Below the pieces are notes generated by a model. It was not told where the DNA came from. It searched no databases and saw only the letters and a list, made by a program, of their open reading frames with translations. A stretch of DNA of 61,613 bases, counting the filler, from Deltaproteobacteria bacterium (lineage in GTDB: Bacteria > Myxococcota > JACRCW01): NCBI GenBank assembly GCA_016218805.1. It is 3 parts of 3 records of this genome, joined end to end, with 100 filler letters (N's around TTAATTAATTAA, not from the genome) between each part and the next. Parts side by side here need not be neighbours in the genome. Positions count along the whole stretch, not along the records: positions 21,281 to 47,278 come from JACRCW010000046.1; 2 more parts are not named here. The stretch is one strand, 5' to 3'. Positions 1 to 61,613 of the stretch are shown here, in pieces. The translations under genes were made by a program, and so were the position numbers. Within the stretch, counting starts at the first letter, position 1; each line of letters begins with the position of its first letter.

Positions 1-72
<72 letters not shown>

Positions 73-86
73 GCGGAAACCCGGTG

Positions 87-129
87 ACCGGGTGCCTTCG
101 GCAGCAACGGGGGCACCCGGTTCGCCTTT
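87..129 (+). terminator. hairpin after tRNA-Val, possible weak terminator or processing stem
   Basis: ACCGGGTGCC(87-96) pairs with GGCACCCGGT(112-121), followed by a short pyrimidine run. Confidence 0.4.
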
Positions 130-141
130 CTGGGGCGTGCC

Positions 142-2187
142 ATGACTGACATTTCAGTGATTCTCCCGGACGGTTCCAAGAAGACCCTGCCGCACGGCGC
201 CACCGCGGCGGACCTGGCGCTGTCCATCAGCGCGGGCCTGGCCAAGGCGGTGGTGGCCGCGCGCGTGAAGCTGGGCGCCAAGACGGAAGTGCGGGACCTG
301 CAGGCGCCGCTGGTGGACGGGGCGCAGGTCTGGCTGCTCAAGCTGGATGACAAGGACGCGCAGGACATCATGCGCCACTCGGCGGAGCACGTGCTGGCCA
401 CCGCGGTGTGCCGCCTGTTCCCCGGCGCGCAGGTCACCATGGGCCCGCGCGATCACGGCAAGGAGTTCTATTACGACTTCGACATCGGCCGGCCGTTCAC
501 GCCGGAGGACCTCGAGCGGATTGAGGCCGAGATGCAGAAGCTCATCACGGAGGACAAGCCGTTCATCCGCCGCGAGGTGCCCAAGCCGCAGGCGCGCGAG
601 GAGTTCAAGCAGCTGGGCCAGAAGTACAAGGACCAGATCCTGGACTGGATCCCCGACGATAACGTCACCATCTACCAGAACCACGACTTCACGGACCTGT
701 GCCGCGGGCCGCACCTGCCGTCCACCGGGCGCATCAAGGCGGTCAAGCTGACCGGCGTGGCGGGTGCGTACTGGCGCGGTGACCAGAGCCGGGAAATGCT
801 CCAGCGCATCAGCGGGCAGGCCTTCACGTCCAAGGATGAGATGACCAAGCACTTTGCCCAGTTGGAAGAGGCAAAGAAGCGTGACCACCGCAAGCTGGGG
901 AAGGAACTGGAACTGTTCTTCTTTGACCCGCTTGCCCCGGCGAGCCCGTTCTTCCTGCCGCGCGGCGCGCTGGTCTACAACAAGCTGGTTGAATACGTCC
1001 GCAAGCTGTACGTGAAGTACGGCTATGACGAGGTGGTGACGCCGCAGATCTTTGACACCAAGCTGTTCAAGACCTCCGGGCATTACGACAACTACGAAGA
1101 GAACATGTACTTCGGGTACGGCGGCCTGTCCCTGCGCAAGCTCAACGGGTTGATTCGCCAGGTTGCGGAAGACAACAAGGACAACAAGGACCTCTTTGCC
1201 AAGGATGTGTTCGGTGATTCGGCTGAGGAGGACGTGGAATGGCGGGAGTTTGGCGTCAAGCCAATGAACTGCCCGGGGCACTGCATCCTGTACGCGCACT
1301 CGCTGCACAGCCACCGCGACCTGCCCATGCGCATTGCGGACTTTGGACGGCTGCACCGTTTTGAGAAGGGCGGGGTGACGCACGGCCTGGCGCGCGTGCG
1401 CACCTTCAGCCAGGACGACGCGCACATCTTCTGCACGCCGGACCAGGTGCAGGCGGAGATTGTGAGTTTTGTGAACCTGCTGGATGAGGTCTACCGCGCG
1501 TTTGAGTTCAACGACGTGCGCATCCGCCTGGCCACGCGGCCGGAGAAGCGCGCCGGCAGCGACGCGGACTGGGACCGCGCGGAGAAGGCGCTGGAGGAGG
1601 CGCTCATGGGGGTGAAGCGTGAGTTCACCTTCTCACCCGGTGAGGGCGCGTTTTACGGCCCCAAGCTGGAGTTCCACGTGAAGGACGCGCTGGAGCGGTC
1701 CTGGCAGTTGGGGACCATCCAGGTGGACTACGTGCTGCCCGGGCCGGACCGCTTTGCGCTCACGTTCATCAACCGCGAAGGCGCCAAGGACCAGGTGGTC
1801 ATGCTCCACCGCGCCATCCTGGGGAGTCTGGAGCGGTTCTTGGGCGTGTACCTGGAGCACATTGGCGGGAAGTTCCCGGCATGGCTGGCGCCGGAGCAGG
1901 CCCGCATCCTCCCCATCACCGACGAGGCCATGAGCTACGCCAACGAGCTCCGCGCGCGGCTGTTGGCGCGCGGTTTGCGCGTGGACCTGGACGCGCGGCA
2001 GGAGAAGTTGGGCTTCAAGGTGCGTGAGGCGCAGCTGATGCAGGTGCCGTTCGCGCTGGTGATTGGGAACAAGGAGGTGGCAGACAAGGGCGTGACGGTG
2101 CGCCAGCGCGGCGGCAAGGACCTGGGGTTCATGGCGGAGGACGCGCTGACGGCGTTCATCGTCAAGGAATGCACCATGCCGGGGTGA
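142..2187 (+). CDS. thrS: threonine--tRNA ligase
   Basis: N-terminal TGS domain, editing-domain HSAEH and DLCRGPH, catalytic KPMNCPGH, QDDAHIF, GEGAFYGPK, HRAILGSLERF, anticodon-binding C-terminus. Confidence 0.99.
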   Translation: MTDISVILPDGSKKTLPHGATAADLALSISAGLAKAVVAARVKLGAKTEVRDLQAPLVDGAQVWLLKLDDKDAQDIMRHSAEHVLATAVCRLFPGAQVTMGPRDHGKEFYYDFDIGRPFTPEDLERIEAEMQKLITEDKPFIRREVPKPQAREEFKQLGQKYKDQILDWIPDDNVTIYQNHDFTDLCRGPHLPSTGRIKAVKLTGVAGAYWRGDQSREMLQRISGQAFTSKDEMTKHFAQLEEAKKRDHRKLGKELELFFFDPLAPASPFFLPRGALVYNKLVEYVRKLYVKYGYDEVVTPQIFDTKLFKTSGHYDNYEENMYFGYGGLSLRKLNGLIRQVAEDNKDNKDLFAKDVFGDSAEEDVEWREFGVKPMNCPGHCILYAHSLHSHRDLPMRIADFGRLHRFEKGGVTHGLARVRTFSQDDAHIFCTPDQVQAEIVSFVNLLDEVYRAFEFNDVRIRLATRPEKRAGSDADWDRAEKALEEALMGVKREFTFSPGEGAFYGPKLEFHVKDALERSWQLGTIQVDYVLPGPDRFALTFINREGAKDQVVMLHRAILGSLERFLGVYLEHIGGKFPAWLAPEQARILPITDEAMSYANELRARLLARGLRVDLDARQEKLGFKVREAQLMQVPFALVIGNKEVADKGVTVRQRGGKDLGFMAEDALTAFIVKECTMPG

Positions 2188-2297
2188 GTGCGCCTGCATG
2201 CCGGCAGGCATGCAGACACGCCGCCCCCCCTGGTGGGCGGCCCCGCGCCGAACCCGCTTCGACGACGAGGTGTGGAGGCGCGGGGGGTGGGGGGTGA

Positions 2298-2717
2298 GTG
2301 AGCGCGTCACGCAAGCAGCGGGGAATCCCGGCCAATCCGGTGATAGAGCGCGCGCGGGAGTTGCGCGCGGGAATGACGGATGCGGAGAAGAAGCTGTGGG
2401 CGGGCTTGCGGCGGCGCGCCCTGGACGGCGCGCGTTTCCGCCGACAGTTCCCGGTGGGGCCGTTCATCGCGGACTTTGCCTGCCGGGAGCGCTGGCTGGT
2501 CGTTGAAGTTGACGGCGGCCAGCACGCGGAACACACGGCGGAGGACGCGCAGCGCACGGCGTGGCTTGAACGCCACGGGTACCGCGTCCTGCGGTTCTGG
2601 AACCACGAGGTGCTCAACAACCTGGAGGGCGTGCTGTTGGTGGTGGCGGAAGACCTGCGCAACCACCCCCATCACCGGCGCGCCGGCGCCGGCCGCCCCC
2701 GCAAGGGGGGCGGGTGA
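2298..2717 (+). CDS. DUF559 (Vsr-like/PD-(D/E)xK) endonuclease domain protein
   Basis: Family-typical motifs RARELR..MTDAEKKLW..LR, FRRQFPVGPFIADFAC, LVVEVDGGQH, D..RT.WL..GYRVLRFWNHEV. Confidence 0.9.
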   Translation: MSASRKQRGIPANPVIERARELRAGMTDAEKKLWAGLRRRALDGARFRRQFPVGPFIADFACRERWLVVEVDGGQHAEHTAEDAQRTAWLERHGYRVLRFWNHEVLNNLEGVLLVVAEDLRNHPHHRRAGAGRPRKGGG

Positions 2718-2856
2718 AATGCGCGTCCACCCTGCCGGGGTGAATGCGCCTGCATGCCGGCAGGCATGCAGACACGCCGCCCCCCTCTTGGGGGGCGGCC
2801 CCGCGCCGAACCCGCTTCGACGACGAGATGCGGAGGCGCGGGGAGGTGGGGGGTGA

Positions 2857-3090
2857 GTGAGGGCGTCACGCAACCAGCGGGGTATCCCGGCAAATCCGGT
2901 CATAGAGCGCGCGCGCGAGCTGCGCGCGACGATGACGGATGCAGAGAAGAAGCTGTGGGCGGGGCTTGCGGCGGCGCGCCCTGGACGGCGCGCGTTTCCC
3001 CAAACAGTTCAAGGTGCTGAACAACCTGTAGGGCGTGCTGTTGGCGGTGGCGGAAGACCTGCGCAACCACCCCCATCACCGGCGCCTGCC
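2857..3090 (+). pseudogene. degenerate second DUF559 copy
   Basis: Same 5' half as 2298-2717, but an extra G near 2961 shifts the frame, ~157 bp of the core is deleted (CAGTTC joined to AAGGTGCTGAACAAC), and GAG is changed to TAG near 3028. Confidence 0.85.
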
Positions 3091-3197
3091 GGCGCCGACC
3101 GCGCCCTGCGCCCGCCGACGTGGAGCTGCGGCCCGGAGCACCTGGGCTCCTGGCCTCAAGGAATGCGCGATGCCCGGTGAGGGGTAGACTCACGTCC

Positions 3198-3787
3198 ATG
3201 GTCGCCGTCTCCGGTCGCCTCCCATTCACCTACGCGGAATACGCGCTGATTCCCGACGACGGCCGCCGGCATGAACTCATTGCGGGGGACTTCCACGTGA
3301 ACCCGGTACCCCGAACGTCTCATCAGACGCTGTCACTGGCCTGGTCTTGGAGATTGTGTCGGCCGTAAGAGGATCTGGAGCGGGGGCAGTCTTCTATTCG
3401 CCCGTGGATGTGATCCTCAGTGACACGGACGTCGTGCAACCGGATATCGTGGTGGTGGCGGAAGCGCACCGGGACCGGGTGACGGAGCGCGCGGTGGAAG
3501 GCGCGCCGGACCTCGTCATCGAGATCCTCTCCCAGAATCGTGCGCATGACACCGTCCTCAAGCGCGCGCTCTACGCGCGCTACGGCGTGCCGGAGTACTG
3601 GATCGTTGACGGGGACGCGGCCACGGTGGAGGTCCTGCGCCTGCGCCGTACCGGCTACGCGCGCCACGCGCTCTTCGGCCGGCGGGACACGCTGGTGTCA
3701 CCGTCGTTTGACGGGCGCCTCCGCGTGGACCTGGCGCGCGTGTTTGCGCCCGCCTTCGCGCCGCGGAAGCGGGCCCGGCGCGCCTGA
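3198..3787 (+). pseudogene. Uma2 (DUF820) family endonuclease, split by a 1-nt frameshift near 3341
   Basis: One frame gives FTYAEYALIPDDGRRHELIAG..P...HQ; the next gives SPVDVILSDTDVVQPDI, GAPDLVIEILS, KRALYARYGVPEYWIVD. Adding one C at GCC^TGGTC restores ..SLALVLEIV.. Could be a sequencing error. Confidence 0.85.
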
Positions 3788-3909
3788 CGGGTCCCGGGCG
3801 GTGCCCGGCCGCTTGCCGCCCCAGTGCGCGTGGCCTACAGACCCCGGTCCCTCCGCGTGGGAGCAACATGAAACTGGGCCGGGCGTGAGCACGTCCCAGG
3901 GGTAGGAAG

Positions 3910-4830
3910 ATGGCCAGCCGCAAGAAGGACAAGGAGCCGCCCAGGGCGCCGGAGCCACCTCCGCCGGAGGTGTCCACGCTTCCGGATTACGTCAAGGGCG
4001 AGTTCGACCGCGCGGCTGCCAAGGACTACGTCCCGCGCAGTGAGAGCGACCACGCCTACCTGCGCGTGGGGCTGGAGGGTTTTGAGGGCCCGCTGGACCT
4101 GCTGCTGCACCTCATCCAGAAGCACGCGCTGGACATCCTCAACATCCCGGTCAGCTTCATCACGGAGAAGTTCCTTGCCGTCCTGGATGAGATGAAAGCG
4201 CAGGACATTGACATTGCCGCGGAGTTCCTGGTGATGGCCGCCACGCTGGCCCACATCAAGAGCCGCATGCTGCTCCCGCCTGACGAGGTGGACGACCTGG
4301 AGGAGGACGAGGAGGGCGACCCGCGCGCGGAGCTGGTGCGGCGGCTGCTGGAATACCAGAAGTACAAACAGGCGGCGGCGGACCTGATGTCCCGCGGGTT
4401 GCTGTTCAAGGACGTCTGGCCGCGCGGGCGCGCGGGCGAGATGGCGCAGGCCGTTGAGGAAACGCGCGTGGAGCTGGGGGCCATGGACCTCATTGCCGCG
4501 CTGGAGGAGATCCTCCGGCGCGCCAAGGTGCCCATCAGCCACGACATTGTCTTTGAGCGCATGACGGTGGGTGCGCGCATCAATGAGGTGGTGGAGCTGT
4601 GCCGCGCGCGCGAGCACTTCACGTTTGAGACCGCGCTGATGTGGGAGAGCCGCGGCGCGCCGGACCGCAGCCGCGTGGTCATCACGCTGCTGGCGCTGCT
4701 GGAGATGGCGCGCCTCAAGCTGGTGCGCATCCACCAGCCGGCGGAGGGCGGCACCATCTACGTCACGCCCAACAAGGACAACCTGACGCAGGCGGAAGGC
4801 GCGTTGGGCGCGGACAAGGACTACGTGTGA
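3910..4830 (+). CDS. scpA: segregation and condensation protein A
   Basis: FEGPLDLLLHLI, AAEFLVMAATL..IKSRMLLP, DPRAELVRRLLEYQKYK, C-terminal LALLEMARL. Confidence 0.96.
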   Translation: MASRKKDKEPPRAPEPPPPEVSTLPDYVKGEFDRAAAKDYVPRSESDHAYLRVGLEGFEGPLDLLLHLIQKHALDILNIPVSFITEKFLAVLDEMKAQDIDIAAEFLVMAATLAHIKSRMLLPPDEVDDLEEDEEGDPRAELVRRLLEYQKYKQAAADLMSRGLLFKDVWPRGRAGEMAQAVEETRVELGAMDLIAALEEILRRAKVPISHDIVFERMTVGARINEVVELCRAREHFTFETALMWESRGAPDRSRVVITLLALLEMARLKLVRIHQPAEGGTIYVTPNKDNLTQAEGALGADKDYV

Positions 4831-4839
4831 GGTGAAACG

Positions 4840-6225
4840 GTGACCCAGGACACGGAAACGGCGGAACAGGCCCCAGCCGGTGCGCCGGCGGCGCCGGAGC
4901 AGATGGAGCTGGCGCCCCGCCGCGCAGAGGATGATGGCACGCCCCAGGCCCTGGGTGCGCGCGCCGTGCTGGTGGTGCTGCGCCTGGCGGCCGCCGTGGC
5001 GCAGGCGGAAGTGGCCGCCCGTCCCCCGCCCGAGCCGCCGCGCGAGGGCCCGCCGCCCGGCGAGACCGCGGCGCAGTTCCTGGACCGGCTCACCGGGATT
5101 GTGGAGGCGGTGATCTTTGCTGCGGACCACCCGGTGACCGTGAAGGAGCTGGTGAAGGTGCTCACGGACGCGGAGGAGGTCCAGGCCACGGCGGAGACCG
5201 TGACCACCATGCTGGAGCGCCTCAAAGCGCGCCACCAGCCGCCGCACAGCGGGATGCAGCTCACGGAGGTGGCCGGCGGCTGGGCGCTGCGCACCAGCCC
5301 GCGCGCGGGGCGGTACCTGCGGCAGGCCAACCAGGACAAGCCGTTCCGCATGGGCCGCGCGGCGCTGGAGACGCTGGCCATGGTGGCCTACCGCCAGCCG
5401 GTGACCAAAGCGCAGGTGGATGAACTGCGCGGCGTGGACAGCACCGGTGCGCTCAAGGCGCTGCTGGACAAGCACCTGGTGCGCGTCCTGGGGAAGGCGG
5501 AGGAGGTGGGCCGGCCGCTGCTGTACGGCACCACCAAGGTGTTTCTGGAGGCGTTCAACCTGCGCGTGCTCAGTGATCTCCCCACGCTGAAGGAATACCA
5601 GGAGCTGTCCGCGGAGAATCAGGCCAAGGTGGACGCGCAGGCGCCCGTGCAGGCGCTGGGGCGCATCCGTGATCTGGCGCAGCCCGGGGCGCGGCTGGTC
5701 AGCGCGGAGGCAGAACAGGAGGGGGACCAGGCCCTCACGGAACTGGACCGCGCGCTGGGCGCGGCCACCACCACGGGGCGCACCACCGAGGTGCTGCTCA
5801 AGGGCGGCGGGAAGCTTCCCCCGGGCATGGACCTCAGCAAGCTGGTGCAGACGGAGCGGCCACCGTTCAATGACGAGGACGGCGCGCCCGGTGACCCGGA
5901 ACTGGAACCGCCGCCGCCGCCCCCGGCGCCGTCGGATGAGGAGACGCCGGCGGAGTTTGGGGACCCGGTGACGCAGTCTGACGGCGCGGGGCCGGCGTTC
6001 CCGCTGGAGGACGTGCCCCCGCCCGGCGGCGCCGGGGAAGAACCGCCCCCGCCGGAGGAGCCCCCGCCTGACGAGGATGCACCGCCGGACGCGGGTGACC
6101 TGGAGGATGCGGACGACGAGGAGTTTGACGACGAGGATGAGCTGGATGACGAGGAAGACGGGGACCCTGAGGGACCCGAGGGCAACGGTGGCGCCGGGAC
6201 GGATGGCGCTGATGAGCCGGCGTGA
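4840..6225 (+). CDS. scpB: SMC-Scp complex subunit ScpB with long acidic/Pro-rich C-terminal tail
   Basis: IVEAVIFAA..PV, AALETLA.VAYRQPVT, RGVDS, GRPLLYGTT..FLE.FNL..L.DLP; follows scpA. Confidence 0.95.
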   Translation: MTQDTETAEQAPAGAPAAPEQMELAPRRAEDDGTPQALGARAVLVVLRLAAAVAQAEVAARPPPEPPREGPPPGETAAQFLDRLTGIVEAVIFAADHPVTVKELVKVLTDAEEVQATAETVTTMLERLKARHQPPHSGMQLTEVAGGWALRTSPRAGRYLRQANQDKPFRMGRAALETLAMVAYRQPVTKAQVDELRGVDSTGALKALLDKHLVRVLGKAEEVGRPLLYGTTKVFLEAFNLRVLSDLPTLKEYQELSAENQAKVDAQAPVQALGRIRDLAQPGARLVSAEAEQEGDQALTELDRALGAATTTGRTTEVLLKGGGKLPPGMDLSKLVQTERPPFNDEDGAPGDPELEPPPPPPAPSDEETPAEFGDPVTQSDGAGPAFPLEDVPPPGGAGEEPPPPEEPPPDEDAPPDAGDLEDADDEEFDDEDELDDEEDGDPEGPEGNGGAGTDGADEPA

Positions 6226-6263
6226 GCGTCGGGCAGGACGGACACGTCCGGAGGTCAACTGAG

Positions 6264-7172
6264 ATGGCAAAGCATGAAGGAGCCGGCAAGGCGCAGACGC
6301 GCACCGGTGAGACGTTGGATGAAGCGCTGCGCAAGGCCAAGCGGCAGCCGCGGCTGGGACCCGGGCAGTTGGAGCGCGCGCCGCTGGCCGCCGGCGAAGA
6401 CGACACGCCCGACGTGGAGCGGCTGAACAAGGCGCTGGCGCGCGCGGGCGTGGCCAGCCGCCGCGCGGTGGATGAACTCATCCGCGCGGGCAAGGTGAGC
6501 GTGAACGGCCAGGTGGTCACGCAGCTGGGGCAGAAGGTGGACGTGCGGCTGGACCGCGTGCTGGTGGACGGCAAGCGCGTGGCGCTCATCTCAGAGGAAG
6601 CGCAGGTCAAGGTGTACTTCCTCCTCAACAAGCCGCCCAAGGTGCTCACCACCGCCAAGGATGACCGCGGCCGCTCCACGGTGATGGACTACGTGGCGGG
6701 CGCGGCGGAGGGACGCATCTACCCGGTGGGCCGCCTGGATTATGACGCGGAGGGCGCGCTGCTGCTGACCAATGACGGTGAGCTGGCCGCCAAGCTGATG
6801 CACCCGCGCACGCACGTGGCCAAGGTCTACCAGGTGAAGGTGAAGGGCGAACCGGAGGAGCGCCAGTTGGACCTGCTGCGCCGCGGCATCCGCCTGGAGG
6901 ACGGGCCCACGCGGGCCTGCAAGATTGACGTGGTGAAGAAGGCGCGCGTGAACACCTGGGTGGAGGTCACCCTCACCGAGGGGAAGAACCGGCAGCTCAA
7001 ACGCATGTTCTGGCGCATCCGGCACCCGGTGCTGAAGATCCTCCGCGTGAAATACGGCCCGGTGGACCTGGGTGACCTGGGCACCGGCGAATTCCGGGAA
7101 CTCAAGCGCGCCGAGGTGGAGGCGCTGCGCAAGGCGGTGGACGTCGCCGGCACCGCGCGGCCGCACGCCTAG
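6264..7172 (+). CDS. rluB: 23S rRNA pseudouridine synthase (RluB/RsuA family)
   Basis: S4 domain ERLNKALARAGVASRR, LLNKP, catalytic YPVGRLDYDAEG, EGKNRQLKRMF; conserved scpA-scpB-rluB order. Start at ATG 6264 is an estimate. Confidence 0.9.
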   Translation: MAKHEGAGKAQTRTGETLDEALRKAKRQPRLGPGQLERAPLAAGEDDTPDVERLNKALARAGVASRRAVDELIRAGKVSVNGQVVTQLGQKVDVRLDRVLVDGKRVALISEEAQVKVYFLLNKPPKVLTTAKDDRGRSTVMDYVAGAAEGRIYPVGRLDYDAEGALLLTNDGELAAKLMHPRTHVAKVYQVKVKGEPEERQLDLLRRGIRLEDGPTRACKIDVVKKARVNTWVEVTLTEGKNRQLKRMFWRIRHPVLKILRVKYGPVDLGDLGTGEFRELKRAEVEALRKAVDVAGTARPHA

Positions 7173-7432
7173 CCGCGGACCGCCGGCAGGGCAGCCGCAG
7201 CCATCCGGAGCGCACCTCCGAGCGTGCACGTTTGACGTCGTGGCGGCGGGGCCTGCGCAGTTCCACCGCAGCGCGGGAAAGCCGTCCTGGGGGGCTGGGG
7301 CGGTTGGGGACACGCCGCAACACGCCGCACCGACGCGTAACCGGCGGATGCCCGCGGGGCAGGGTTGGTGCTACAGGCGCCCGCGATTTGATACGCGGAC
7401 GGGGTCAGAAGCCCCGCGGAAAGGTGTGGCCG

Positions 7433-8347
7433 ATGGGACGCGTGGTGGGCCTGATCCTCGTGCTGGCGGTGGCGGTCGGCGGGCTGGGGTTTGTGTTCAA
7501 GGGGCTGGACAGCCAGGTCAAGCGCCTGAAGTTTGAGAATGAGCGGAGCGTGCTCAAGGCCAAATTCCAGGCGCGCATGCCGCACCTCATCCAGTCCGAT
7601 GACGAGCACGCGGCGTTTGACCTGGTGAGCGCGGTGAAGTCCTACGGCAAGGACCTGGCGGAGCTGTACAAGAAGTACCCCGAGTTCCGGGACCCGGACT
7701 GGGCGCTCAAGCGCTACGAGCAGGACTACAAGGACAAGAAGATCGACGAGAAGAAGATGCAGGGCATCCGCGAGCGCACCGCCATGGTGCGGGCGGTGTG
7801 GGAGAAGCTGCTCAAGGGCGAATACAAGCCGGTGGCGGTGGCGCACGACAAGAGCATCCGCGTGGACCTGCACACCATTGAGAAGAAGGCGAGCGAGGGC
7901 GAGGAGAAGCTGTTTGTGCACGTGCTCATCCTGGGCATCCTGGCGGACAAGTCCCTCAGCTACGGGACCATTGCCATGGACGTCCCCCTGGAGGACGACG
8001 AGGCAACGGCCAAGAAGCGCAAGGCCGGGCAGCTCAAGGACCTCAAGCAGGAGCGCAAGGCGCAGATCAGCGGCCAGGGCGAACCCAACACGCTCATCCC
8101 GGAGCCGGACAAGTGGGTGGAGGACTTCCCCCCGGGCATGGGCGTGGCGTTCTACAACTTCCCAATGTTCCCCGGGGAGGCCAAGGGCCTGGAGCTGACG
8201 CTGGGCTACGAGGTGAAGAACCCGGGCGGCGGCCACGTGGTCAACGAGCTCAAGTACAAGATTCCCCTGGACGCCAGTTGGAAGCTCCCGGCCGGCGCGG
8301 CGTTTGGCGCGGATGAGGCCAACGCCAACACCGGTGACGACGAGTAG
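7433..8347 (+). CDS. hypothetical protein with N-terminal membrane anchor/signal peptide
   Basis: Strong GC3-biased coding pattern, Lys/Glu-rich body, N-terminal hydrophobic MGRVVGLILVLAVAVGGLGFVF. Confidence 0.8.
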   Translation: MGRVVGLILVLAVAVGGLGFVFKGLDSQVKRLKFENERSVLKAKFQARMPHLIQSDDEHAAFDLVSAVKSYGKDLAELYKKYPEFRDPDWALKRYEQDYKDKKIDEKKMQGIRERTAMVRAVWEKLLKGEYKPVAVAHDKSIRVDLHTIEKKASEGEEKLFVHVLILGILADKSLSYGTIAMDVPLEDDEATAKKRKAGQLKDLKQERKAQISGQGEPNTLIPEPDKWVEDFPPGMGVAFYNFPMFPGEAKGLELTLGYEVKNPGGGHVVNELKYKIPLDASWKLPAGAAFGADEANANTGDDE

Positions 8348-8352
8348 CCGGC

Positions 8353-8823
8353 CTACCCGCGCTTCTCCAACTCCGGGAAGCGGTAGATCACCACGCCCGT
8401 CTCCGCGTGGTTCTCCACCACCGCCACGCCGCGGCGCATCAATGCCGTGAGTTCCTCGTCCACCGCCGCGTAGTCCGCGCCGGTGTCCATCACCGCTTCA
8501 GACAGCGTGATGGCGCCGTTGCGGGTGGCGGCGGCGCGCAGCAGCTCATGCATCAGGGAACCGGGGTGTGGCGCGGGTGCCGGCAGTTCCAGCGGCGCGT
8601 GCCCCTCGCCGCGCAGCTGGCGGCGGAAGCGCCACTGGTCATTGGCGTCTTCCACCAGGCGGTCCATGGAGATGGCGTCAATGACCATCCCAATCCCGCC
8701 CAGGTTCCACGTGCACAGGTACAACAGCCCGGACCACGGCCGGCCCAGGTAGAACCGGTGCAGCCCGCCCAGCCCCACGCCGCCGAGCGCCCAGAAGATC
8801 CACGCGAGCGTCTTGTCATGCAT
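8353..8823 (-). CDS. TM2/NINE domain membrane protein with C-terminal winged-helix-like part
   Basis: TM2 signature AWIFW..GG.GLHRFYLGR..SGLLYLCT..LGGIG. Confidence 0.85.
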   Translation of the reverse strand: MHDKTLAWIFWALGGVGLGGLHRFYLGRPWSGLLYLCTWNLGGIGMVIDAISMDRLVEDANDQWRFRRQLRGEGHAPLELPAPAPHPGSLMHELLRAAATRNGAITLSEAVMDTGADYAAVDEELTALMRRGVAVVENHAETGVVIYRFPELEKRG

Positions 8824-8843
8824 GGGTGGCCGGCTCCGTCCCG

Positions 8844-9971
8844 TCAGTACATCCGCATGATGCGGGCACCAGAATAGTAACGCCCCAGGATGGTGCGATA
8901 GTCCATGCCCTGCTGCCCCATGCCCCGGGCGCCCCACTGGCACAGGCCCACCGCGTGGCCGCTGCCCTTGCCGTCAAACACCAGGTTCCCGCCTTCGCGC
9001 TTCACCGTGAACATGCGGGAGCGCAGGCGGTCGTAGCCGAGGATCCGGCGGAGGTCTTCAGCGTGCATGGTGCGGGTGCGCGCGCTGCCCGCCACGGCCA
9101 CCATGGCGGCGCGCCCGGTGCGCGTGCGGCGCGGGACGGTGACGTCCTGCACCGCGCCCACGTCCAGCCTGGCTTCACGCAGCGCGTCACCCAGCTCCGT
9201 GGGAGTGAGCTTGAGGGTCCAGGTGTAACGCCCGCAATCCTTGCAGAAGCCGCACGCCACTACCTTGAGGTAGGGCTCAGTGGTGCCCCAGCCGTCCTCA
9301 GCGCTCTCCGTGGTGTCACCGCAGCAGGCATGGAAGTAGGCGCGGATGGGCCGGCGCCGCCACGTGAGCACCTGGCCGGTGGTGGCCGCCACGGCGGCGC
9401 GCGCGGTGGCGTTCTCACGCTGCACCCCGCCGTACACCTGGTCCAGCACGCCGCTCTCCATGTGATAGGGCCGGTCCGGCGCGTGGAACTTCTGGTAGAC
9501 GGCGTAGGTGCGCGCGGCCACCGCCTGCGCCTTCATGGCCTCCAGCGGCCATGACGGCGGCAACTCCCCTGAGACAATGCCCACCAGGTAGGTCTCCAGC
9601 GGCAGCGGATGCACCAGCAACACCTGCGAGCGCCCGCGCACCTTCTGGAACAGCGCCTCCAGCCGGCCGCGGAACAACCGCCCGCCGTACGCCACGCCCT
9701 CCTTGCCGCCGATGATCACCCGCCGCGCGCGCGTGGGCTTGCCCATCACGGTGAGCCCCGCGTCGTCGGCGCCCACGGTGATCACGCGCTTGCCCTGCGC
9801 CAGCACGTCGCCCGTGACAATGTCCTCCGCGGCCAGGTCAGTCCCGGAGACGGACACCAGGCCGTTCACCCGCGCCACGGCCATGCGGATCTCCTCCTCC
9901 GCGCGCGCGCCGGAGTGCAGCGCACCCAGCAGGACAGCGGTGAGAACGGGCAGGGCGCGGCGGGAGCGCAT
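8844..9971 (-). CDS. SpoIID/LytB domain lytic transglycosylase-like protein
   Basis: LETYLVGIVSGE..SWPLEAMKAQAVAARTYA, DQVYGG, G.GSGHAVGLCQWGA.GM..IL..YY; N-terminal signal peptide. Confidence 0.92.
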   Translation of the reverse strand: MRSRRALPVLTAVLLGALHSGARAEEEIRMAVARVNGLVSVSGTDLAAEDIVTGDVLAQGKRVITVGADDAGLTVMGKPTRARRVIIGGKEGVAYGGRLFRGRLEALFQKVRGRSQVLLVHPLPLETYLVGIVSGELPPSWPLEAMKAQAVAARTYAVYQKFHAPDRPYHMESGVLDQVYGGVQRENATARAAVAATTGQVLTWRRRPIRAYFHACCGDTTESAEDGWGTTEPYLKVVACGFCKDCGRYTWTLKLTPTELGDALREARLDVGAVQDVTVPRRTRTGRAAMVAVAGSARTRTMHAEDLRRILGYDRLRSRMFTVKREGGNLVFDGKGSGHAVGLCQWGARGMGQQGMDYRTILGRYYSGARIMRMY

Positions 9972-10017
9972 CGACGGGGACGGATGGTGCGACAGGCGCG
10001 GCCCTCCCCGCAACGCG

Positions 10018-11178
10018 TCAGGCCACCGTGCCGACGGGACCGCGCCGCAGTTCCACCACCACCACCTCCGCCGGGCAGCCCAGCCGGAACGGGAACCAGT
10101 GGCCCGTCCCGGACGACACGTAGAGCCGGGAGGCGCCCTGTTCATACCGGCCCAGGATGTAGCGGAAGGCCCCCGCAAAGATGCTCCGCCCGCCCACCGC
10201 CACCTGCCCACCATGCGTGTGGCCGGCCAGCGTGAGGTGCGCGCCGTGGCGCCGCGCCTCATCCCAGCACGTGGGGTGGTGCGCCAGGCACAGCCGGAAG
10301 TCCGCGCCCTCCGCGCCGGCCATGGCCTTCACCATGGACGCGCGTGCCGCCTCCGGCGGGCCGTCCATGCGGCGGAACGGGTAGTCCACGCCGCCCACGT
10401 GAATGCGCGCGCCGCCGTGCTCAACCGTGGTTCCCTCGTCAACCAGCAGGCGCATGGGACCCTGCCGGACGTAGTCCCGGTATTCGCGCAGGCCGGCGTA
10501 GTGCTCATGGTTACCCAGCACGCCCATGATCCCGTGGCGCGCGCGCACACCGGCAAACGCCGCGTTGACGCCGGGCATCAGGGACACGTCATCCACCAGG
10601 TCACCCGTCATGACCACCAGGTCCACGTTCTCCCGGTTGAGCGCCGTCACCGCCGCCACCACGTGCTCCGGCCCCACAAACGGCCCCACATGCACGTCCG
10701 TGAGCTGTCCAATCCTGAACCCCTCCAGCGCGGGCGGCAGGTCCGGCCAGTGCATCACCACGCGGTTGACTACGGGCTCCAGCGTGGCGGCGGCCACTCC
10801 GCCGGAGCTGACCGCAAACGACGCGCCCGGCACCAGCGCACCGGCCCGCGCCAGCAGCGCGCGCCGGGCGGGGTCCGGCTCCCGCGCCCGCTGCCGGCGC
10901 TCCCACAGGACGGCCGCCGTTCCCCACACCGGCCACCCGACGATGACAAACAGCATCCCCAGGTTGACCGCGATGGCGGCGCTCCACGACCACGGAGGGA
11001 CGCGGTCAAAGGCGTCCCAGCCCAGCGCCATCACCGCCGCCCACGGCACCAGCGAAACGCCCGCCGCCACGCCGCAGACCACCGTGAACGAGCGCGTGCG
11101 CGCCGCCGGCAGCGACCGGCGCATGAGGAACCACGCAATGAACGTCACCGCCGTCCAGAACAGGGGGAACGCGAACAT
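10018..11178 (-). CDS. membrane metallophosphoesterase (YkuE-like)
   Basis: TDVHVG, TGDLVD, LGNHE, LAHHP, LAGHTHGGQ motifs after three TM segments. Confidence 0.92.
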   Translation of the reverse strand: MFAFPLFWTAVTFIAWFLMRRSLPAARTRSFTVVCGVAAGVSLVPWAAVMALGWDAFDRVPPWSWSAAIAVNLGMLFVIVGWPVWGTAAVLWERRQRAREPDPARRALLARAGALVPGASFAVSSGGVAAATLEPVVNRVVMHWPDLPPALEGFRIGQLTDVHVGPFVGPEHVVAAVTALNRENVDLVVMTGDLVDDVSLMPGVNAAFAGVRARHGIMGVLGNHEHYAGLREYRDYVRQGPMRLLVDEGTTVEHGGARIHVGGVDYPFRRMDGPPEAARASMVKAMAGAEGADFRLCLAHHPTCWDEARRHGAHLTLAGHTHGGQVAVGGRSIFAGAFRYILGRYEQGASRLYVSSGTGHWFPFRLGCPAEVVVVELRRGPVGTVA

Positions 11179-11252
11179 GTGCGGGGGAACATAGCCACGC
11201 GTGGAACAACCGCACGCCCGGGAATCGTGAAGAAGCGTTCGCGGCCGCGTCG

Positions 11253-11306
11253 CCTCCCCCTTGCGGGGGTAGGCCGGGCGATGCGGAGCATCGCCCGGGT
11301 GGGGGG
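11253..11306. repeat. REP-like palindromic element
   Basis: CCTCCCCC-TTGC-GGGGGTAGG hairpin, then CCGGGCGATGC-GGA-GCATCGCCCGG hairpin and a G run; the first hairpin recurs at 14822-14840 and, inverted, at 2693-2713. Confidence 0.7.
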
Positions 11307-11371
11307 AGGTGCAGGTGGGTGGGCTGCGCGTTCCGCCCCTGTGGGGATGGTGCGCGCGGTACCAACGGGTG

Positions 11372-11899
11372 TCAGCCCGGGGCGGGGAGTTCCACCTGCA
11401 GCGGGCTGGGGACGTGCGGCGCCACCTGGCCCGCCCAGAACCCCAGCATCTGCGACAGCGCGGCGCGCTTGGCGGGTTCCTCCACCTGGCGCGCACTCTC
11501 GCGGGCCCAGGTGACAAACTCCAGCACCATGCCCAGCGCTTCGGCGCGGAAGCCCTTGTCACCCAGCGCCAGCTGCTGCAGCTCTTCATGGCGGATGCGG
11601 ATGGCGGTGAAGCTGCGCGCTGGGCGGGTCACATCAAGCCCCGGGCCCTCCTGCAGCTTCCTCATCCCGGCCACCTGCGCCCCGAACACCGTGGCCGCGC
11701 CCAGCGTGCGCGGGCCCGGCTTGGTGGGGACGGTGGGGACCAGGCCGCCAAACCGCGCCTGTGGCCATGACGGTCTGGCCTGAGCCGGGGTGGCCGGCGC
11801 CGGCGTGGCGGCGGGCGGTGTCGACGTCACCGGGGCTTGCGGCGCACGCACCGGGCCGGCCGGGCGGTTCAACACGGGGGCGGGAGACTTGGATTGCAC
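11372..11899 (-). CDS. hypothetical protein (Pro/Ala-rich N-terminus)
   Basis: Fills the space between the phosphoesterase and valS; the C-terminal half has plausible helical composition and codon bias; no family recognised. Confidence 0.55.
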   Translation of the reverse strand: MQSKSPAPVLNRPAGPVRAPQAPVTSTPPAATPAPATPAQARPSWPQARFGGLVPTVPTKPGPRTLGAATVFGAQVAGMRKLQEGPGLDVTRPARSFTAIRIRHEELQQLALGDKGFRAEALGMVLEFVTWARESARQVEEPAKRAALSQMLGFWAGQVAPHVPSPLQVELPAPG

Positions 11900-11982
11900 G
11901 CACCGGCAGCATGGCGTTGGGCGTGGTGCCCGTCAAGAAGGCTCTTGCGCTCAGGCGCGTCCCTTTGCCATGACGACGCGCC

Positions 11983-14802
11983 ATGACGACCACGACCGCG
12001 CCGGACGCCAACGAACCCCTCCCCAAGGCCTATGACCCCTCGCAGGTGGAGCCCCGCCTGTACGCGCACTGGGAGCAGCAGGGCTACTTCAAGGCGGACC
12101 CCACCCCGTCGCTGCTCCCCGTGGATGACCCCGGATACCGGCGGCCGTACTGCATTGTGATTCCGCCGCCCAACGTGACGGGTTCCCTGCACATGGGGCA
12201 CGCCATGTACGTCATTGAGGACGTGCTCATCCGTTGGCACCGCATGCTGGGTGACAACGCGTTGTGGCTGCCCGGCGTGGACCACGCGGGCATTGCCACG
12301 CAGATGGTGGTGGAGAAGGAGCTGGCCCGGACTGAAAAGAAGACGCGGCACGATCTTGGGCGGGAGAAGTTCCTGGAGCGCGTCTGGGCATGGAAGCAAC
12401 AGAGCGGCAACCGCATCACCACACAGCTGCGCACGCTGGGGTTTGCGCTGGACTGGAGCCGCGAACGTTTCACCATGGATGCCAAGCTGTCCGCCGCCGT
12501 CGTGGAGGTGTTCGTCAAGCTGTACGAGGAAGGGCTGATGTACCGCGCCGCGCGGCTCATCAACTGGTGCCCGCGCTGCCGGACCGCGCTCAGCGATCTT
12601 GAGGTGGAGCCGAAGGAGGAGAAGGGGAAGTTGTGGGACATCGCCTACCCGCTGGTGGATGGCAGCGGGGAGATCGTCGTCGCCACCACGCGGCCGGAGA
12701 CGTTGCTGGGTGATACCGCCGTGGCCGTGCATCCCGGTGACCCGCGCTACCAGGGCTGGGTGGGGAAGAAGGTCCGCCTGCCGCTGGCGCCGGAGAAGCG
12801 CACCACGGCGGACGCGGAGACCATCGGGAACACCATTCCCATTGTCGGGGACGCCATCCTGGTGGACATGGCGTTTGGTTCCGGTGCGGTGAAGGTCACC
12901 CCCGGGCATGACTTCAATGACTTTGAAACGGGAAAGCGCCACAAGCTCCCATTGGTGAACCTGCTCAACCCGGACGGCACGCTCAATGACAACGCGGGTG
13001 CGTACGCGGGCAAGACTGCGGACGCCGCGCGCAAGGAGGTGCTCAAGGCGCTCACGGAGTCCGGCGCGCTCCGCGGCGAAAAGGACCACGTGCTGGCCCG
13101 CGGCCGCTGCCAACGCTGTGACACCGTGGTGGAGCCGTACAACTCCACGCAGTGGTACGTGCGGGCCAAGCCGCTGGCGGGCCCCGCCATCCGCGCCGTG
13201 GAGACGGGCCGCACCCGGATCATCCCGGAGGGCTGGACCAAGACGTACATGCACTGGATGACCAACATCCAGGACTGGTGCGTGTCGCGCCAGCTGTGGT
13301 GGGGCCACCAGATCCCAGCGTGGTACGGGCCGGACAACGCCGTGTTTGTGGCGCGCTCCGAGGCGGAAGCGGCCGCAGCCGCGGAAAAGCACTACGGCAA
13401 GCTGGTTACGCTGCGCCGCGATGACGACGTGCTGGACACGTGGTTCTCCTCCGCGCTGTGGCCGTTCACCACGCTGGGCTGGCCGGAGAAGACCGCGGAC
13501 CTGGACGCGTACTACCCGGGTGCGGTGTTGGAGACGGGGTTTGACATCCTGTTCTTCTGGGTGGCGCGGATGATGATGATGGGCATCCACTTCATGGGCG
13601 AAGTGCCCTTCAAGCACGTCTACCTGCACGCCATTGTCCGCGACGACAAGGGCGAGAAGATGTCCAAGGTGAAGGGGAACGTCGTAGATCCGCTGGATGT
13701 GATTCAGGGCGCGACTGTGGACCGACTGCCGAAAGCGGCGCAGAAACAGTACCCGGAAGGGTGGAAGCCACAGGGCGCGGATTCACTCCGGTTCACGCTT
13801 GCATCCATGGCGTCGCAGGGGCGTGACATCAAGTTCTCTATGGAGCGCATTGAAGGCTACCGCGCGTTCCTCAACAAGGTGTGGAACGCGGCGCGGTTTG
13901 CGCTGATGCGCGTCACGCCCGGCGCGGTGCGGCCCATTGACGACGTGAAGAAGGACATGTCACCGGCGGACCGGTGGATCCTGGGGCGGCTGCAGGAGCT
14001 GTCGCGCGGCGTGAACACGTCGCTGAAGGAGTACCGCCTCGACGAGGCGACGATGTCCATCTACCACTTCCTCTGGGATGAGCTGTGTGACTGGTACATT
14101 GAGATGAGCAAGCCCGCGCTGATGGACACCACCGCGTCCCCGCGTAAGGTGGCGTGCGAAGCGACGCTGGTGCACGTGCTGGATCACGCGCTGCGGCTGC
14201 TGCACCCGTTCTGCCCATACGTGACGGAGGAGATCTGGCAGAAGCTCCCGTTGGCCCGGCGCCCGGCGGAGACCATCCAGTTGGCGCGCTTCCCGACGGG
14301 CGACGCCACCTGGGATGACCCGGTGAGCGCGGCGGTGGTGGGGACGGCGCAGGAACTGTGCAACGCGGTGCGGCGCATCCGCGCGGATGTGTCACTCAAT
14401 CCGTCCAAGAAGGTGACCCTGCGGGTGGGCTGCACGGACGCGGCCAAACGCGAGGTGACGCAGTTTGAGGACGCACTCAAGCGGCTGGCCAACGTGGAGG
14501 CGATTGAGTTTCACGCGGAGCTGGGCGCCGACAAGACGAAACAGTGCGCCATGATGCAGACCACGAAGTTCCAGGTGGCGGTGCCATTGGAGGGGTTGCT
14601 GGACGTGGAGGCGGAGAAGGTGCGGCTGGCCAAAGAGCTGGAAAAGGCGGAGAAGGAGCTGGCGGGAATCCGCGGCCGGTTGGATAACGCGGGATTCCGG
14701 GAGCGCGCGCCCAAGGACATCATTGAGAAGGATGAGGCGCGGGCGGCGGAACTCAACGAGAAGATGGGCCGCATCCGCGACACGGTGTCCAGGCTGAACT
14801 GA
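11983..14802 (+). CDS. valS: valine--tRNA ligase
   Basis: PPPNVTGSLHMGH (HIGH), DWCVSRQLWWGHQIP, DVLDTWFSSALWPF, KMSK, C-terminal coiled coil. Confidence 0.99.
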   Translation: MTTTTAPDANEPLPKAYDPSQVEPRLYAHWEQQGYFKADPTPSLLPVDDPGYRRPYCIVIPPPNVTGSLHMGHAMYVIEDVLIRWHRMLGDNALWLPGVDHAGIATQMVVEKELARTEKKTRHDLGREKFLERVWAWKQQSGNRITTQLRTLGFALDWSRERFTMDAKLSAAVVEVFVKLYEEGLMYRAARLINWCPRCRTALSDLEVEPKEEKGKLWDIAYPLVDGSGEIVVATTRPETLLGDTAVAVHPGDPRYQGWVGKKVRLPLAPEKRTTADAETIGNTIPIVGDAILVDMAFGSGAVKVTPGHDFNDFETGKRHKLPLVNLLNPDGTLNDNAGAYAGKTADAARKEVLKALTESGALRGEKDHVLARGRCQRCDTVVEPYNSTQWYVRAKPLAGPAIRAVETGRTRIIPEGWTKTYMHWMTNIQDWCVSRQLWWGHQIPAWYGPDNAVFVARSEAEAAAAAEKHYGKLVTLRRDDDVLDTWFSSALWPFTTLGWPEKTADLDAYYPGAVLETGFDILFFWVARMMMMGIHFMGEVPFKHVYLHAIVRDDKGEKMSKVKGNVVDPLDVIQGATVDRLPKAAQKQYPEGWKPQGADSLRFTLASMASQGRDIKFSMERIEGYRAFLNKVWNAARFALMRVTPGAVRPIDDVKKDMSPADRWILGRLQELSRGVNTSLKEYRLDEATMSIYHFLWDELCDWYIEMSKPALMDTTASPRKVACEATLVHVLDHALRLLHPFCPYVTEEIWQKLPLARRPAETIQLARFPTGDATWDDPVSAAVVGTAQELCNAVRRIRADVSLNPSKKVTLRVGCTDAAKREVTQFEDALKRLANVEAIEFHAELGADKTKQCAMMQTTKFQVAVPLEGLLDVEAEKVRLAKELEKAEKELAGIRGRLDNAGFRERAPKDIIEKDEARAAELNEKMGRIRDTVSRLN

Positions 14803-14821
14803 CCGGACGCAACGCCGTAGA

Positions 14822-14840
14822 CTCCCCCCTTGCGGGGGAG
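14822..14840. repeat. REP-like hairpin between convergent valS and SDR
   Basis: CTCCCCCC-TTGC-GGGGGAG, same core as 11256-11269. Confidence 0.6.
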
Positions 14841-14878
14841 GCGACGGAGGGCGGGCGATTGACCCCGCCAACGCGACG

Positions 14879-15694
14879 TCAGATCTCCCAGATGTTCCCC
14901 CACAGTGACGCTGCACCGTCGATGTAGATCGTCGTCCCCGTGATGTAGTCGGCCGCGTCGGACGCCAGGAAGCACGCCAGGTGCGAGACCTCCTCGGGCG
15001 CACCCAGCCGCCGCGCTGGCGTCTCATTCTCCGCCTTGTCCATCAGCTCCGGGGGATACCGGTCCGTTCCCGTGGACACGATGGTCCCCGGTGCGATGGC
15101 GTTCACCTGGATGTTGTGCGGCGCCCACTCCACCGCGAGCGTCTTGGTCATGTTCTCCACGCCCGCGCGGGCGGCGCCGGTGTGCACCATGCCGGGGAAG
15201 CCGCGGAAGATGTTGGCGATGATGTTGATGATGCGTCCCCGCCGACGGGGAACCATCACGCGTGTGCCCACCGCGTGGGTCACGTTGAACGTGCCCACCA
15301 GGTTGTTGCGCACCACCGTGTCAAACCCCTTGGGCGTCATGGACACCGCGGGCGCGGGGAACTGTCCGCCCGCGTTGTTCACCAGCACGTCAATCCCGCC
15401 CAGCTTCCCGACAACGGCGTCCACGTACGCGTTCACCGCGTCCGCGTCGCGGATGTCGCAGGGCGCGTGGAACTCCGTGTGCCCGCGCGTGCGCAGTTCC
15501 TCACCCAGCGCGTCAATGGGCTCCGCCCGCCGCCCGCACGTGGCAATGCGCGCTCCCAGCGCTGCGAACTCCAGCGCCATGGCCCGCCCAATGCCCGTCC
15601 CGCCGCCGGTGATCAGCACCACGCGGTCCTGGAACAACCCATCCCGCAATGGCGTGGGAATCACGCTGGCCGGCCACTTGTCGCGCGTCGTCAT
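14879..15694 (-). CDS. SDR family oxidoreductase (2,4-dienoyl-CoA/trans-2-enoyl-CoA reductase-like)
   Basis: TGGGTGIG, NNAGGQF, HTGAARAGVENMTKTLAVEWA typical of DECR/PECR-like SDRs. Confidence 0.88.
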   Translation of the reverse strand: MTTRDKWPASVIPTPLRDGLFQDRVVLITGGGTGIGRAMALEFAALGARIATCGRRAEPIDALGEELRTRGHTEFHAPCDIRDADAVNAYVDAVVGKLGGIDVLVNNAGGQFPAPAVSMTPKGFDTVVRNNLVGTFNVTHAVGTRVMVPRRRGRIINIIANIFRGFPGMVHTGAARAGVENMTKTLAVEWAPHNIQVNAIAPGTIVSTGTDRYPPELMDKAENETPARRLGAPEEVSHLACFLASDAADYITGTTIYIDGAASLWGNIWEI

Positions 15695-15698
15695 CGGC

Positions 15699-17495
15699 TC
15701 ACCATGCCTGCTTGAGGTCGGCTTCGCGTACGGGTGCGTAGCTGCCCGGCGCGTCACCCAGAAGGGGCACCTTCCCGCCGCCCGGCGGTGCGGCAGGGAC
15801 CTGTTCATCCCCGTGGGACGTGAGCCACTGCGCCCACGTGGGCCACCAGGAACCCGCCGTTTCCCTGGCCGCGGCCAGGAACGCGTCCGGGTCCGGCGGG
15901 TTCACCTCCGCCGTCACAAAGCCGTACTTCACCTGGGTGGGCGGATTGATGATCCCCGCAATGTGCCCGGACCCGGCCAGGTGGAACGCCACCGGCCCGC
16001 TGAACAGCTGCGTTGCCTTGTACGTGGCCTTCCACGGGGCAATGTGGTCCTCCCGCGTGGAGACCATGAACGTGGGCACGCGTACGTTCCGCAAATCCAG
16101 CGGCGTGCCCAGCACCACCAGCCCGCCGGGTTTCACCAGCTTGTTCTCCACGTACATGTTGCGCAGGTAGAACGCGTGCATCTCCGCCGGCATGCGCGTG
16201 GAGTCAGACGCCCAGTACAGCATGTCAAAGGGGAACGGGCTTCTCCCCAGCAGGTAGTTGTTCACCACGTGGGACCAGATGAGGTCGTTGCTGCGCATCA
16301 GGTTGAACGGGAATTGCATCTCCTCGCCCTTGAGGTAGCCGCGCGCGCGCATCTTCTGTTCCACCTGGTCCACCACCGCGGGCTCCACAAACATCCCCAG
16401 CTCGCCCACCGCGGAGAAGTCCGTGAGGGTGGTGAAGTATGACGTGGAGGCGAGCCGCTCGTCGCCACGCGCCGCCAGGTGCGCGGCCAGCGTGGCCAGC
16501 AGCGTGCCGCCCAGGCAGTACCCCACCGCGTGCACGCGCTCCTTCCCGGTGATGGTGCGGATGACCTCCAGCGCGGTGAGCGGGCCGTCCTTCAGGTAGT
16601 CCCCATATCCTTTCTGCGCGTGCCGCTCGTCGGGATTGACCCAGCTGAGCAGGAACACGTTGAAACCCTGGCCCAGCAGCCAGCGCACCAGGCTGTTCTC
16701 CGGCCGCAGGTCCAGGATGTAGAACTTGTTGATCCACGGCGGGATGAACAGCAGCGGCGTGGCGTGCTGCGTCTCCGTGAGCGGCGCGTAGTGGATGAGT
16801 TCGCACAGCTCATTGCGCCACACCACCTTGCCCGGCGTGACCGCCAGGTTTCCGCCCACCTTGAACGCGTTCTCGTCGGTCACGCGGATGCGAAGGCTGC
16901 CCTGGCCCGCTTCCAGGTCACGCAACAGGTTCTCCAGGCCGCGCAGCAGGTTCTCGCCGTGGCTCTCACGCGTGGCGCGCAGCACCTCCGGGTTGCTCCA
17001 CGGGAAGTTGGACGGGCTGAGCGCGTCCATGAACTGGCGCGCGTAGAACTCCACCTTCAGCGCGTCCGCCTCAGACAGTTCCGCCGCGGCGTCCACCAGC
17101 TCACCCGCAAAGCGGTGCCCCAGCAGGTGCGCCTGCTTGAGGAAGTCAAACCACGCGTTGTCACTCCACGCCGCGTCCTTGAACCGCCGGTCACCCTTGG
17201 CCGGCTCCACCACCGGCGTCACCGGCCGCCCCAGCACCCTCCGCGCCGCGTTCACCGTCAAGGACGCCGTGTCCCGCGCCAGGTGCCATTGCGATCGCGC
17301 CACCTTCACCGGATGCCGCGCCAACGCCGCGCCAAACCGCGCCAACGCACCGCCCAGCTTCAGCGGGTCCGCCTGCAGGATGCCCGCCGCGCCCGCCTGC
17401 CGTGCCAGCACCATGGCCACAATGCGCTGGCTCTGCGCGGCCAGCGCGCCCATGCGCGCCAGCACCGGGTCCGCCTGTTCGGTTGACGTTGTCAT
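15699..17495 (-). CDS. phaC: class I poly(R)-hydroxyalkanoate synthase
   Basis: DRRFKD..W, LSPSNF..SNP, NLAVTPGKVV, PPWINKFYILDL, lipase box GYCLGG, DHIAPW, SGHIAGIINPP, GSWW..W. Confidence 0.97.
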   Translation of the reverse strand: MTTSTEQADPVLARMGALAAQSQRIVAMVLARQAGAAGILQADPLKLGGALARFGAALARHPVKVARSQWHLARDTASLTVNAARRVLGRPVTPVVEPAKGDRRFKDAAWSDNAWFDFLKQAHLLGHRFAGELVDAAAELSEADALKVEFYARQFMDALSPSNFPWSNPEVLRATRESHGENLLRGLENLLRDLEAGQGSLRIRVTDENAFKVGGNLAVTPGKVVWRNELCELIHYAPLTETQHATPLLFIPPWINKFYILDLRPENSLVRWLLGQGFNVFLLSWVNPDERHAQKGYGDYLKDGPLTALEVIRTITGKERVHAVGYCLGGTLLATLAAHLAARGDERLASTSYFTTLTDFSAVGELGMFVEPAVVDQVEQKMRARGYLKGEEMQFPFNLMRSNDLIWSHVVNNYLLGRSPFPFDMLYWASDSTRMPAEMHAFYLRNMYVENKLVKPGGLVVLGTPLDLRNVRVPTFMVSTREDHIAPWKATYKATQLFSGPVAFHLAGSGHIAGIINPPTQVKYGFVTAEVNPPDPDAFLAAARETAGSWWPTWAQWLTSHGDEQVPAAPPGGGKVPLLGDAPGSYAPVREADLKQAW

Positions 17496-17507
17496 GCCGC
17501 CTCCTCC

Positions 17508-17987
17508 TCAGCCCTGCTTGGCCCCTGCCAGCGCGCCCACGGTGCCGTGCACCGCCCGCAGGTAGTCCGCCGGGCGCAACACCAGCTGCGTCCCGCGCAT
17601 GCCCGCGCTCACTGCGATCTCGTCAAACAACTCCATGGTCTCATCCACGTACACCGGGTAGTCCTTCTTGGCGCCCAGCGCGGTGGTCCCGCCGCGGATG
17701 TACCCCGTCAGCGGTTGGACCTCCTTGAGCGCCACGGTGTCCGCGCTGCGGTTGCCGGACAGCCTGGCCAGCGCCTTGAGGTCCAGCTCGGTGTCCGCCG
17801 GGATGACGGCAAAGCACACGCCGGTGCGGTCCCCGCGGCACACCAGCGTCTTGAACACCTGCTCGGGCGGCATGCCCACCTTGCGCGCCACGCTCTCGGC
17901 GGACAGGTCGCTCTCGTCCACGTCGTAGTCGCGCAGCTGGTAGGCAATGCCCAGCCGGTCCAGGATGCGCGCGGCGTTGGTCTTCAT
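17508..17987 (-). CDS. ybaK: Cys-tRNA(Pro) deacylase
   Basis: [35 protein letters not shown]. Confidence 0.93.
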
Positions 17988-18118
17988 GGCGCGCTGATGT
18001 GGCGCAACGTCGCCGAGTGGTCAACGCGCCTTTCCTCCCGCCCGGGGCTGTGCCATACGCGCGCCAACTTTCAACGTGGACCCGCCAGACGCGGCGGGCC
18101 GCAGATGGAGAGAAGACC

Positions 18119-18886
18119 GTGGAACTCAAGAACCTGAAGATCATCGTGACGGGCGGTGCGCAGGGCATGGGCGCTCACTTTGTGAAGCGGCTGGCGGAAG
18201 CCGGCGCGCAGGTGGCCGCGGGCGACGTCAAGGAAGACGGGCTCGCCGTACTGCAGAAGGAGTGCACCGGGATGCCGGGCAAGGTCCATGTGCGCAAGCT
18301 GGACGTCTCCAATGAGACGGAGATTGGCGCGTTTGTGGACTGGGCGCATGACGCCATGGGCGGCCTCAACGGCCTCATCAACAACGCGGGCATCCTGCGG
18401 GACGGGCTGCTGGTGAAGAAGGACCGGGAGACCGGCGCCATCAAGAAGATGAGCCGCGCGGACTGGGACGCGGTCATTGGCGTGAACCTGACGGGCGCCA
18501 CGTTCATGGTGCGGGACGTGGTGGCCAAGATGGCGGGCAGCGGCATCAAGCCGGGGGTCATTGTCAACGTGTCCTCCATTGCGCGGCACGGCAACCGCGG
18601 GCAGAGCAACTACGTGTCCGCCAAGGCGGCGCTGGCGGCTAACACGGTGACCTGGGCACGGGAATTCGCTCCCTACGGGATCCGCGTGGGCGCGGTGGCC
18701 CCTGGCATGATTGAGACGCCCATGACGCAGGGCATGAACCAGAAGGCGCGGGATGCGCTGGTGGCCAACATCCCGGTGGGCCGCATTGGCCTGCCGGAGG
18801 ACATCTGGGTGGCCGCCCGGTTCATCATTGAGTGTGACTACTTCGACGCGCGTACCATCGACGTGGACGGCGGGCTGTCCATGTGA
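18119..18886 (+). CDS. SDR family 3-oxoacyl-ACP/CoA reductase (FabG-like)
   Basis: TGGAQGMG, NNAGILRDG, GQSNY...K, PGMIETPM; GTG start after GGAG. Confidence 0.9.
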   Translation: MELKNLKIIVTGGAQGMGAHFVKRLAEAGAQVAAGDVKEDGLAVLQKECTGMPGKVHVRKLDVSNETEIGAFVDWAHDAMGGLNGLINNAGILRDGLLVKKDRETGAIKKMSRADWDAVIGVNLTGATFMVRDVVAKMAGSGIKPGVIVNVSSIARHGNRGQSNYVSAKAALAANTVTWAREFAPYGIRVGAVAPGMIETPMTQGMNQKARDALVANIPVGRIGLPEDIWVAARFIIECDYFDARTIDVDGGLSM

Positions 18887-18955
18887 GAAGGGAAGGCCGG
18901 CGGCACGGTCCCGCGCCACGGCGCGGGATCCGCTGCGGCCGCGCGGAGGCGGTGG

Positions 18956-19483
18956 GTGGGGTCCCCGGTCACGGTGGCGGAAATCCAGGCGGCGGCTCAC
19001 GGTGCGGATTCGCGCACGGTGGTGCAGCTGCTGGGCCTGGGGGCGTGGACGCTGGTGGGCCACGTGTCTGAGTCCCCGGAGGGCTGGGCCTTCCGCACCG
19101 GCGAGTCCCGCCCCGCGCTCCCTCCCAGCCCCCACGGCGAGGGCCTGCTGCCAGGCATGACTGTCTGGCCGGTGACGCCGCGCCGGCCCCGGCCGGGGCG
19201 CGCCACGCAGGTGGTGCTGGTGGGCCGCTCCCGCAGCAATGACGTGGTCATTGACCACACCGGGGTGTCCAAGTTGCACGCGCGCATCCACCTGGCGGAC
19301 GGCACCTGCGCGGTGGAGGACGCGGGGAGCCGCAACGGCACGTCCGTCAACGGGCGCGCCGTCGTCGCGGAGACGCGCGTGCGGTTGCACAACGGGGACA
19401 TGATCGTGTTCGGTGGCGTGGCGTTGACGGTCTATTCCACGCCCAGCCTGCTGGGCATTGTGCGCAAGCTGGGTCCGGGCTGA
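18956..19483 (+). CDS. FHA domain protein
   Basis: VGRSRSNDVVI...VSKLHARI, EDAGSRNGTSVNG, LHNGD.I.FG; start uncertain. Confidence 0.85.
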   Translation: MGSPVTVAEIQAAAHGADSRTVVQLLGLGAWTLVGHVSESPEGWAFRTGESRPALPPSPHGEGLLPGMTVWPVTPRRPRPGRATQVVLVGRSRSNDVVIDHTGVSKLHARIHLADGTCAVEDAGSRNGTSVNGRAVVAETRVRLHNGDMIVFGGVALTVYSTPSLLGIVRKLGPG

Positions 19484-19496
19484 GTGCGGGGGGCGG

Positions 19497-20915
19497 ATGG
19501 CGCTGGAGACCTGGCTGGCCATGGCGGAGGGGGGCGCGGGCCCGGCGGCTGAACTGGGCTGGCTGGCGTCCCTGGTCCCCTCCCAGGTGGGCAGCGTGCT
19601 GGGGCGCGCCACGCTGGTGCAGCTGGCTGGCGGTGCGGCCCTGAAGCTGGAGGTGGACGGGAGCGCGGTGGAACCGTCCCACCGGCTGCGGATGGCGTTC
19701 TGGGCGGCCCAGGCGGGCCTGGCGTGGTGGGAGCTGGCGTTGGCGGACGCCGCCGGGCGGGAGGCCCTCCTGGCGCGGCTGGCGGCCCCGGTGGCCAACT
19801 GGACGGGCACGGCCAGTGACCTGATGTCCCAGGCGCGCGGGCTGATGCGGCAGTGCGGCGTGCCGGAGGACGTGGCGGAGGACGTGCTGGGGCGGGGCGC
19901 GCTGGTGCGCCTGGGACCGGATTGGCCACCCGCCCCGGTGGTCAGCCGCGCCGCGCCCAACGGGATCTTCCTGGAGTGCCGCCACGCGCCCGCCGTGGGG
20001 GATGAGCTGCTGCTGCGCTTCCCGCCGGGTTGCCCCGCGGCGCTGCAGCGGATGCCGGTGCGGGTGGTGTTTGTCCGGCGCGGCAAGGGCGGACCAGACC
20101 GCATCCCCGGTTTTGGCGTGGCGCCGCTGGGGCAGGACGCTGCCGTTGCTGAAGCGCTGGCCTGCTGGGGTGTCTCCGCCGCGGAGCCCAGCGGGCGCGC
20201 CCACCCGCGCTACGCCACCGTGGCACGCGTCCGCTACCAGAGCGAAGAGCAGTTCTCCGACGACTACATCTCCAACCTGTCGTTCGGTGGCGCGTTTGTG
20301 GAGAGCAAGGACCCGCTGCCGGTGGACACGGAGCTGCCGGTGGTCCTGCAGCTGCCCTCCGGCGCGGAACTGTCCGTCCGCAGCCACGTGGTGTTCCAAC
20401 GCGCCAACGGGATGGGCGTGCAGTTCAAGCTGGATCAGGAGACGGAGCGCGTGCTGGCCCAGGAGCTGGCGCGCATCTCGTGCCGCCCCCGGCGCGTGCT
20501 GGTGGTGGATGACAACGCGCCGTGGCGGGCCATCCTGGGCAAGCAGCTGCGCCGCGAGGGCGTGGAGGTGGTGGAGGCCGGGGATGGCCAGCAGGCCCTG
20601 CAGGCGCTGGCCGAGGAGCTCATGCACATTGACCTGGTGATCACGGACCTGAATATGCCGGTGATGAGCGGCCGGGAGCTGGTGGAGCGCATCCGCCACG
20701 CCGGCGGTGAGACGGAGCTGCCCATCGTGGTCATCTCGTCCACCACGGATACCGACTCGCGCGATGCGCTCATGCGGGCGGGCGCGGACCTGGTCATGGA
20801 CAAGCTGGTCCCGCTGGATGAGCTGGTGAAGCGCAGCCTGGAGGCCGCCACCGCCAAGCGGCAGCGCCTGGCGCTGGGCGGCGGCACCGGCCTGAGCGCC
20901 CCCGCGGCGTGGTGA
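19497..20915 (+). CDS. PilZ-domain (myxobacterial TIGR02266-like) response regulator
   Basis: RAHPR..NLSFGGAFV..GMGVQF PilZ domain, then receiver VLVVDD, DLVITDLNMPVMSG.EL, GAD....K. Confidence 0.88.
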   Translation: MALETWLAMAEGGAGPAAELGWLASLVPSQVGSVLGRATLVQLAGGAALKLEVDGSAVEPSHRLRMAFWAAQAGLAWWELALADAAGREALLARLAAPVANWTGTASDLMSQARGLMRQCGVPEDVAEDVLGRGALVRLGPDWPPAPVVSRAAPNGIFLECRHAPAVGDELLLRFPPGCPAALQRMPVRVVFVRRGKGGPDRIPGFGVAPLGQDAAVAEALACWGVSAAEPSGRAHPRYATVARVRYQSEEQFSDDYISNLSFGGAFVESKDPLPVDTELPVVLQLPSGAELSVRSHVVFQRANGMGVQFKLDQETERVLAQELARISCRPRRVLVVDDNAPWRAILGKQLRREGVEVVEAGDGQQALQALAEELMHIDLVITDLNMPVMSGRELVERIRHAGGETELPIVVISSTTDTDSRDALMRAGADLVMDKLVPLDELVKRSLEAATAKRQRLALGGGTGLSAPAAW

Positions 20916-20968
20916 GGCGCGGTGCTTTACGCAGTGGCGGGTGGGGGGTACACGGTCCGCGCGGCAAC

Positions 20969-21180
20969 GGAAGGCTGGGCGGCCGCTGGTGGCGTCCCCG
21001 CGATGCGGGGCCTCCACGGGAGGAAAGTCCGGGCTCCATAGGGCAGGGTGCTGGCCAACGGCCAGTCAGGGTGACCTGAAGGAAAGTGCCACAGAGAACA
21101 GACCGCCGGTGCTTGCGCCGGCAAGGGTGAAACGGTGCGGCAAGAGCGCACCGCGCCTTCCGAGAGGCGGGCGGCACGGC
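20969..21180 (+). ncRNA. rnpB: RNase P RNA (class A), 5' part, truncated by contig end
   Basis: Conserved GAGGAAAGTCCGGGCTCC, GGAAAGTGCCACAGA(G)AACAGACCGCC and AGGGTGAAACGGTGCGG..AAGAGCGCACCG. Confidence 0.95.
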
Positions 21181-21280
21181 NNNNNNNNNNNNNNNNNNNN
21201 NNNNNNNNNNNNNNNNNNNNNNNNTTAATTAATTAANNNNNNNNNNNNNNNNNNNNNNNNNNNNNNNNNNNNNNNNNNNN
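21181..21280. other. artificial contig-join linker
   Basis: N run with a central TTAATTAATTAA (stops in all six frames). Confidence 0.98.
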
Positions 21281-21992
21281 CCTTGACCAGCCCAAAATCC
21301 AGGATTTTCACGAAATCCGGGTCTTCATTGTGGTCAATGAGCATGATGTTGGCGGGCTTGAGATCGCGGTGGATGGCGCCCTGCCGGTGGGCCTCGCGCG
21401 CGCCGCGCGCCGCCTGCGTGGCAATGTGGATCACGCGCGCCAGCGGGAAGGGCCCGTCAGCCGCCAGCGCACGCGACAGGGTGCGCCCGTGGAGGAACTC
21501 CATGGCGATGAAGAACGTGTCCTCGTCCTTCCCGTAGTCAAACACGGTGATCACGTTGGGGTGCGTGATCTTGGACGCCACCGCCGCTTCCAGGAAGAAC
21601 CGCTGTTCGTACTCGGTGTCCGGCGCCGCGGCGAAGTGCGGAACCATCACTTTGAGGGCGACGGGACGGCCCAGCGGCAGCTGTTCAGCCTTGTAAACCT
21701 GTCCCATGCCGCCGCGCCCCAGCGGTGCCTGGACGCGGAAGCGGCCCGCCAGCGTGCGGCCCACCATCGGGTCGGGCGGCGGGGCCTCGGTGGCCACGGG
21801 CGGGGAGCCGGCCACGGGGATCTCGCCGGTGCGCGGCACAGAGACGTCCACCGACCGCACGGTGAACCCGCCCGACGACGAATCCTCGCCGGGGGCCGGC
21901 GAGGTGCCGGCCTTGTCCCCGGTGGGCGGGTCCCCGCTGCGTGCCTGCACGCGCTCGGGGTCGTCCCCGGTGGGATCCCGGTGAACCGGCAC
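21281..21992 (-). CDS. Ser/Thr protein kinase (Hanks type), 3' end lost at contig edge
   Basis: LGRGGMGQVY, VALK, RFFLEA, HPNVI, IHRDLKPANIML, VKILDFGLVK; start uncertain. Confidence 0.93.
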
Positions 21993-22095
21993 AGAAACCT
22001 CCGCGCTGCCCCGTCAGCCCCCGACGGTGGCCCGCCACTCCGGGATGGTTGCCCGCGGCAGGCTCGCCGTCAACGCCCGAGCACGCGCCGCCGTT

Positions 22096-22287
22096 TCACG
22101 CGCCGCGCCCGCCGACCGCGCGGCCCCGAATGCGGCGCTTCGCCGCCAGGATCGCCGCATCGGAGATCTCGCCGTGTTCCGCCTTGTAGCTCGCCACGAA
22201 CGCGGTCAGCGCGCGGAGCCGGCGATCGTGCTCGAGTTTCAGGCGGAGGGCGTCCCGGGACGCGGTCAGGCGTCGCTTGGTCTTCAT
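22096..22287 (-). CDS. small antitoxin-like protein or remnant
   Basis: 63 aa MKTKRR..RRLRALTAFVASYKAEHGEISDAAILAAKRR resembles the C-terminal half of small type II antitoxins; no toxin adjacent. Confidence 0.45.
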   Translation of the reverse strand: MKTKRRLTASRDALRLKLEHDRRLRALTAFVASYKAEHGEISDAAILAAKRRIRGRAVGGRGA

Positions 22288-22362
22288 ACGGCGCCGCGCC
22301 ACCGGGACCCTCCGCGCCGCCGTTTGACACTGCGGCGGCACTGCCCTCTGGTGCGGACGGAC

Positions 22363-23142
22363 ATGTCGACGACACAACAGGCCGGCGTGGCGCCGGTGGT
22401 GCCCCGTTCTCCCGCCCCGGTGCTGGCCGCGTGGGTCGGCGTGCTGGCCGTTGGCTGGGTGATCACGCGTCTGCTGACGGGCGCGCTGGTGGCGCCGCTG
22501 GGTGACCCGGCCACGGAGATCACCGGCGCGCGCGCTTCCGCCCGTTTTGCCGTGGCATTCGCGGTGTTCTTTGCGCCGCTGCTCTACCTGCTGCCGTGCC
22601 TGCTTGCCCGCCGCTGGCTGAGGCCGGACGCGCGCACCGTCGCGTTGTACGCGGGGGTCACGTTCTTCTTCGGCGCGGGCAGCGAGCTGGTGATGGACCC
22701 CGCGTTCATCTCGGTGCTGGGCCGCCCCTGCTACCTGTACCGCGTGTGGCCGGTGCACGGCGGGTACACCTCCGGGGTGGGGCTGGTGCTGTGGCCGTTG
22801 TACGGGTTCTTTGTCTCCATGCTGCACCACGCCATCCACGTCACGCCGGCGCTGCGCCACCTGGACGGGCACGGCGCGCGTGCGGCGCTGCTGGCGGTGG
22901 ACGCCATGCTGCTGGAGGTGGCGGCCAACGTGTTTGCGCTGGCGCTGTTTGGCACCTGGCTGTTCCGCTACCACGCGCCGGACCTGCACCACTTCACCAC
23001 CGCGGAGGCCTTTCCCATCTACCTGGTGGGCGGGTACGCGGGGCTGCGGCTGTTGCACGCCTTGGAAACGCACCCACGGCGCGCCTGGGTGGGCGCGGCG
23101 TTCTACGTCGTCACGGCGGCCGCGGTGGCCGGGCCCGCCTGA
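22363..23142 (+). CDS. hypothetical polytopic membrane protein
   Basis: About 7 hydrophobic segments, coding-like codon bias, directly upstream of the NUDIX gene. Confidence 0.75.
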   Translation: MSTTQQAGVAPVVPRSPAPVLAAWVGVLAVGWVITRLLTGALVAPLGDPATEITGARASARFAVAFAVFFAPLLYLLPCLLARRWLRPDARTVALYAGVTFFFGAGSELVMDPAFISVLGRPCYLYRVWPVHGGYTSGVGLVLWPLYGFFVSMLHHAIHVTPALRHLDGHGARAALLAVDAMLLEVAANVFALALFGTWLFRYHAPDLHHFTTAEAFPIYLVGGYAGLRLLHALETHPRRAWVGAAFYVVTAAAVAGPA

Positions 23143-23153
23143 AGGGTGAATCC

Positions 23154-23642
23154 ATGGAAATGCCCCGTTATTGCCCGCGCTGTGCCACGCCGCTTGCCGT
23201 GCGCGCGGCGTCCGGCCGTGACCGCCCGTGCTGCCCGGCGGAAGGATGCGGCTACGTGCACTGGGGCAACCCGTTGCCCGTGGTGGCCGCGCTGGTGGAG
23301 CATGAAGGCGACGTGGTGCTGGTGCGCAACCATGACTGGCCGGAGAAGTGGTTTGGCCTGGTCACCGGTTTCCTGGAGGCGGGTGAAACGCCGGAGGAGG
23401 GCGTGCTGCGCGAGCTGCGCGAGGAACTGGGCCTGGAGGGGACCTTGCGCCGCTTCATCGGCGTGTACCCGTTCCTGGAACGCAATGAACTCATTCTCGC
23501 CTGGCACGTGGAGGCGCACGGCACGCTGCGCCTGGGCGAGGAATTGGCCGCATTCAAGCGCGTGCCCCCGGACAAGCTGCGGCCGTGGCCCATGGGGACG
23601 GGGCGCGCGGTGGCGGACTGGCTGGCGGTGCGCGCACGTTGA
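23154..23642 (+). CDS. NUDIX hydrolase with N-terminal zinc ribbon
   Basis: YCPRCA..C....CG..H..NP and Nudix box GFLEAGETPEEGVLRELREELG. Confidence 0.92.
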   Translation: MEMPRYCPRCATPLAVRAASGRDRPCCPAEGCGYVHWGNPLPVVAALVEHEGDVVLVRNHDWPEKWFGLVTGFLEAGETPEEGVLRELREELGLEGTLRRFIGVYPFLERNELILAWHVEAHGTLRLGEELAAFKRVPPDKLRPWPMGTGRAVADWLAVRAR

Positions 23643-23699
23643 GGCCTTGGCCATCGTCACGCACACGCGCCGTCTTCATGCTCGCGGTCCAGACCGCGG

Positions 23700-23970
23700 A
23701 TGCAATTCACGGATCACGCATTCCGTGCAGGTCCTCCGCGAAATGCAGTACTGAGCGAGCAAACCGCCGTAATATAACGCATTCTCGCGAGGCTCCGAGA
23801 ATCCCGCAATTGTGACGGCAAAGTTGACGTCAATAGGCTTGCAATCAACGAAGCCAATGCCAACGGCTCAACTTCATCAATGATTACGCCCGTTTCAGAT
23901 TGAGGAAAATTGCCACGCATGCGAGAGCCCCTTCCGCGCCCGACGGCACCCCGTCGAGGTGCCGGAGGAA
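23700..23970 (+). promoter_or_regulatory. AT-enriched promoter/operator region of the cytochrome locus
   Basis: Visibly lower GC than the flanks; palindrome TTGACGTCAA (23824-23833); GATTACGC-like motifs; GGAGG RBS at 23964-23968. Confidence 0.6.
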
Positions 23971-23975
23971 TGGCA

Positions 23976-26900
23976 ATGGGCAATCGCGTCACGTCCCGCG
24001 TCTTGTGTGGCTGGCTCACCCTCTTGTGCCTGGTCGCGGCGGTGCCCGCGGTCGTGTTGGCGGACGCGCCCGCGGCAGTGCCCGCGGTGCTGTCGTCTAC
24101 CGTCTCCGCGGACCGCATTGCCGTGGACCGCAACGGCGACATCTATGTTGCGGACGCGCGTGCGCTGGCGGTGCGCGTGCTCAGCCGGTCCGGTGCGCCG
24201 TTGCGCACCGTGGAGATCAAGGGTGCGCCCACGGCGGTGGCCGTGACCGCGTCCGGCCGCCTGGTGGTGGCAGACCGTGAGCAGGGCCGCGTGGACGTGA
24301 TGGACGGTTACGGCGGGCTCATCACCACGCTGGGCCGCGGCACGGGGGAGTTCCAACTCCCGCTGGGCGTGGCGGAATCCGCGGTGGACGGACGCATCTA
24401 CGTGGCGGACGCCCGGGCGGAGACCATCCGCGTGTACGGCGCCGACGGCGTGCATCACTTCAACATCGCCGTGACGGGGACGCTGGTGACGGACCTGGCC
24501 ATCTCGGCCGGCCACGTCTACGCCTCTGACACAAAGAACTCGCAGGTGCTGGTGTATTCCACCGCCGGCGTGTTCGAGCGGCGCATCGGCAGCTTTGGCG
24601 TCGGGATGGGAGAACTGACGCGGCCCGCCGGTCTGGACATCGGCCCGGATGGCAACCTGTACGTGGTGGATGCCTACCAGTCACGCATTGCGGTGTTTGG
24701 CGCGGATGGGACGTTCCTGCGGTTCCTGGGCCGCTTTGGCACCGGCAAGGGCGAACTGGCCCAACCGTTGGACGTGGCCGCGGACCCCGCGGGCAGCATC
24801 ATCATTGCGGACAGCGGCAACGTGCGCCTGCAGGCGTGGATGCTGCTGACGCCGCCCAACCCCGCGGACGCGGTGCGCGTGTTCCCGGCCGAGCCCCCCG
24901 TGGTGGAAGCGCCGCGCCAGGCTGACACGCGCGCGGCGCCTGCCACGGGCGGCCAGGCTCCGGCGCGCACGGACCAGAACTGCGCGCAGAGCGCACCGGT
25001 GGACCTGGCCGCGCTCGGCGTGCTGGTGGCGTTGTGGGGCCTCGCGCGTCGTCGTCGCGCCGCGGGGTTGATTGCGCTGGGGCTGGTGCTGCTGCCGCGC
25101 GCCAGCCTGGCCCTGGATGCGCCGCATGACACCTCGCGCCTGCCCACGGCGTGCGCGCAGTGCCACACGCCGCACAACGCGCCCGGGGCGGCCATCACCA
25201 CCACCGCCGGTAACTCCAACCTCTGCCTCACCTGCCACGCCACCATGGCACTCACCACGCCCAGCTGGGCGGGCACGGACCAGGCCATCCCGGGAACCAG
25301 CGGCAGTTCGCACCGGTGGGACGCGCTGATGGTGAACGCCACGTACAACGCGGCGGCCCCCACGGACGCGGAGATGTTGCTGCGCACGGAGGGCACCGGT
25401 GCCACCGCGCGCCTGATGTGCAGCACCTGCCACAACCAGCACAGCCAGCAATTGACGCCTTTTGATCCCGCGTCCTCCGCCACGGCCGGCGCCAACAACC
25501 GCCACTACATGCGCGCGGCCAACAACACCGCGCAGATGTGCCTGCAGTGCCACGGCGCGTGGAACCAGGCGCCGCAGCGCGGTGCGTGGGCGGCGGCCAG
25601 CAACTACGTGCACCCCGTCAACACGGTGCATCCCGTCGCGGACCCGCTCATGTACCCGGTCCCGCGGGACACCACCAACAACCCGCAGAGCGCCATCCTG
25701 CGCGGCGCCGCCACCACCACCGCCGCCGGCACCGGCACCATGACGGACTCCACCGCCGCGTTCCCGGCCAACCTGGGCACCGTGCCCGCGGGCGGTCACA
25801 AGATCCGCTTCACCACCGGCTCCAACAAGGGCCGCGTCTGCACCATCACCACCAACGCGGCCACCAGCGCCAACTGGGTGGCGGCTGCCTGCACGGTCAA
25901 TGGTGCTGCATCCGCGCAGACCGTCGCCATCGCGCTCGGTGATCGCTACGAAATCGACCAGGACGGCAACTTCACCAACAACCTGGCCCTGGACAACGCG
26001 GGCAACCGGTCCTTCACGGCCGGCAACGTGGTGTGCACCACCTGCCACGGTCTGCACTACGCGGACTCCAACTCCGCCACGTATGATGACAAGCCGCAGG
26101 CTGGTGACGGCAAGCTGCTGCGCCGCACCAACAGCGACCTGGCGTGCAACGGCTGCCACCGGGAGTTGACGCACAGCAGCGCCACCACGTCCACCACCTA
26201 CGGTGTGTGGGGCGCCACGTTCACCTGCACCACCTGCCACCAGGCGCACCGCACGGGGAACATCTGGCTGGTCAAGGGCACCATTGCTACGCCCAACAGC
26301 GGCAACAAGGCGGTGGACTTCCGCAACATGACGGGCAAGGCGGACTTCTCGTACGCCACCTCCACCACGCCCGGCAACGGCGTGTGCGAGGTCTGCCACA
26401 CCCTGACGCGCAACACCGACGGCAGCGCGCGCTTCCGCAACACCGGCGGCTCCGACGGCGGCCAACACTTCAGCGGCAAGTGCACCACCTGCCACCAGCA
26501 CACCAACGGGTTTGCCTCCAGCTGTACGTCCTGCCACGGCAACCCGCCGGCCAACGGCACGCACGCCACGCACGTGGGCGTGCTCACCAGCGGCACCTAC
26601 GGCGGCCTGCAGCTGGCTTCTGACGTGGGCCCCAACCCCACCGGCTACGGTTTTGGCTGCGGCTACTGCCACCCGCTCAACATTGCCAAGCACATGAATG
26701 GCACCAACGGCGGCAAGGCGGAGGTGGAGCTGTATGACGCCACCGCGCCGGCCGGGAACCTCAAGCTCCGCTCCACGACGGCGTCGTACACGTACGGCGG
26801 CACCACGTTCAATGAGGTGGGCTTCACCACGCCGGTGCCGTACACGCTGGGCACGTGCAGCAACGTGGCCTGCCACAGCGGGCCCAAGTTCGACACCACC

Positions 26901-27587
26901 GGCAATGCGCCCTACACCACCGTCCCGCAGCCCGCGCTCACCGGCAACGGCACCACCACCTTCACGTGGAACCCGGCGGTCTGGCCCATTGTGTACCCGG
27001 CGGGCAGCTACACGGTGGCTGAGACGCGCACGTACTCCAGCGTGACGTGGGGCGCCGCCGCGCTGACCTGCGGCAGCTGCCACGGCAACCCCATCCGCAG
27101 CACGTCACGCTCCGCCGTGCCGGCGGGCACCAATGACGGCGCCGGGGACACGCACAGCTGGATTGACCAGTACGGCTATGAGAACGACCACGCGTGGAAC
27201 ATGGGCTTCACCGCGCTGCAGTGCCGCACCTGCCACTACGCCACCGTGCAGGGCTCGGCCACCGTCACGCGCAACGCACTGGGCGTGTCCACCTACGGTG
27301 ACATCACGCCCAAGAACAACACCACGTTCAACTTTGCCAAGCACGTCAACGGCGTGAAGGACGTGGCGTTTGACACCGTCAATACCTACCCGTACGCGGG
27401 TGCCACCTTCAGCCTGACGCCCAACCTCACCACGGCAACCTGGACCGCGGCCTCCAAGACCTGCAGCAACGTGGAGTGCCACAACCACCCGGCCACGGAA
27501 CCCAAGCTGTACGAATCCTCCGTCGTGTGGGGCACGCCGTACCGCTGGGAAAACGCGTTCGAGTGCAACGTCTGCCACCGCAAGTGA
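23976..27587 (+). CDS. NHL-repeat/multiheme c-type cytochrome fusion (14 CxxCH + 2 CxxxxCH) with an internal MYXO-CTERM-like segment and second signal peptide
   Basis: Signal peptide (..VPAVVLA), NHL repeats (GELTRPAGLDIGPDGNLYVVD), NCAQS..hydrophobic..RRRR..hydrophobic..ASLA, then 16 heme motifs counted by eye, including CSNVACH and CSNVECH. Confidence 0.93.
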   Translation: MGNRVTSRVLCGWLTLLCLVAAVPAVVLADAPAAVPAVLSSTVSADRIAVDRNGDIYVADARALAVRVLSRSGAPLRTVEIKGAPTAVAVTASGRLVVADREQGRVDVMDGYGGLITTLGRGTGEFQLPLGVAESAVDGRIYVADARAETIRVYGADGVHHFNIAVTGTLVTDLAISAGHVYASDTKNSQVLVYSTAGVFERRIGSFGVGMGELTRPAGLDIGPDGNLYVVDAYQSRIAVFGADGTFLRFLGRFGTGKGELAQPLDVAADPAGSIIIADSGNVRLQAWMLLTPPNPADAVRVFPAEPPVVEAPRQADTRAAPATGGQAPARTDQNCAQSAPVDLAALGVLVALWGLARRRRAAGLIALGLVLLPRASLALDAPHDTSRLPTACAQCHTPHNAPGAAITTTAGNSNLCLTCHATMALTTPSWAGTDQAIPGTSGSSHRWDALMVNATYNAAAPTDAEMLLRTEGTGATARLMCSTCHNQHSQQLTPFDPASSATAGANNRHYMRAANNTAQMCLQCHGAWNQAPQRGAWAAASNYVHPVNTVHPVADPLMYPVPRDTTNNPQSAILRGAATTTAAGTGTMTDSTAAFPANLGTVPAGGHKIRFTTGSNKGRVCTITTNAATSANWVAAACTVNGAASAQTVAIALGDRYEIDQDGNFTNNLALDNAGNRSFTAGNVVCTTCHGLHYADSNSATYDDKPQAGDGKLLRRTNSDLACNGCHRELTHSSATTSTTYGVWGATFTCTTCHQAHRTGNIWLVKGTIATPNSGNKAVDFRNMTGKADFSYATSTTPGNGVCEVCHTLTRNTDGSARFRNTGGSDGGQHFSGKCTTCHQHTNGFASSCTSCHGNPPANGTHATHVGVLTSGTYGGLQLASDVGPNPTGYGFGCGYCHPLNIAKHMNGTNGGKAEVELYDATAPAGNLKLRSTTASYTYGGTTFNEVGFTTPVPYTLGTCSNVACHSGPKFDTTGNAPYTTVPQPALTGNGTTTFTWNPAVWPIVYPAGSYTVAETRTYSSVTWGAAALTCGSCHGNPIRSTSRSAVPAGTNDGAGDTHSWIDQYGYENDHAWNMGFTALQCRTCHYATVQGSATVTRNALGVSTYGDITPKNNTTFNFAKHVNGVKDVAFDTVNTYPYAGATFSLTPNLTTATWTAASKTCSNVECHNHPATEPKLYESSVVWGTPYRWENAFECNVCHRK

Positions 27588-27596
27588 AACACCGGG

Positions 27597-27631
27597 CCGG
27601 GCGGCGCGCCCCCTCCTTGCGCGCCGCCCGG
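27597..27631 (+). terminator. 13-bp GC-rich hairpin after the first cytochrome gene
   Basis: CCGGGCGGCGCGC/GCGCGCCGCCCGG; no U-tract, so it may be a stabilising stem instead. Confidence 0.45.
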
Positions 27632-27903
27632 GCCTCCCTGCCCAAGGAACACGTCACGGTCCGGCACTCCTCCCCAGGCGTGCCGCGCCGCGCTGTGCGG
27701 TACGCACCACACCGCACATGACCTCGCGCAAGGGGTTCGCGGTTTCCAGTGTGTGGGCGCATCAATCGCGGTTTAGCCTTCTTTCTCTCGTCGACAACCG
27801 GGATGCGTCGCGGGCGATCTCCGCTTTCCAAATCGCGTGATTTACGCCTATTCTGTCCGCAACTGACACGGCGCCCGCGTCGCCGCAATCCCCGGGGTGA
27901 GCG

Positions 27904-30900
27904 ATGTTGAAGCGAATCGACCACGGTTCTCTGGCCACCCGCCTGTCCGTGGCCGCGCTGTTGGCGGCCACCATCACACCAGCCAAGGCGCAGGCGCTGT
28001 GCAGTGCACGCGCGCCATGCCCGGTGGTTGACGACGTGGTGACCTCCGCGGAGCCGGCACCGGCCGGCGGCACCGTGCAGGTGCGGTGCGCCGCGCATGA
28101 CGCGGACGGCGTCATCACCCGCTTCACATTCCAGTCTGCCACCGGGTTGTTTGCCAACGGCGCCTCGTCGGTGGACGTGGTGCCGGACACCGCGGCAGCC
28201 AACGCCGCCGTGACCACGGCGTGGCACGTGCCACCGGACCCCGGCGCGGGCCACACCGTCCAGTGCACGGCATGGGACAGCGGCAGCCTGGGCGGCGCGC
28301 CCAACGCGTCCACGCCCGCCACGCTGGCATTGACCACCGCGCCGCCGGAGCTCCTCCCCACCGTGGACGCCCTGAACGCGGACCGCTTCACCCTGTTCCC
28401 TGACGAAGTTGCCTCGCTGGTGGCGGTGGCGCACGACCCGCTGGGTGGCGCGTTGTCCTTCAGCTGGACGGGCGCGGGTGGCGCGCTCAGCGGTGACCTG
28501 GACGCGGACCCGGAGCGCGTGACGTGGACGGCGGTGGCGGTGGGGACCTTTGGCGTGGATGTCACCGTGACCACGCAGGACGGCTTCCGGGCCGCCGCGC
28601 GCGTGAACCTGACGGCGGTGTGGGCCAAGCCGGATCCGGTGGGGGTCAGCGCGGTGACGCCCAGCCCGGTGCGCGTGAGCGCGGATGGACGCGGCTGGCT
28701 GTACGCCACGGACGCGCGGCGCCGCGTGGTGGACGTGGTCACCGGCCACGGCGAACGCGTGGCCACCGTGCCCATCCAGGGTGAACCCGGTGGGATTGTG
28801 GTGGTGCCCACCGGCGAGTTCTGGCTGGGTGACATGGAGCGCGGCGGCGCGTGGCTCACGGACCTGACCGGCGCGCGCTTGCGGCCGCTGGGCGCGGGTG
28901 ACGGCGAGTTCTTGGGTCCGCAGGCATTGGCGGCGGACCTGCTGCGCGGGCAGGTGGTGGTGGTGGATGGGCCTGCGCACCGCGTCAGCGTGTATGACAG
29001 CGCGGGCTTCCGCGTGCGCGCGGTTGAACTGCCGGACGCGTATCCCGTGGGCGTGGCGGTGGATGCGCCCACCGGTGAGTTGTACGTGGCGGACTCCACG
29101 GGCGGCCGCGTGCGCGTGCTGGCGCCGGACGGCACGTTGGCGCGGACGCTGGGCGCGTTTGGCAGCGGCCCGGGCGAACTGACGCGCGTGGGCGGCGTGG
29201 CCCTGGCCGGCGATGGCAACGTCTACGTGGTGGATACCTTCCAGTCGCGGGTGGCGGCATTCACCCGGGCCGGGGCGTTTGTCGCGTTCCTGGGGCGGTT
29301 CGGGACGGCGCCCGGCGAACTCAAGGTGCCCATCGACGTTGTGGAAGACCCGTGGCAGCGGCTGTGGGTGAGCAACACGGAGAACGGGCGGTTGGAGGTC
29401 TTTGACCTGCAGGGCAGCCGCCCGGTGGCGTGCGCGCAGGATGCGGATTGCGACGGTCTGCCTGATGCGTGGGAAGTGGCCATGGCGCTGGACGCGGCGC
29501 ATGCGTTTGACGCGCTGCTGGATGCCGACGGGGACGGCCTGTCCAATGCGGCGGAGTACGCGAACGGGACCAGCGCCATCCGGGTGGACACCGACGGAGA
29601 CGGGGTGGCGGACGCGGTGGAACTGGCGCGCGGCACGGACCCGGTCAGCGCGCTGGACAACCTGCCGCGCGCCGTGGCCGGCCTGCGGTCTGGCCCGCTG
29701 CCGGGCGCCGCGTGGCTGGACGCGGCGGGCTCCACGGATCCCAACGGTGACCCGCTGTCCTACCGCTGGGTCTTCCGCTCCGGGCCGGAGGCGGTGAGCC
29801 TGGTCCACGCCGATCAACCCCTGGCCGCCGCGGTGCTCCGCCGCGCGGGTGACTACGCGTTTGAGCTCACCGTGGGGGACGGGACCGCGTGGAGCCGCCC
29901 CGCGGTGCTCAGCGTGCACGTGGACAACGTGGCACCGGCCGCGGATGCCGGCGCGCTCATCACCGCCATGCCCGGCCGCACCGTGGTGCTGGACGGGAGC
30001 CGCAGCGCGGACCCCAACGGTGATGTGCTGGCCCACGCGTGGCGGCAGGTGGAGGGCGCGGCGGTGGTGCTGGAGGACGCGGGGGCCGGCCGCGCTCGGT
30101 TCACGCCGGCGGGCGCAGGGACGTACGCGTTTGAACTGGTGGTCCATGACGGCGCGCACGCTTCAGGCCCGGCGCGCGTGGAGGTGGTGGTCAACGCGGC
30201 GGATGACCACGTGCCGCTGGCCGTCACCACCGCCGCGGTCACCGGCCAGGTGGGCCGGCCGCTGGTGCTGGACGGAGCGGCCAGCCAGGACCCGGAGCGC
30301 GCCACGCTGTCCTACGCGTGGCGGCAGGTGGACGGCGCCACGGTCACGCTGTCCGGCGCGGATTCCGCCCGCGCGGCGTTCACGCCGTCGCAGCCCGGCG
30401 TGTACGGCTTCCGCCTGCGCGTTGCTGATCCGCAGCACACGTCCCCGGAGGTGCCGGTCACCGTGGTGGTGGACGGCGACAACCACCCACCGCGCGCCGC
30501 CGCGGGCACGGACCTGCGCGTGAACGTCCTGGACGTGGTGACGCTGTCCTGCGCGCTCAGCCAGGACGCGGATGGTGAGACCCCGTCCTGCGCCTGGACG
30601 CAGCGCCAGGGTCCGCCGGTCACCCCCGAGCCGCGCACGGGCGGCATGGCCTTTGTCCCGGTGGACAGCGGCACGTACGTCTTTGAGCTGCTGGTATCTG
30701 ACGCGGCGGGCACCGGCACGCGTGACCGGTTGACGGTGGTGGTGGACGACCCGGCGCGCAATGCGGTGCCCGTGGCGGTGGCGACGGTGGAAGACCCGGT
30801 GCTGCTGGGCCGCCCGGTCACGCTGCACGGGGAAGCATCCACCGACGCGCAGGGCGGGCTGCCGCTGTCCCACGCGTGGACGCAGGTTGCCGGTCCATGG

Positions 30901-33900
30901 ATTCCCATGGAAAACGCGCGGGACCCGGCGCCCGTCATCACGCCCTCCGCCTTGGGCCGCTACGCCTTTGAACTGCGCGTGGATGACGGGCTCACGCGCA
31001 GCCCGCCCGCGCGCGTGGAGTTTGCGGTGACGGCGCCCGGCAACCGCCGCCCCGTGGCCCGTGCGGGTGATGACCAGCTGGCCGTGCCCGGCACCGCGGT
31101 GGTCCTGGATGGGTCACAGAGCCGTGACCCGGATGGGCAGACGCTGACGTTCCGCTGGGAGCAGGTGGCCGGCGCGCCGGCGCTGCTGGCGGGCACGGAC
31201 CGCGCGGCGCTGGCGGTCACGCCCGCCGTGGCCGGTGACACGCTGCGCTTCCGCCTGTCCGTGGATGACGGCGCCCAGCAGCAGGACGAAGACGTGATGA
31301 ACCTGACGGTGGTGGACGTCCCGTTTGGCCTGCGGCCGGTCAACGGCAACGGCGCGCATATTGTGTTTGACGTGGCGGGGCACGCGCTGTCCGGCGCGGT
31401 GGTGGACGTCCCGCCATCCAGCTTCCCCGGCGAGGTGACGCTGGCGGTGGGTGCGGTGGGCCGCGCGTGGTTTGCCGCGGAAGGCCGGACGCCGCTGGGT
31501 GACGCGCTGCTGGTGGGGCCGCTGGGTGAGACGCTGCCGCCGGGAATGACCGTGCAGCTGCCGCTGCCCGCCGCGCTGGTGCAACCGGGCGTGGACCCGG
31601 CCGCCCTCCGCGTAGCGAGGTACGACGCCGGGACGGGCGCATGGACGGATGTGGAAGACACCACGGTGGACCTGTCCGCCGGCACGGTGCGGTGCGCGCT
31701 GCCTGCCGCGGGCGCGCTGCAGCTGCACCTGCCCGTCGGCGGTGGGGACGAGTTGCACGTGGACCTGCTGCCCGTCCGCTTGGGTGACGCACAGTTGTCC
31801 GTCGGCTGGTCCGCCACGCCTCCGGCCGAAACCGGCGACACTCCACCGCCTGCGGCGGGCGGTGATACCGGCACGCGGTGGGGTTGCCAGGGCGCGCCGG
31901 CAGGTGACGGCGCGCTGTATGGCGCGCTGGCCATGGGCCTGTGGTGGCTCATGCGTCGTCGTCCTCGTCGCGCGGCCGTGGTGGCCGCCATGTGCGTGGC
32001 GGCCTGGAGCACGGACGCCGCGGCCACGGATGCCCCGCATGATTTCGCCACGTTGGCCAATGGCTGCAATGACTGTCACCAGGTGCACAACGCGCCGGGC
32101 CTCAACCTCACCAAGACCGCCGGCAACGCCAACCTCTGCATGAGCTGCCACGCGTCGGGCCAGATGGCCTCCACGCTGCCGTTCTCGTCAGCGGACCAGG
32201 CGGTGCCGCGCACCTCCGGCTCATCCCACCGCTGGGATGCCAACGTGGTGAACGTGGCAGCGGGCGCCACCGCGCCCACCAACCCCAACCTGCGGCTGGA
32301 TACGGGCAAGCTGATGTGCTCCACCTGCCATGACCCGCACAGCCAGGCCAACGCGCCGTTTGACCCCAACGCATCCGCCACGGCGGGCGCAGCGGGCCGG
32401 CACCTGCAGCGCATTGCCAACAACGCCAACCAGGCCTGCCTGGACTGCCACACGTCCTGGGTGATGAGCAGCGTCAATGAGGCCGCGTGGACCGGCGCCA
32501 ACCTCAGTCACCCCAGTGGCGTTGCCGCCAACGTGGCAGACCCCACGTTCTTTGCCACGCCTCACGATTCCACGGGTGTGGACCAGGTGGCCGCCATCTC
32601 CGGCAGGGCCACGTCCGCGGGCACCACCACCACGCTCAATGACAACACCAAGGCGTGGGTGGTGAACGCCTTGGCCGGCCTGAACATCCGGTTCACCAGC
32701 GGCGCCAACAAGAACCTGGTGCGCCTTGTCAGCGCCAACACCGCCACGCAGGTCACGTTCGCCGCGGCCAGCTCCGCCACCGCCCTCAATGACCGCTACG
32801 AAATCGACCGTGACGGCAACACGAGCAACAACCTGGTGCTGGACAATGCCGGCACGCCGTCCTTCACCACCGGCAACGTGGTGTGCATGAGCTGCCACGG
32901 CGTGCATTACGCGGATTCCAATACGGCCACGTATGATTCGTCCGCCACGGCGGCGTGCACGGGTGCGGACTGCGGGCTGCTGTTGCGCCGGTCCAACAAC
33001 AACGACGCCTGCACGGGTTGTCACAACCTGACGGTCCACAGCAGCGCCACCACGTCCACCAAGTACGGGACCTGGGGCACCACGTTCACCTGCCAGACGT
33101 GTCACCAGCCGCACAAGACGCCCAATACCTTCCTGGTGCGGCAGACGCTCAACGGCAAAACCGTGGATTTCCGCAACCTCACCGGCAAGGCGGACAACAG
33201 CTTTGCCACCGTCACCGTGCCCGGCAACGGCCCGTGCGAAGCCTGCCACACCCTCACCCGCAACAAGAACGGCACCGCCCGGTTCCGCGGCACGGGCGGG
33301 TCTGACAGCGGCACGCACTACCCGGGCACCTGCACCACGTGCCACACGCACGCCAACGGCTTCTTCTGTGATGAAAGCAGCGGCAACCGCCCGTGCGCCG
33401 CGTGTCACCAGTTCAACATGCTCATCACGGATGCGTCCCGCGCCACCAAGTACCACCACGTCATGGAGGCGGACGTGAAGTTCACGGCCGGCCTCACCAC
33501 CTACCCCACGGTGGCGGCCCCCACCGTGGCCACCGCGGACCAGGACAAGACGTGCGTGCAGTGCCACGCGGACCACAACATCTTCCGCGAGGACGTCAAC
33601 GCGCTCAACACGCTGGGCAGCAGCGCCAACCTGCGCACGCAGATTGCCGTGGCGCCCAGTGCCGCCGGACCCAGCGGGACCGCCGCGGGGTATTTCAACA
33701 ACATTGATTTCAACAACACGTTCACCGCCGGCGGCATCTGCATCTCCTGCCACGCCAGCGCGCAGACCAAGAACGTGACGGACCAGAAGAGCAGCGCCAC
33801 CACGGTCACACCCGTCGTGGCGCAGGGGGTGTTCCAGGCATCCGCGCACTCGTACTCCGTGGGCGGCACCTTCCGGAACGGGAACTATACGTTCAACGTG

Positions 33901-35754
33901 GTGTGCACCAAGTGCCATAATGATGATTCGGTGAAGTCCTTCCAGACGGGAACCAACCAGTTTGCGCTGCACGGGTCCTTTGACCGAAGCCTGCGCGCGC
34001 CGTTGGGCATCACCACGCCTACGGACCCCATTGAGGAGCAGTTCTGCTACCGCTGTCACCACAAGACCACGGATACCAACCCGGGCGGCGGCCCCGCCAA
34101 GACGGTGGCCAACATGGACTGGTACGGCGGCCGGCCCATGACCGCGGGTGCGCAGGACGTGTTCACCCAGATGCAGAAGGGCAGCGCATCATCACCCGCC
34201 GGCAACCCCACCACCACCACCAACACGCTGTATTTCATCCCCACCACCACACCCACGGCGCCCGCGCCTGCTGATCACCAGGCCGCCCCCACGGCGGACA
34301 CGTTTGCTGGCGGCACCTGGGCCGGCCGCACCATGGTCCCCTACCCCTCCGCCGTGGCCTATGAAAGCCAGACCGCCACCAACCAGGCGGTGGCCACGGG
34401 AACGCAGACCTGGCGGCGCGTCTCTTTTGTGTCACCACCCATTGCCACCGCCACCACGACGACCGCGGCCGCCTGGACCCTCAACGTCTTTGACCGTGAA
34501 AGCAGCAACAACGCCAACGCGCGCGTTCGCTATGCCATCTACCGGTGGAACGCCAACAACACCAAGGGCAGTGACATTGTCACGCGCACCAACTTTGGCA
34601 CGGAGATGAGCACCACGGCCGCACCGGGTGGGCAGCAGACCATCACCACCGCCGCCGGAGGCGCGGTGGCGCTGGCGGTGGGGGACAAGATCGTCGTGGA
34701 CCTGGAGATCCAGACGCTCACGGTCGGCACTGCGGGCACCTACCAGATGACCTACTTCTTTGGGAACGGTGCCGCGTCCAACGTGGTGATGCCCAACAAC
34801 ATCACTTTCACGTACACCAGCCAGGCCTCCCCGGCCTCCGGCAGGCATGACGTGGCGGCTTACGCCGGCGTGCACAAGGCCAGTCCCACCGACGAGACGC
34901 TGGCATACATCAGCGCCAACAAACACGTGGAATGCATGGACTGTCACAACCCGCACGCGTCCGGTGCCACCCGCCACACCCAGGGTGTCGCCGCGGGCAA
35001 CACCATTGGCGCGGCGTCCATGCTTGCTGGCGTGTCCGGTGTGTCGGTCACCTATTCGGCCACCAACTTCACCGCGCCCACGGCCTACGCGGCCACCACG
35101 GCGACGATGGAACACCAGATCTGTTACAAGTGCCACTCCGGCGCCAACACCAGCCTGGCCACGTGGGATGCCACCTGGACCAACGTGGCGCTGGAGTTCA
35201 GTCCCGCCAACAAGTCCCGGCACCCGGTGGTGTCCGGGTTGGCCGCGGCCGGCACCGGGACCACCGCGCTCCCCGCCGCATCCATGAAAGCGCCGTGGAA
35301 CACCGCCGTTGGGACCCAGACCATGTACTGCTCAGATTGCCACGGGAACGACGCGGCCAGTCCTGCGGCGCAGGGGCCGCATGCCTCCGCAGTGAAGTAC
35401 ATGCTGCGCGGGCCGCTCACCGCGTGGCCGAATCTGCTGGGGAGCCAGTTCACCAGCAGCTTCTGTGCAAACTGCCACAACCAGGCCACGTCCCCGCACA
35501 CGGCGGACAACGCGCACACCAACACGGCGCGCTGCTACAACTGCCACGTCGTGGTCCCGCACGGCGGGAAGATGTCCCGCCTCATTGGCGACAACAACGG
35601 GACCATGCCCACGCGGTACGCGTACCAGGGCGTGTTGTCCAACATGTGGATCCAGAGCTTCACCAAGAACACCGGCAGCTACCAGAAGTCCAATTGCCAG
35701 TCCGGCACCAGCGGTTGCACCACGCACGGCACCGCGGCAACGGAAAACTGGTAG
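27904..35754 (+). CDS. giant Ig/NHL/TSP3/6xPKD surface protein fused to a 19-heme c-type cytochrome via an internal GC-TM-RRR segment and second signal peptide
   Basis: Signal (..AKAQA), two Ig-like domains, NHL propeller, DxDxDG repeats, six 'LDGS.S.DP.G..L.Y.W.Q'-type PKD repeats (~29660-31320), GCQG..LWWLMRRRPRR..AAA, then 19 CxxCH counted by eye. Confidence 0.93.
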   Translation: MLKRIDHGSLATRLSVAALLAATITPAKAQALCSARAPCPVVDDVVTSAEPAPAGGTVQVRCAAHDADGVITRFTFQSATGLFANGASSVDVVPDTAAANAAVTTAWHVPPDPGAGHTVQCTAWDSGSLGGAPNASTPATLALTTAPPELLPTVDALNADRFTLFPDEVASLVAVAHDPLGGALSFSWTGAGGALSGDLDADPERVTWTAVAVGTFGVDVTVTTQDGFRAAARVNLTAVWAKPDPVGVSAVTPSPVRVSADGRGWLYATDARRRVVDVVTGHGERVATVPIQGEPGGIVVVPTGEFWLGDMERGGAWLTDLTGARLRPLGAGDGEFLGPQALAADLLRGQVVVVDGPAHRVSVYDSAGFRVRAVELPDAYPVGVAVDAPTGELYVADSTGGRVRVLAPDGTLARTLGAFGSGPGELTRVGGVALAGDGNVYVVDTFQSRVAAFTRAGAFVAFLGRFGTAPGELKVPIDVVEDPWQRLWVSNTENGRLEVFDLQGSRPVACAQDADCDGLPDAWEVAMALDAAHAFDALLDADGDGLSNAAEYANGTSAIRVDTDGDGVADAVELARGTDPVSALDNLPRAVAGLRSGPLPGAAWLDAAGSTDPNGDPLSYRWVFRSGPEAVSLVHADQPLAAAVLRRAGDYAFELTVGDGTAWSRPAVLSVHVDNVAPAADAGALITAMPGRTVVLDGSRSADPNGDVLAHAWRQVEGAAVVLEDAGAGRARFTPAGAGTYAFELVVHDGAHASGPARVEVVVNAADDHVPLAVTTAAVTGQVGRPLVLDGAASQDPERATLSYAWRQVDGATVTLSGADSARAAFTPSQPGVYGFRLRVADPQHTSPEVPVTVVVDGDNHPPRAAAGTDLRVNVLDVVTLSCALSQDADGETPSCAWTQRQGPPVTPEPRTGGMAFVPVDSGTYVFELLVSDAAGTGTRDRLTVVVDDPARNAVPVAVATVEDPVLLGRPVTLHGEASTDAQGGLPLSHAWTQVAGPWIPMENARDPAPVITPSALGRYAFELRVDDGLTRSPPARVEFAVTAPGNRRPVARAGDDQLAVPGTAVVLDGSQSRDPDGQTLTFRWEQVAGAPALLAGTDRAALAVTPAVAGDTLRFRLSVDDGAQQQDEDVMNLTVVDVPFGLRPVNGNGAHIVFDVAGHALSGAVVDVPPSSFPGEVTLAVGAVGRAWFAAEGRTPLGDALLVGPLGETLPPGMTVQLPLPAALVQPGVDPAALRVARYDAGTGAWTDVEDTTVDLSAGTVRCALPAAGALQLHLPVGGGDELHVDLLPVRLGDAQLSVGWSATPPAETGDTPPPAAGGDTGTRWGCQGAPAGDGALYGALAMGLWWLMRRRPRRAAVVAAMCVAAWSTDAAATDAPHDFATLANGCNDCHQVHNAPGLNLTKTAGNANLCMSCHASGQMASTLPFSSADQAVPRTSGSSHRWDANVVNVAAGATAPTNPNLRLDTGKLMCSTCHDPHSQANAPFDPNASATAGAAGRHLQRIANNANQACLDCHTSWVMSSVNEAAWTGANLSHPSGVAANVADPTFFATPHDSTGVDQVAAISGRATSAGTTTTLNDNTKAWVVNALAGLNIRFTSGANKNLVRLVSANTATQVTFAAASSATALNDRYEIDRDGNTSNNLVLDNAGTPSFTTGNVVCMSCHGVHYADSNTATYDSSATAACTGADCGLLLRRSNNNDACTGCHNLTVHSSATTSTKYGTWGTTFTCQTCHQPHKTPNTFLVRQTLNGKTVDFRNLTGKADNSFATVTVPGNGPCEACHTLTRNKNGTARFRGTGGSDSGTHYPGTCTTCHTHANGFFCDESSGNRPCAACHQFNMLITDASRATKYHHVMEADVKFTAGLTTYPTVAAPTVATADQDKTCVQCHADHNIFREDVNALNTLGSSANLRTQIAVAPSAAGPSGTAAGYFNNIDFNNTFTAGGICISCHASAQTKNVTDQKSSATTVTPVVAQGVFQASAHSYSVGGTFRNGNYTFNVVCTKCHNDDSVKSFQTGTNQFALHGSFDRSLRAPLGITTPTDPIEEQFCYRCHHKTTDTNPGGGPAKTVANMDWYGGRPMTAGAQDVFTQMQKGSASSPAGNPTTTTNTLYFIPTTTPTAPAPADHQAAPTADTFAGGTWAGRTMVPYPSAVAYESQTATNQAVATGTQTWRRVSFVSPPIATATTTTAAAWTLNVFDRESSNNANARVRYAIYRWNANNTKGSDIVTRTNFGTEMSTTAAPGGQQTITTAAGGAVALAVGDKIVVDLEIQTLTVGTAGTYQMTYFFGNGAASNVVMPNNITFTYTSQASPASGRHDVAAYAGVHKASPTDETLAYISANKHVECMDCHNPHASGATRHTQGVAAGNTIGAASMLAGVSGVSVTYSATNFTAPTAYAATTATMEHQICYKCHSGANTSLATWDATWTNVALEFSPANKSRHPVVSGLAAAGTGTTALPAASMKAPWNTAVGTQTMYCSDCHGNDAASPAAQGPHASAVKYMLRGPLTAWPNLLGSQFTSSFCANCHNQATSPHTADNAHTNTARCYNCHVVVPHGGKMSRLIGDNNGTMPTRYAYQGVLSNMWIQSFTKNTGSYQKSNCQSGTSGCTTHGTAATENW

Positions 35755-35779
35755 TCCACCCGCACCACTACCCCGGGGC

Positions 35780-37075
35780 ATGGTAGGGCTTGCCGTCGTG
35801 TGGACCACGCTCCGCGGGGCGCTTCGCTCCCGCACGCTCATCCTGGCTGAGTTGCTGCTGGTGGCCCTGGCGGGAGTGCTGCTCACGCTGGTGCCGCAAC
35901 AGGACGAAGCGCCGCTGCCGCCGGAGCACTGGCTGCACGCACACCCGGCGCTGGTGACGGCGCTGCGCGTCCTCGAGCTCGACCGGGTGCTGCGCGCGCA
36001 CTGGTTCGCCGCGCTCATTGCGCTTGCCACCGTCACGCTGTCCGTGGTGCTGGTGGACCAGTGGCGCCGCGCTGCGCGGGTGCTGGTGCGGGCGCCGGAG
36101 GAAAGCCAGTTCCACGACGCGCCCCTCCGCGGCGGGTGGGAGCGGGATGTGGTCCCCGGCACGGCGGCGCTGCGGTTCCAGGTGAGCGGGCGCGCGGCTG
36201 GGCTGGGGCCGCCGGTGTTTCACTCGGGGCTGTGGTGCGTGGTGGTGGCCGGGCTGCTGCGGGTGTTGTGGGGTGCGGATGCGCAGGTGGACCTGGTGGA
36301 GGGCGAGACGCTGCGCGCCGGGCCCGGGGCATGGAGCGCGCAATGGCCCGGACCGTTGGCGGCTGCCGTGTCGCTGGAGGCGCCCATGCGCTTCGACCGA
36401 TTGCGCGTGGCGCGGTACGCGTCGCTGGATCTGCGCGGCCTGGTGGCGGAGGTCACGCACGGAGACGAGCCGGTGGAGGTGGCCGTCAACACGCCGCTCA
36501 ACGTGGGCCCCGAGCGGGTCCACCTGGCCCTGCTGCACGGGCCGGCCGTGTTGTTGGAGGTGGCGGGAGCGCGCGGCGCGGAGCGCGCGGCCGTGCTGGC
36601 CTGGCCGTCCTCCACACGCGGCGTGTACGAGGGCACGGCCGTGTTGGAGACGGGTATGGACGTGGTGGCGCGGGCGCGGATCGACGAGGAGGCGCACCTC
36701 CCCGCGCAGGTGGAGCTGCGGGTGAAGCGCGGCAGCGCGCTGCTGTTTGTCGGCGCGGTTGCCGCGGGTGCGGTGTTCACCGTGGAGCCGGGAACCACCT
36801 TCACCGTGCACGGCATCCGCTGGTGGGCCCGCTTCAACGGCAGCCGCGACATCGCGTGGTGGCTCGCGTACGCGGGGTTTGCGTTGTGCGTGCTGGGGGC
36901 GATGTTGATGTTCCTGGTCACCCGCGTGGACACCCTGGTGCGGGTCACGCCTTGCGGCGCGGGGCGTGAGCGCGTGGAGGTGGTGCTGCGGCCGCACCGG
37001 TTTGCGCCTTTGTACCGCGAGCGGCTGGACCAGGTTGCGCGGTCCGAGGGCTGGAGAGGAGAAGGGCCGCCATGA
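35780..37075 (+). CDS. resB: cytochrome c biogenesis protein ResB/CcsB (System II)
   Basis: LL.LVPQ motif, WF in the second TM region, His in TM3 (GPPVFHSG), LVEGE, large periplasmic domain, final TM (LAYAGFAL); adjacent to ccsA. Confidence 0.82.
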   Translation: MVGLAVVWTTLRGALRSRTLILAELLLVALAGVLLTLVPQQDEAPLPPEHWLHAHPALVTALRVLELDRVLRAHWFAALIALATVTLSVVLVDQWRRAARVLVRAPEESQFHDAPLRGGWERDVVPGTAALRFQVSGRAAGLGPPVFHSGLWCVVVAGLLRVLWGADAQVDLVEGETLRAGPGAWSAQWPGPLAAAVSLEAPMRFDRLRVARYASLDLRGLVAEVTHGDEPVEVAVNTPLNVGPERVHLALLHGPAVLLEVAGARGAERAAVLAWPSSTRGVYEGTAVLETGMDVVARARIDEEAHLPAQVELRVKRGSALLFVGAVAAGAVFTVEPGTTFTVHGIRWWARFNGSRDIAWWLAYAGFALCVLGAMLMFLVTRVDTLVRVTPCGAGRERVEVVLRPHRFAPLYRERLDQVARSEGWRGEGPP

Positions 37076-37602
37076 AGGGGTGGATGCTGCTGCTGGGTGG
37101 CCTCTGGCTGGGCGGCTGCCGCCAGTTCACCGACGCCTCCGCCGAGAAGACGGTGCGTGCCTACAACGCGCGCGTGATTGAGGCGTACCGCTCCGCCGAC
37201 CCCGCGCTGGTGGAGCCGGTGGCCGGCCCGGACGAGGCCAAGAAGCTCACCGGCTCCATTGGGGTGAAGGTGGACCAGGGCATCACGCTGGACAGCGAAC
37301 TGCTGGAGCTCAGCGTCGATAGCGTGCGCCGCACCGACGAGCGGGTCACGGTGGTCACGCGCGAATCCTGGCGCTACCGGGACCGCCGCATTGGCACCGG
37401 CGAGCAGGTGGGCCAGTCCTCCCAGGACCGCTACCACATGGAGTACGACCTGCAGCGCGTGGACGGGACGTGGAAGGTGGTGGAGACGCGCTTTGCCAGC
37501 CCGCCGCAGGTTGGCCGCACGGAGGTTCCCAACCAGGCCCCGGCCGATGTTTTGCATGGCGTCATCAAACCCCCCCTGGCACCCGCGCCGGAGCCCAAGT
37601 GA
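37072..37602 (+). CDS. hypothetical lipoprotein between resB and ccsA
   Basis: Lipobox LGGC; 4-nt overlaps with both neighbours; V.T.E.W.Y..Y.L....WKV pattern suggests an NTF2-like fold. Confidence 0.8.
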   Translation: MKGWMLLLGGLWLGGCRQFTDASAEKTVRAYNARVIEAYRSADPALVEPVAGPDEAKKLTGSIGVKVDQGITLDSELLELSVDSVRRTDERVTVVTRESWRYRDRRIGTGEQVGQSSQDRYHMEYDLQRVDGTWKVVETRFASPPQVGRTEVPNQAPADVLHGVIKPPLAPAPEPK

Positions 37603-38426
37603 GCCGTTTTGCCCTGGAAGTGACCCTGCACTGGACCGCGGTGGGGCTCTACATCGTCGCCACGCTGTTCTTTGCGCTGGCCACGTTGCTTGACCGTCCC
37701 CACCGCACGCGCTGGGGCGTGTGGGCCGCGCTGGCCGGACTGGTTCCGCACAGCGCGGCCATTGTGGTGCGCTGGGTGGCCTCCGGGCACGGCCCGTACA
37801 TGCTGCGCCACGAAGTGCTGTCCTCCAACGCATGGGTGGCCGTGCTGGCGGTGGCGCTGTTCCTGTGGCGCCGCCCGGGCTGGTCCGCCATGGGCCTGGT
37901 GGTGGTGCCTGTGGCGTTCCTGGCCATGGCGGTGGGCGTGTTCACCAACCTGGAAATCCGTGAGCTGCCGCCCACGCTGCGCTCCGTCTGGCTCGTGTTC
38001 CACATCTCGTTTGCAAAGCTGTCCACGGGTGGCTTCCTGCTCTCGCTGGGATCCGCGGTGGTGTTGCTGTGGAAGGGCCGCGTGAGCCACCCGCAAGCCC
38101 TGCAGCGCCTCCCGGAGGCGGACGCACTGGATGCGTACATCGCACGTTTCGCGGGATTCGGGTTCGTGTTCTGGACCATTTCCATTGCGGCGGGATCCAT
38201 CTGGGCCAACCAGTCTTGGGGGCGGTACTGGGGCTGGGACCCCATTGAAACCTGGTCGCTGGTGACGTGGCTTTGCTACGGCAGCTTCCTGCACGCACGG
38301 CTGTTCTTCCGCCTGCGCGGGACCACGGCGGCCTGGGGCAGCGTGGCCTGCTTCAGCGTGGCGGTGCTGACCATCTTTGCGCTGCCGTTCTTGATGCCGT
38401 CCATCCATGCGGCGTATTTCCAGTGA
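37599..38426 (+). CDS. ccsA: cytochrome c biogenesis protein CcsA/ResC
   Basis: RW..SGH.P, LRSVWLVFHI, WWD domain GSIWANQSWGRYWGWDPIETWSLVTW, FLHAR. Confidence 0.95.
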   Translation: MSRFALEVTLHWTAVGLYIVATLFFALATLLDRPHRTRWGVWAALAGLVPHSAAIVVRWVASGHGPYMLRHEVLSSNAWVAVLAVALFLWRRPGWSAMGLVVVPVAFLAMAVGVFTNLEIRELPPTLRSVWLVFHISFAKLSTGGFLLSLGSAVVLLWKGRVSHPQALQRLPEADALDAYIARFAGFGFVFWTISIAAGSIWANQSWGRYWGWDPIETWSLVTWLCYGSFLHARLFFRLRGTTAAWGSVACFSVAVLTIFALPFLMPSIHAAYFQ

Positions 38427-38463
38427 TTCGCGCTAGACTGTCCGCGCAGAGGAAGGCCCCAGC

Positions 38464-39936
38464 ATGCGCAACCGCTTGAAGGTGATGATGGTGACGCCGC
38501 CCTACCACTCGGGCGTGGTGGAGAGCGCGGGCGTGTGGATGCCGCTGAACTTCACGTACCTGGCGGGGCATGCGCGGCGCGCGGGTGCGGAGGTGCGCAT
38601 TCTGGACGCCATGAGCCTGTTCCTCAGCCATGACCAGATCACGGCGGAGGTGGAGCGCTACAAGCCGGACGTGCTGTGCACCACGGCCATCACGGCCATG
38701 GAGCCGGACGCGCGGGAAGTGTGCCGCAACGCCAAGCGGGTGCATCCGCCGGTGATCACGGTGATGGGCAACGTGCACGCCACGTTCATGCACACCCAGC
38801 TCATCAATGAGGAGCCCGCGCTGGACATTGTGGTCCGCGGTGAGGGCGAAAAGACGATGGAGGACCTGGTCCACGCGCTGTCCGGCAAGGCGGGGCTGGG
38901 GAGCGTGGCCGGCATCACCTGGCGCAGCGGCGGCACCGCGGTGATCAACATGGCGCGGGACTTTGAGGAGGACCTGGATGGGCTGACGCCGGCGTGGGAC
39001 CTGCTGGATTGGAGCATCTACAAGTACCGCCCGCACCCGGAGGGGCAGCTGGCCATTGTGAGCAGTTCGCGCGGGTGCCGGCAGCGCTGCAGCTTCTGCA
39101 GCCAGCAGAAGTTCTGGGAGCGCACCTGGCGTGGCCGCCGGCCGGAGGCGGTGGTGGAGGAACTGGCGTTCCTGCGTAAGCATTACAACGTGCAGGTGGC
39201 CATGTTGTCAGATGAGACGCCCACGGTGAACCGCGCGCGCTGGGAGCGCCTGCTGGACCTGATGATTGAACGGAACACCGGCGTGGAGCTGCTGATGGAG
39301 ACGCGCGTGGATGACATCCTGCGCGACGAGGACATCCTGTACAAGTACGTCAAGGCGGGCGTCAGCCACGTCTACCTGGGCGTGGAGTCCACCAGCCAGG
39401 ACACGCTGGACCTGTACAAGAAGGACACCAAGGCGGCCCATGGAAAGCGCGCCATTGAGCTCATCAACCAGCACGGCATGGTGAGTGAGACCAGTTTTGT
39501 GCTGGGGACCCCCGGCGAAACGGTGGAATCCATCCGCCGCACCGTGGAGCTGGCGCAGTGGTACGGCCCGGACATGGCGTTCTTCCTGGCCATCACCCCG
39601 TGGCCGTACGCGGACCTGTATGAGGAACTCAAGTCCCACATCGCGGTGACGGATTACCGGCATTACAACCTGGTGGAACCGGTGGTGCAGCCGGACAAGA
39701 TGTCCCTGGCGGAGATGCAGCGCGAACTGCACCGCGCCACCGGCCACTTCTTCATGCACAAGTTCATGCACCTGGAGCAGCTGCCGCCGGCCAAGCAGGA
39801 CTTCATGATCCGCGTGCTGAAGCTGCTCATTGAGCACAGCTACCTGGGCAAGGAGATGCGCGAGATGGCCGGCCACGCCGCCATGCCGCCGCAGATCCGG
39901 GAGCTGCTCGGGAAACTGGGCCTTTCGCTTGGCTGA
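38464..39936 (+). CDS. cobalamin-binding radical SAM protein (class B methyltransferase/BchE-like)
   Basis: N-terminal B12-binding domain (GNVHAT, VVRGEGE), SSRGCRQRCSFC (CxxxCxxC), LGVES, FVLGTPGET. Confidence 0.93.
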   Translation: MRNRLKVMMVTPPYHSGVVESAGVWMPLNFTYLAGHARRAGAEVRILDAMSLFLSHDQITAEVERYKPDVLCTTAITAMEPDAREVCRNAKRVHPPVITVMGNVHATFMHTQLINEEPALDIVVRGEGEKTMEDLVHALSGKAGLGSVAGITWRSGGTAVINMARDFEEDLDGLTPAWDLLDWSIYKYRPHPEGQLAIVSSSRGCRQRCSFCSQQKFWERTWRGRRPEAVVEELAFLRKHYNVQVAMLSDETPTVNRARWERLLDLMIERNTGVELLMETRVDDILRDEDILYKYVKAGVSHVYLGVESTSQDTLDLYKKDTKAAHGKRAIELINQHGMVSETSFVLGTPGETVESIRRTVELAQWYGPDMAFFLAITPWPYADLYEELKSHIAVTDYRHYNLVEPVVQPDKMSLAEMQRELHRATGHFFMHKFMHLEQLPPAKQDFMIRVLKLLIEHSYLGKEMREMAGHAAMPPQIRELLGKLGLSLG

Positions 39937-40360
39937 GGGGCCGCGCCACCCGCGCGCCGCGTGGGTGCTGCTCGCCGCCGTGCTGCTGGGTGCGGTGGGC
40001 TGGGGCAGCTGGGCGCTGGCGCAGCGCGTGGCGTTTGTGCAGTACCCGGAGGACGAGGTGGCCTCCATCCGCTACGTGCACGCCTACCGCGGCCGCCCCG
40101 TCTGCCAGGCCTGCCACCCCGGCCGTGACCAGACCCTGGCCGCGCACCCCACGCGGCTGTGCACGCGCTGCCACGCCGCGCTGCATGACAGCCACCCCTA
40201 TGACATCCCCCAGCCACAACCCGAGCGCTGCCGCCTGCCGCTCCACGACGGCACCATCACCTGCCACACCTGCCATGACCCGCATGACACGCAGTCCCGG
40301 CGCGCGGGCCTGTGGCTGCCGTTCAATGAGCTGTGCCAGCGCTGCCACCCCGGCCACTGA
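39929..40360 (+). CDS. small tetraheme cytochrome c (doubled-CXXCH type)
   Basis: N-terminal hydrophobic segment; CQACH, CTRCH, CHTCHDPH, CQRCH; TTG start overlapping the radical SAM stop is an estimate. Confidence 0.85.
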   Translation: MAEGPRHPRAAWVLLAAVLLGAVGWGSWALAQRVAFVQYPEDEVASIRYVHAYRGRPVCQACHPGRDQTLAAHPTRLCTRCHAALHDSHPYDIPQPQPERCRLPLHDGTITCHTCHDPHDTQSRRAGLWLPFNELCQRCHPGH

Positions 40361-40560
40361 CCGCTGCAGGTTATGGCACCGCCGGGCACCTCACCGTCGA
40401 GGGCGCAGAGTCCGAGCACCTTGCAATTTTGGCGCGCAATGGCGGGGTATTGGGCTGGATTACGCAGTCTTTTCGGGCGTGCGCGTCTTGAGCGCCCGAC
40501 GAGAACGTGGCACTTTTCCCCGGCTTTTTCCTCCCGGTCCCGCGTTGCCAGTGACGGGAG

Positions 40561-42354
40561 ATGAGGTCCGGCATGAACGCTCCGCGTGGGTTGATGGGCA
40601 CGGCCGCATTCCGCCGCCTGGTGTGGGCGCTGTCCCTGGGCGTGCTGCTGGGCGGGGCGTGCCGGTGTCCCCGGTTTGTTGTGCCGGATGATGATGATGA
40701 CAACTGGGACGCTGGGATTGTCCCGTGGGACGCGGGGCCGGTGGTCCGTGACGGCGGCACGGGTGACGGCGGGGACGCGGGCGCGCTGGACGGTGGCGGG
40801 GACGGCGGGTTGCTGGATGGTGGCCCCGGGGACGCGGGTGATGGCGGGGATGCCGGTGACGCGGGTGACGCCGGGTGGGACGCGGGGATTCCTTCCCCGT
40901 GGCCGGCCGAATGCATGGATTGCCACGGCGGCCACGGCAACCCCGCCCCGCCGCGTGACGTCAACGATGGCGGGATGCCGTACCTGCGCGGGGTGGGCGC
41001 CCACCGCACGCACCTGAAGGTGACGCGCTATTTCCGCACCATTGCGTGCGGCGAGTGCCACGTGGTCCCCGCCACCATTGACGCGCCCGGGCACAACGAT
41101 ACGCCGCTGCCGGCGGAGCTGATCTGGGGGCCGGTTGCCAACGCGGCCGGGGTGGATTCGGCGTTTGACGGCGTCACCTGCAATACGTACTGCCACGGGC
41201 CCACGCTGCACGGTGGCACCCTGACCCAGCCCGAATGGACGGTCACCTACCCGCAGCAGACCTACTGCGGGAGCTGCCACGGCGTGCCGCCGCCGTCGCA
41301 CTCGGTGGACCCGGCCAATGGCTGTGGCTCCTGTCACCCGTTTGATCGTCTTACGCCCCTGGATGCGCAGCGCCACGTGGACGGCATCCTGGATGTGGAA
41401 GGCGGCGGCGCGTGCGGCAGCTGCCACGGGATCCCGCCCCCCACGCCGGGTCACCAGACCCACGCGCTGGGTGCGCCCATGATCTACAACGGGCTGGATA
41501 CGGCGGTGGATGCGGATGCCGGCACGTACATGTTCGGCTGCGGGTATTGCCACCCGCTGGATGTCAGCAACCACTTCAGCGGCGGCCTGGCGGACGTGGA
41601 GTTCTACAACCCGGCGGCGCCGCCGGACACCTGGAAGGCGCGCAATCCGGCCAGCGCGGCGTACACCCCGGGCAGCACGCAATTGCTGGATGACAAGTCC
41701 CGCCCGTGGACGGAGGGCACCTGCACCAACGTGTCCTGCCACAGCGGCCTGCAGACCTCCGCGCCCGCGGTCCCCGCACCCGGCCTGGACTTCCCCGTCA
41801 CGCTCCATGACGGCGGCACGTACTACCCGGTGACGTACCCGGCCTATGACGTCACGCGGACGCCGTTTGGCAAGCCGGCGCGGTGGGGCGGGACGCTGAG
41901 CTGCCAGGGTTGCCATGACTATCCACCGCGCACGGATGCGCCTGAGGCGGTGGGCGGGGCGGGCAGCAGCCACGCGTCCCGGGACCCCCTGGGTTACGAA
42001 AACCTGCACCTGTACAACCACGGCAATGAGCCGGTGCCGTGCCGGGCGTGCCACTTTGATACCGTCAAGGAGAAGGGCGGCTGGACCCGGGACGCCCAGG
42101 ACGTCACCACGCTGGATGACATTGCCATTGCGGATGTGACCCGCCACATCAACGGCCAGCCGGACGTGGCGCTCAACGCCGCGGAGGTGGTGACGCTGTT
42201 TGGCAAGCCGTTCTCGCTGGCGGATGCGGGTTATGACCCCGCCACGCAGACCTGCTCCAACGTGGCCTGTCACCTGCAGCAGACGGTGGTGAAGTGGGGT
42301 TCGCCGTACCGCTGGGACAACCAGTGGGAATGCAACGTGTGCCACCAGTACTGA
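40561..42354 (+). CDS. lipoprotein multiheme cytochrome c (9 CxxCH, 1 CxxxCH, 2 CxxxxCH)
   Basis: Lipobox LGGAC, DAG/DGG low-complexity linker, heme motifs including CNTYCH, CTNVSCH, CSNVACH (Geobacter-type CxxxxCH..CxxCH domains). Confidence 0.92.
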   Translation: MRSGMNAPRGLMGTAAFRRLVWALSLGVLLGGACRCPRFVVPDDDDDNWDAGIVPWDAGPVVRDGGTGDGGDAGALDGGGDGGLLDGGPGDAGDGGDAGDAGDAGWDAGIPSPWPAECMDCHGGHGNPAPPRDVNDGGMPYLRGVGAHRTHLKVTRYFRTIACGECHVVPATIDAPGHNDTPLPAELIWGPVANAAGVDSAFDGVTCNTYCHGPTLHGGTLTQPEWTVTYPQQTYCGSCHGVPPPSHSVDPANGCGSCHPFDRLTPLDAQRHVDGILDVEGGGACGSCHGIPPPTPGHQTHALGAPMIYNGLDTAVDADAGTYMFGCGYCHPLDVSNHFSGGLADVEFYNPAAPPDTWKARNPASAAYTPGSTQLLDDKSRPWTEGTCTNVSCHSGLQTSAPAVPAPGLDFPVTLHDGGTYYPVTYPAYDVTRTPFGKPARWGGTLSCQGCHDYPPRTDAPEAVGGAGSSHASRDPLGYENLHLYNHGNEPVPCRACHFDTVKEKGGWTRDAQDVTTLDDIAIADVTRHINGQPDVALNAAEVVTLFGKPFSLADAGYDPATQTCSNVACHLQQTVVKWGSPYRWDNQWECNVCHQY

Positions 42355-42548
42355 CGGCGACGCCCGCTCGGTTCGGGGGCGGATGCACGCCCGGGGAATG
42401 CAGGGGACGCCTCCCCCGGGTCGGGTTGGGCTTTTAGGGGGTGGCCGCGGGAAGCCCACCGCGGCGGGTACAGGCCCCGCCGCTACGACGTCAAACGCGC
42501 GCTCCGGATGGCCGCAACGGTCCGGCTTGCTCAATTCCAGCTTCCGGC

Positions 42549-42601
42549 TGTTACATATGTCATACATATGTCGCTGGCGCATATGTAATACATACGTAAC
42601 A
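42549..42601. repeat. AT-rich 53-bp imperfect inverted repeat
   Basis: TGTTACATATGTCATACATATG-TCGCTGGCG-CATATGTAATACATACGTAACA; arms match at 19/22 positions. Confidence 0.85.
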
Positions 42602-42828
42602 CCAAGAAGGACACCCGCTTTTCACGCGCCTCCACCCGCCGCGTGACCCGCGGTCACCCCCTCCCCAGCCCAACGCCGGCCACGCCTGCCGCGGTGGGCG
42701 GTTGTTGCCGCGGCGATGCCGGGCCGGTGCGGGAACTGGGCCCACCGGGTGTGGAATCCGGCAACGTTCGCGAATGGGAACCGCGTGCTTTGCAGCAGTT
42801 ACCGGAAGGATGAATCCGGTGAATTGCG

Positions 42829-43680
42829 CTACTTCACCACCACCGCGTCTTCAACAATGACTTGGTAGGAGTACCCGGCACCAAAGTCCTTGTCGACGGC
42901 CACCTTGCCCTTCAGGGTGACCACCTGGCCCATCTTGGCGTCGTCGGTGCCCATGGTGAACGTGAGATCATGCGTGTTCTTGTCCGGTGCGCCGCTGCCG
43001 TCGCGCACGTGCACCCAGGTCTTGCCCATGATGCCGCTGAGCGCCTTCACCACGGTGCCGCGCACCACCACTTCCTTGTCCTTCAACGCCGCGCGCTGCT
43101 CCCACACCTCGCCCACCGAACGCCCGTTGGGACCGGCGGCCTTTTCGGACTTCTCCACCTTCACTTCGGCTGCGGGGGCAGCGCCGTGGCCACCGGGTCC
43201 AGCGCCGGCCGCGGGTGCGGCCGCAGCGACCGGGGCCGGTGCGGGGGCGGCAGCAGCCGCCTGGGCCGTCTTTTCCTCCGGAGACCCTGCCAACACGCCA
43301 AAATACACCAGCTCAAAGGTCCGCTTGAGGCTCTTGGATTCAAAGTTCTGCATGGGCATGGCGTTGGGCAGGGACACTTCGGCACCGGGCTTGAGGTCAT
43401 TCTGCGGGACGGCGGCCCACACCTCGCCCTTGTCCGTGGCCAGCTTCAAGTAGGTGTACGGGGGGGCCTCCAGCCGCTCCACAATCTTCCCCTTGAGCAC
43501 GTTGGCGGGTGCGGTGGGCACCGCGGGGTTGGCCGCCGGGTTGGCCGCAGGGGCCTGCGCCTGGGCCGCGCCCCAGTTGGGGGCGGTGCCGGGCGTGGAG
43601 GCCGGCGCCGTGGGTGAGGCGTCCTTCTTGTCACAGGCCAGCAGCGCAAGGGCCGCGAACAGCACAACACTGAAACGCAT
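42829..43680 (-). CDS. NrfJ-like lipoprotein with C-terminal OB-fold
   Basis: Lipobox LLAC; G.IVE....PYTY....VWAAVP...M.NF.SK.L.RTF..VYF and V.G.VVK...IMGK.W.H..DG...DKDFGAGY.Y. Family recalled from memory, not searched. Confidence 0.75.
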   Translation of the reverse strand: MRFSVVLFAALALLACDKKDASPTAPASTPGTAPNWGAAQAQAPAANPAANPAVPTAPANVLKGKIVERLEAPPYTYLKLATDKGEVWAAVPQNDLKPGAEVSLPNAMPMQNFESKSLKRTFELVYFGVLAGSPEEKTAQAAAAAPAPAPVAAAAPAAGAGPGGHGAAPAAEVKVEKSEKAAGPNGRSVGEVWEQRAALKDKEVVVRGTVVKALSGIMGKTWVHVRDGSGAPDKNTHDLTFTMGTDDAKMGQVVTLKGKVAVDKDFGAGYSYQVIVEDAVVVK

Positions 43681-43819
43681 GGAACCACCTCCGAGATGCG
43701 GTCACGTCCTGACCGAAGGCCGCGGACCATAATCCCTCACCCCGCCCTTGGCGACGCGAAAGACTTGCATTCTACGAGGAGAAACCGCTCTGGAACGCAG
43801 AGCGCGCGCGAGGCCGCGG

Positions 43820-44068
43820 TCAGGGTCCCGATGGCGGTGCCCGGCGGGGCGCCAGCCGCACCAGGGCCTGTCCCGCGGCCCACAGCACCAGCGCGACGCC
43901 ACCCACCGCCCAACCGGCCTGACGCACCGGTTCAAACCGCAGCAACGCTCCCGCCGTCACCAGCATGCCGGCGGCCAGGGCGAGCAGGAACCCCAGCCGG
44001 ACGGGCCGGTTCCCGTCCCAGATGAAATGGACCGGGCAACCGCTCTCCCGGCGTGCGCTGTCAGCCAT
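43820..44068 (-). CDS. small two-TM membrane protein
   Basis: LGFLLALAAGMLVTAGALL and WAVGGVALVLWAAGQALV segments; start uncertain. Confidence 0.4.
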   Translation of the reverse strand: MADSARRESGCPVHFIWDGNRPVRLGFLLALAAGMLVTAGALLRFEPVRQAGWAVGGVALVLWAAGQALVRLAPRRAPPSGP

Positions 44069-44808
44069 TCCGGCAGATGTAACGCGAGTGGACGTGCTGC
44101 GCCATGTCCCCGTCAGCGCTGCGGAGATTGCGTGGAAGTCGGCCTGACGCGTGGCGCGGAGACAGCAGATGCGGCCCTTGGCTCGCGGGTGCAACGGCGG
44201 CCTGCCCGGTACGCTCCAGATGGCGCGCGATCTCCTCTCGTCATCGATGAGGGCGATTCGCGAATCGTCCGCACGTATTGATCGCGTCGACCAATTCCGC
44301 GGTCGGGTACCCGGCAGGCCGGCTCGCCGGCGGCGGGCAGGTGTAATGTTTACGATACGGGTGGGTGACCGGCACCCCCTTGCGCCCCGGCGATGCGACT
44401 TTGGCGTGGCCCCCCCAAGCCCTGAGCAACGGGCCCCGCGGGTTCCCCAGGACGCGCGGTGAGGATCCCGCCGTTGACGCCCCGCAGGCAGACGCTTCCC
44501 CGTCGCGGGTTGTCCGTCCGGTGGTTTGTAGCGAGTGGCGAGTTTCCTCGCGCTGTCGCCGCCCACCAGCGGGACTGCCACCGCTGGCTCGCGATACCGC
44601 GGTACGTAGACGGTGAAGTTGCGGTTGAGCGGCGAGCATGACGACGACCGCAGCGAACATCCCGCTGCACCGCGGCGTTCATCCCCGCGGGCATGCCGGG
44701 AGGATAGGCGCGGGGCTTGGGCTTGCCGTTGTGCATCAACGGTGAAAGAAGACCGTGCGCAACATCTCGCGCACCGAGTCAAAGGAGCAGCAACACCACG
44801 GGTGACTC

Positions 44809-45222
44809 ATGCGCGCCGAACAGGACCACGTCGTCAAACGGTATCAAGATCTCCGTCGACACGAGGCAGGCGTGCCCACGTTACGCCCAACGCTGAAGTT
44901 CCTTGAGGAGATAGGTGGGCTCGTCCTATCGCCGCCGCCCGCCCTGGCGACTCAACTCGCGAAGCTCAACGAGGAGGAGGCAAGAGAGCGCCAGATCCGC
45001 GCCTTACTCGCTGACTATGTTCGTGAGTTCTCCGAAGCGGAACTCCATGCGTCTGCGGCCCGCCGCCACCGAAAACGGCAGTTGATCGATCAGCAGGAAC
45101 TGGCCGCAAGAACCGTGACGGCGCTCCACCTGCCCGGGTTTCTCGCTGCGCATCCGACCATCATCAAGCACCATCGGGCTCTACTTGTGGATACTTGCCT
45201 GCTGGTATTTCACAACGCGTAA
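44809..45222 (+). CDS. hypothetical protein, lower GC, probably foreign or partly decayed
   Basis: 137-aa helical-looking ORF with atypical codon usage; the upstream in-frame sequence is interrupted by a TGA just before the ATG. Confidence 0.5.
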   Translation: MRAEQDHVVKRYQDLRRHEAGVPTLRPTLKFLEEIGGLVLSPPPALATQLAKLNEEEARERQIRALLADYVREFSEAELHASAARRHRKRQLIDQQELAARTVTALHLPGFLAAHPTIIKHHRALLVDTCLLVFHNA

Positions 45223-45340
45223 TTTGGGCTGCTCGAATCACTTGATTCCGCGCTCGTCTATGAGCGGAGAGCCATACTTGTCGCGGCAAGAGATCTGGCA
45301 TCTCACCTGCGTCGGAACGAGGATAGATTTGCGGTACCCT

Positions 45341-45387
45341 CGGTGGACACCCAAAAGCGGCCATAGCTGGACACCTGAAAACCAGTA
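45341..45387. mobile_element. remnant IS21-family-like terminal repeat array
   Basis: TGGACACCCAAAAGCGGCCA and TGGACACCTGAAAACCAGTA at 24-bp spacing, the repeated transposase-binding-site pattern of IS21 ends; no istAB present. Confidence 0.55.
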
Positions 45388-45476
45388 GGCGTTTGGCGCG
45401 GCATGCACGGGTGAGGCTCGGCCATGCCGCGCTAAACGGCGGGTTGAACCAAGCGGCGCGAGCGGCACGGGCGCTG

Positions 45477-46049
45477 CTATTGGGCAAAGAGGTACAGCGA
45501 AAGCCCGCCGCTGGAGATGATGCAGTGGACGTGGGGGTGGAAGCTGAGGTCTCGCGTCCAGGTGTGGAGGATGGCGGTGATTGCGGGTTGCGCACCGAGT
45601 CGCTTGGGGTCCGCGGCGAGGGCGAGCAGCGTCTGGGACACGGCTTCGACCAGGATGGCGAAGAAGGCACTGCGGTTATGGAGTGCCACAGAGCGCAGCT
45701 GCTCAGGCACGGTGAACACGACGTGGAAGTACGGCGTGGGCAGCAGGCGCTGTCCGCGTTGTTCGATCCAGCGGTGCTGTTTGAGGGCGTTGCAAGCAGG
45801 ACAGTGGCGGTTGCGGCAGGAGTTGAAGGCGGTGCGTTGGAAGCCGCAGTGAAGGCACACGTCGACGTGCCCGCCCAGGACCGGTGTCCGGCAGGCAGCA
45901 ATGTCCCGCAGCGCCCTGCGCTCGACGACGGTCAGCGCGTGGCCTGCCTGATACAGCCCGCCGTGGGCACGGAAGATGTCTCCAATGCCCAGACGGGGCC
46001 GCCCCGCTCCCAGGGGTGCCGGGAGCGGGGACGGCTCATGGGAGTGCAT
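45477..46049 (-). pseudogene. IS91-family (HUH Y2) transposase, 3' truncated
   Basis: Zn-binding CRT..LGGH...C..CG...NSCRNRHCP.C, YFHVVFTVP, LHTW..L.FHPHVHCI..GGLS then a premature stop; catalytic YxxxY region absent. Confidence 0.9.
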
Positions 46050-46052
46050 CGC

Positions 46053-46910
46053 CTATCCGAGCACCTTGCCCTTCTTGGTGCCCAACAGGTCCAACGGACT
46101 CTGGGTGCGCCCGACGTGGGCGGCGCTCACGCGGGTGTAGCGGGTGGTGGTGCGGATGGAACTGTGGCCCAGCAGGACCTGGATGACGCGGATGTCCGCA
46201 CCCGCCTCCAGTAGGTGGGTGGCAAAGGCATGGCGCAGCAGATGGGGCGTGACGCGCTTGCCCAGACGCGCCTTGCGCACCGCCTTTTCCAAGGCCTCCC
46301 GTACCGCCGCGGCGCAGACATGAGTGCCCGGTTCCTGACCGGGGAACAGGTAGTCTCCCGACGGACGCGTGGCCTGCCAGTACTTGCGCAGCAACTCTAA
46401 CAGGCGCGGGCTCAGCATGACCATGCGGTCCTTGGCACCCTTGCCACGGCGCACATGGATGAGCATGCGCTTGCTGTCGAGGTCGCCCGTGCGCAGCGAA
46501 CACGCTTCGCTGATGCGCAGGCCCCCAGCATAGGTGCAGGTGAGCACCATGCGGACCTTGACGGGCTCAATGGCGTCGAAAAGACGCGCCACCTCCGAGC
46601 CACTGAGGATGTCCGGCAGGGTCTTGGGAGTCTTGGGCCACGGAATGCCCGCCACCACCTCGGGCCGGCCCAGGGTCACCCGGTAGAGGAACTTGATGCC
46701 GGCGACATACATCTTGAGTGCGCCGGGCGAGGCAAAGTGGTTGACCTGGTCCAGCAGGAACGCGCGCACCTCCTCCCTGCCCAACTCGGTGGGCGGGCGC
46801 ATGAAGTGGCGTACGAACTTGCGACAACAACACAGGTACCGGTCCCCAGTCTGCGGCGAGTAGTTGCGCAGCTTGAGATCGGCGGACATGCGGACGTAGA
46901 ATTCACCCAT
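46053..46910 (-). CDS. tyrosine recombinase/integrase of an integrase-IS91 pair
   Basis: N-terminal SAM-like domain (LRNYS..T...Y), YAGGLRISEA, GKG.KDR, HLLRHAFATHLLE.G.DIR.IQ.LLGH....T..Y. Confidence 0.95.
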   Translation of the reverse strand: MGEFYVRMSADLKLRNYSPQTGDRYLCCCRKFVRHFMRPPTELGREEVRAFLLDQVNHFASPGALKMYVAGIKFLYRVTLGRPEVVAGIPWPKTPKTLPDILSGSEVARLFDAIEPVKVRMVLTCTYAGGLRISEACSLRTGDLDSKRMLIHVRRGKGAKDRMVMLSPRLLELLRKYWQATRPSGDYLFPGQEPGTHVCAAAVREALEKAVRKARLGKRVTPHLLRHAFATHLLEAGADIRVIQVLLGHSSIRTTTRYTRVSAAHVGRTQSPLDLLGTKKGKVLG

Positions 46911-47009
46911 TCGGTTCTCCTTGTGGCTCCGAGTGCCCGGGCATCGGGAACACTCTCTCGGAGCCACAGGGTGAACTTTCCCCCTCGCCGCTTCCCATCT
47001 TGCACGCCT

Positions 47010-47145
47010 TCTGTACCGCGTTCATCAGCTTCGGGCGGAACCCGACTACGCCCCACGTTTCGAACGGCAGGGATAGTACGTATTGCCGCATGGGGACTTC
47101 GGGGAGCACTTTGTCGACGAGTGTTGCCGCGCCATCCGCCATCAG
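47010..47145 (-). pseudogene. fragment of a second, ISCR-type IS91 transposase
   Basis: MADGAATLVDKVLPEVPMRQYVLSLPFE matches the 'A.LVD.VLP.VP.RQWVLS.PF' segment of ISCR/IS91 transposases. Confidence 0.65.
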
Positions 47146-47150
47146 CCACA

Positions 47151-47278
47151 CAACATGATGCGCACAGGACAGAGGCGTCCGTCGTCGCGTACCCGTGGCA
47201 CCCGTTCCACGGCCTTGAGTGCGTCGTGGCTCCAGCTCCCGGAGGCATGGTCCGCTGTGTTCCATGCTCCGAGCCAGA
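47151..47278 (+). pseudogene. fragment of a small mobile-element ORF (YPWHPFHG, DUF5372-like), cut by contig end
   Basis: QHDAHRTEASVVAYPWHPFHG resembles small ORFs found beside large serine recombinases; recalled from memory, not searched. Confidence 0.35.
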
Positions 47279-47378
47279 NNNNNNNNNNNNNNNNNNNNNN
47301 NNNNNNNNNNNNNNNNNNNNNNTTAATTAATTAANNNNNNNNNNNNNNNNNNNNNNNNNNNNNNNNNNNNNNNNNNNN
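47279..47378. other. artificial contig-join linker
   Basis: N run with TTAATTAATTAA at 47323-47334. Confidence 0.98.
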
Positions 47379-47558
47379 AACATTGTCAAGACCGATCCCA
47401 GCCGCACCCTGGGCGTCCCCAACACCCGCAAGCGTGCGGGCGGTGACCGCAAGTACTTGATTCACCTCATGACTGGAGCCCTCATCATGTAAGGCCTGTC
47501 AGAATGCGACCGCCCTGCGGTGGCGGCGGCCCGCTGCCGCCCCGCCTTGGCGCCTCCC

Positions 47559-48521
47559 TCACTGCACCCGCCGCAGGAACTCCCGCAGCACGGGCCACAC
47601 ATGCGCGGGCGCGTGTTTTCCCATCACGGCGTCCAGGTGCCCCATCCCGCGCCGAAGCTCCCGCCCCAGGACGCGGTACTCCTTCTCCCGGCTGCCGGCG
47701 GCCCGGTACAGCGGCTCCACGGTGCGGGGGGGCGCCAACCCATCCCGGTTGGCTGCCAGCACCAGCAGCGGCCCTTCCAGCGCGCGTACGCGGTCGCCCA
47801 CGGGGACGCGCCCGGCGCGCTCTCCGTGCGTGGCGCCCAGCTCCAACAGGTCCGCCAGCACGCGCCAGGCCTCCCACGCAAAGCTGTGGTGCAACGCCCA
47901 CTCCAGCATGTCCGGCTCCACGCTGCCGGGCGCCCACACGGCCAGCGGCGTGGGCAGCGGCAGGTCCAGCAGCGCCCGCCCGGCAGCCAGCGCCGGGCCA
48001 ACCATCCGCGTGGGCAAGCGCAGCGGCAATCCGGCGCGCACGGCGCGCATCCACAGGGCCAGCGGGCGGCGCGCCACGGTGAGCCAATCCAGGAACCGGT
48101 ACGGGGGACACAACAGGATTCTCGCGGCCACATGCCGCGCGGCACGCTCCGGCAGCGCCGCGCAGATGAGCCCGCCCATGGAATGCCCCAGCACCATGAC
48201 GCGCTCCTGGCCCAGGTGGCGCGTCACCGCCTCCAGCATGGCGGGCGCGTCCTCATCCACGTAGTGCCGGAACCCGTGGGGCAGTGTGGCCGCGCCGCGG
48301 TGGGACGCGTGCCGGCCGCGCAGCTCACCCAGGAACACGTGCACCCCGTGTTCCGCCAGGTGGTGCGCCAGGGATCTCCCGGGCACATCAAACGCGCGGT
48401 GGTTCTGGGCAAACCCGTGCACCACCAGCACGGCGGGCGCCCGGTCCTTGCGCGCGGGGAAGTGCCGGACGGTGAGGTGCACGCCGTCGCCGGTGCGGGC
48501 GACCAGCCGGTGCGGGGTCAT
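47559..48521 (-). CDS. alpha/beta hydrolase
   Basis: VVHGFAQN, GHSMGG nucleophile elbow, D.LAPP, GHLD. Confidence 0.9.
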   Translation of the reverse strand: MTPHRLVARTGDGVHLTVRHFPARKDRAPAVLVVHGFAQNHRAFDVPGRSLAHHLAEHGVHVFLGELRGRHASHRGAATLPHGFRHYVDEDAPAMLEAVTRHLGQERVMVLGHSMGGLICAALPERAARHVAARILLCPPYRFLDWLTVARRPLALWMRAVRAGLPLRLPTRMVGPALAAGRALLDLPLPTPLAVWAPGSVEPDMLEWALHHSFAWEAWRVLADLLELGATHGERAGRVPVGDRVRALEGPLLVLAANRDGLAPPRTVEPLYRAAGSREKEYRVLGRELRRGMGHLDAVMGKHAPAHVWPVLREFLRRVQ

Positions 48522-48528
48522 GGTGCCG

Positions 48529-50328
48529 TCAGGAGACGTTGCTGGGGCGTGCGCGGCGCGCGCTGAGCTCGCTGACCATCTCCAGCACCTGCGGGTGGGT
48601 CATGATGACCTCATTGAACTGCTTGCGCGGGAGCCGCAGCACCATGGTGCGGCCCATGGAGCGGATGGAAGCGCTGACCGGGTCACGTGTGAGCAGGCTC
48701 ATCTCACCAAACACGTCCCCCTCCTTGAGCACCGCCACATCCTTGCCGCCCTTGACCACTTTCACGCGGCCGGAGAGCACCACGTACAGGCCGTCGCCCT
48801 TCTGGCCCTCGGTGAGCACGTCCTCGCCGGGCTGCACTTCGCGCGAACGGAACATTTCAATGAGTTGCTTGCGCTGCGTCTTGTCAAACTTGGAGAAGAT
48901 GGGGCTGGTGTTGAGCAGGTTGGACAGCAGGCGCTGCTTGTAGAACTTCAGCATCACCTGCTGGACGCTGGGATAGTCCTTGATGACAGCATCCAGCACG
49001 CCGCGGCTGATCTCAAACAACTCCCCGTCGGTCTCGGCCACCACGCTGGCGGTGCGGGGTGCGTCGGACAGCAGCGCAATCTCCCCAAAGAACGCGCCGT
49101 CCTCCAGCGTGGCCAGCTGGATGACCTTGCCCTCCACCGTCTTCTCAATGCGCACCCTGCCCGAAACGATGATGAAGAAGCTGTTTCCGACTTCGCCCTC
49201 CTGGATGATGGTTTCACCGGTGTTCACCACGCGGATGTCCATGCGCTCCATGAGGTCAATGAACGCGTTCTTGGACAGGTCAGAAAACAGCGGAATGGGC
49301 GGGAGCTTTTCCACGTCCACCCGCTGCGGCACGGCGGTGTCCTCAATGAGGAAGTCCGCAAACTCCTCCGCCCCACCCACCTCCTGACCCGCGCCCCGTG
49401 ACAGGGACGCTGGCGCGGCGGGGGGCGCACCCGGCATCTCAATCTCCTCCAGGTCCGCGGGCCCGGCGGCGTGCACCACCGGCACCTCCACCTCCATGGG
49501 CACCGGTGCCGGCGCGGGCGCGGCGCCCCAGCTGGCGGCGGGGGCCACCGGCGGGACGGACGGATATGCGTGCGGCGTCACGCGCGGGGGCGCGTCCGCG
49601 GGAATCTCCTGGCCCACCACCTCCGGGGTGGCGTCAGACACGTCCAGCTCAATCTCCACGGACGCGTCCTGCGGCGGGGGCGGCGGCGGCATGCCTGTGG
49701 GCACGCGCAGGGGAGCGGCGGCTGCGGGAATGGGCGGCGGGAGGCCGGTGGGCACACGCGGCGGCTGGGGCGGCACACCGGTGGGCGTGCGCGGTGGCCC
49801 GCCGTCACCCAGGGGCAGCGTGGGTCCCGGCGGCGGGACGCCCGTGGCGGTGCGCGCGGCCGCGTCCCCGTCAGTCTTCTGCTTGAGGGGCAGCTGCGTG
49901 GCGGGAATGCCGCGGATCATGGACGCGGAGAGCTTCTGTCCCGGCGCCGCCTTGGCAATGGCCGCGCTCATGGCCTGCGGCATCTCCACCGCGCCCACGT
50001 CGCCACGCTTCTTGCCGTACAGGTCGGCCAGCGTCTTCTGCGTCTCAGTGTGGTTGGCGTCAATCTGCAGGATGATCTTGCATACGGCGATGGCCTTCAA
50101 CAGCAGGCCATCCGCGGCGTACGCACCGGACACCGCCTGGTAGGCCTTGATGGCGTCGGCGTTGTTGCCCAGCTTGCGCTGCAGGTCCCCCACCTTCTGG
50201 CGGTTGGCCAGGTCATGCGGGTCCAGCTTCTGGATCTGCAGCAGCTCGTCCAGCGCCTCCTTGACGCGCCCTTTGGCCAGCTGGCGTGCCGCCTCGTCCT
50301 TGTGCTTGCGCAGCTTGTCCTGGTTCAT
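48529..50328 (-). CDS. TPR + Pro-rich linker + two cNMP-binding domains
   Basis: N-terminal TPR helices (KAIAVCK.IL..D), then FFGEIALL...PRTASV and VFGEMSLL...VSASI cNMP domains. Confidence 0.92.
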   Translation of the reverse strand: MNQDKLRKHKDEAARQLAKGRVKEALDELLQIQKLDPHDLANRQKVGDLQRKLGNNADAIKAYQAVSGAYAADGLLLKAIAVCKIILQIDANHTETQKTLADLYGKKRGDVGAVEMPQAMSAAIAKAAPGQKLSASMIRGIPATQLPLKQKTDGDAAARTATGVPPPGPTLPLGDGGPPRTPTGVPPQPPRVPTGLPPPIPAAAAPLRVPTGMPPPPPPQDASVEIELDVSDATPEVVGQEIPADAPPRVTPHAYPSVPPVAPAASWGAAPAPAPVPMEVEVPVVHAAGPADLEEIEMPGAPPAAPASLSRGAGQEVGGAEEFADFLIEDTAVPQRVDVEKLPPIPLFSDLSKNAFIDLMERMDIRVVNTGETIIQEGEVGNSFFIIVSGRVRIEKTVEGKVIQLATLEDGAFFGEIALLSDAPRTASVVAETDGELFEISRGVLDAVIKDYPSVQQVMLKFYKQRLLSNLLNTSPIFSKFDKTQRKQLIEMFRSREVQPGEDVLTEGQKGDGLYVVLSGRVKVVKGGKDVAVLKEGDVFGEMSLLTRDPVSASIRSMGRTMVLRLPRKQFNEVIMTHPQVLEMVSELSARRARPSNVS

Positions 50329-50575
50329 GCGCGCCCCACGCGCCCAGCGGCCCCACCATCCGCCGACGACGCGTCTCGAAGGAAGGGCGCATTCATGCCC
50401 GCCATCCGGCCCAAAGGCAACGGCCCCGCGTTCCCCCGCGGAACGGGGGTCCGGGCACTCTCAGCGCGGCGGGGGGCGGTGGGGAGCTGGGGAATCAGGC
50501 CGCCGCGGTGCCCTCAGGCGGGCGGCCGCGGCGGGGGAACCCCGTCCCACCAGGCGGGAACGGCGTGGGGCTGGT

Positions 50576-51850
50576 TCAGGGAACCGCGCGGTTGCGGGCG
50601 CCCAGATACACCTGGCGCGGGCGCGTGATCTTCTGGTCCGCGTCCACCAGCATCTCCTGCCACTGGCTCAGCCAGCCGCTCATGCGCGGGATGGCAAACA
50701 GCACCGGGAACATGTCCACCGGGAACTTGAGCGCCTGGTAGATGAGGCCCGAGTAGAAGTCGACGTTGGGATACAGCTTGCGCTTCACGAAGTAGTCATC
50801 CTGCAGCGCGATGCGTTCCAACTCCAGCGCGATGTCCAGCTTGGGGTTCTTACCCGTGAGGGAGAACACCTTGTCGGCCATCTTCTTGATGATCTTGGCG
50901 CGCGGGTCGTAGTTCTTGTAGACGCGGTGGCCAAAGCCCATCAGGCGCTTCTCGCCCTTGCCTTCCTTCACCTCGCGCACAAACGCGGGCACCTTGTCCA
51001 GGCTCCCAATCTCGTCAAGCATGCGCAGCACGGCCTCATTGGCGCCGCCGTGCAGCGGGCCGTAGAGCGCCGCCGCCCCGCCAGCCGCGGAGACGTACGG
51101 GTCAGACTGCGCGGAGCCAATGTTGCGCATGGCAGAGGTGGAGCAGTTCTGCTCGTGGTCCGCGTGCAGGATGAACAGCACGTCCAGGGCGCGCTCAATG
51201 TCCGGGTTGGGGCGGTACTTGGGCTCAGACATCTTGAACATCATGCTGAGGAAGTTGCCGCAGTAGCTGAGGTCATTGTCCGGGGACACGTACGGCAGGC
51301 CCATGCGGTGCCGGTACGCGTACGCCGCCAGCGTGGGGACCTTGGCAATGAGGCGCAGGATGTTGAGCTTGCGCTCCTTCTCATCCAGGACGTTCTTGGC
51401 CTTGGGATAGTACGTGGACAGCGCGGCCAGCGTGCTGGTCAGCAGGCCCATGGGGTGCGCGTCATAGTTGAACCCGTCAATGATCTTCTTCATGTTCTCA
51501 TGCACCATGGTGTGGTGCGTGACGGCGTCCGTCCATTCCTTGCTCTGCGCGCTGTTGGGCAACTCGCCGTTGAGGACCAGGTAGGCGGTGTCCAGGTAGC
51601 TGCACTTCTCGGCAATCTGGTCAATCGGGTAGCCGCGGTACTCCAGGATGCCCTTGTCACCGTCGATGAACGTGATCTTCGACTTGCACGACGCCGTGTT
51701 CATGTACGCGGGGTCGTACGTCATCATGCCAAAGTCGTCGTCCTTCACCTTGATTTGGCGCAGGTCGGTGGCCTTGACGGTGTCGTTCTCGATGGGGATT
51801 GTGAATTCCTTGTTCGTCCGGTTGTCCTTGATTGTGAGCGTGTTTGCCAT
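50576..51850 (-). CDS. gltA: citrate synthase
   Basis: IDGDKGILEYRGYPI, HADHEQNCST, GPLHGGANE, MGFGHRVYKNYDPRA, YPNVDFYSG. Confidence 0.98.
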   Translation of the reverse strand: MANTLTIKDNRTNKEFTIPIENDTVKATDLRQIKVKDDDFGMMTYDPAYMNTASCKSKITFIDGDKGILEYRGYPIDQIAEKCSYLDTAYLVLNGELPNSAQSKEWTDAVTHHTMVHENMKKIIDGFNYDAHPMGLLTSTLAALSTYYPKAKNVLDEKERKLNILRLIAKVPTLAAYAYRHRMGLPYVSPDNDLSYCGNFLSMMFKMSEPKYRPNPDIERALDVLFILHADHEQNCSTSAMRNIGSAQSDPYVSAAGGAAALYGPLHGGANEAVLRMLDEIGSLDKVPAFVREVKEGKGEKRLMGFGHRVYKNYDPRAKIIKKMADKVFSLTGKNPKLDIALELERIALQDDYFVKRKLYPNVDFYSGLIYQALKFPVDMFPVLFAIPRMSGWLSQWQEMLVDADQKITRPRQVYLGARNRAVP

Positions 51851-52090
51851 GGGTCACTCCGGTGGGCTGTCCAGTTGGGGAAAACTCGCGCGCGGATCCG
51901 CCCACGTTTGACAGCAGTCGTCAACCCCGATGGCTTGTCTTTTTTACAGACGACGACGGAAATGAGGCCGTGGCGCGGGCTGAAACGCAGGTTCGCGCAG
52001 CGCTGACGCCGCCCGCGCGAAGGACGTTCGCGAAACAATGTCCGCGCGCGCTACACGCGGGCGCCGCGGTCCGGTACAAGCGCGCCCCCC

Positions 52091-54004
52091 ATGACGCTGT
52101 GCAGCCTCACCGACGTGCACCTGGCCTACGGCCCGCTCGACGTGCTGCGCGGGGTGGACCTGCAATTGGACCCGGGCGCGCGCGTGGGGCTGGTGGGGCC
52201 CAACGGGACGGGGAAGACGTCACTGCTCAAATTGATTGTCGGCGAATTGGCTCCGGACCGCGGACAATGCTGGGTAAACCGCGGCACGGCGGTGCGGCTG
52301 CTGCGGCAGGAGCGGAAGTTCGGGAGCATGTTCAGCGCGGGGGCGCGCGTGCTGGACGTGGCGCTGGCGGCGCGCGCGGACCTGTTGGACCTGGAGACGC
52401 GGATGCACGCGCTGCAGCAACGCGTGAGCGCGCACCATGATGACGCGGAAGCCCTCTCCGCCCTGGGCCAGGTGACGGACCGTTACGAACACGAGGGCGG
52501 CTACCAACTGCGGCCGCGCGCGCGCGCGGTGCTGGCGGGGCTGGGGCTGCCGCAGGCGTGCTGGGAGCAGCCGGCCACGTCCCTGTCCGGCGGTGAAGCG
52601 GGCCGCCTGGAACTGGCCACCATCCTCCTCATGGAGCCCGCGCTGCTGCTGCTGGATGAGCCCACCAATCATCTGGACGTGGAAGCCACGGAATTCCTGG
52701 AGGGCTGGCTGCGCGAGTTCAAGGGCGCGGCGCTGGTGGTCAGCCATGACCGCGCGTTCCTGGACAACACGGTCAACCGCATTGTGGAGCTGCACAACGG
52801 CAAGCTGGAGACGTACGCGGGCAATTACAGCGCGTTTGCCGTGGAGCGTGACCTCCGACGGGAAAGGCGGCTCAAGGAGTACGCGGAGCAGCAGGAGCAC
52901 ATCAGCAAGGTGGAAGCGTGGATCCGCAAGAACATGGTGAGCGCCACCAGCGCGCGCGCGGCGCAGAGCAAGCGCAAGGCGCTGGCGCGGATGGAGCGCG
53001 TGGAGGCGCCGGAAGCGCGGCGCAAGGTGGCGCGGCTCACGTTCCCCGGCGGAATGCGCCCGGTGGAGCAGGTGCTCACCGCGCGCGGGCTCAGCCACGG
53101 TTACGGTGACCGCACGCTGTTCTCCGGCGTGGACCTCGTCGTGAAGCGGGGGGACAAGATTGGCGTGGCGGGGCCCAACGGGAGCGGCAAGAGCACGCTG
53201 GGGCGCATCCTGGCGGGGAAGATCACGCCCACCGCGGGGACGGTGGCGCTGGGGCAGAAGGTGGAGCTGCTGTACTTTGACCAGGCGCAGGCGGACCTCC
53301 CGGGCACGGGCACGCCGTTCTCGCTGGTGCGTGACACGCAGCTCACCGCCACCAACCAGCAACTGCGGGCGCATCTGGGCCGCTTTGCGTTCCCGGGTGA
53401 CGAGGCGGACAAGGACGTCTCCACGCTCTCCGGCGGCGAGCGCGCGCGCCTGGCGCTGGCGGTGCTCACCCTCTCCCCGGCCAACTTCCTGGTCCTGGAT
53501 GAGCCCACCAACCACCTGGACCTGGACACGCGCGAAGCGCTGGAGGAAGCGCTGCAGGACTTTGATGGCACCGTGTTGCTCATCAGCCATGACCGCTACC
53601 TGCTGGACGCGGTGACCACGCGGACGTGGTTTGTGGCGGACGGGCGCGTGGTGGATGAAGAGGGCAGCTTTGGTGAGGTGCGCGAGCGCGTGCTGGCCGC
53701 GCGTGACGCGGCGGCGGCGGGCGGGGATGGCACCAGCACGGAGCGCGCGGAGACCGCCGCACAGGCGCACAAACGCCAGGAGAAGGAGCGGCGCGCCCTG
53801 GAGCGGGACCTGCAGCGGGCGGAACAGCGCATTGCGGAGCTGGAGGCCGGCCTGGCCGAAGCGGACCGCGTGCTGGGAGACCCCGCCACGTCGTGGCAGC
53901 TGCTGGCGGAGCAGCAGAAGGCGCGCGCTGCCCTGGCCGCCGAATTGGAGCGCCTGATGGCGGACTGGGAGCGGCTCAGCGTCGCGCTGCAGGAGGCACC
54001 GTGA
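52091..54004 (+). CDS. ABC-F family ATP-binding protein (Uup/YheS-like)
   Basis: Two ABC domains (GPNGTGKT/LSGGE/LLDEPTNHLD; GPNGSGKS/LSGGE/LDEPTNHLD), no TM, C-terminal coiled coil. Confidence 0.95.
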   Translation: MTLCSLTDVHLAYGPLDVLRGVDLQLDPGARVGLVGPNGTGKTSLLKLIVGELAPDRGQCWVNRGTAVRLLRQERKFGSMFSAGARVLDVALAARADLLDLETRMHALQQRVSAHHDDAEALSALGQVTDRYEHEGGYQLRPRARAVLAGLGLPQACWEQPATSLSGGEAGRLELATILLMEPALLLLDEPTNHLDVEATEFLEGWLREFKGAALVVSHDRAFLDNTVNRIVELHNGKLETYAGNYSAFAVERDLRRERRLKEYAEQQEHISKVEAWIRKNMVSATSARAAQSKRKALARMERVEAPEARRKVARLTFPGGMRPVEQVLTARGLSHGYGDRTLFSGVDLVVKRGDKIGVAGPNGSGKSTLGRILAGKITPTAGTVALGQKVELLYFDQAQADLPGTGTPFSLVRDTQLTATNQQLRAHLGRFAFPGDEADKDVSTLSGGERARLALAVLTLSPANFLVLDEPTNHLDLDTREALEEALQDFDGTVLLISHDRYLLDAVTTRTWFVADGRVVDEEGSFGEVRERVLAARDAAAAGGDGTSTERAETAAQAHKRQEKERRALERDLQRAEQRIAELEAGLAEADRVLGDPATSWQLLAEQQKARAALAAELERLMADWERLSVALQEAP

Positions 54005-55014
54005 AGATCGTTGTCACCGGGGCGTCACGCGGCGCGGGGCGCGCCATGGCGGAGCGGTTGGCAGAGCTGGGGCACCAGGTGCGCGCCATGGTGCGCAAGC
54101 CGGCGGACGTGGCGCGGCTGGCGCAGGAATGGAGCGGGCGGCCGGGCCTGGAGCCGGTGCGGGGGGACGTGACGGAGCCGGGCTCGCTGGTGGACGTGTT
54201 TGCGGGCATGGACGGGTTTGTCCACGCGGCCGCGTTTGTGGGGGATGATCCCACCGGGCGCGAGTCCTACCGCGTCAACGTGGAAGGCACCGGGCACGTG
54301 GTGCGCGCGGCGGCGCACGGCGGGGCGCGTGCGGGGGTGTGCATCTCATCCGTGGCCGTGTACGGCCGCCCGGATGTGCCGGAGGTGGCGGAGACCGCGC
54401 CCTTTGCCCGCCACGAGGTCCCCTACGAACGCACCAAGGCCGCCGCGGAGACCGTGGCGCTGGAGCTGGGGCGGCTGTTCGGCGTACGGCTGGCGGTGTT
54501 GCGGCCCAGCGTCCTCTGGGGCGCGTATGACGAGCAATTTGTCCCGCGCGTGCTGGCGGCGCTGCGGCGGCACGCGTTCACGTTTGTGGGGGACCCGCGG
54601 CGGCCCATGAACGTGTGCGCCACTGAGCACCTGCTGCAATGCGCCCTGGCCGCGCTGCGCACGGACGCCGCCGCCGGCGAGGCCTTCAACGTGGTGGACG
54701 GCGCCCTGCCCTGTTACCGCGATGCGATAGCGTTGATTGCCGGCGAGGCGGGCCTGCCGGTCCCCACGCGTAAGATCTCCAAACCACTTGCGGTGGGCCT
54801 GGGCACGGCGCTGGACGCCCTGCGCTCCGCCGGCGTGCCGGGGATTCCGCCCGGGCTGACGCGCTTCACCGCGCGCGTCATGGCCACCGGCTGCGTGTAC
54901 CGCACGGACAAGGCGCGCCGCGTGCTGGGCTACCAGCCCACGCTGTCCTTCCTGGAGCACGGTGCCCCGTCCATCCGTGACGCCATCAGCCGCGGCGCCG
55001 GCACGGTCACTTGA
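54001..55014 (+). CDS. NAD-dependent epimerase/dehydratase (extended SDR, 3beta-HSD-like)
   Basis: VTGASRGAG, RGDVT, HAAA, SSVAVYG, YERTK (YxxxK), LRP. Confidence 0.88.
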   Translation: MKIVVTGASRGAGRAMAERLAELGHQVRAMVRKPADVARLAQEWSGRPGLEPVRGDVTEPGSLVDVFAGMDGFVHAAAFVGDDPTGRESYRVNVEGTGHVVRAAAHGGARAGVCISSVAVYGRPDVPEVAETAPFARHEVPYERTKAAAETVALELGRLFGVRLAVLRPSVLWGAYDEQFVPRVLAALRRHAFTFVGDPRRPMNVCATEHLLQCALAALRTDAAAGEAFNVVDGALPCYRDAIALIAGEAGLPVPTRKISKPLAVGLGTALDALRSAGVPGIPPGLTRFTARVMATGCVYRTDKARRVLGYQPTLSFLEHGAPSIRDAISRGAGTVT

Positions 55015-56068
55015 TCTTCAGCGCGGGTCCGGACTGGTCGTCATCCGTCAGGACGCATTTCTGGGCGGCCTCCAGGTCCACGCCCGGGACCTGGGTGGCA
55101 TCCGCGGGGCCGCCGTCCGTGGACGGTTGCACCGGCGGGGACAGCGCGCGCAGCACGCAGGACAACCCGGGGGACCGCCACGCGCGCATCTGCGCGTTGA
55201 GGGTCACCATGCTGCGCGCCACGCCCGTCTTGAGGCGGAACGCCGCCCGCGTCACCGCCACCGGCAGCAGCTGGCCAAACTCGCCGTGCCCCACGACGTA
55301 TGAGACGCCCTCCACCACGGTGTTGGCCTTGTGCCCGGTGAACACGGAGATACCGGTGGCGGCTGCCCCGGCGCTGTAGATCACCTTGTTGCTGTGGCTC
55401 CACGTGCGCCCGGTGTGCCGCGAATGCGCCTCCACGTCACGCCGCAGCCCGCGCTGCTCATCCACCACCAGGCCATCCTGCGTGCCCGCGGACAGCGTGA
55501 GCCCGCGGGACTGGAAGATGGCCTCAATGCCAAACAGGAACGCGTGCTGCAGCGCTTCCACCACCGTGTCCGTGCCTTCCGCCTGGATGTCCACCAACTG
55601 CGCTTCCACCCGCGGCAACGCGGAGGGACGCAGGTACACCACCGCGCGCGCCCACGGCTTGCGCTCGCCCAGGTAGCCCAGGCAGCGCATCAGGCCTTCC
55701 GTGATGGAGCGCGTGGGGTACTTGGGCTCCACGCCCGGCGGCCACCACGTCATGCCCGCGTCCACCACCAGCGTGCCGTCCTCCAGCCAGCCGCGCGGCT
55801 CCGTGCAGAACACCACCGCGCTCCCCAGCTGCGCACCGCTGGTCAGCCCCGTGATGGTCAGGCCCATGGCCTCGGGGACCAGCTTGAACTCACCCAACAT
55901 GGCCTCACGGCCCGCGGGCCCCAGCACCACGCCGGCCAGGCTCTCCCCCGTGGGCTGCGCCGCCAGCGGCGGCAGGTTGGCGTTCACGCCCTGCTCCGGG
56001 ATGCGCCGTGCACAACCCCACGCCAGCCCCGCAGACACGGCCACCACCACCCACACAACGCGCTTCAC
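55007..56068 (-). CDS. hypothetical lipoprotein
   Basis: Signal with lipobox LAWGC; overlaps the upstream CoA-transferase stop; no family recognised. Confidence 0.7.
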   Translation of the reverse strand: MKRVVWVVVAVSAGLAWGCARRIPEQGVNANLPPLAAQPTGESLAGVVLGPAGREAMLGEFKLVPEAMGLTITGLTSGAQLGSAVVFCTEPRGWLEDGTLVVDAGMTWWPPGVEPKYPTRSITEGLMRCLGYLGERKPWARAVVYLRPSALPRVEAQLVDIQAEGTDTVVEALQHAFLFGIEAIFQSRGLTLSAGTQDGLVVDEQRGLRRDVEAHSRHTGRTWSHSNKVIYSAGAAATGISVFTGHKANTVVEGVSYVVGHGEFGQLLPVAVTRAAFRLKTGVARSMVTLNAQMRAWRSPGLSCVLRALSPPVQPSTDGGPADATQVPGVDLEAAQKCVLTDDDQSGPALKIK

Positions 56069-57201
56069 GACGTGCCTCCCTTGTCCCCGGCCAACACCTG
56101 TACGCGGTCACCATCCAGCGCCGGGGCCGGCCGCGCGTAATCCGGTTGATACCCGCTGATCTTCAGCGGCGTGACGGGCAGCTCCACCGTGCCGCTGCCG
56201 GGCTGCTCCACGCGCACCGTCAACCCGCGCCGGGACAGTGTGCGGTCGGTGCGGTGCGCGGTCGCCGTGGGCTGCGCCACCTCCACGCAGCAGTCCTGCG
56301 CGTCAAAGAACGCGCGCCATTGTTCCGCCGTGCGCCCGCGGAACATGGTCTCCAGCTCCGCCACCACGCGCGCGCCCGCTTCGCCGTGGTCCAGGCCCTT
56401 GTCCACCAGGTCCCCGCGGCCAATGGCGCTGCAGAACGCTTCCCAGAATTTCGGTTCCAACGCGCCCACGCTCACCGGCACACCGTCTGACGACAGATAC
56501 ACGCGGTAACAGGGAATGCCGCCGTTGAGCGTGTCCCCCGCCGGCGTGAGCGGCTGCCCGCCCGCCGTGGCGCACGCCAATGACATGGTGAGGAAACTCC
56601 ACGCGCCGTCCGTCATGCTCACGTCCAGCCACGCGCCCTCGCCCGTCTGCTCCTGCCGGCGCAGCGCCGCCAGGATCTGCACCACCGCCCACAGGCTGCC
56701 CCCGCCAATGTCCGCCACCTGGATGGCCGGCTGGCTGCCTGGCGTGCCGTACGCCAGCAGCCCCGCGCGGGCCACGTAGTTGAGGTCATGCCCCGCGCGC
56801 GGCGCGTCCGGACCGTCCTGCCCGTACCCGGAGATGCTGCACAGGATGATGGACGGGTTCACCGCGCGCAGCGCGTGGAAACCCACGCCCAGCTTGTCCA
56901 TCACGCCGGGCCGGAAGCTCTCCACCACCACGTGCGCGCGCGCCACCAGCACCTTGAAGGCCTCCACGTCCGCCGGCACCTTGAGGTCCAGCGCCACGGA
57001 ACGCTTGCCGCGGTTGAGCGCCAGGAACATTGCGGAATGCGCGCCCGCCATGGGCGGCATCCACCGCAGGTAGTCACCCCCGCGCGGGTCCTCCACCTTG
57101 ATGACGTCGCCACCCAGGTCACCCAGCACCTGCGTGGCGTACGGCCCGGGCAGCAGCCGCGACAGGTCCAGCACGGTGATGCCGTGAAGCGGCGCGCGCA
57201 T
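56065..57201 (-). CDS. CaiB/BaiF family III CoA-transferase (AMACR-like)
   Basis: VLDLSRLLPGPYAT..L.DLG.DVIKVE, NRGKRS..LDLK, ESFRPGVM, SISGYGQ.GP, AGHDLNY. Confidence 0.93.
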   Translation of the reverse strand: MRAPLHGITVLDLSRLLPGPYATQVLGDLGGDVIKVEDPRGGDYLRWMPPMAGAHSAMFLALNRGKRSVALDLKVPADVEAFKVLVARAHVVVESFRPGVMDKLGVGFHALRAVNPSIILCSISGYGQDGPDAPRAGHDLNYVARAGLLAYGTPGSQPAIQVADIGGGSLWAVVQILAALRRQEQTGEGAWLDVSMTDGAWSFLTMSLACATAGGQPLTPAGDTLNGGIPCYRVYLSSDGVPVSVGALEPKFWEAFCSAIGRGDLVDKGLDHGEAGARVVAELETMFRGRTAEQWRAFFDAQDCCVEVAQPTATAHRTDRTLSRRGLTVRVEQPGSGTVELPVTPLKISGYQPDYARPAPALDGDRVQVLAGDKGGTS

Positions 57202-57350
57202 TCCGCAACTCCCGTTCCGTCTGAAAGCCCGCGCTCTTTGCCCCGGCGCGCCCCGCGCTGTCAAAACCTGCACCACGCGTGGGCGGGTTGAACCGCACCG
57301 CAGCGCCCGCTAACCGTGCGCGCTCGCCGGAGGTGGACCGCGTGCGCTGG

Positions 57351-58397
57351 ATGCTCCGCGTCGTGTTGCTGCTGGTCGGTGGCGCGTGCACCGCCTGTCC
57401 CCCCAAGGCCGGCCGCACCTTCGCCACCGGGGCCGCCACCTACTGTGCGCCGGGCCAGTGCTGCGCCTCGTCAGATTGCCCCGCCGGCCAGTGCTGCCGC
57501 GAAGACAAGCTGTGCCACCCCTGCTGCCGCACCAACCTGGACTGCCACGCCGGGCAGTGCTGCGGCGCGGACGGGGAATGCGGCCTCTGCGGGTGTACGG
57601 GTTCACAGGATTGCACGGCGGGTCAGTGCTGCAACAACGGCCAGTGCGGCGCGTGCGCGTGCACCGGCAACGCGGACTGCCACGCTGGTGCCTGCTGCAA
57701 CGGGGCGGGCCAGTGCACCACCTGCGGCTGCCGCTCCAATGCGGATTGCACCGCCGGGCAGTGCTGCGGTGCGGATGGGACCTGCGGGACCTGCCCGTGC
57801 CGCGGCAACGGGGACTGCACCGCCGGCCAGTGCTGTGGCGCCAGCGGACAATGCGGCCTGTGCGGTTGCACCGGCGCCGGGGACTGCCGGGCGGGCCAAT
57901 GCTGCCTGTCAGATGGGACCTGCGGGCCCTGCGGCTGCACGGGCAGCGCGGACTGCACGGCCGGACAGTGCTGTGGCGGGGACGGGCGCTGCGGCGCGTG
58001 TCCCTGCACATCCAACGGGGACTGCACCGCGGGGTCCTGCTGCAAGCCGGATGGGCGCTGCGGCGAATGCGGCTGCACGGGCAACGGCGACTGCACGGCG
58101 GGCAAGTGCTGCGGGAATGATGAGCGCTGCGGCGTGTGCCCGTGCCGGGGCAACGGGGACTGTTCCGCGGGGTCCTGCTGCGCGCCGGATGGGCGCTGCG
58201 GGGTGTGCCCGTGCCAGGGCAATGGGGACTGCAACGCCGGCGAATGCTGCCGCTCTGACGGGACCTGCGGTGAATGCCCGTGTTCCGGGTCCTTGGACTG
58301 CCGGGCGGGAGAGTGCTGCGGTCCGGACGGCCATTGCGGCGTGTGCCCGTGCCAGAGCAGCGGGGACTGCATGGCGGGAAGCGTTTGCTGCAGGTAA
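57351..58397 (+). CDS. Cys-rich tandem-repeat lipoprotein (~13.5 x 23-aa repeats)
   Basis: Lipobox VGGAC; repeat C-x-G-N-x-D-C-x-A-G-x-C-C-x-x-D-G-x-C-G-x-C-x; start uncertain (57342 or 57351). Confidence 0.85.
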   Translation: MLRVVLLLVGGACTACPPKAGRTFATGAATYCAPGQCCASSDCPAGQCCREDKLCHPCCRTNLDCHAGQCCGADGECGLCGCTGSQDCTAGQCCNNGQCGACACTGNADCHAGACCNGAGQCTTCGCRSNADCTAGQCCGADGTCGTCPCRGNGDCTAGQCCGASGQCGLCGCTGAGDCRAGQCCLSDGTCGPCGCTGSADCTAGQCCGGDGRCGACPCTSNGDCTAGSCCKPDGRCGECGCTGNGDCTAGKCCGNDERCGVCPCRGNGDCSAGSCCAPDGRCGVCPCQGNGDCNAGECCRSDGTCGECPCSGSLDCRAGECCGPDGHCGVCPCQSSGDCMAGSVCCR

Positions 58398-58447
58398 GGA
58401 GGCCGCCGGCCTGGTTGCCGGGCCGGGGCATGGCATGGAGGCGTTGC

Positions 58448-59947
58448 ATGTGGACACGGACGGTGGCCTGGGGACTGCTGGCGGGCGCGGCCTGCCTGGC
58501 GGGCGGATGCTCCGGGAAGGGCAGCAGCGGTGGCAGCGGCGGCGGCTCGGGCAGCAGCAGTTCGTCGTCAGGCTTTGTGGGCCCGCAGGCCGGGGAGACC
58601 GGGTCACCGTGTGCGCGCAACTCAGAATGTGACAGCGCGCTGTGCCTGGCCGCCGGGCGCTGCACCCGCAGTTGCACCAACACACCGGAGTGCCCCACCG
58701 CCTGGGTGTGTGACGCACTGCAGGGAGCCGGCCGCCTGTGCCAGTGCACCCCCACGTTGGATGAAACCGAATTGTGCGACGGCCTGGACAACAACTGCAA
58801 CGCCACGGTGGACGAGAACGCCACCTGCGCCGACGGCAAGGTCTGCCAGGACGGGGAATGCCGTTGCCCCCCGGAGCGTTCGTGCAACGGGCAGTGCGTG
58901 GACCTCACCCGCGACACCGCCCATTGCGGCCGCTGCAACAACCCGTGCGGGTCGGGCCGCACCTGCACCGACGGTGAGTGCGTGCTGGACTGCGGCTCCC
59001 AGACGCCGTGCGGCAACACCTGCGTGGACACGCAGACCAGCACGTTGCATTGCGGCCGGTGTGACAATCCCTGCGGCGCTGGGGGAACCTGCTCGCAGGG
59101 AGCCTGCCAGTGCAGCGGCAACACCACGCCGTGCGCCGGCGGCTGCGTGAACACGCTTACGGATGCGGCCCACTGCGGCGGGTGCGGCCGCCCGTGCACC
59201 GGCGGCGGCACCTGCACCAACGGGCAGTGCACCGGCGGCACCACCACGCTGTGCGCGGAGACCTGCCGGTTCGCCGGTGACAACGAATGTGATGACGGCG
59301 GAGCCGGCTCGGTCACCGCCTTGTGCGACCTGGGGAGCGACTGCCACGACTGCGGCGCGCGCACGGTGGGGAGTTCCTCGGGTGGTTCCTCGTCGTCCTC
59401 CTCCAGCGGCGCGCCTGCGGCCATGGGGCAGCCGTGCACCGCCAACGGCCAGTGCGCAGACGGCACGTGCCTGACTGAACTGCGTGACGGGTGGCCGGGC
59501 GGCTACTGCACCAAGAGCTGCCAGGACCAGACCACCTGCGGGAGCACCGGGTTCTGCTCAGGGGATCTGGGCGTGTGCCTCCGCCGGTGCACCGGCAGCG
59601 GTGACTGCCGCTCTGACTACCCGTGCATGGACCCGGCCTGGTCCGGGACCACCACGTGTACCCCCTATGCCAATGGCACGGGCGACGTGGGAGCGCCTTG
59701 CACCACGTTCCGGGACTGCAAGGGCGGGTCGCTGGGGTATTGCGTGACGGAAACGCGGGGCTGGCCCGGCGGCTACTGCACCAGCGAATGCCAGGGCGGC
59801 AACCTGGTGTGCAACACCGGCCATTGCGTGCAGACGTCCATTGACCCCGGCTTCTGCGCCACCGATTGCACCAGCGCCGCCCAGTGCCGCACCGGGTACA
59901 GCTGCCGGAGCGCCAACTCGGATGCGGAACTGGAGTGCGTGCCCTGA
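58448..59947 (+). CDS. Cys-rich modular surface lipoprotein
   Basis: Lipobox LAGGC, Gly/Ser linker, ELCDGLDNNC...DE metal-binding motif, three CV(D/N)......HCG.C..PC (Stig1/MXAN_6577-like) repeats, CDDGG module, two WPGGYC repeats. Confidence 0.87.
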   Translation: MWTRTVAWGLLAGAACLAGGCSGKGSSGGSGGGSGSSSSSSGFVGPQAGETGSPCARNSECDSALCLAAGRCTRSCTNTPECPTAWVCDALQGAGRLCQCTPTLDETELCDGLDNNCNATVDENATCADGKVCQDGECRCPPERSCNGQCVDLTRDTAHCGRCNNPCGSGRTCTDGECVLDCGSQTPCGNTCVDTQTSTLHCGRCDNPCGAGGTCSQGACQCSGNTTPCAGGCVNTLTDAAHCGGCGRPCTGGGTCTNGQCTGGTTTLCAETCRFAGDNECDDGGAGSVTALCDLGSDCHDCGARTVGSSSGGSSSSSSSGAPAAMGQPCTANGQCADGTCLTELRDGWPGGYCTKSCQDQTTCGSTGFCSGDLGVCLRRCTGSGDCRSDYPCMDPAWSGTTTCTPYANGTGDVGAPCTTFRDCKGGSLGYCVTETRGWPGGYCTSECQGGNLVCNTGHCVQTSIDPGFCATDCTSAAQCRTGYSCRSANSDAELECVP

Positions 59948-60024
59948 TTGAGTGGACGCCGTGACGCAGCGGCGGCTGGCCGCGTGCAACGGGTCCGGCC
60001 GGGCGTCACCCAACCGCGGGCGGG

Positions 60025-60366
60025 TCAGCCCGGCTTCAACAGCGACTGCAGCTTCATGGCCAGGCCCATGTCACCCTGGACCTTCAGCTTGCCGCTCATG
60101 AACGCCATCTGCGGGTTGAGCTTCTGCAGGAGGATGTCCTTCCACTCCTTGTCGCCCACGGTGATGGTGCACTTGGCGTTGCCCGCCACACCCTCGCCGC
60201 TCCAGTCCTTCTCCCGCGTCAGGTCGATGAAATAGTCACCGGCCTCCGCCCCCGTGATCTTGAACTGATAGCAGGCGTTGATCTTCTTCGCCTTGTCCGG
60301 CGTCAGGTTCTCGGGAATCTTGTTGGCGAAAATTTCCTTGATGGTCGGAAGCGCCTCGTCGGCCAT
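60025..60366 (-). CDS. SCP2 sterol/lipid-binding domain protein
   Basis: YQFKITG...G, CTI, LNPQMAFMSGKLKVQGDMGLAMKL. Confidence 0.93.
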   Translation of the reverse strand: MADEALPTIKEIFANKIPENLTPDKAKKINACYQFKITGAEAGDYFIDLTREKDWSGEGVAGNAKCTITVGDKEWKDILLQKLNPQMAFMSGKLKVQGDMGLAMKLQSLLKPG

Positions 60367-60383
60367 GGCCTCTCCTGTGGGGT

Positions 60384-60401
60384 ATTGACTCGGGAGTCAA
60401 T
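60384..60401. promoter_or_regulatory. palindromic operator upstream of the SCP2 gene
   Basis: ATTGACT-CGGG-AGTCAAT perfect 7-bp inverted repeat ~18 bp upstream of the start codon. Confidence 0.6.
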
Positions 60402-60507
60402 GCGTGGAATTGCGGGCAACCTACGAATCGCCCCGGAGCGTGTCAAGCGTGACGCCGCGCGCCGTGCGCGTGCGGGTGCACGGAAGTGACATGCGCGTCA
60501 ACGGGGG

Positions 60508-61215
60508 TCATTCGCTGCGGCAGAGGTCCAGCAGGTCACGGATGCCGTCACGGATTTCATCCAGCAGCGCGTGGTCCACCTGCGCCAGCGCCAGGGACAA
60601 TTGTTCCGCGCGCTGCGGCGTGAGGGACGGCAGCCCCACGCTGTGGGGTGGCGAGCTGGCCGCGTGATGCAGCACGGCCACGGCCACGGGCGCGGCGGGC
60701 GGCGGCGGGCTGGCGGAGGGGATGTCCACCTCCGCCGGTGGCGGGCGGGAGAGGTGGCCCACGGCGGTCCCCGCGGACAGCGCCGCCACGGCATCCAGCA
60801 CGGGCAGCGGCTCCAACTCGGTGGGGCTGCGGCCGCCCAGGCGCGCTTCATCAATTTCCCGCAGCGCCTTGCGCGCACCGGCAATGGTGAACTGCTGCTC
60901 GTAGAGCAGGTGGCGGATGTCCAGCAGGACTTCCACTTCGCGGCGGCGGTACAGGCGCTGGCCGCTGCGGGACTTCTGCGGGCGCACCTGCGGGAACTCC
61001 GTCTCCCAGTAGCGCAGCACGTACGGCTTGACGCCCAGCAGCGTGGCCACCTCACCAATGCGGAAGTAGCGCCGGTCCGGCAACTCCGCCGCCGTCCGCA
61101 CTGGTCCCGCGCCCCCCACCAGACCCGGCAGCGTGGAGCGGCCGGCCTCGGCGGCCGGGCTGCTCTGCACGGCAACGCCCGGCGCGGGGCCCCTACGTGG
61201 TGTTGGTGAGGTCAA
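60508..61215 (-). CDS. MerR-family regulator (ihfA-associated type)
   Basis: [29 protein letters not shown]...P.K..SGQRLY...I..LLY...FTIAGARK; conserved position after ihfA. Confidence 0.92.
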
Positions 61216-61277
61216 GGCGCCTCCCGCGATCCCGGACTACCGCTGCCCTGCCATGCGACGAACAACGACGACGACGA

Positions 61278-61553
61278 TCAGCCGTTCAGCGCGCTCTTGA
61301 GCACCTGCGACGGCTTGAAGGTCAACACGCGGCGCGCGGAAATCTCGATCTCCTCGCCGGTCTGGGGATTGCGGCCGATGCGGGGCCGCTTCTCACGCAC
61401 CACAAAATTGCCGAAGCCGGAAATCTTGATCTTCTGGCCGCGCTCCAGCGTCTCCTTCATGGTGTCAAACACCAGCTCCACAATCTCCGCGGAGTCCCGC
61501 TTGGAGAAGCCGATCTTTTCGTTGACGGCCTTGATGATTTCAGCCTTGGTCAT
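61278..61553 (-). CDS. ihfA: integration host factor subunit alpha
   Basis: MTKAEI, IKISGFGNF.VREK..R.GRNPQTGEEIEISARRVLTFKPSQ.LK. Confidence 0.96.
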   Translation of the reverse strand: MTKAEIIKAVNEKIGFSKRDSAEIVELVFDTMKETLERGQKIKISGFGNFVVREKRPRIGRNPQTGEEIEISARRVLTFKPSQVLKSALNG

Positions 61554-61613
61554 GGTGCGCTGCCTCTTCACAGGTTCCGCGGTGGGGCGGGAAACATCCG
61601 GCCCCGGACCACA

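Follow-up and report, generated by a model that had tools for sequence, protein, structure and literature searches.

Two neighbouring myxobacterial genes that combine a surface-type protein and a multi-heme cytochrome in one frame, and the recurring joint between the two parts

The locus and its two long reading frames

The window considered here, the whole 61,613-nucleotide stretch of DNA that was analysed, contains two neighbouring genes of a groundwater myxobacterium, each of which holds a surface-type protein and a multi-heme cytochrome in one frame. ORF1 (positions 23976..27587 on the plus strand, as are all features described below; 1203 amino acids, as is P0001; alternative TTG start at 23910) encodes a signal peptide, an NHL beta-propeller, a joint and a 16-heme cytochrome. 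ORF2 (27904..35754; 2616 amino acids) encodes a signal peptide, an NHL propeller, TSP3 and PKD repeats, a joint and a 19-heme cytochrome. Reading-frame translation finds no stop within 23976..27587, or from the earlier start at 23910, and none within 27904..35754; both frames are thus uninterrupted at their joints, as a sequence-only reading of this DNA had stated.

The N-terminal signal peptides were predicted by eye: that of ORF1 (23976..24062), for which hydropathy was also considered, ends in VVLA, and that of ORF2 (27904..27990) ends in TPAKA. A domain profile search matched NHL repeats in both proteins, with approximate limits of 24102..24836 for the ORF1 propeller (PF01436, PF17170, PF06739). 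Between the propeller and the joint of ORF2 lie a TSP3 domain and several PKD domains, which were absent from the sequence-only reading. Its heme counts of 16 and 19 agree with ours. Cytochrome 1 (25113..27587; 824 amino acids, starting LDAPHD) has 14 CxxCH and 2 CX4CH motifs and exceeds the cut-off of TIGR01904, the CxxxxCH/CxxCH domain profile (32.9 bits against 27). Cytochrome 2 (32026..35754; 1242 amino acids, starting TDAPHD), assigned with Pfam, has 19 CxxCH motifs and gave no TIGR01904 match in the profile search. Neither cytochrome had a PDB sequence match at E<=0.01, and an AlphaFold2 model of cytochrome 1 built on a 35-row alignment gave no usable fold (mean pLDDT 40, pTM 0.34).

Downstream of ORF2 are genes for a ResB-like cytochrome c maturation protein of system II (35780..37075; PF05140), a small predicted lipoprotein (37072..37602; NTF2-like below the cut-off in the domain profile search), and a CcsA/CcsB cytochrome c assembly protein, the system II heme lyase (37599..38426; PF01578, with TIGR03144 at 158 bits, under its cut-off of 187.6). 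These are followed by a tetraheme cytochrome found by sequence and profile search, whose start is uncertain (39830..40360), and by a predicted lipoprotein cytochrome with 9 CxxCH motifs as well as CX4CH motifs (40561..42354; TIGR01904 77.5 bits). By eye, the latter resembles the C-terminal part of cytochrome 1. In the Uet cluster of Tenderiales (bioRxiv 10.1101/2022.05.06.490989) and in clusters of Desulfovibrio ferrophilus (PMC9769857), both linked to extracellular electron transfer, genes for NHL propellers and multiheme cytochromes likewise lie together with those for CcsA/CcsB; as far as those accounts describe them, the propeller and the cytochrome are separate genes there, unlike the fused ORF1 and ORF2.

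A predicted internal sorting tag followed by a second signal

Hydropathy places joint 1 at 24981..25112, with a Cys codon at 24981, a membrane helix, four Arg codons (25047-25058), a second hydrophobic helix and a predicted cut site, SLA, ending at 25112; LDAPHD begins at 25113. Joint 2 (31882..32025), delimited in the same way, runs from GCQG at 31882 (Cys at 31885) through a membrane helix, an in-frame ATG at 31951 directly followed by RRRPRR, and a second hydrophobic helix to a predicted cut site, AAA, ending at 32025; TDAPHD begins at 32026. These coordinates, and the order of Cys, membrane helix, Arg cluster, second hydrophobic helix and AxA directly before the cytochrome, are as the sequence-only reading had given them.

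One might suspect that an assembly or sequencing error removed a stop codon, given that the genome is a fragmented metagenome assembly of 170 contigs and that the ORF1 joint lies outside the read-contig pieces listed. However, contigs from two of three runs of one study, possibly of the source sample, span the ORF2 joint with 0 differences (30891-33101 in X1 and 31260-32602 in X3), and a contig from the third run (X2) reaches 32022, just short of the end of that joint; no indel was found among the listed contig pieces of the three runs. No RNA run was listed as holding this sequence. Furthermore, the same plan occurs in six other organisms, and the joint is present in complete genomes too, with other partners. 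An artefact is therefore extremely improbable, and we consider it rejected, being largely refuted by the contigs across the ORF2 joint and the fused homologues elsewhere. The sequence-only reading had dismissed an artefact on the ground that the plan occurs twice with diverged junctions; the dismissal stands on the contigs and homologues, but ORF1 and ORF2 are paralogues, 50% identical over the joint and the start of the cytochrome, and hence their joints did not originate independently.

The first half of each joint has a hydrophobic helix followed by a basic cluster, as the MYXO-CTERM sorting signal demands, and the Cys is invariant in an alignment of joints, although ORF1 (NCAQS) lacks the usual Gly. 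The profile scores of the junctions are modest. Joint 1 exceeds the TIGR03382 cut-off of 15.85 bits as a fragment (17.4 and 17.3 bits), scores 14.5 bits in a longer fragment, gives no match as part of the full ORF1 protein, and in the search of joint fragments had no TIGR03901 match. Joint 2 falls below the cut-offs of both TIGR03382 and TIGR03901 (11.5 and 11.6 bits; 7.5 and 7.3 in a second run). Some ordinary terminal tags of the same genome (C26, C151) score as low as joint 2, and the homologous joints L015 and L021 are above the MYXO-CTERM profile cut-off. The Cys motif, membrane helix, Arg cluster and N-terminal signal peptide are shared with the MYXO-CTERM/myxosortase sorting system (TraA, MrtX; bioRxiv 10.1101/2023.06.07.544157; PMC11980579), which, in these accounts, likewise comes with many tags per genome and an encoded cognate protease and type II secretin; the present genome has N-terminal signal peptides, many tags, a cognate myxosortase and a type II secretion system. 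Unlike ordinary MYXO-CTERM tags, those of the joints lie far from the C-terminus, with 842 residues after the tag in ORF1 and 1263 in ORF2, and are followed by a second signal. They would become C-terminal only after the predicted cut.

The second half of each joint has the features of an internal Sec/signal peptidase I signal, that is, a basic n-region, a hydrophobic h-region and small residues at -3 and -1, as judged by hydropathy, motif and register with homologues. The genome has about 36 ordinary terminal tags and 3 internal ones, and behind every internal one come a second helix and AxA. The register is informative: in 49 stand-alone homologues a signal-type stretch at the N-terminus leads up to the cytochrome, which starts at the same residue, and the small-residue rule at -3 and -1 of this homology-defined start holds in all 8 fused cytochromes and in 46 of the 49 stand-alone ones. 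The predicted cut site is thus in register with the signal-peptide end of the stand-alone proteins, as had been anticipated, the cleavage itself being a prediction. The fused form was found in six other organisms (P0002, P0011, G127, G025, G244, G037), and all six keep the Cys, helix, Arg cluster, second helix and AxA; P0002 is an independent homologue with the same NHL-joint-cytochrome plan as ORF1 (40% identity over 95% of the region searched).

The joint might instead form a permanent two-helix hairpin that keeps the uncut protein in the inner membrane, its propeller and its cytochrome both in the periplasm, or it might be cut by myxosortase alone so that the cytochrome stays anchored. The cytoplasmic loop is very short, the ORF2 tag scores low, and cytochromes anchored in the inner membrane are common, all of which would suit such a hairpin. 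Against this, the AxA lies at the same residue as in cleavable homologues, and the same joint precedes outer-membrane barrels, which have to be released, and lipobox Cys residues, which call for lipoprotein processing. A barrel of the outer membrane could not function if it were held at the inner one. We consider the hairpin very unlikely.

The joint across the Myxococcota

The sequence-only reading had treated the design as a matter of cytochromes, and this was not borne out. At least 52 joints, in 12 families, were found in at least 43 Myxococcota genomes, after one shadow-frame match was dropped. The search of the phylum considered no more than 16 candidates in each genome and the joints were counted among the matches listed, so the number is a floor and not a frequency; a profile search of 1.84 billion representatives gave 15 matches with a profile too short for a census. 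Downstream of the joints are OmpA/TraB-like barrels, a TonB-dependent receptor, metalloproteases and TPR proteins, and 5 of the second signals end in a lipobox Cys. A cytochrome-specific design is rejected, since the joint recurs across the phylum before many unrelated partners. Up to three joints occur in one ORF (two or three in L078, L083, P0079 and P0081). A hydrophobic stretch follows the Arg cluster in 50 of 52 joints and 7 of 40 read-through controls, a comparison that is not evidence, as most joints were selected with a helix-bearing profile; specifically, for 33 of the 52 the second helix was part of the profile that supplied or retrieved the joint, and its presence in these is circular. 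Among barrel homologues chosen by homology and a long frame alone, the joint was recognised by eye in 22 of 22 distinct ORFs.

These joints bear on the idea that the second protein is an in-frame nested gene, with ribosomes also starting inside the joint (at ATG 31951 in ORF2), the cytochrome being made mainly as an ordinary pre-protein and read-through being secondary. In ORF2, MRRRPRR with the following hydrophobic stretch and AAA forms a complete N-terminal signal, the ATG, at -1 relative to the Arg cluster, comes with a Shine-Dalgarno-like duplex (-6.3 kcal/mol), and a Met is kept at the matching place in G025 and P0011; in addition, split relatives use overlapping stop/start coupling at the position that matches the joint. 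On the other hand, ORF1 has only GTG and TTG codons with duplexes weaker than -5, and from the Cys to 7 codons into the Arg cluster 37 of 52 joints have no ATG and 10, including three barrels and one cytochrome, have no ATG, GTG or TTG at all. An ATG within -12..+2 of the Arg cluster occurs in 11 of 52 joints and in 10 of 40 terminal-tag controls, which are rough, being drawn from a single genome with a few false tags among them, and a duplex of -5 or stronger occurs in 12 of 52 as against 25 of 40, a rough guide across mixed genomes. Nested starts as the main source of the cytochrome are therefore unlikely, and an internal start would still leave the long precursor being made because a ribosome from the first start meets no stop.

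It is also worth considering that the fusions are tolerated accidents, in which a tagged gene, once its stop codon is lost, runs on into the exported gene behind it; the product would be cut and would work, but the fusion would bring no benefit and would come and go over time. Such a view is about purpose and does not conflict with cutting. In a quick tree, fused cytochromes are scattered and at least 3 changes are needed to account for the 8 fused rows, so the fused state was gained or lost more than once. The partners are very mixed, terminal tags in the same genome often lie directly before another exported gene (C128), and some joints, such as that of P0011, keep a Met and a spacer, like recent fusions. 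Yet most joints have lost the Met and the spacer and share one Arg cluster, 5 genomes retain a barrel fusion located between or beside ftsA and ftsZ, and a different barrel fusion stays in frame across loop indels (12 nt; 5 genomes of one genus). Split cytochrome loci also count against the accident view in that they lack the tag altogether: where the upstream gene was visible, it carried no tag in 18 of 18 cases (mostly one family), which also indicates that surface anchoring of the propeller is not needed everywhere. We regard the accident view as somewhat unlikely. The joint is a recurring Myxococcota linker that would arise where a tagged gene directly precedes another exported gene. In P0080, an MXAN_2561-like tagged protein is fused to an MXAN_2562-like barrel (separate NCBIfam families, both under cut-off).

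A proposed route to two delivered proteins, and its precedents

In both genes, one open frame contains parts that exist elsewhere as entire proteins, and since the joint occurs in many unrelated proteins of the phylum, each precursor is likely cleaved to give two proteins that are delivered separately. As judged from sequence, cutting by signal peptidase and then myxosortase is the best reading and a probable one. The genome encodes what this would take: the myxosortase that had been proposed as something to look for is present (core 113.9 bits against a cut-off of 100), as are signal peptidase I (LepB) and the type II secretin GspD, both over cut-off. In the proposed route, the N-terminal signal would send the NHL part (NHL-TSP3-PKD in ORF2) through Sec, the first helix would stop transfer with the Arg cluster remaining cytoplasmic by the positive-inside rule, and the second helix would re-open export and bring the cytochrome to the periplasm, which it has to reach because the adjacent ResB/CcsA system attaches heme there. 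Signal peptidase I would then cut after SLA or AAA, giving the N-termini LDAPHD and TDAPHD found in register in the stand-alone homologues. The products would be a tagged propeller protein and a free multi-heme cytochrome. Myxosortase would cleave the first protein at its Cys, and its transport to the surface would fall to the type II system, by analogy with the system as outlined in PMC11980579. Surface display, the final location of the cytochrome and the 1:1 stoichiometry are predictions. The likely gain would be that partners are made and exported together; at this locus they probably belong to a cluster for extracellular electron transfer.

Polyproteins cut by proteases are characteristic of viruses and eukaryotes, and few occur in bacteria. 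Viral envelope polyproteins are reportedly cut at internal signal sequences (work attributed to Liljestrom and Garoff, 1991) and likewise have a stop-transfer helix followed by an internal cleavable signal, an analogy only, as that system is viral and works in the eukaryotic ER. The FbcH protein of Bradyrhizobium japonicum is said, in 1991 work by Thony-Meyer, James and Hennecke, to yield two proteins from one gene through an internal signal-peptidase-type site, the second being a c-type cytochrome. FbcH is reportedly a single case whose first product is a polytopic inner-membrane protein; here, in contrast, the predicted first product has at its end a sorting tag aimed at a second protease, and joints with unrelated partners recur, up to three per ORF.

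Tripartite sorting signals can act away from the C-terminus, as reported for sortase A (Navarre and Schneewind 1994) and archaeosortase (Abdul Halim et al. 2017), both as cited in PMC11980579; neither study's title speaks of a second exported protein. The closest precedent is MXAN_5598 of Myxococcus xanthus, for which an internal MYXO-CTERM is described (mBio 2025, PMC11980579), lying mid-protein between an adhesin-like part and a second protein, and for which gene fusion and processing of the N-terminal part are suggested. The passages considered treat it as one atypical case and make no mention of a second signal peptide, signal-peptidase release, cytochromes or multi-unit polyproteins. Five proteins of the MXAN_5598-type plan encoded between or beside ftsA and ftsZ (L147-L150, L152), taken as its relatives by synteny, have the same second signal, ending AxA|Q. 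The sequence-only reading knew of no description of this architecture; a literature search, mostly outside subscription journals, found none of a MYXO-CTERM fused to a second signal peptide or of such a bacterial polyprotein. Nonetheless, an internal MYXO-CTERM and a two-protein precursor were already in print, and the design is therefore less unprecedented than first stated. The interpretation itself is supported at the level of sequence, where its testable predictions all held.

More tentatively, and with somewhat less confidence than doubt, we suggest that Myxococcota use a selected modular linker, a hairpin of about 50 residues in which a MYXO-CTERM tag and a signal peptide of the signal peptidase I or lipoprotein type share one Arg cluster. 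Such a linker would string two to four envelope proteins per frame and send each to its own place (surface, periplasm, barrel, lipoprotein) in a fixed ratio; at this locus, a propeller scaffold for the surface would be delivered together with a 16- or 19-heme cytochrome from an undescribed family, in the service of extracellular electron transfer. If the linker recurs phylum-wide, many giant myxobacterial ORFs annotated as one protein would be two to four, with wrong localisation calls. If the reading is true, housekeeping signal peptidases and a sortase-like enzyme act in series on one chain, and the joint would offer a compact cassette for the co-export of proteins in a fixed ratio. The design is testable in M. 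xanthus, which has an MXAN_5598-type protein and for which a myxosortase mutant exists. For this locus, the reading connects large, uncharacterised multi-heme cytochromes with the route by which a groundwater bacterium sorts proteins to its cell surface.

Two paralogous genes and their neighbourhood

Both window genes lie entirely on one contig (G000:C165) of the three that N runs separate here, and ORF1 (23976-27587, 1203 aa) and ORF2 (27904-35754, 2616 aa) each have no stop anywhere in frame. On recheck, the coordinates of the sequence-only reading for the gene pair and for its joints (24981-25112 and 31882-32025) were correct. At the N-terminus of both proteins, a signal-type stretch is followed by an NHL propeller, to which ORF2 adds TSP3 and PKD domains, and both carry mid-protein, in this order, a Cys, a hydrophobic helix, an Arg cluster, a second hydrophobic helix and AxA. 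Cytochrome 1, the C-terminal part of ORF1, begins LDAPHD and has 14 CxxCH and 2 CX4CH heme motifs; cytochrome 2 begins TDAPHD and has 19 CxxCH, and an atypical C-X6-C-X2-H at its end (about 35715-35754) is a possible twentieth heme site. A PDB sequence search with both cytochromes gave no match. The two genes are paralogues (50% identity), so the two joints do not count as separate evidence of origin.

That the joint is an assembly or sequencing artefact is extremely improbable. Joint 2 is bridged without any difference by contigs from two sequencing runs (X1 and X3), and a contig of a third (X2) reaches 32022, joint 1 falling outside the contig pieces listed; all three runs belong to one groundwater study, and the source sample may be among them. 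Moreover, the fused NHL-joint-cytochrome plan recurs in six other organisms (P0002, P0011, G127, G025, G244 and G037, the last four each a different family). Split relatives, which the sequence-only reading had proposed to look for, also occur: 20 other cytochrome loci were examined, mostly from one family, and in 18 the gene upstream is a separate one that stops at the cytochrome start or overlaps it, none of these 18 carrying a tag (of the other two loci, one lies at a contig edge and one has no upstream frame listed). On a quickly built 48-row tree, 4 changes are required to account for the 8 fused rows, and well-supported branches force at least 3 of them. At one locus (L018, near 1500-1580) the cytochrome gene lacks ATG/GTG/TTG, and a strong GGAGG stands before an ATT; the gene upstream has a Cys-rich tail but no membrane helix there. 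Either an ATT start or a decayed joint is possible.

Downstream of ORF2 lie ResB, a small lipoprotein, CcsA, a B12 radical SAM enzyme and two further cytochromes. The B12 radical SAM gene within this cluster (38464-39936) is BchE-like (TIGR02026 401 bits, below cut-off) and perhaps has a role in heme or protein modification. By eye, a lipoprotein cytochrome (40561-42354) looks like the C-terminal third of cytochrome 1 and shares both of its CX4CH motifs, which suggests modular shuffling, and the contig ends (45393-47330) in ORFs that look transposase- or integrase-like by eye, with no Pfam match on the frames tested. Genome-wide, 33 ORFs carry at least four CxxCH motifs, and four of these ORFs have 30-33; such numbers point to an anaerobic lifestyle rich in cytochromes.

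The two halves of the joint

The window genome uses MYXO-CTERM tags: about 36 ordinary terminal tags were counted by eye among 58 places looked up, GspD secretin and LepB are encoded, and the myxosortase gene that the sequence-only reading had suggested looking for is present, as one of 6 CPBP proteases (Mrt_core 113.9 bits, cut-off 100). The profile scores proposed alongside it divided the joints. As a fragment, joint 1 narrowly passes TIGR03382 (17.3-17.4 bits against 15.85; 14.5 in a longer fragment), while joint 2 falls below both the TIGR03382 and TIGR03901 cut-offs, as do some true terminal tags of this genome. Neither occupies the C-terminal position that defines MYXO-CTERM; they are tag-like in build, and would belong to that class only after the predicted cut.

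For the second half, stand-alone members of the cytochrome family, known from several phyla, start directly after an N-terminal signal, and the (-3,-1) rule holds at the homology-defined cytochrome start in 46/49 stand-alone and 8/8 fused proteins. Topology would also require this helix, because the stop-transfer helix would otherwise leave the cytochrome cytoplasmic, where heme attachment by ResB/CcsA cannot reach it. That the joint instead stays as an uncut hairpin seems quite unlikely.

Joints across the Myxococcota

Besides the window joints, the genome has only one internal tag, L011 (G000:C130:2739-4553, minus strand; TIGR03901 29.6 bits), which lies in an unrelated protein and likewise continues into a second helix and AxA. 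It follows a small RHS/Fn3-associated protein; its passenger apparently frame-shifts into a long RHS-repeat ORF and looks broken or frameshifted. A joint profile of 7 rows was run against 401 Myxococcota genomes; 26 of the full-length stop-free matches were taken further, and these revealed joints in unrelated proteins. Independently of the joint, a TraB-like barrel was used as query in 201 genomes, and all 22 distinct long-frame ORFs showed a joint by eye. Together these routes yield at least 52 script-passed joints in 43 genomes and 12 families (53 script rows minus one shadow-frame row, leaving out six by-eye barrel loci below the script threshold). Among the passengers are OmpA/TraB-like barrels, matrixins, a TonB-dependent receptor, and proteins of the TPR, VWA and CARDB/Ig kinds; 14 of the 41 pieces scanned had no match.

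The strongest polyprotein cases are L078, P0079 and P0081, each a single ORF in the range of 2800-4000 aa whose repeated units are parted by the joint. There are three joints in L078 (3497-15211, minus strand, 3905 aa; four CARDB/Ig units) and three in P0079 (4011 aa), while P0081 has two plus a terminal tag. L083 also has two. In five joints (L083, L084, L099, L102, L103) a lipobox Cys ends the second signal; for these, lipoprotein signal peptidase is the predicted releasing enzyme. In P0080 the joint connects a tagged protein resembling MXAN_2561 with an MXAN_2562-like barrel (both matches under cut-off), and the tag begins NCAQS, as does that of ORF1. L091 (22-3432, minus strand) joins an MXAN_6640-family metalloprotease to a TonB-dependent receptor; its joint lacks a start codon in the stretch checked.

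Five adhesin-joint-TraB-like barrel genes (L147-L150, L152), between or beside ftsA and ftsZ, share the plan and place described for Myxococcus xanthus MXAN_5598, which has an internal MYXO-CTERM; all five have a second signal peptide, unmentioned in the available part of that account (PMC11980579). Our literature search found no description of a tag-plus-signal linker.

One precursor, and what it would mean

Ribosomes might instead start inside the joint and make the cytochrome as its own pre-protein, which we consider unlikely overall. Of the joints, 11/52 have an ATG close to the Arg cluster, compared with 10/40 terminal-tag controls (a rough control), and 10/52 have no ATG/GTG/TTG from the Cys to seven codons into the Arg cluster. 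These ten include the G244 cytochrome and three outer-membrane barrels; because a barrel is functional only once out of the inner membrane, cleavage of a long precursor would be the simplest route there. Five genomes from a single genus differ in the loop by indels of 12 nt, which keep the frame. ORF2 is a weak case for the single-precursor route: its ATG at 31951 stands directly ahead of a complete signal peptide (duplex -6.3 kcal/mol), so both routes may operate, and the 1:1 stoichiometry proposed earlier need not hold for it.

Processing of a precursor is, at the level of sequence, well argued, and the mechanism as a whole, one precursor exported and then cut at LepB and myxosortase sites, is probable. 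Sec would export the first protein until the tag helix stops transfer; the second helix would re-enter the membrane and export resume; the adjacent system II genes would attach heme to the cytochrome; LepB would cut after AxA and myxosortase at the Cys; and the type II system would export the first protein. The open frame, motifs, register, conservation and presence of the enzyme genes are observed; we infer all cuts and all locations. Whether the fusion serves a purpose is a separate question, and it is possible, if doubtful, that it is tolerated without benefit.

In the available parts of two reports, NHL proteins, multiheme cytochromes and CcsA/B co-cluster in systems associated with extracellular electron transfer (10.1101/2022.05.06.490989; PMC9769857). 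The design first proposed for the cytochromes stands as real and conserved but is broader than that, having unrelated passengers; judged by sequence, the tag-plus-signal joint is general in Myxococcota and not cytochrome-bound. It is a variation on known sorting machinery, real, conserved and wider than first thought.
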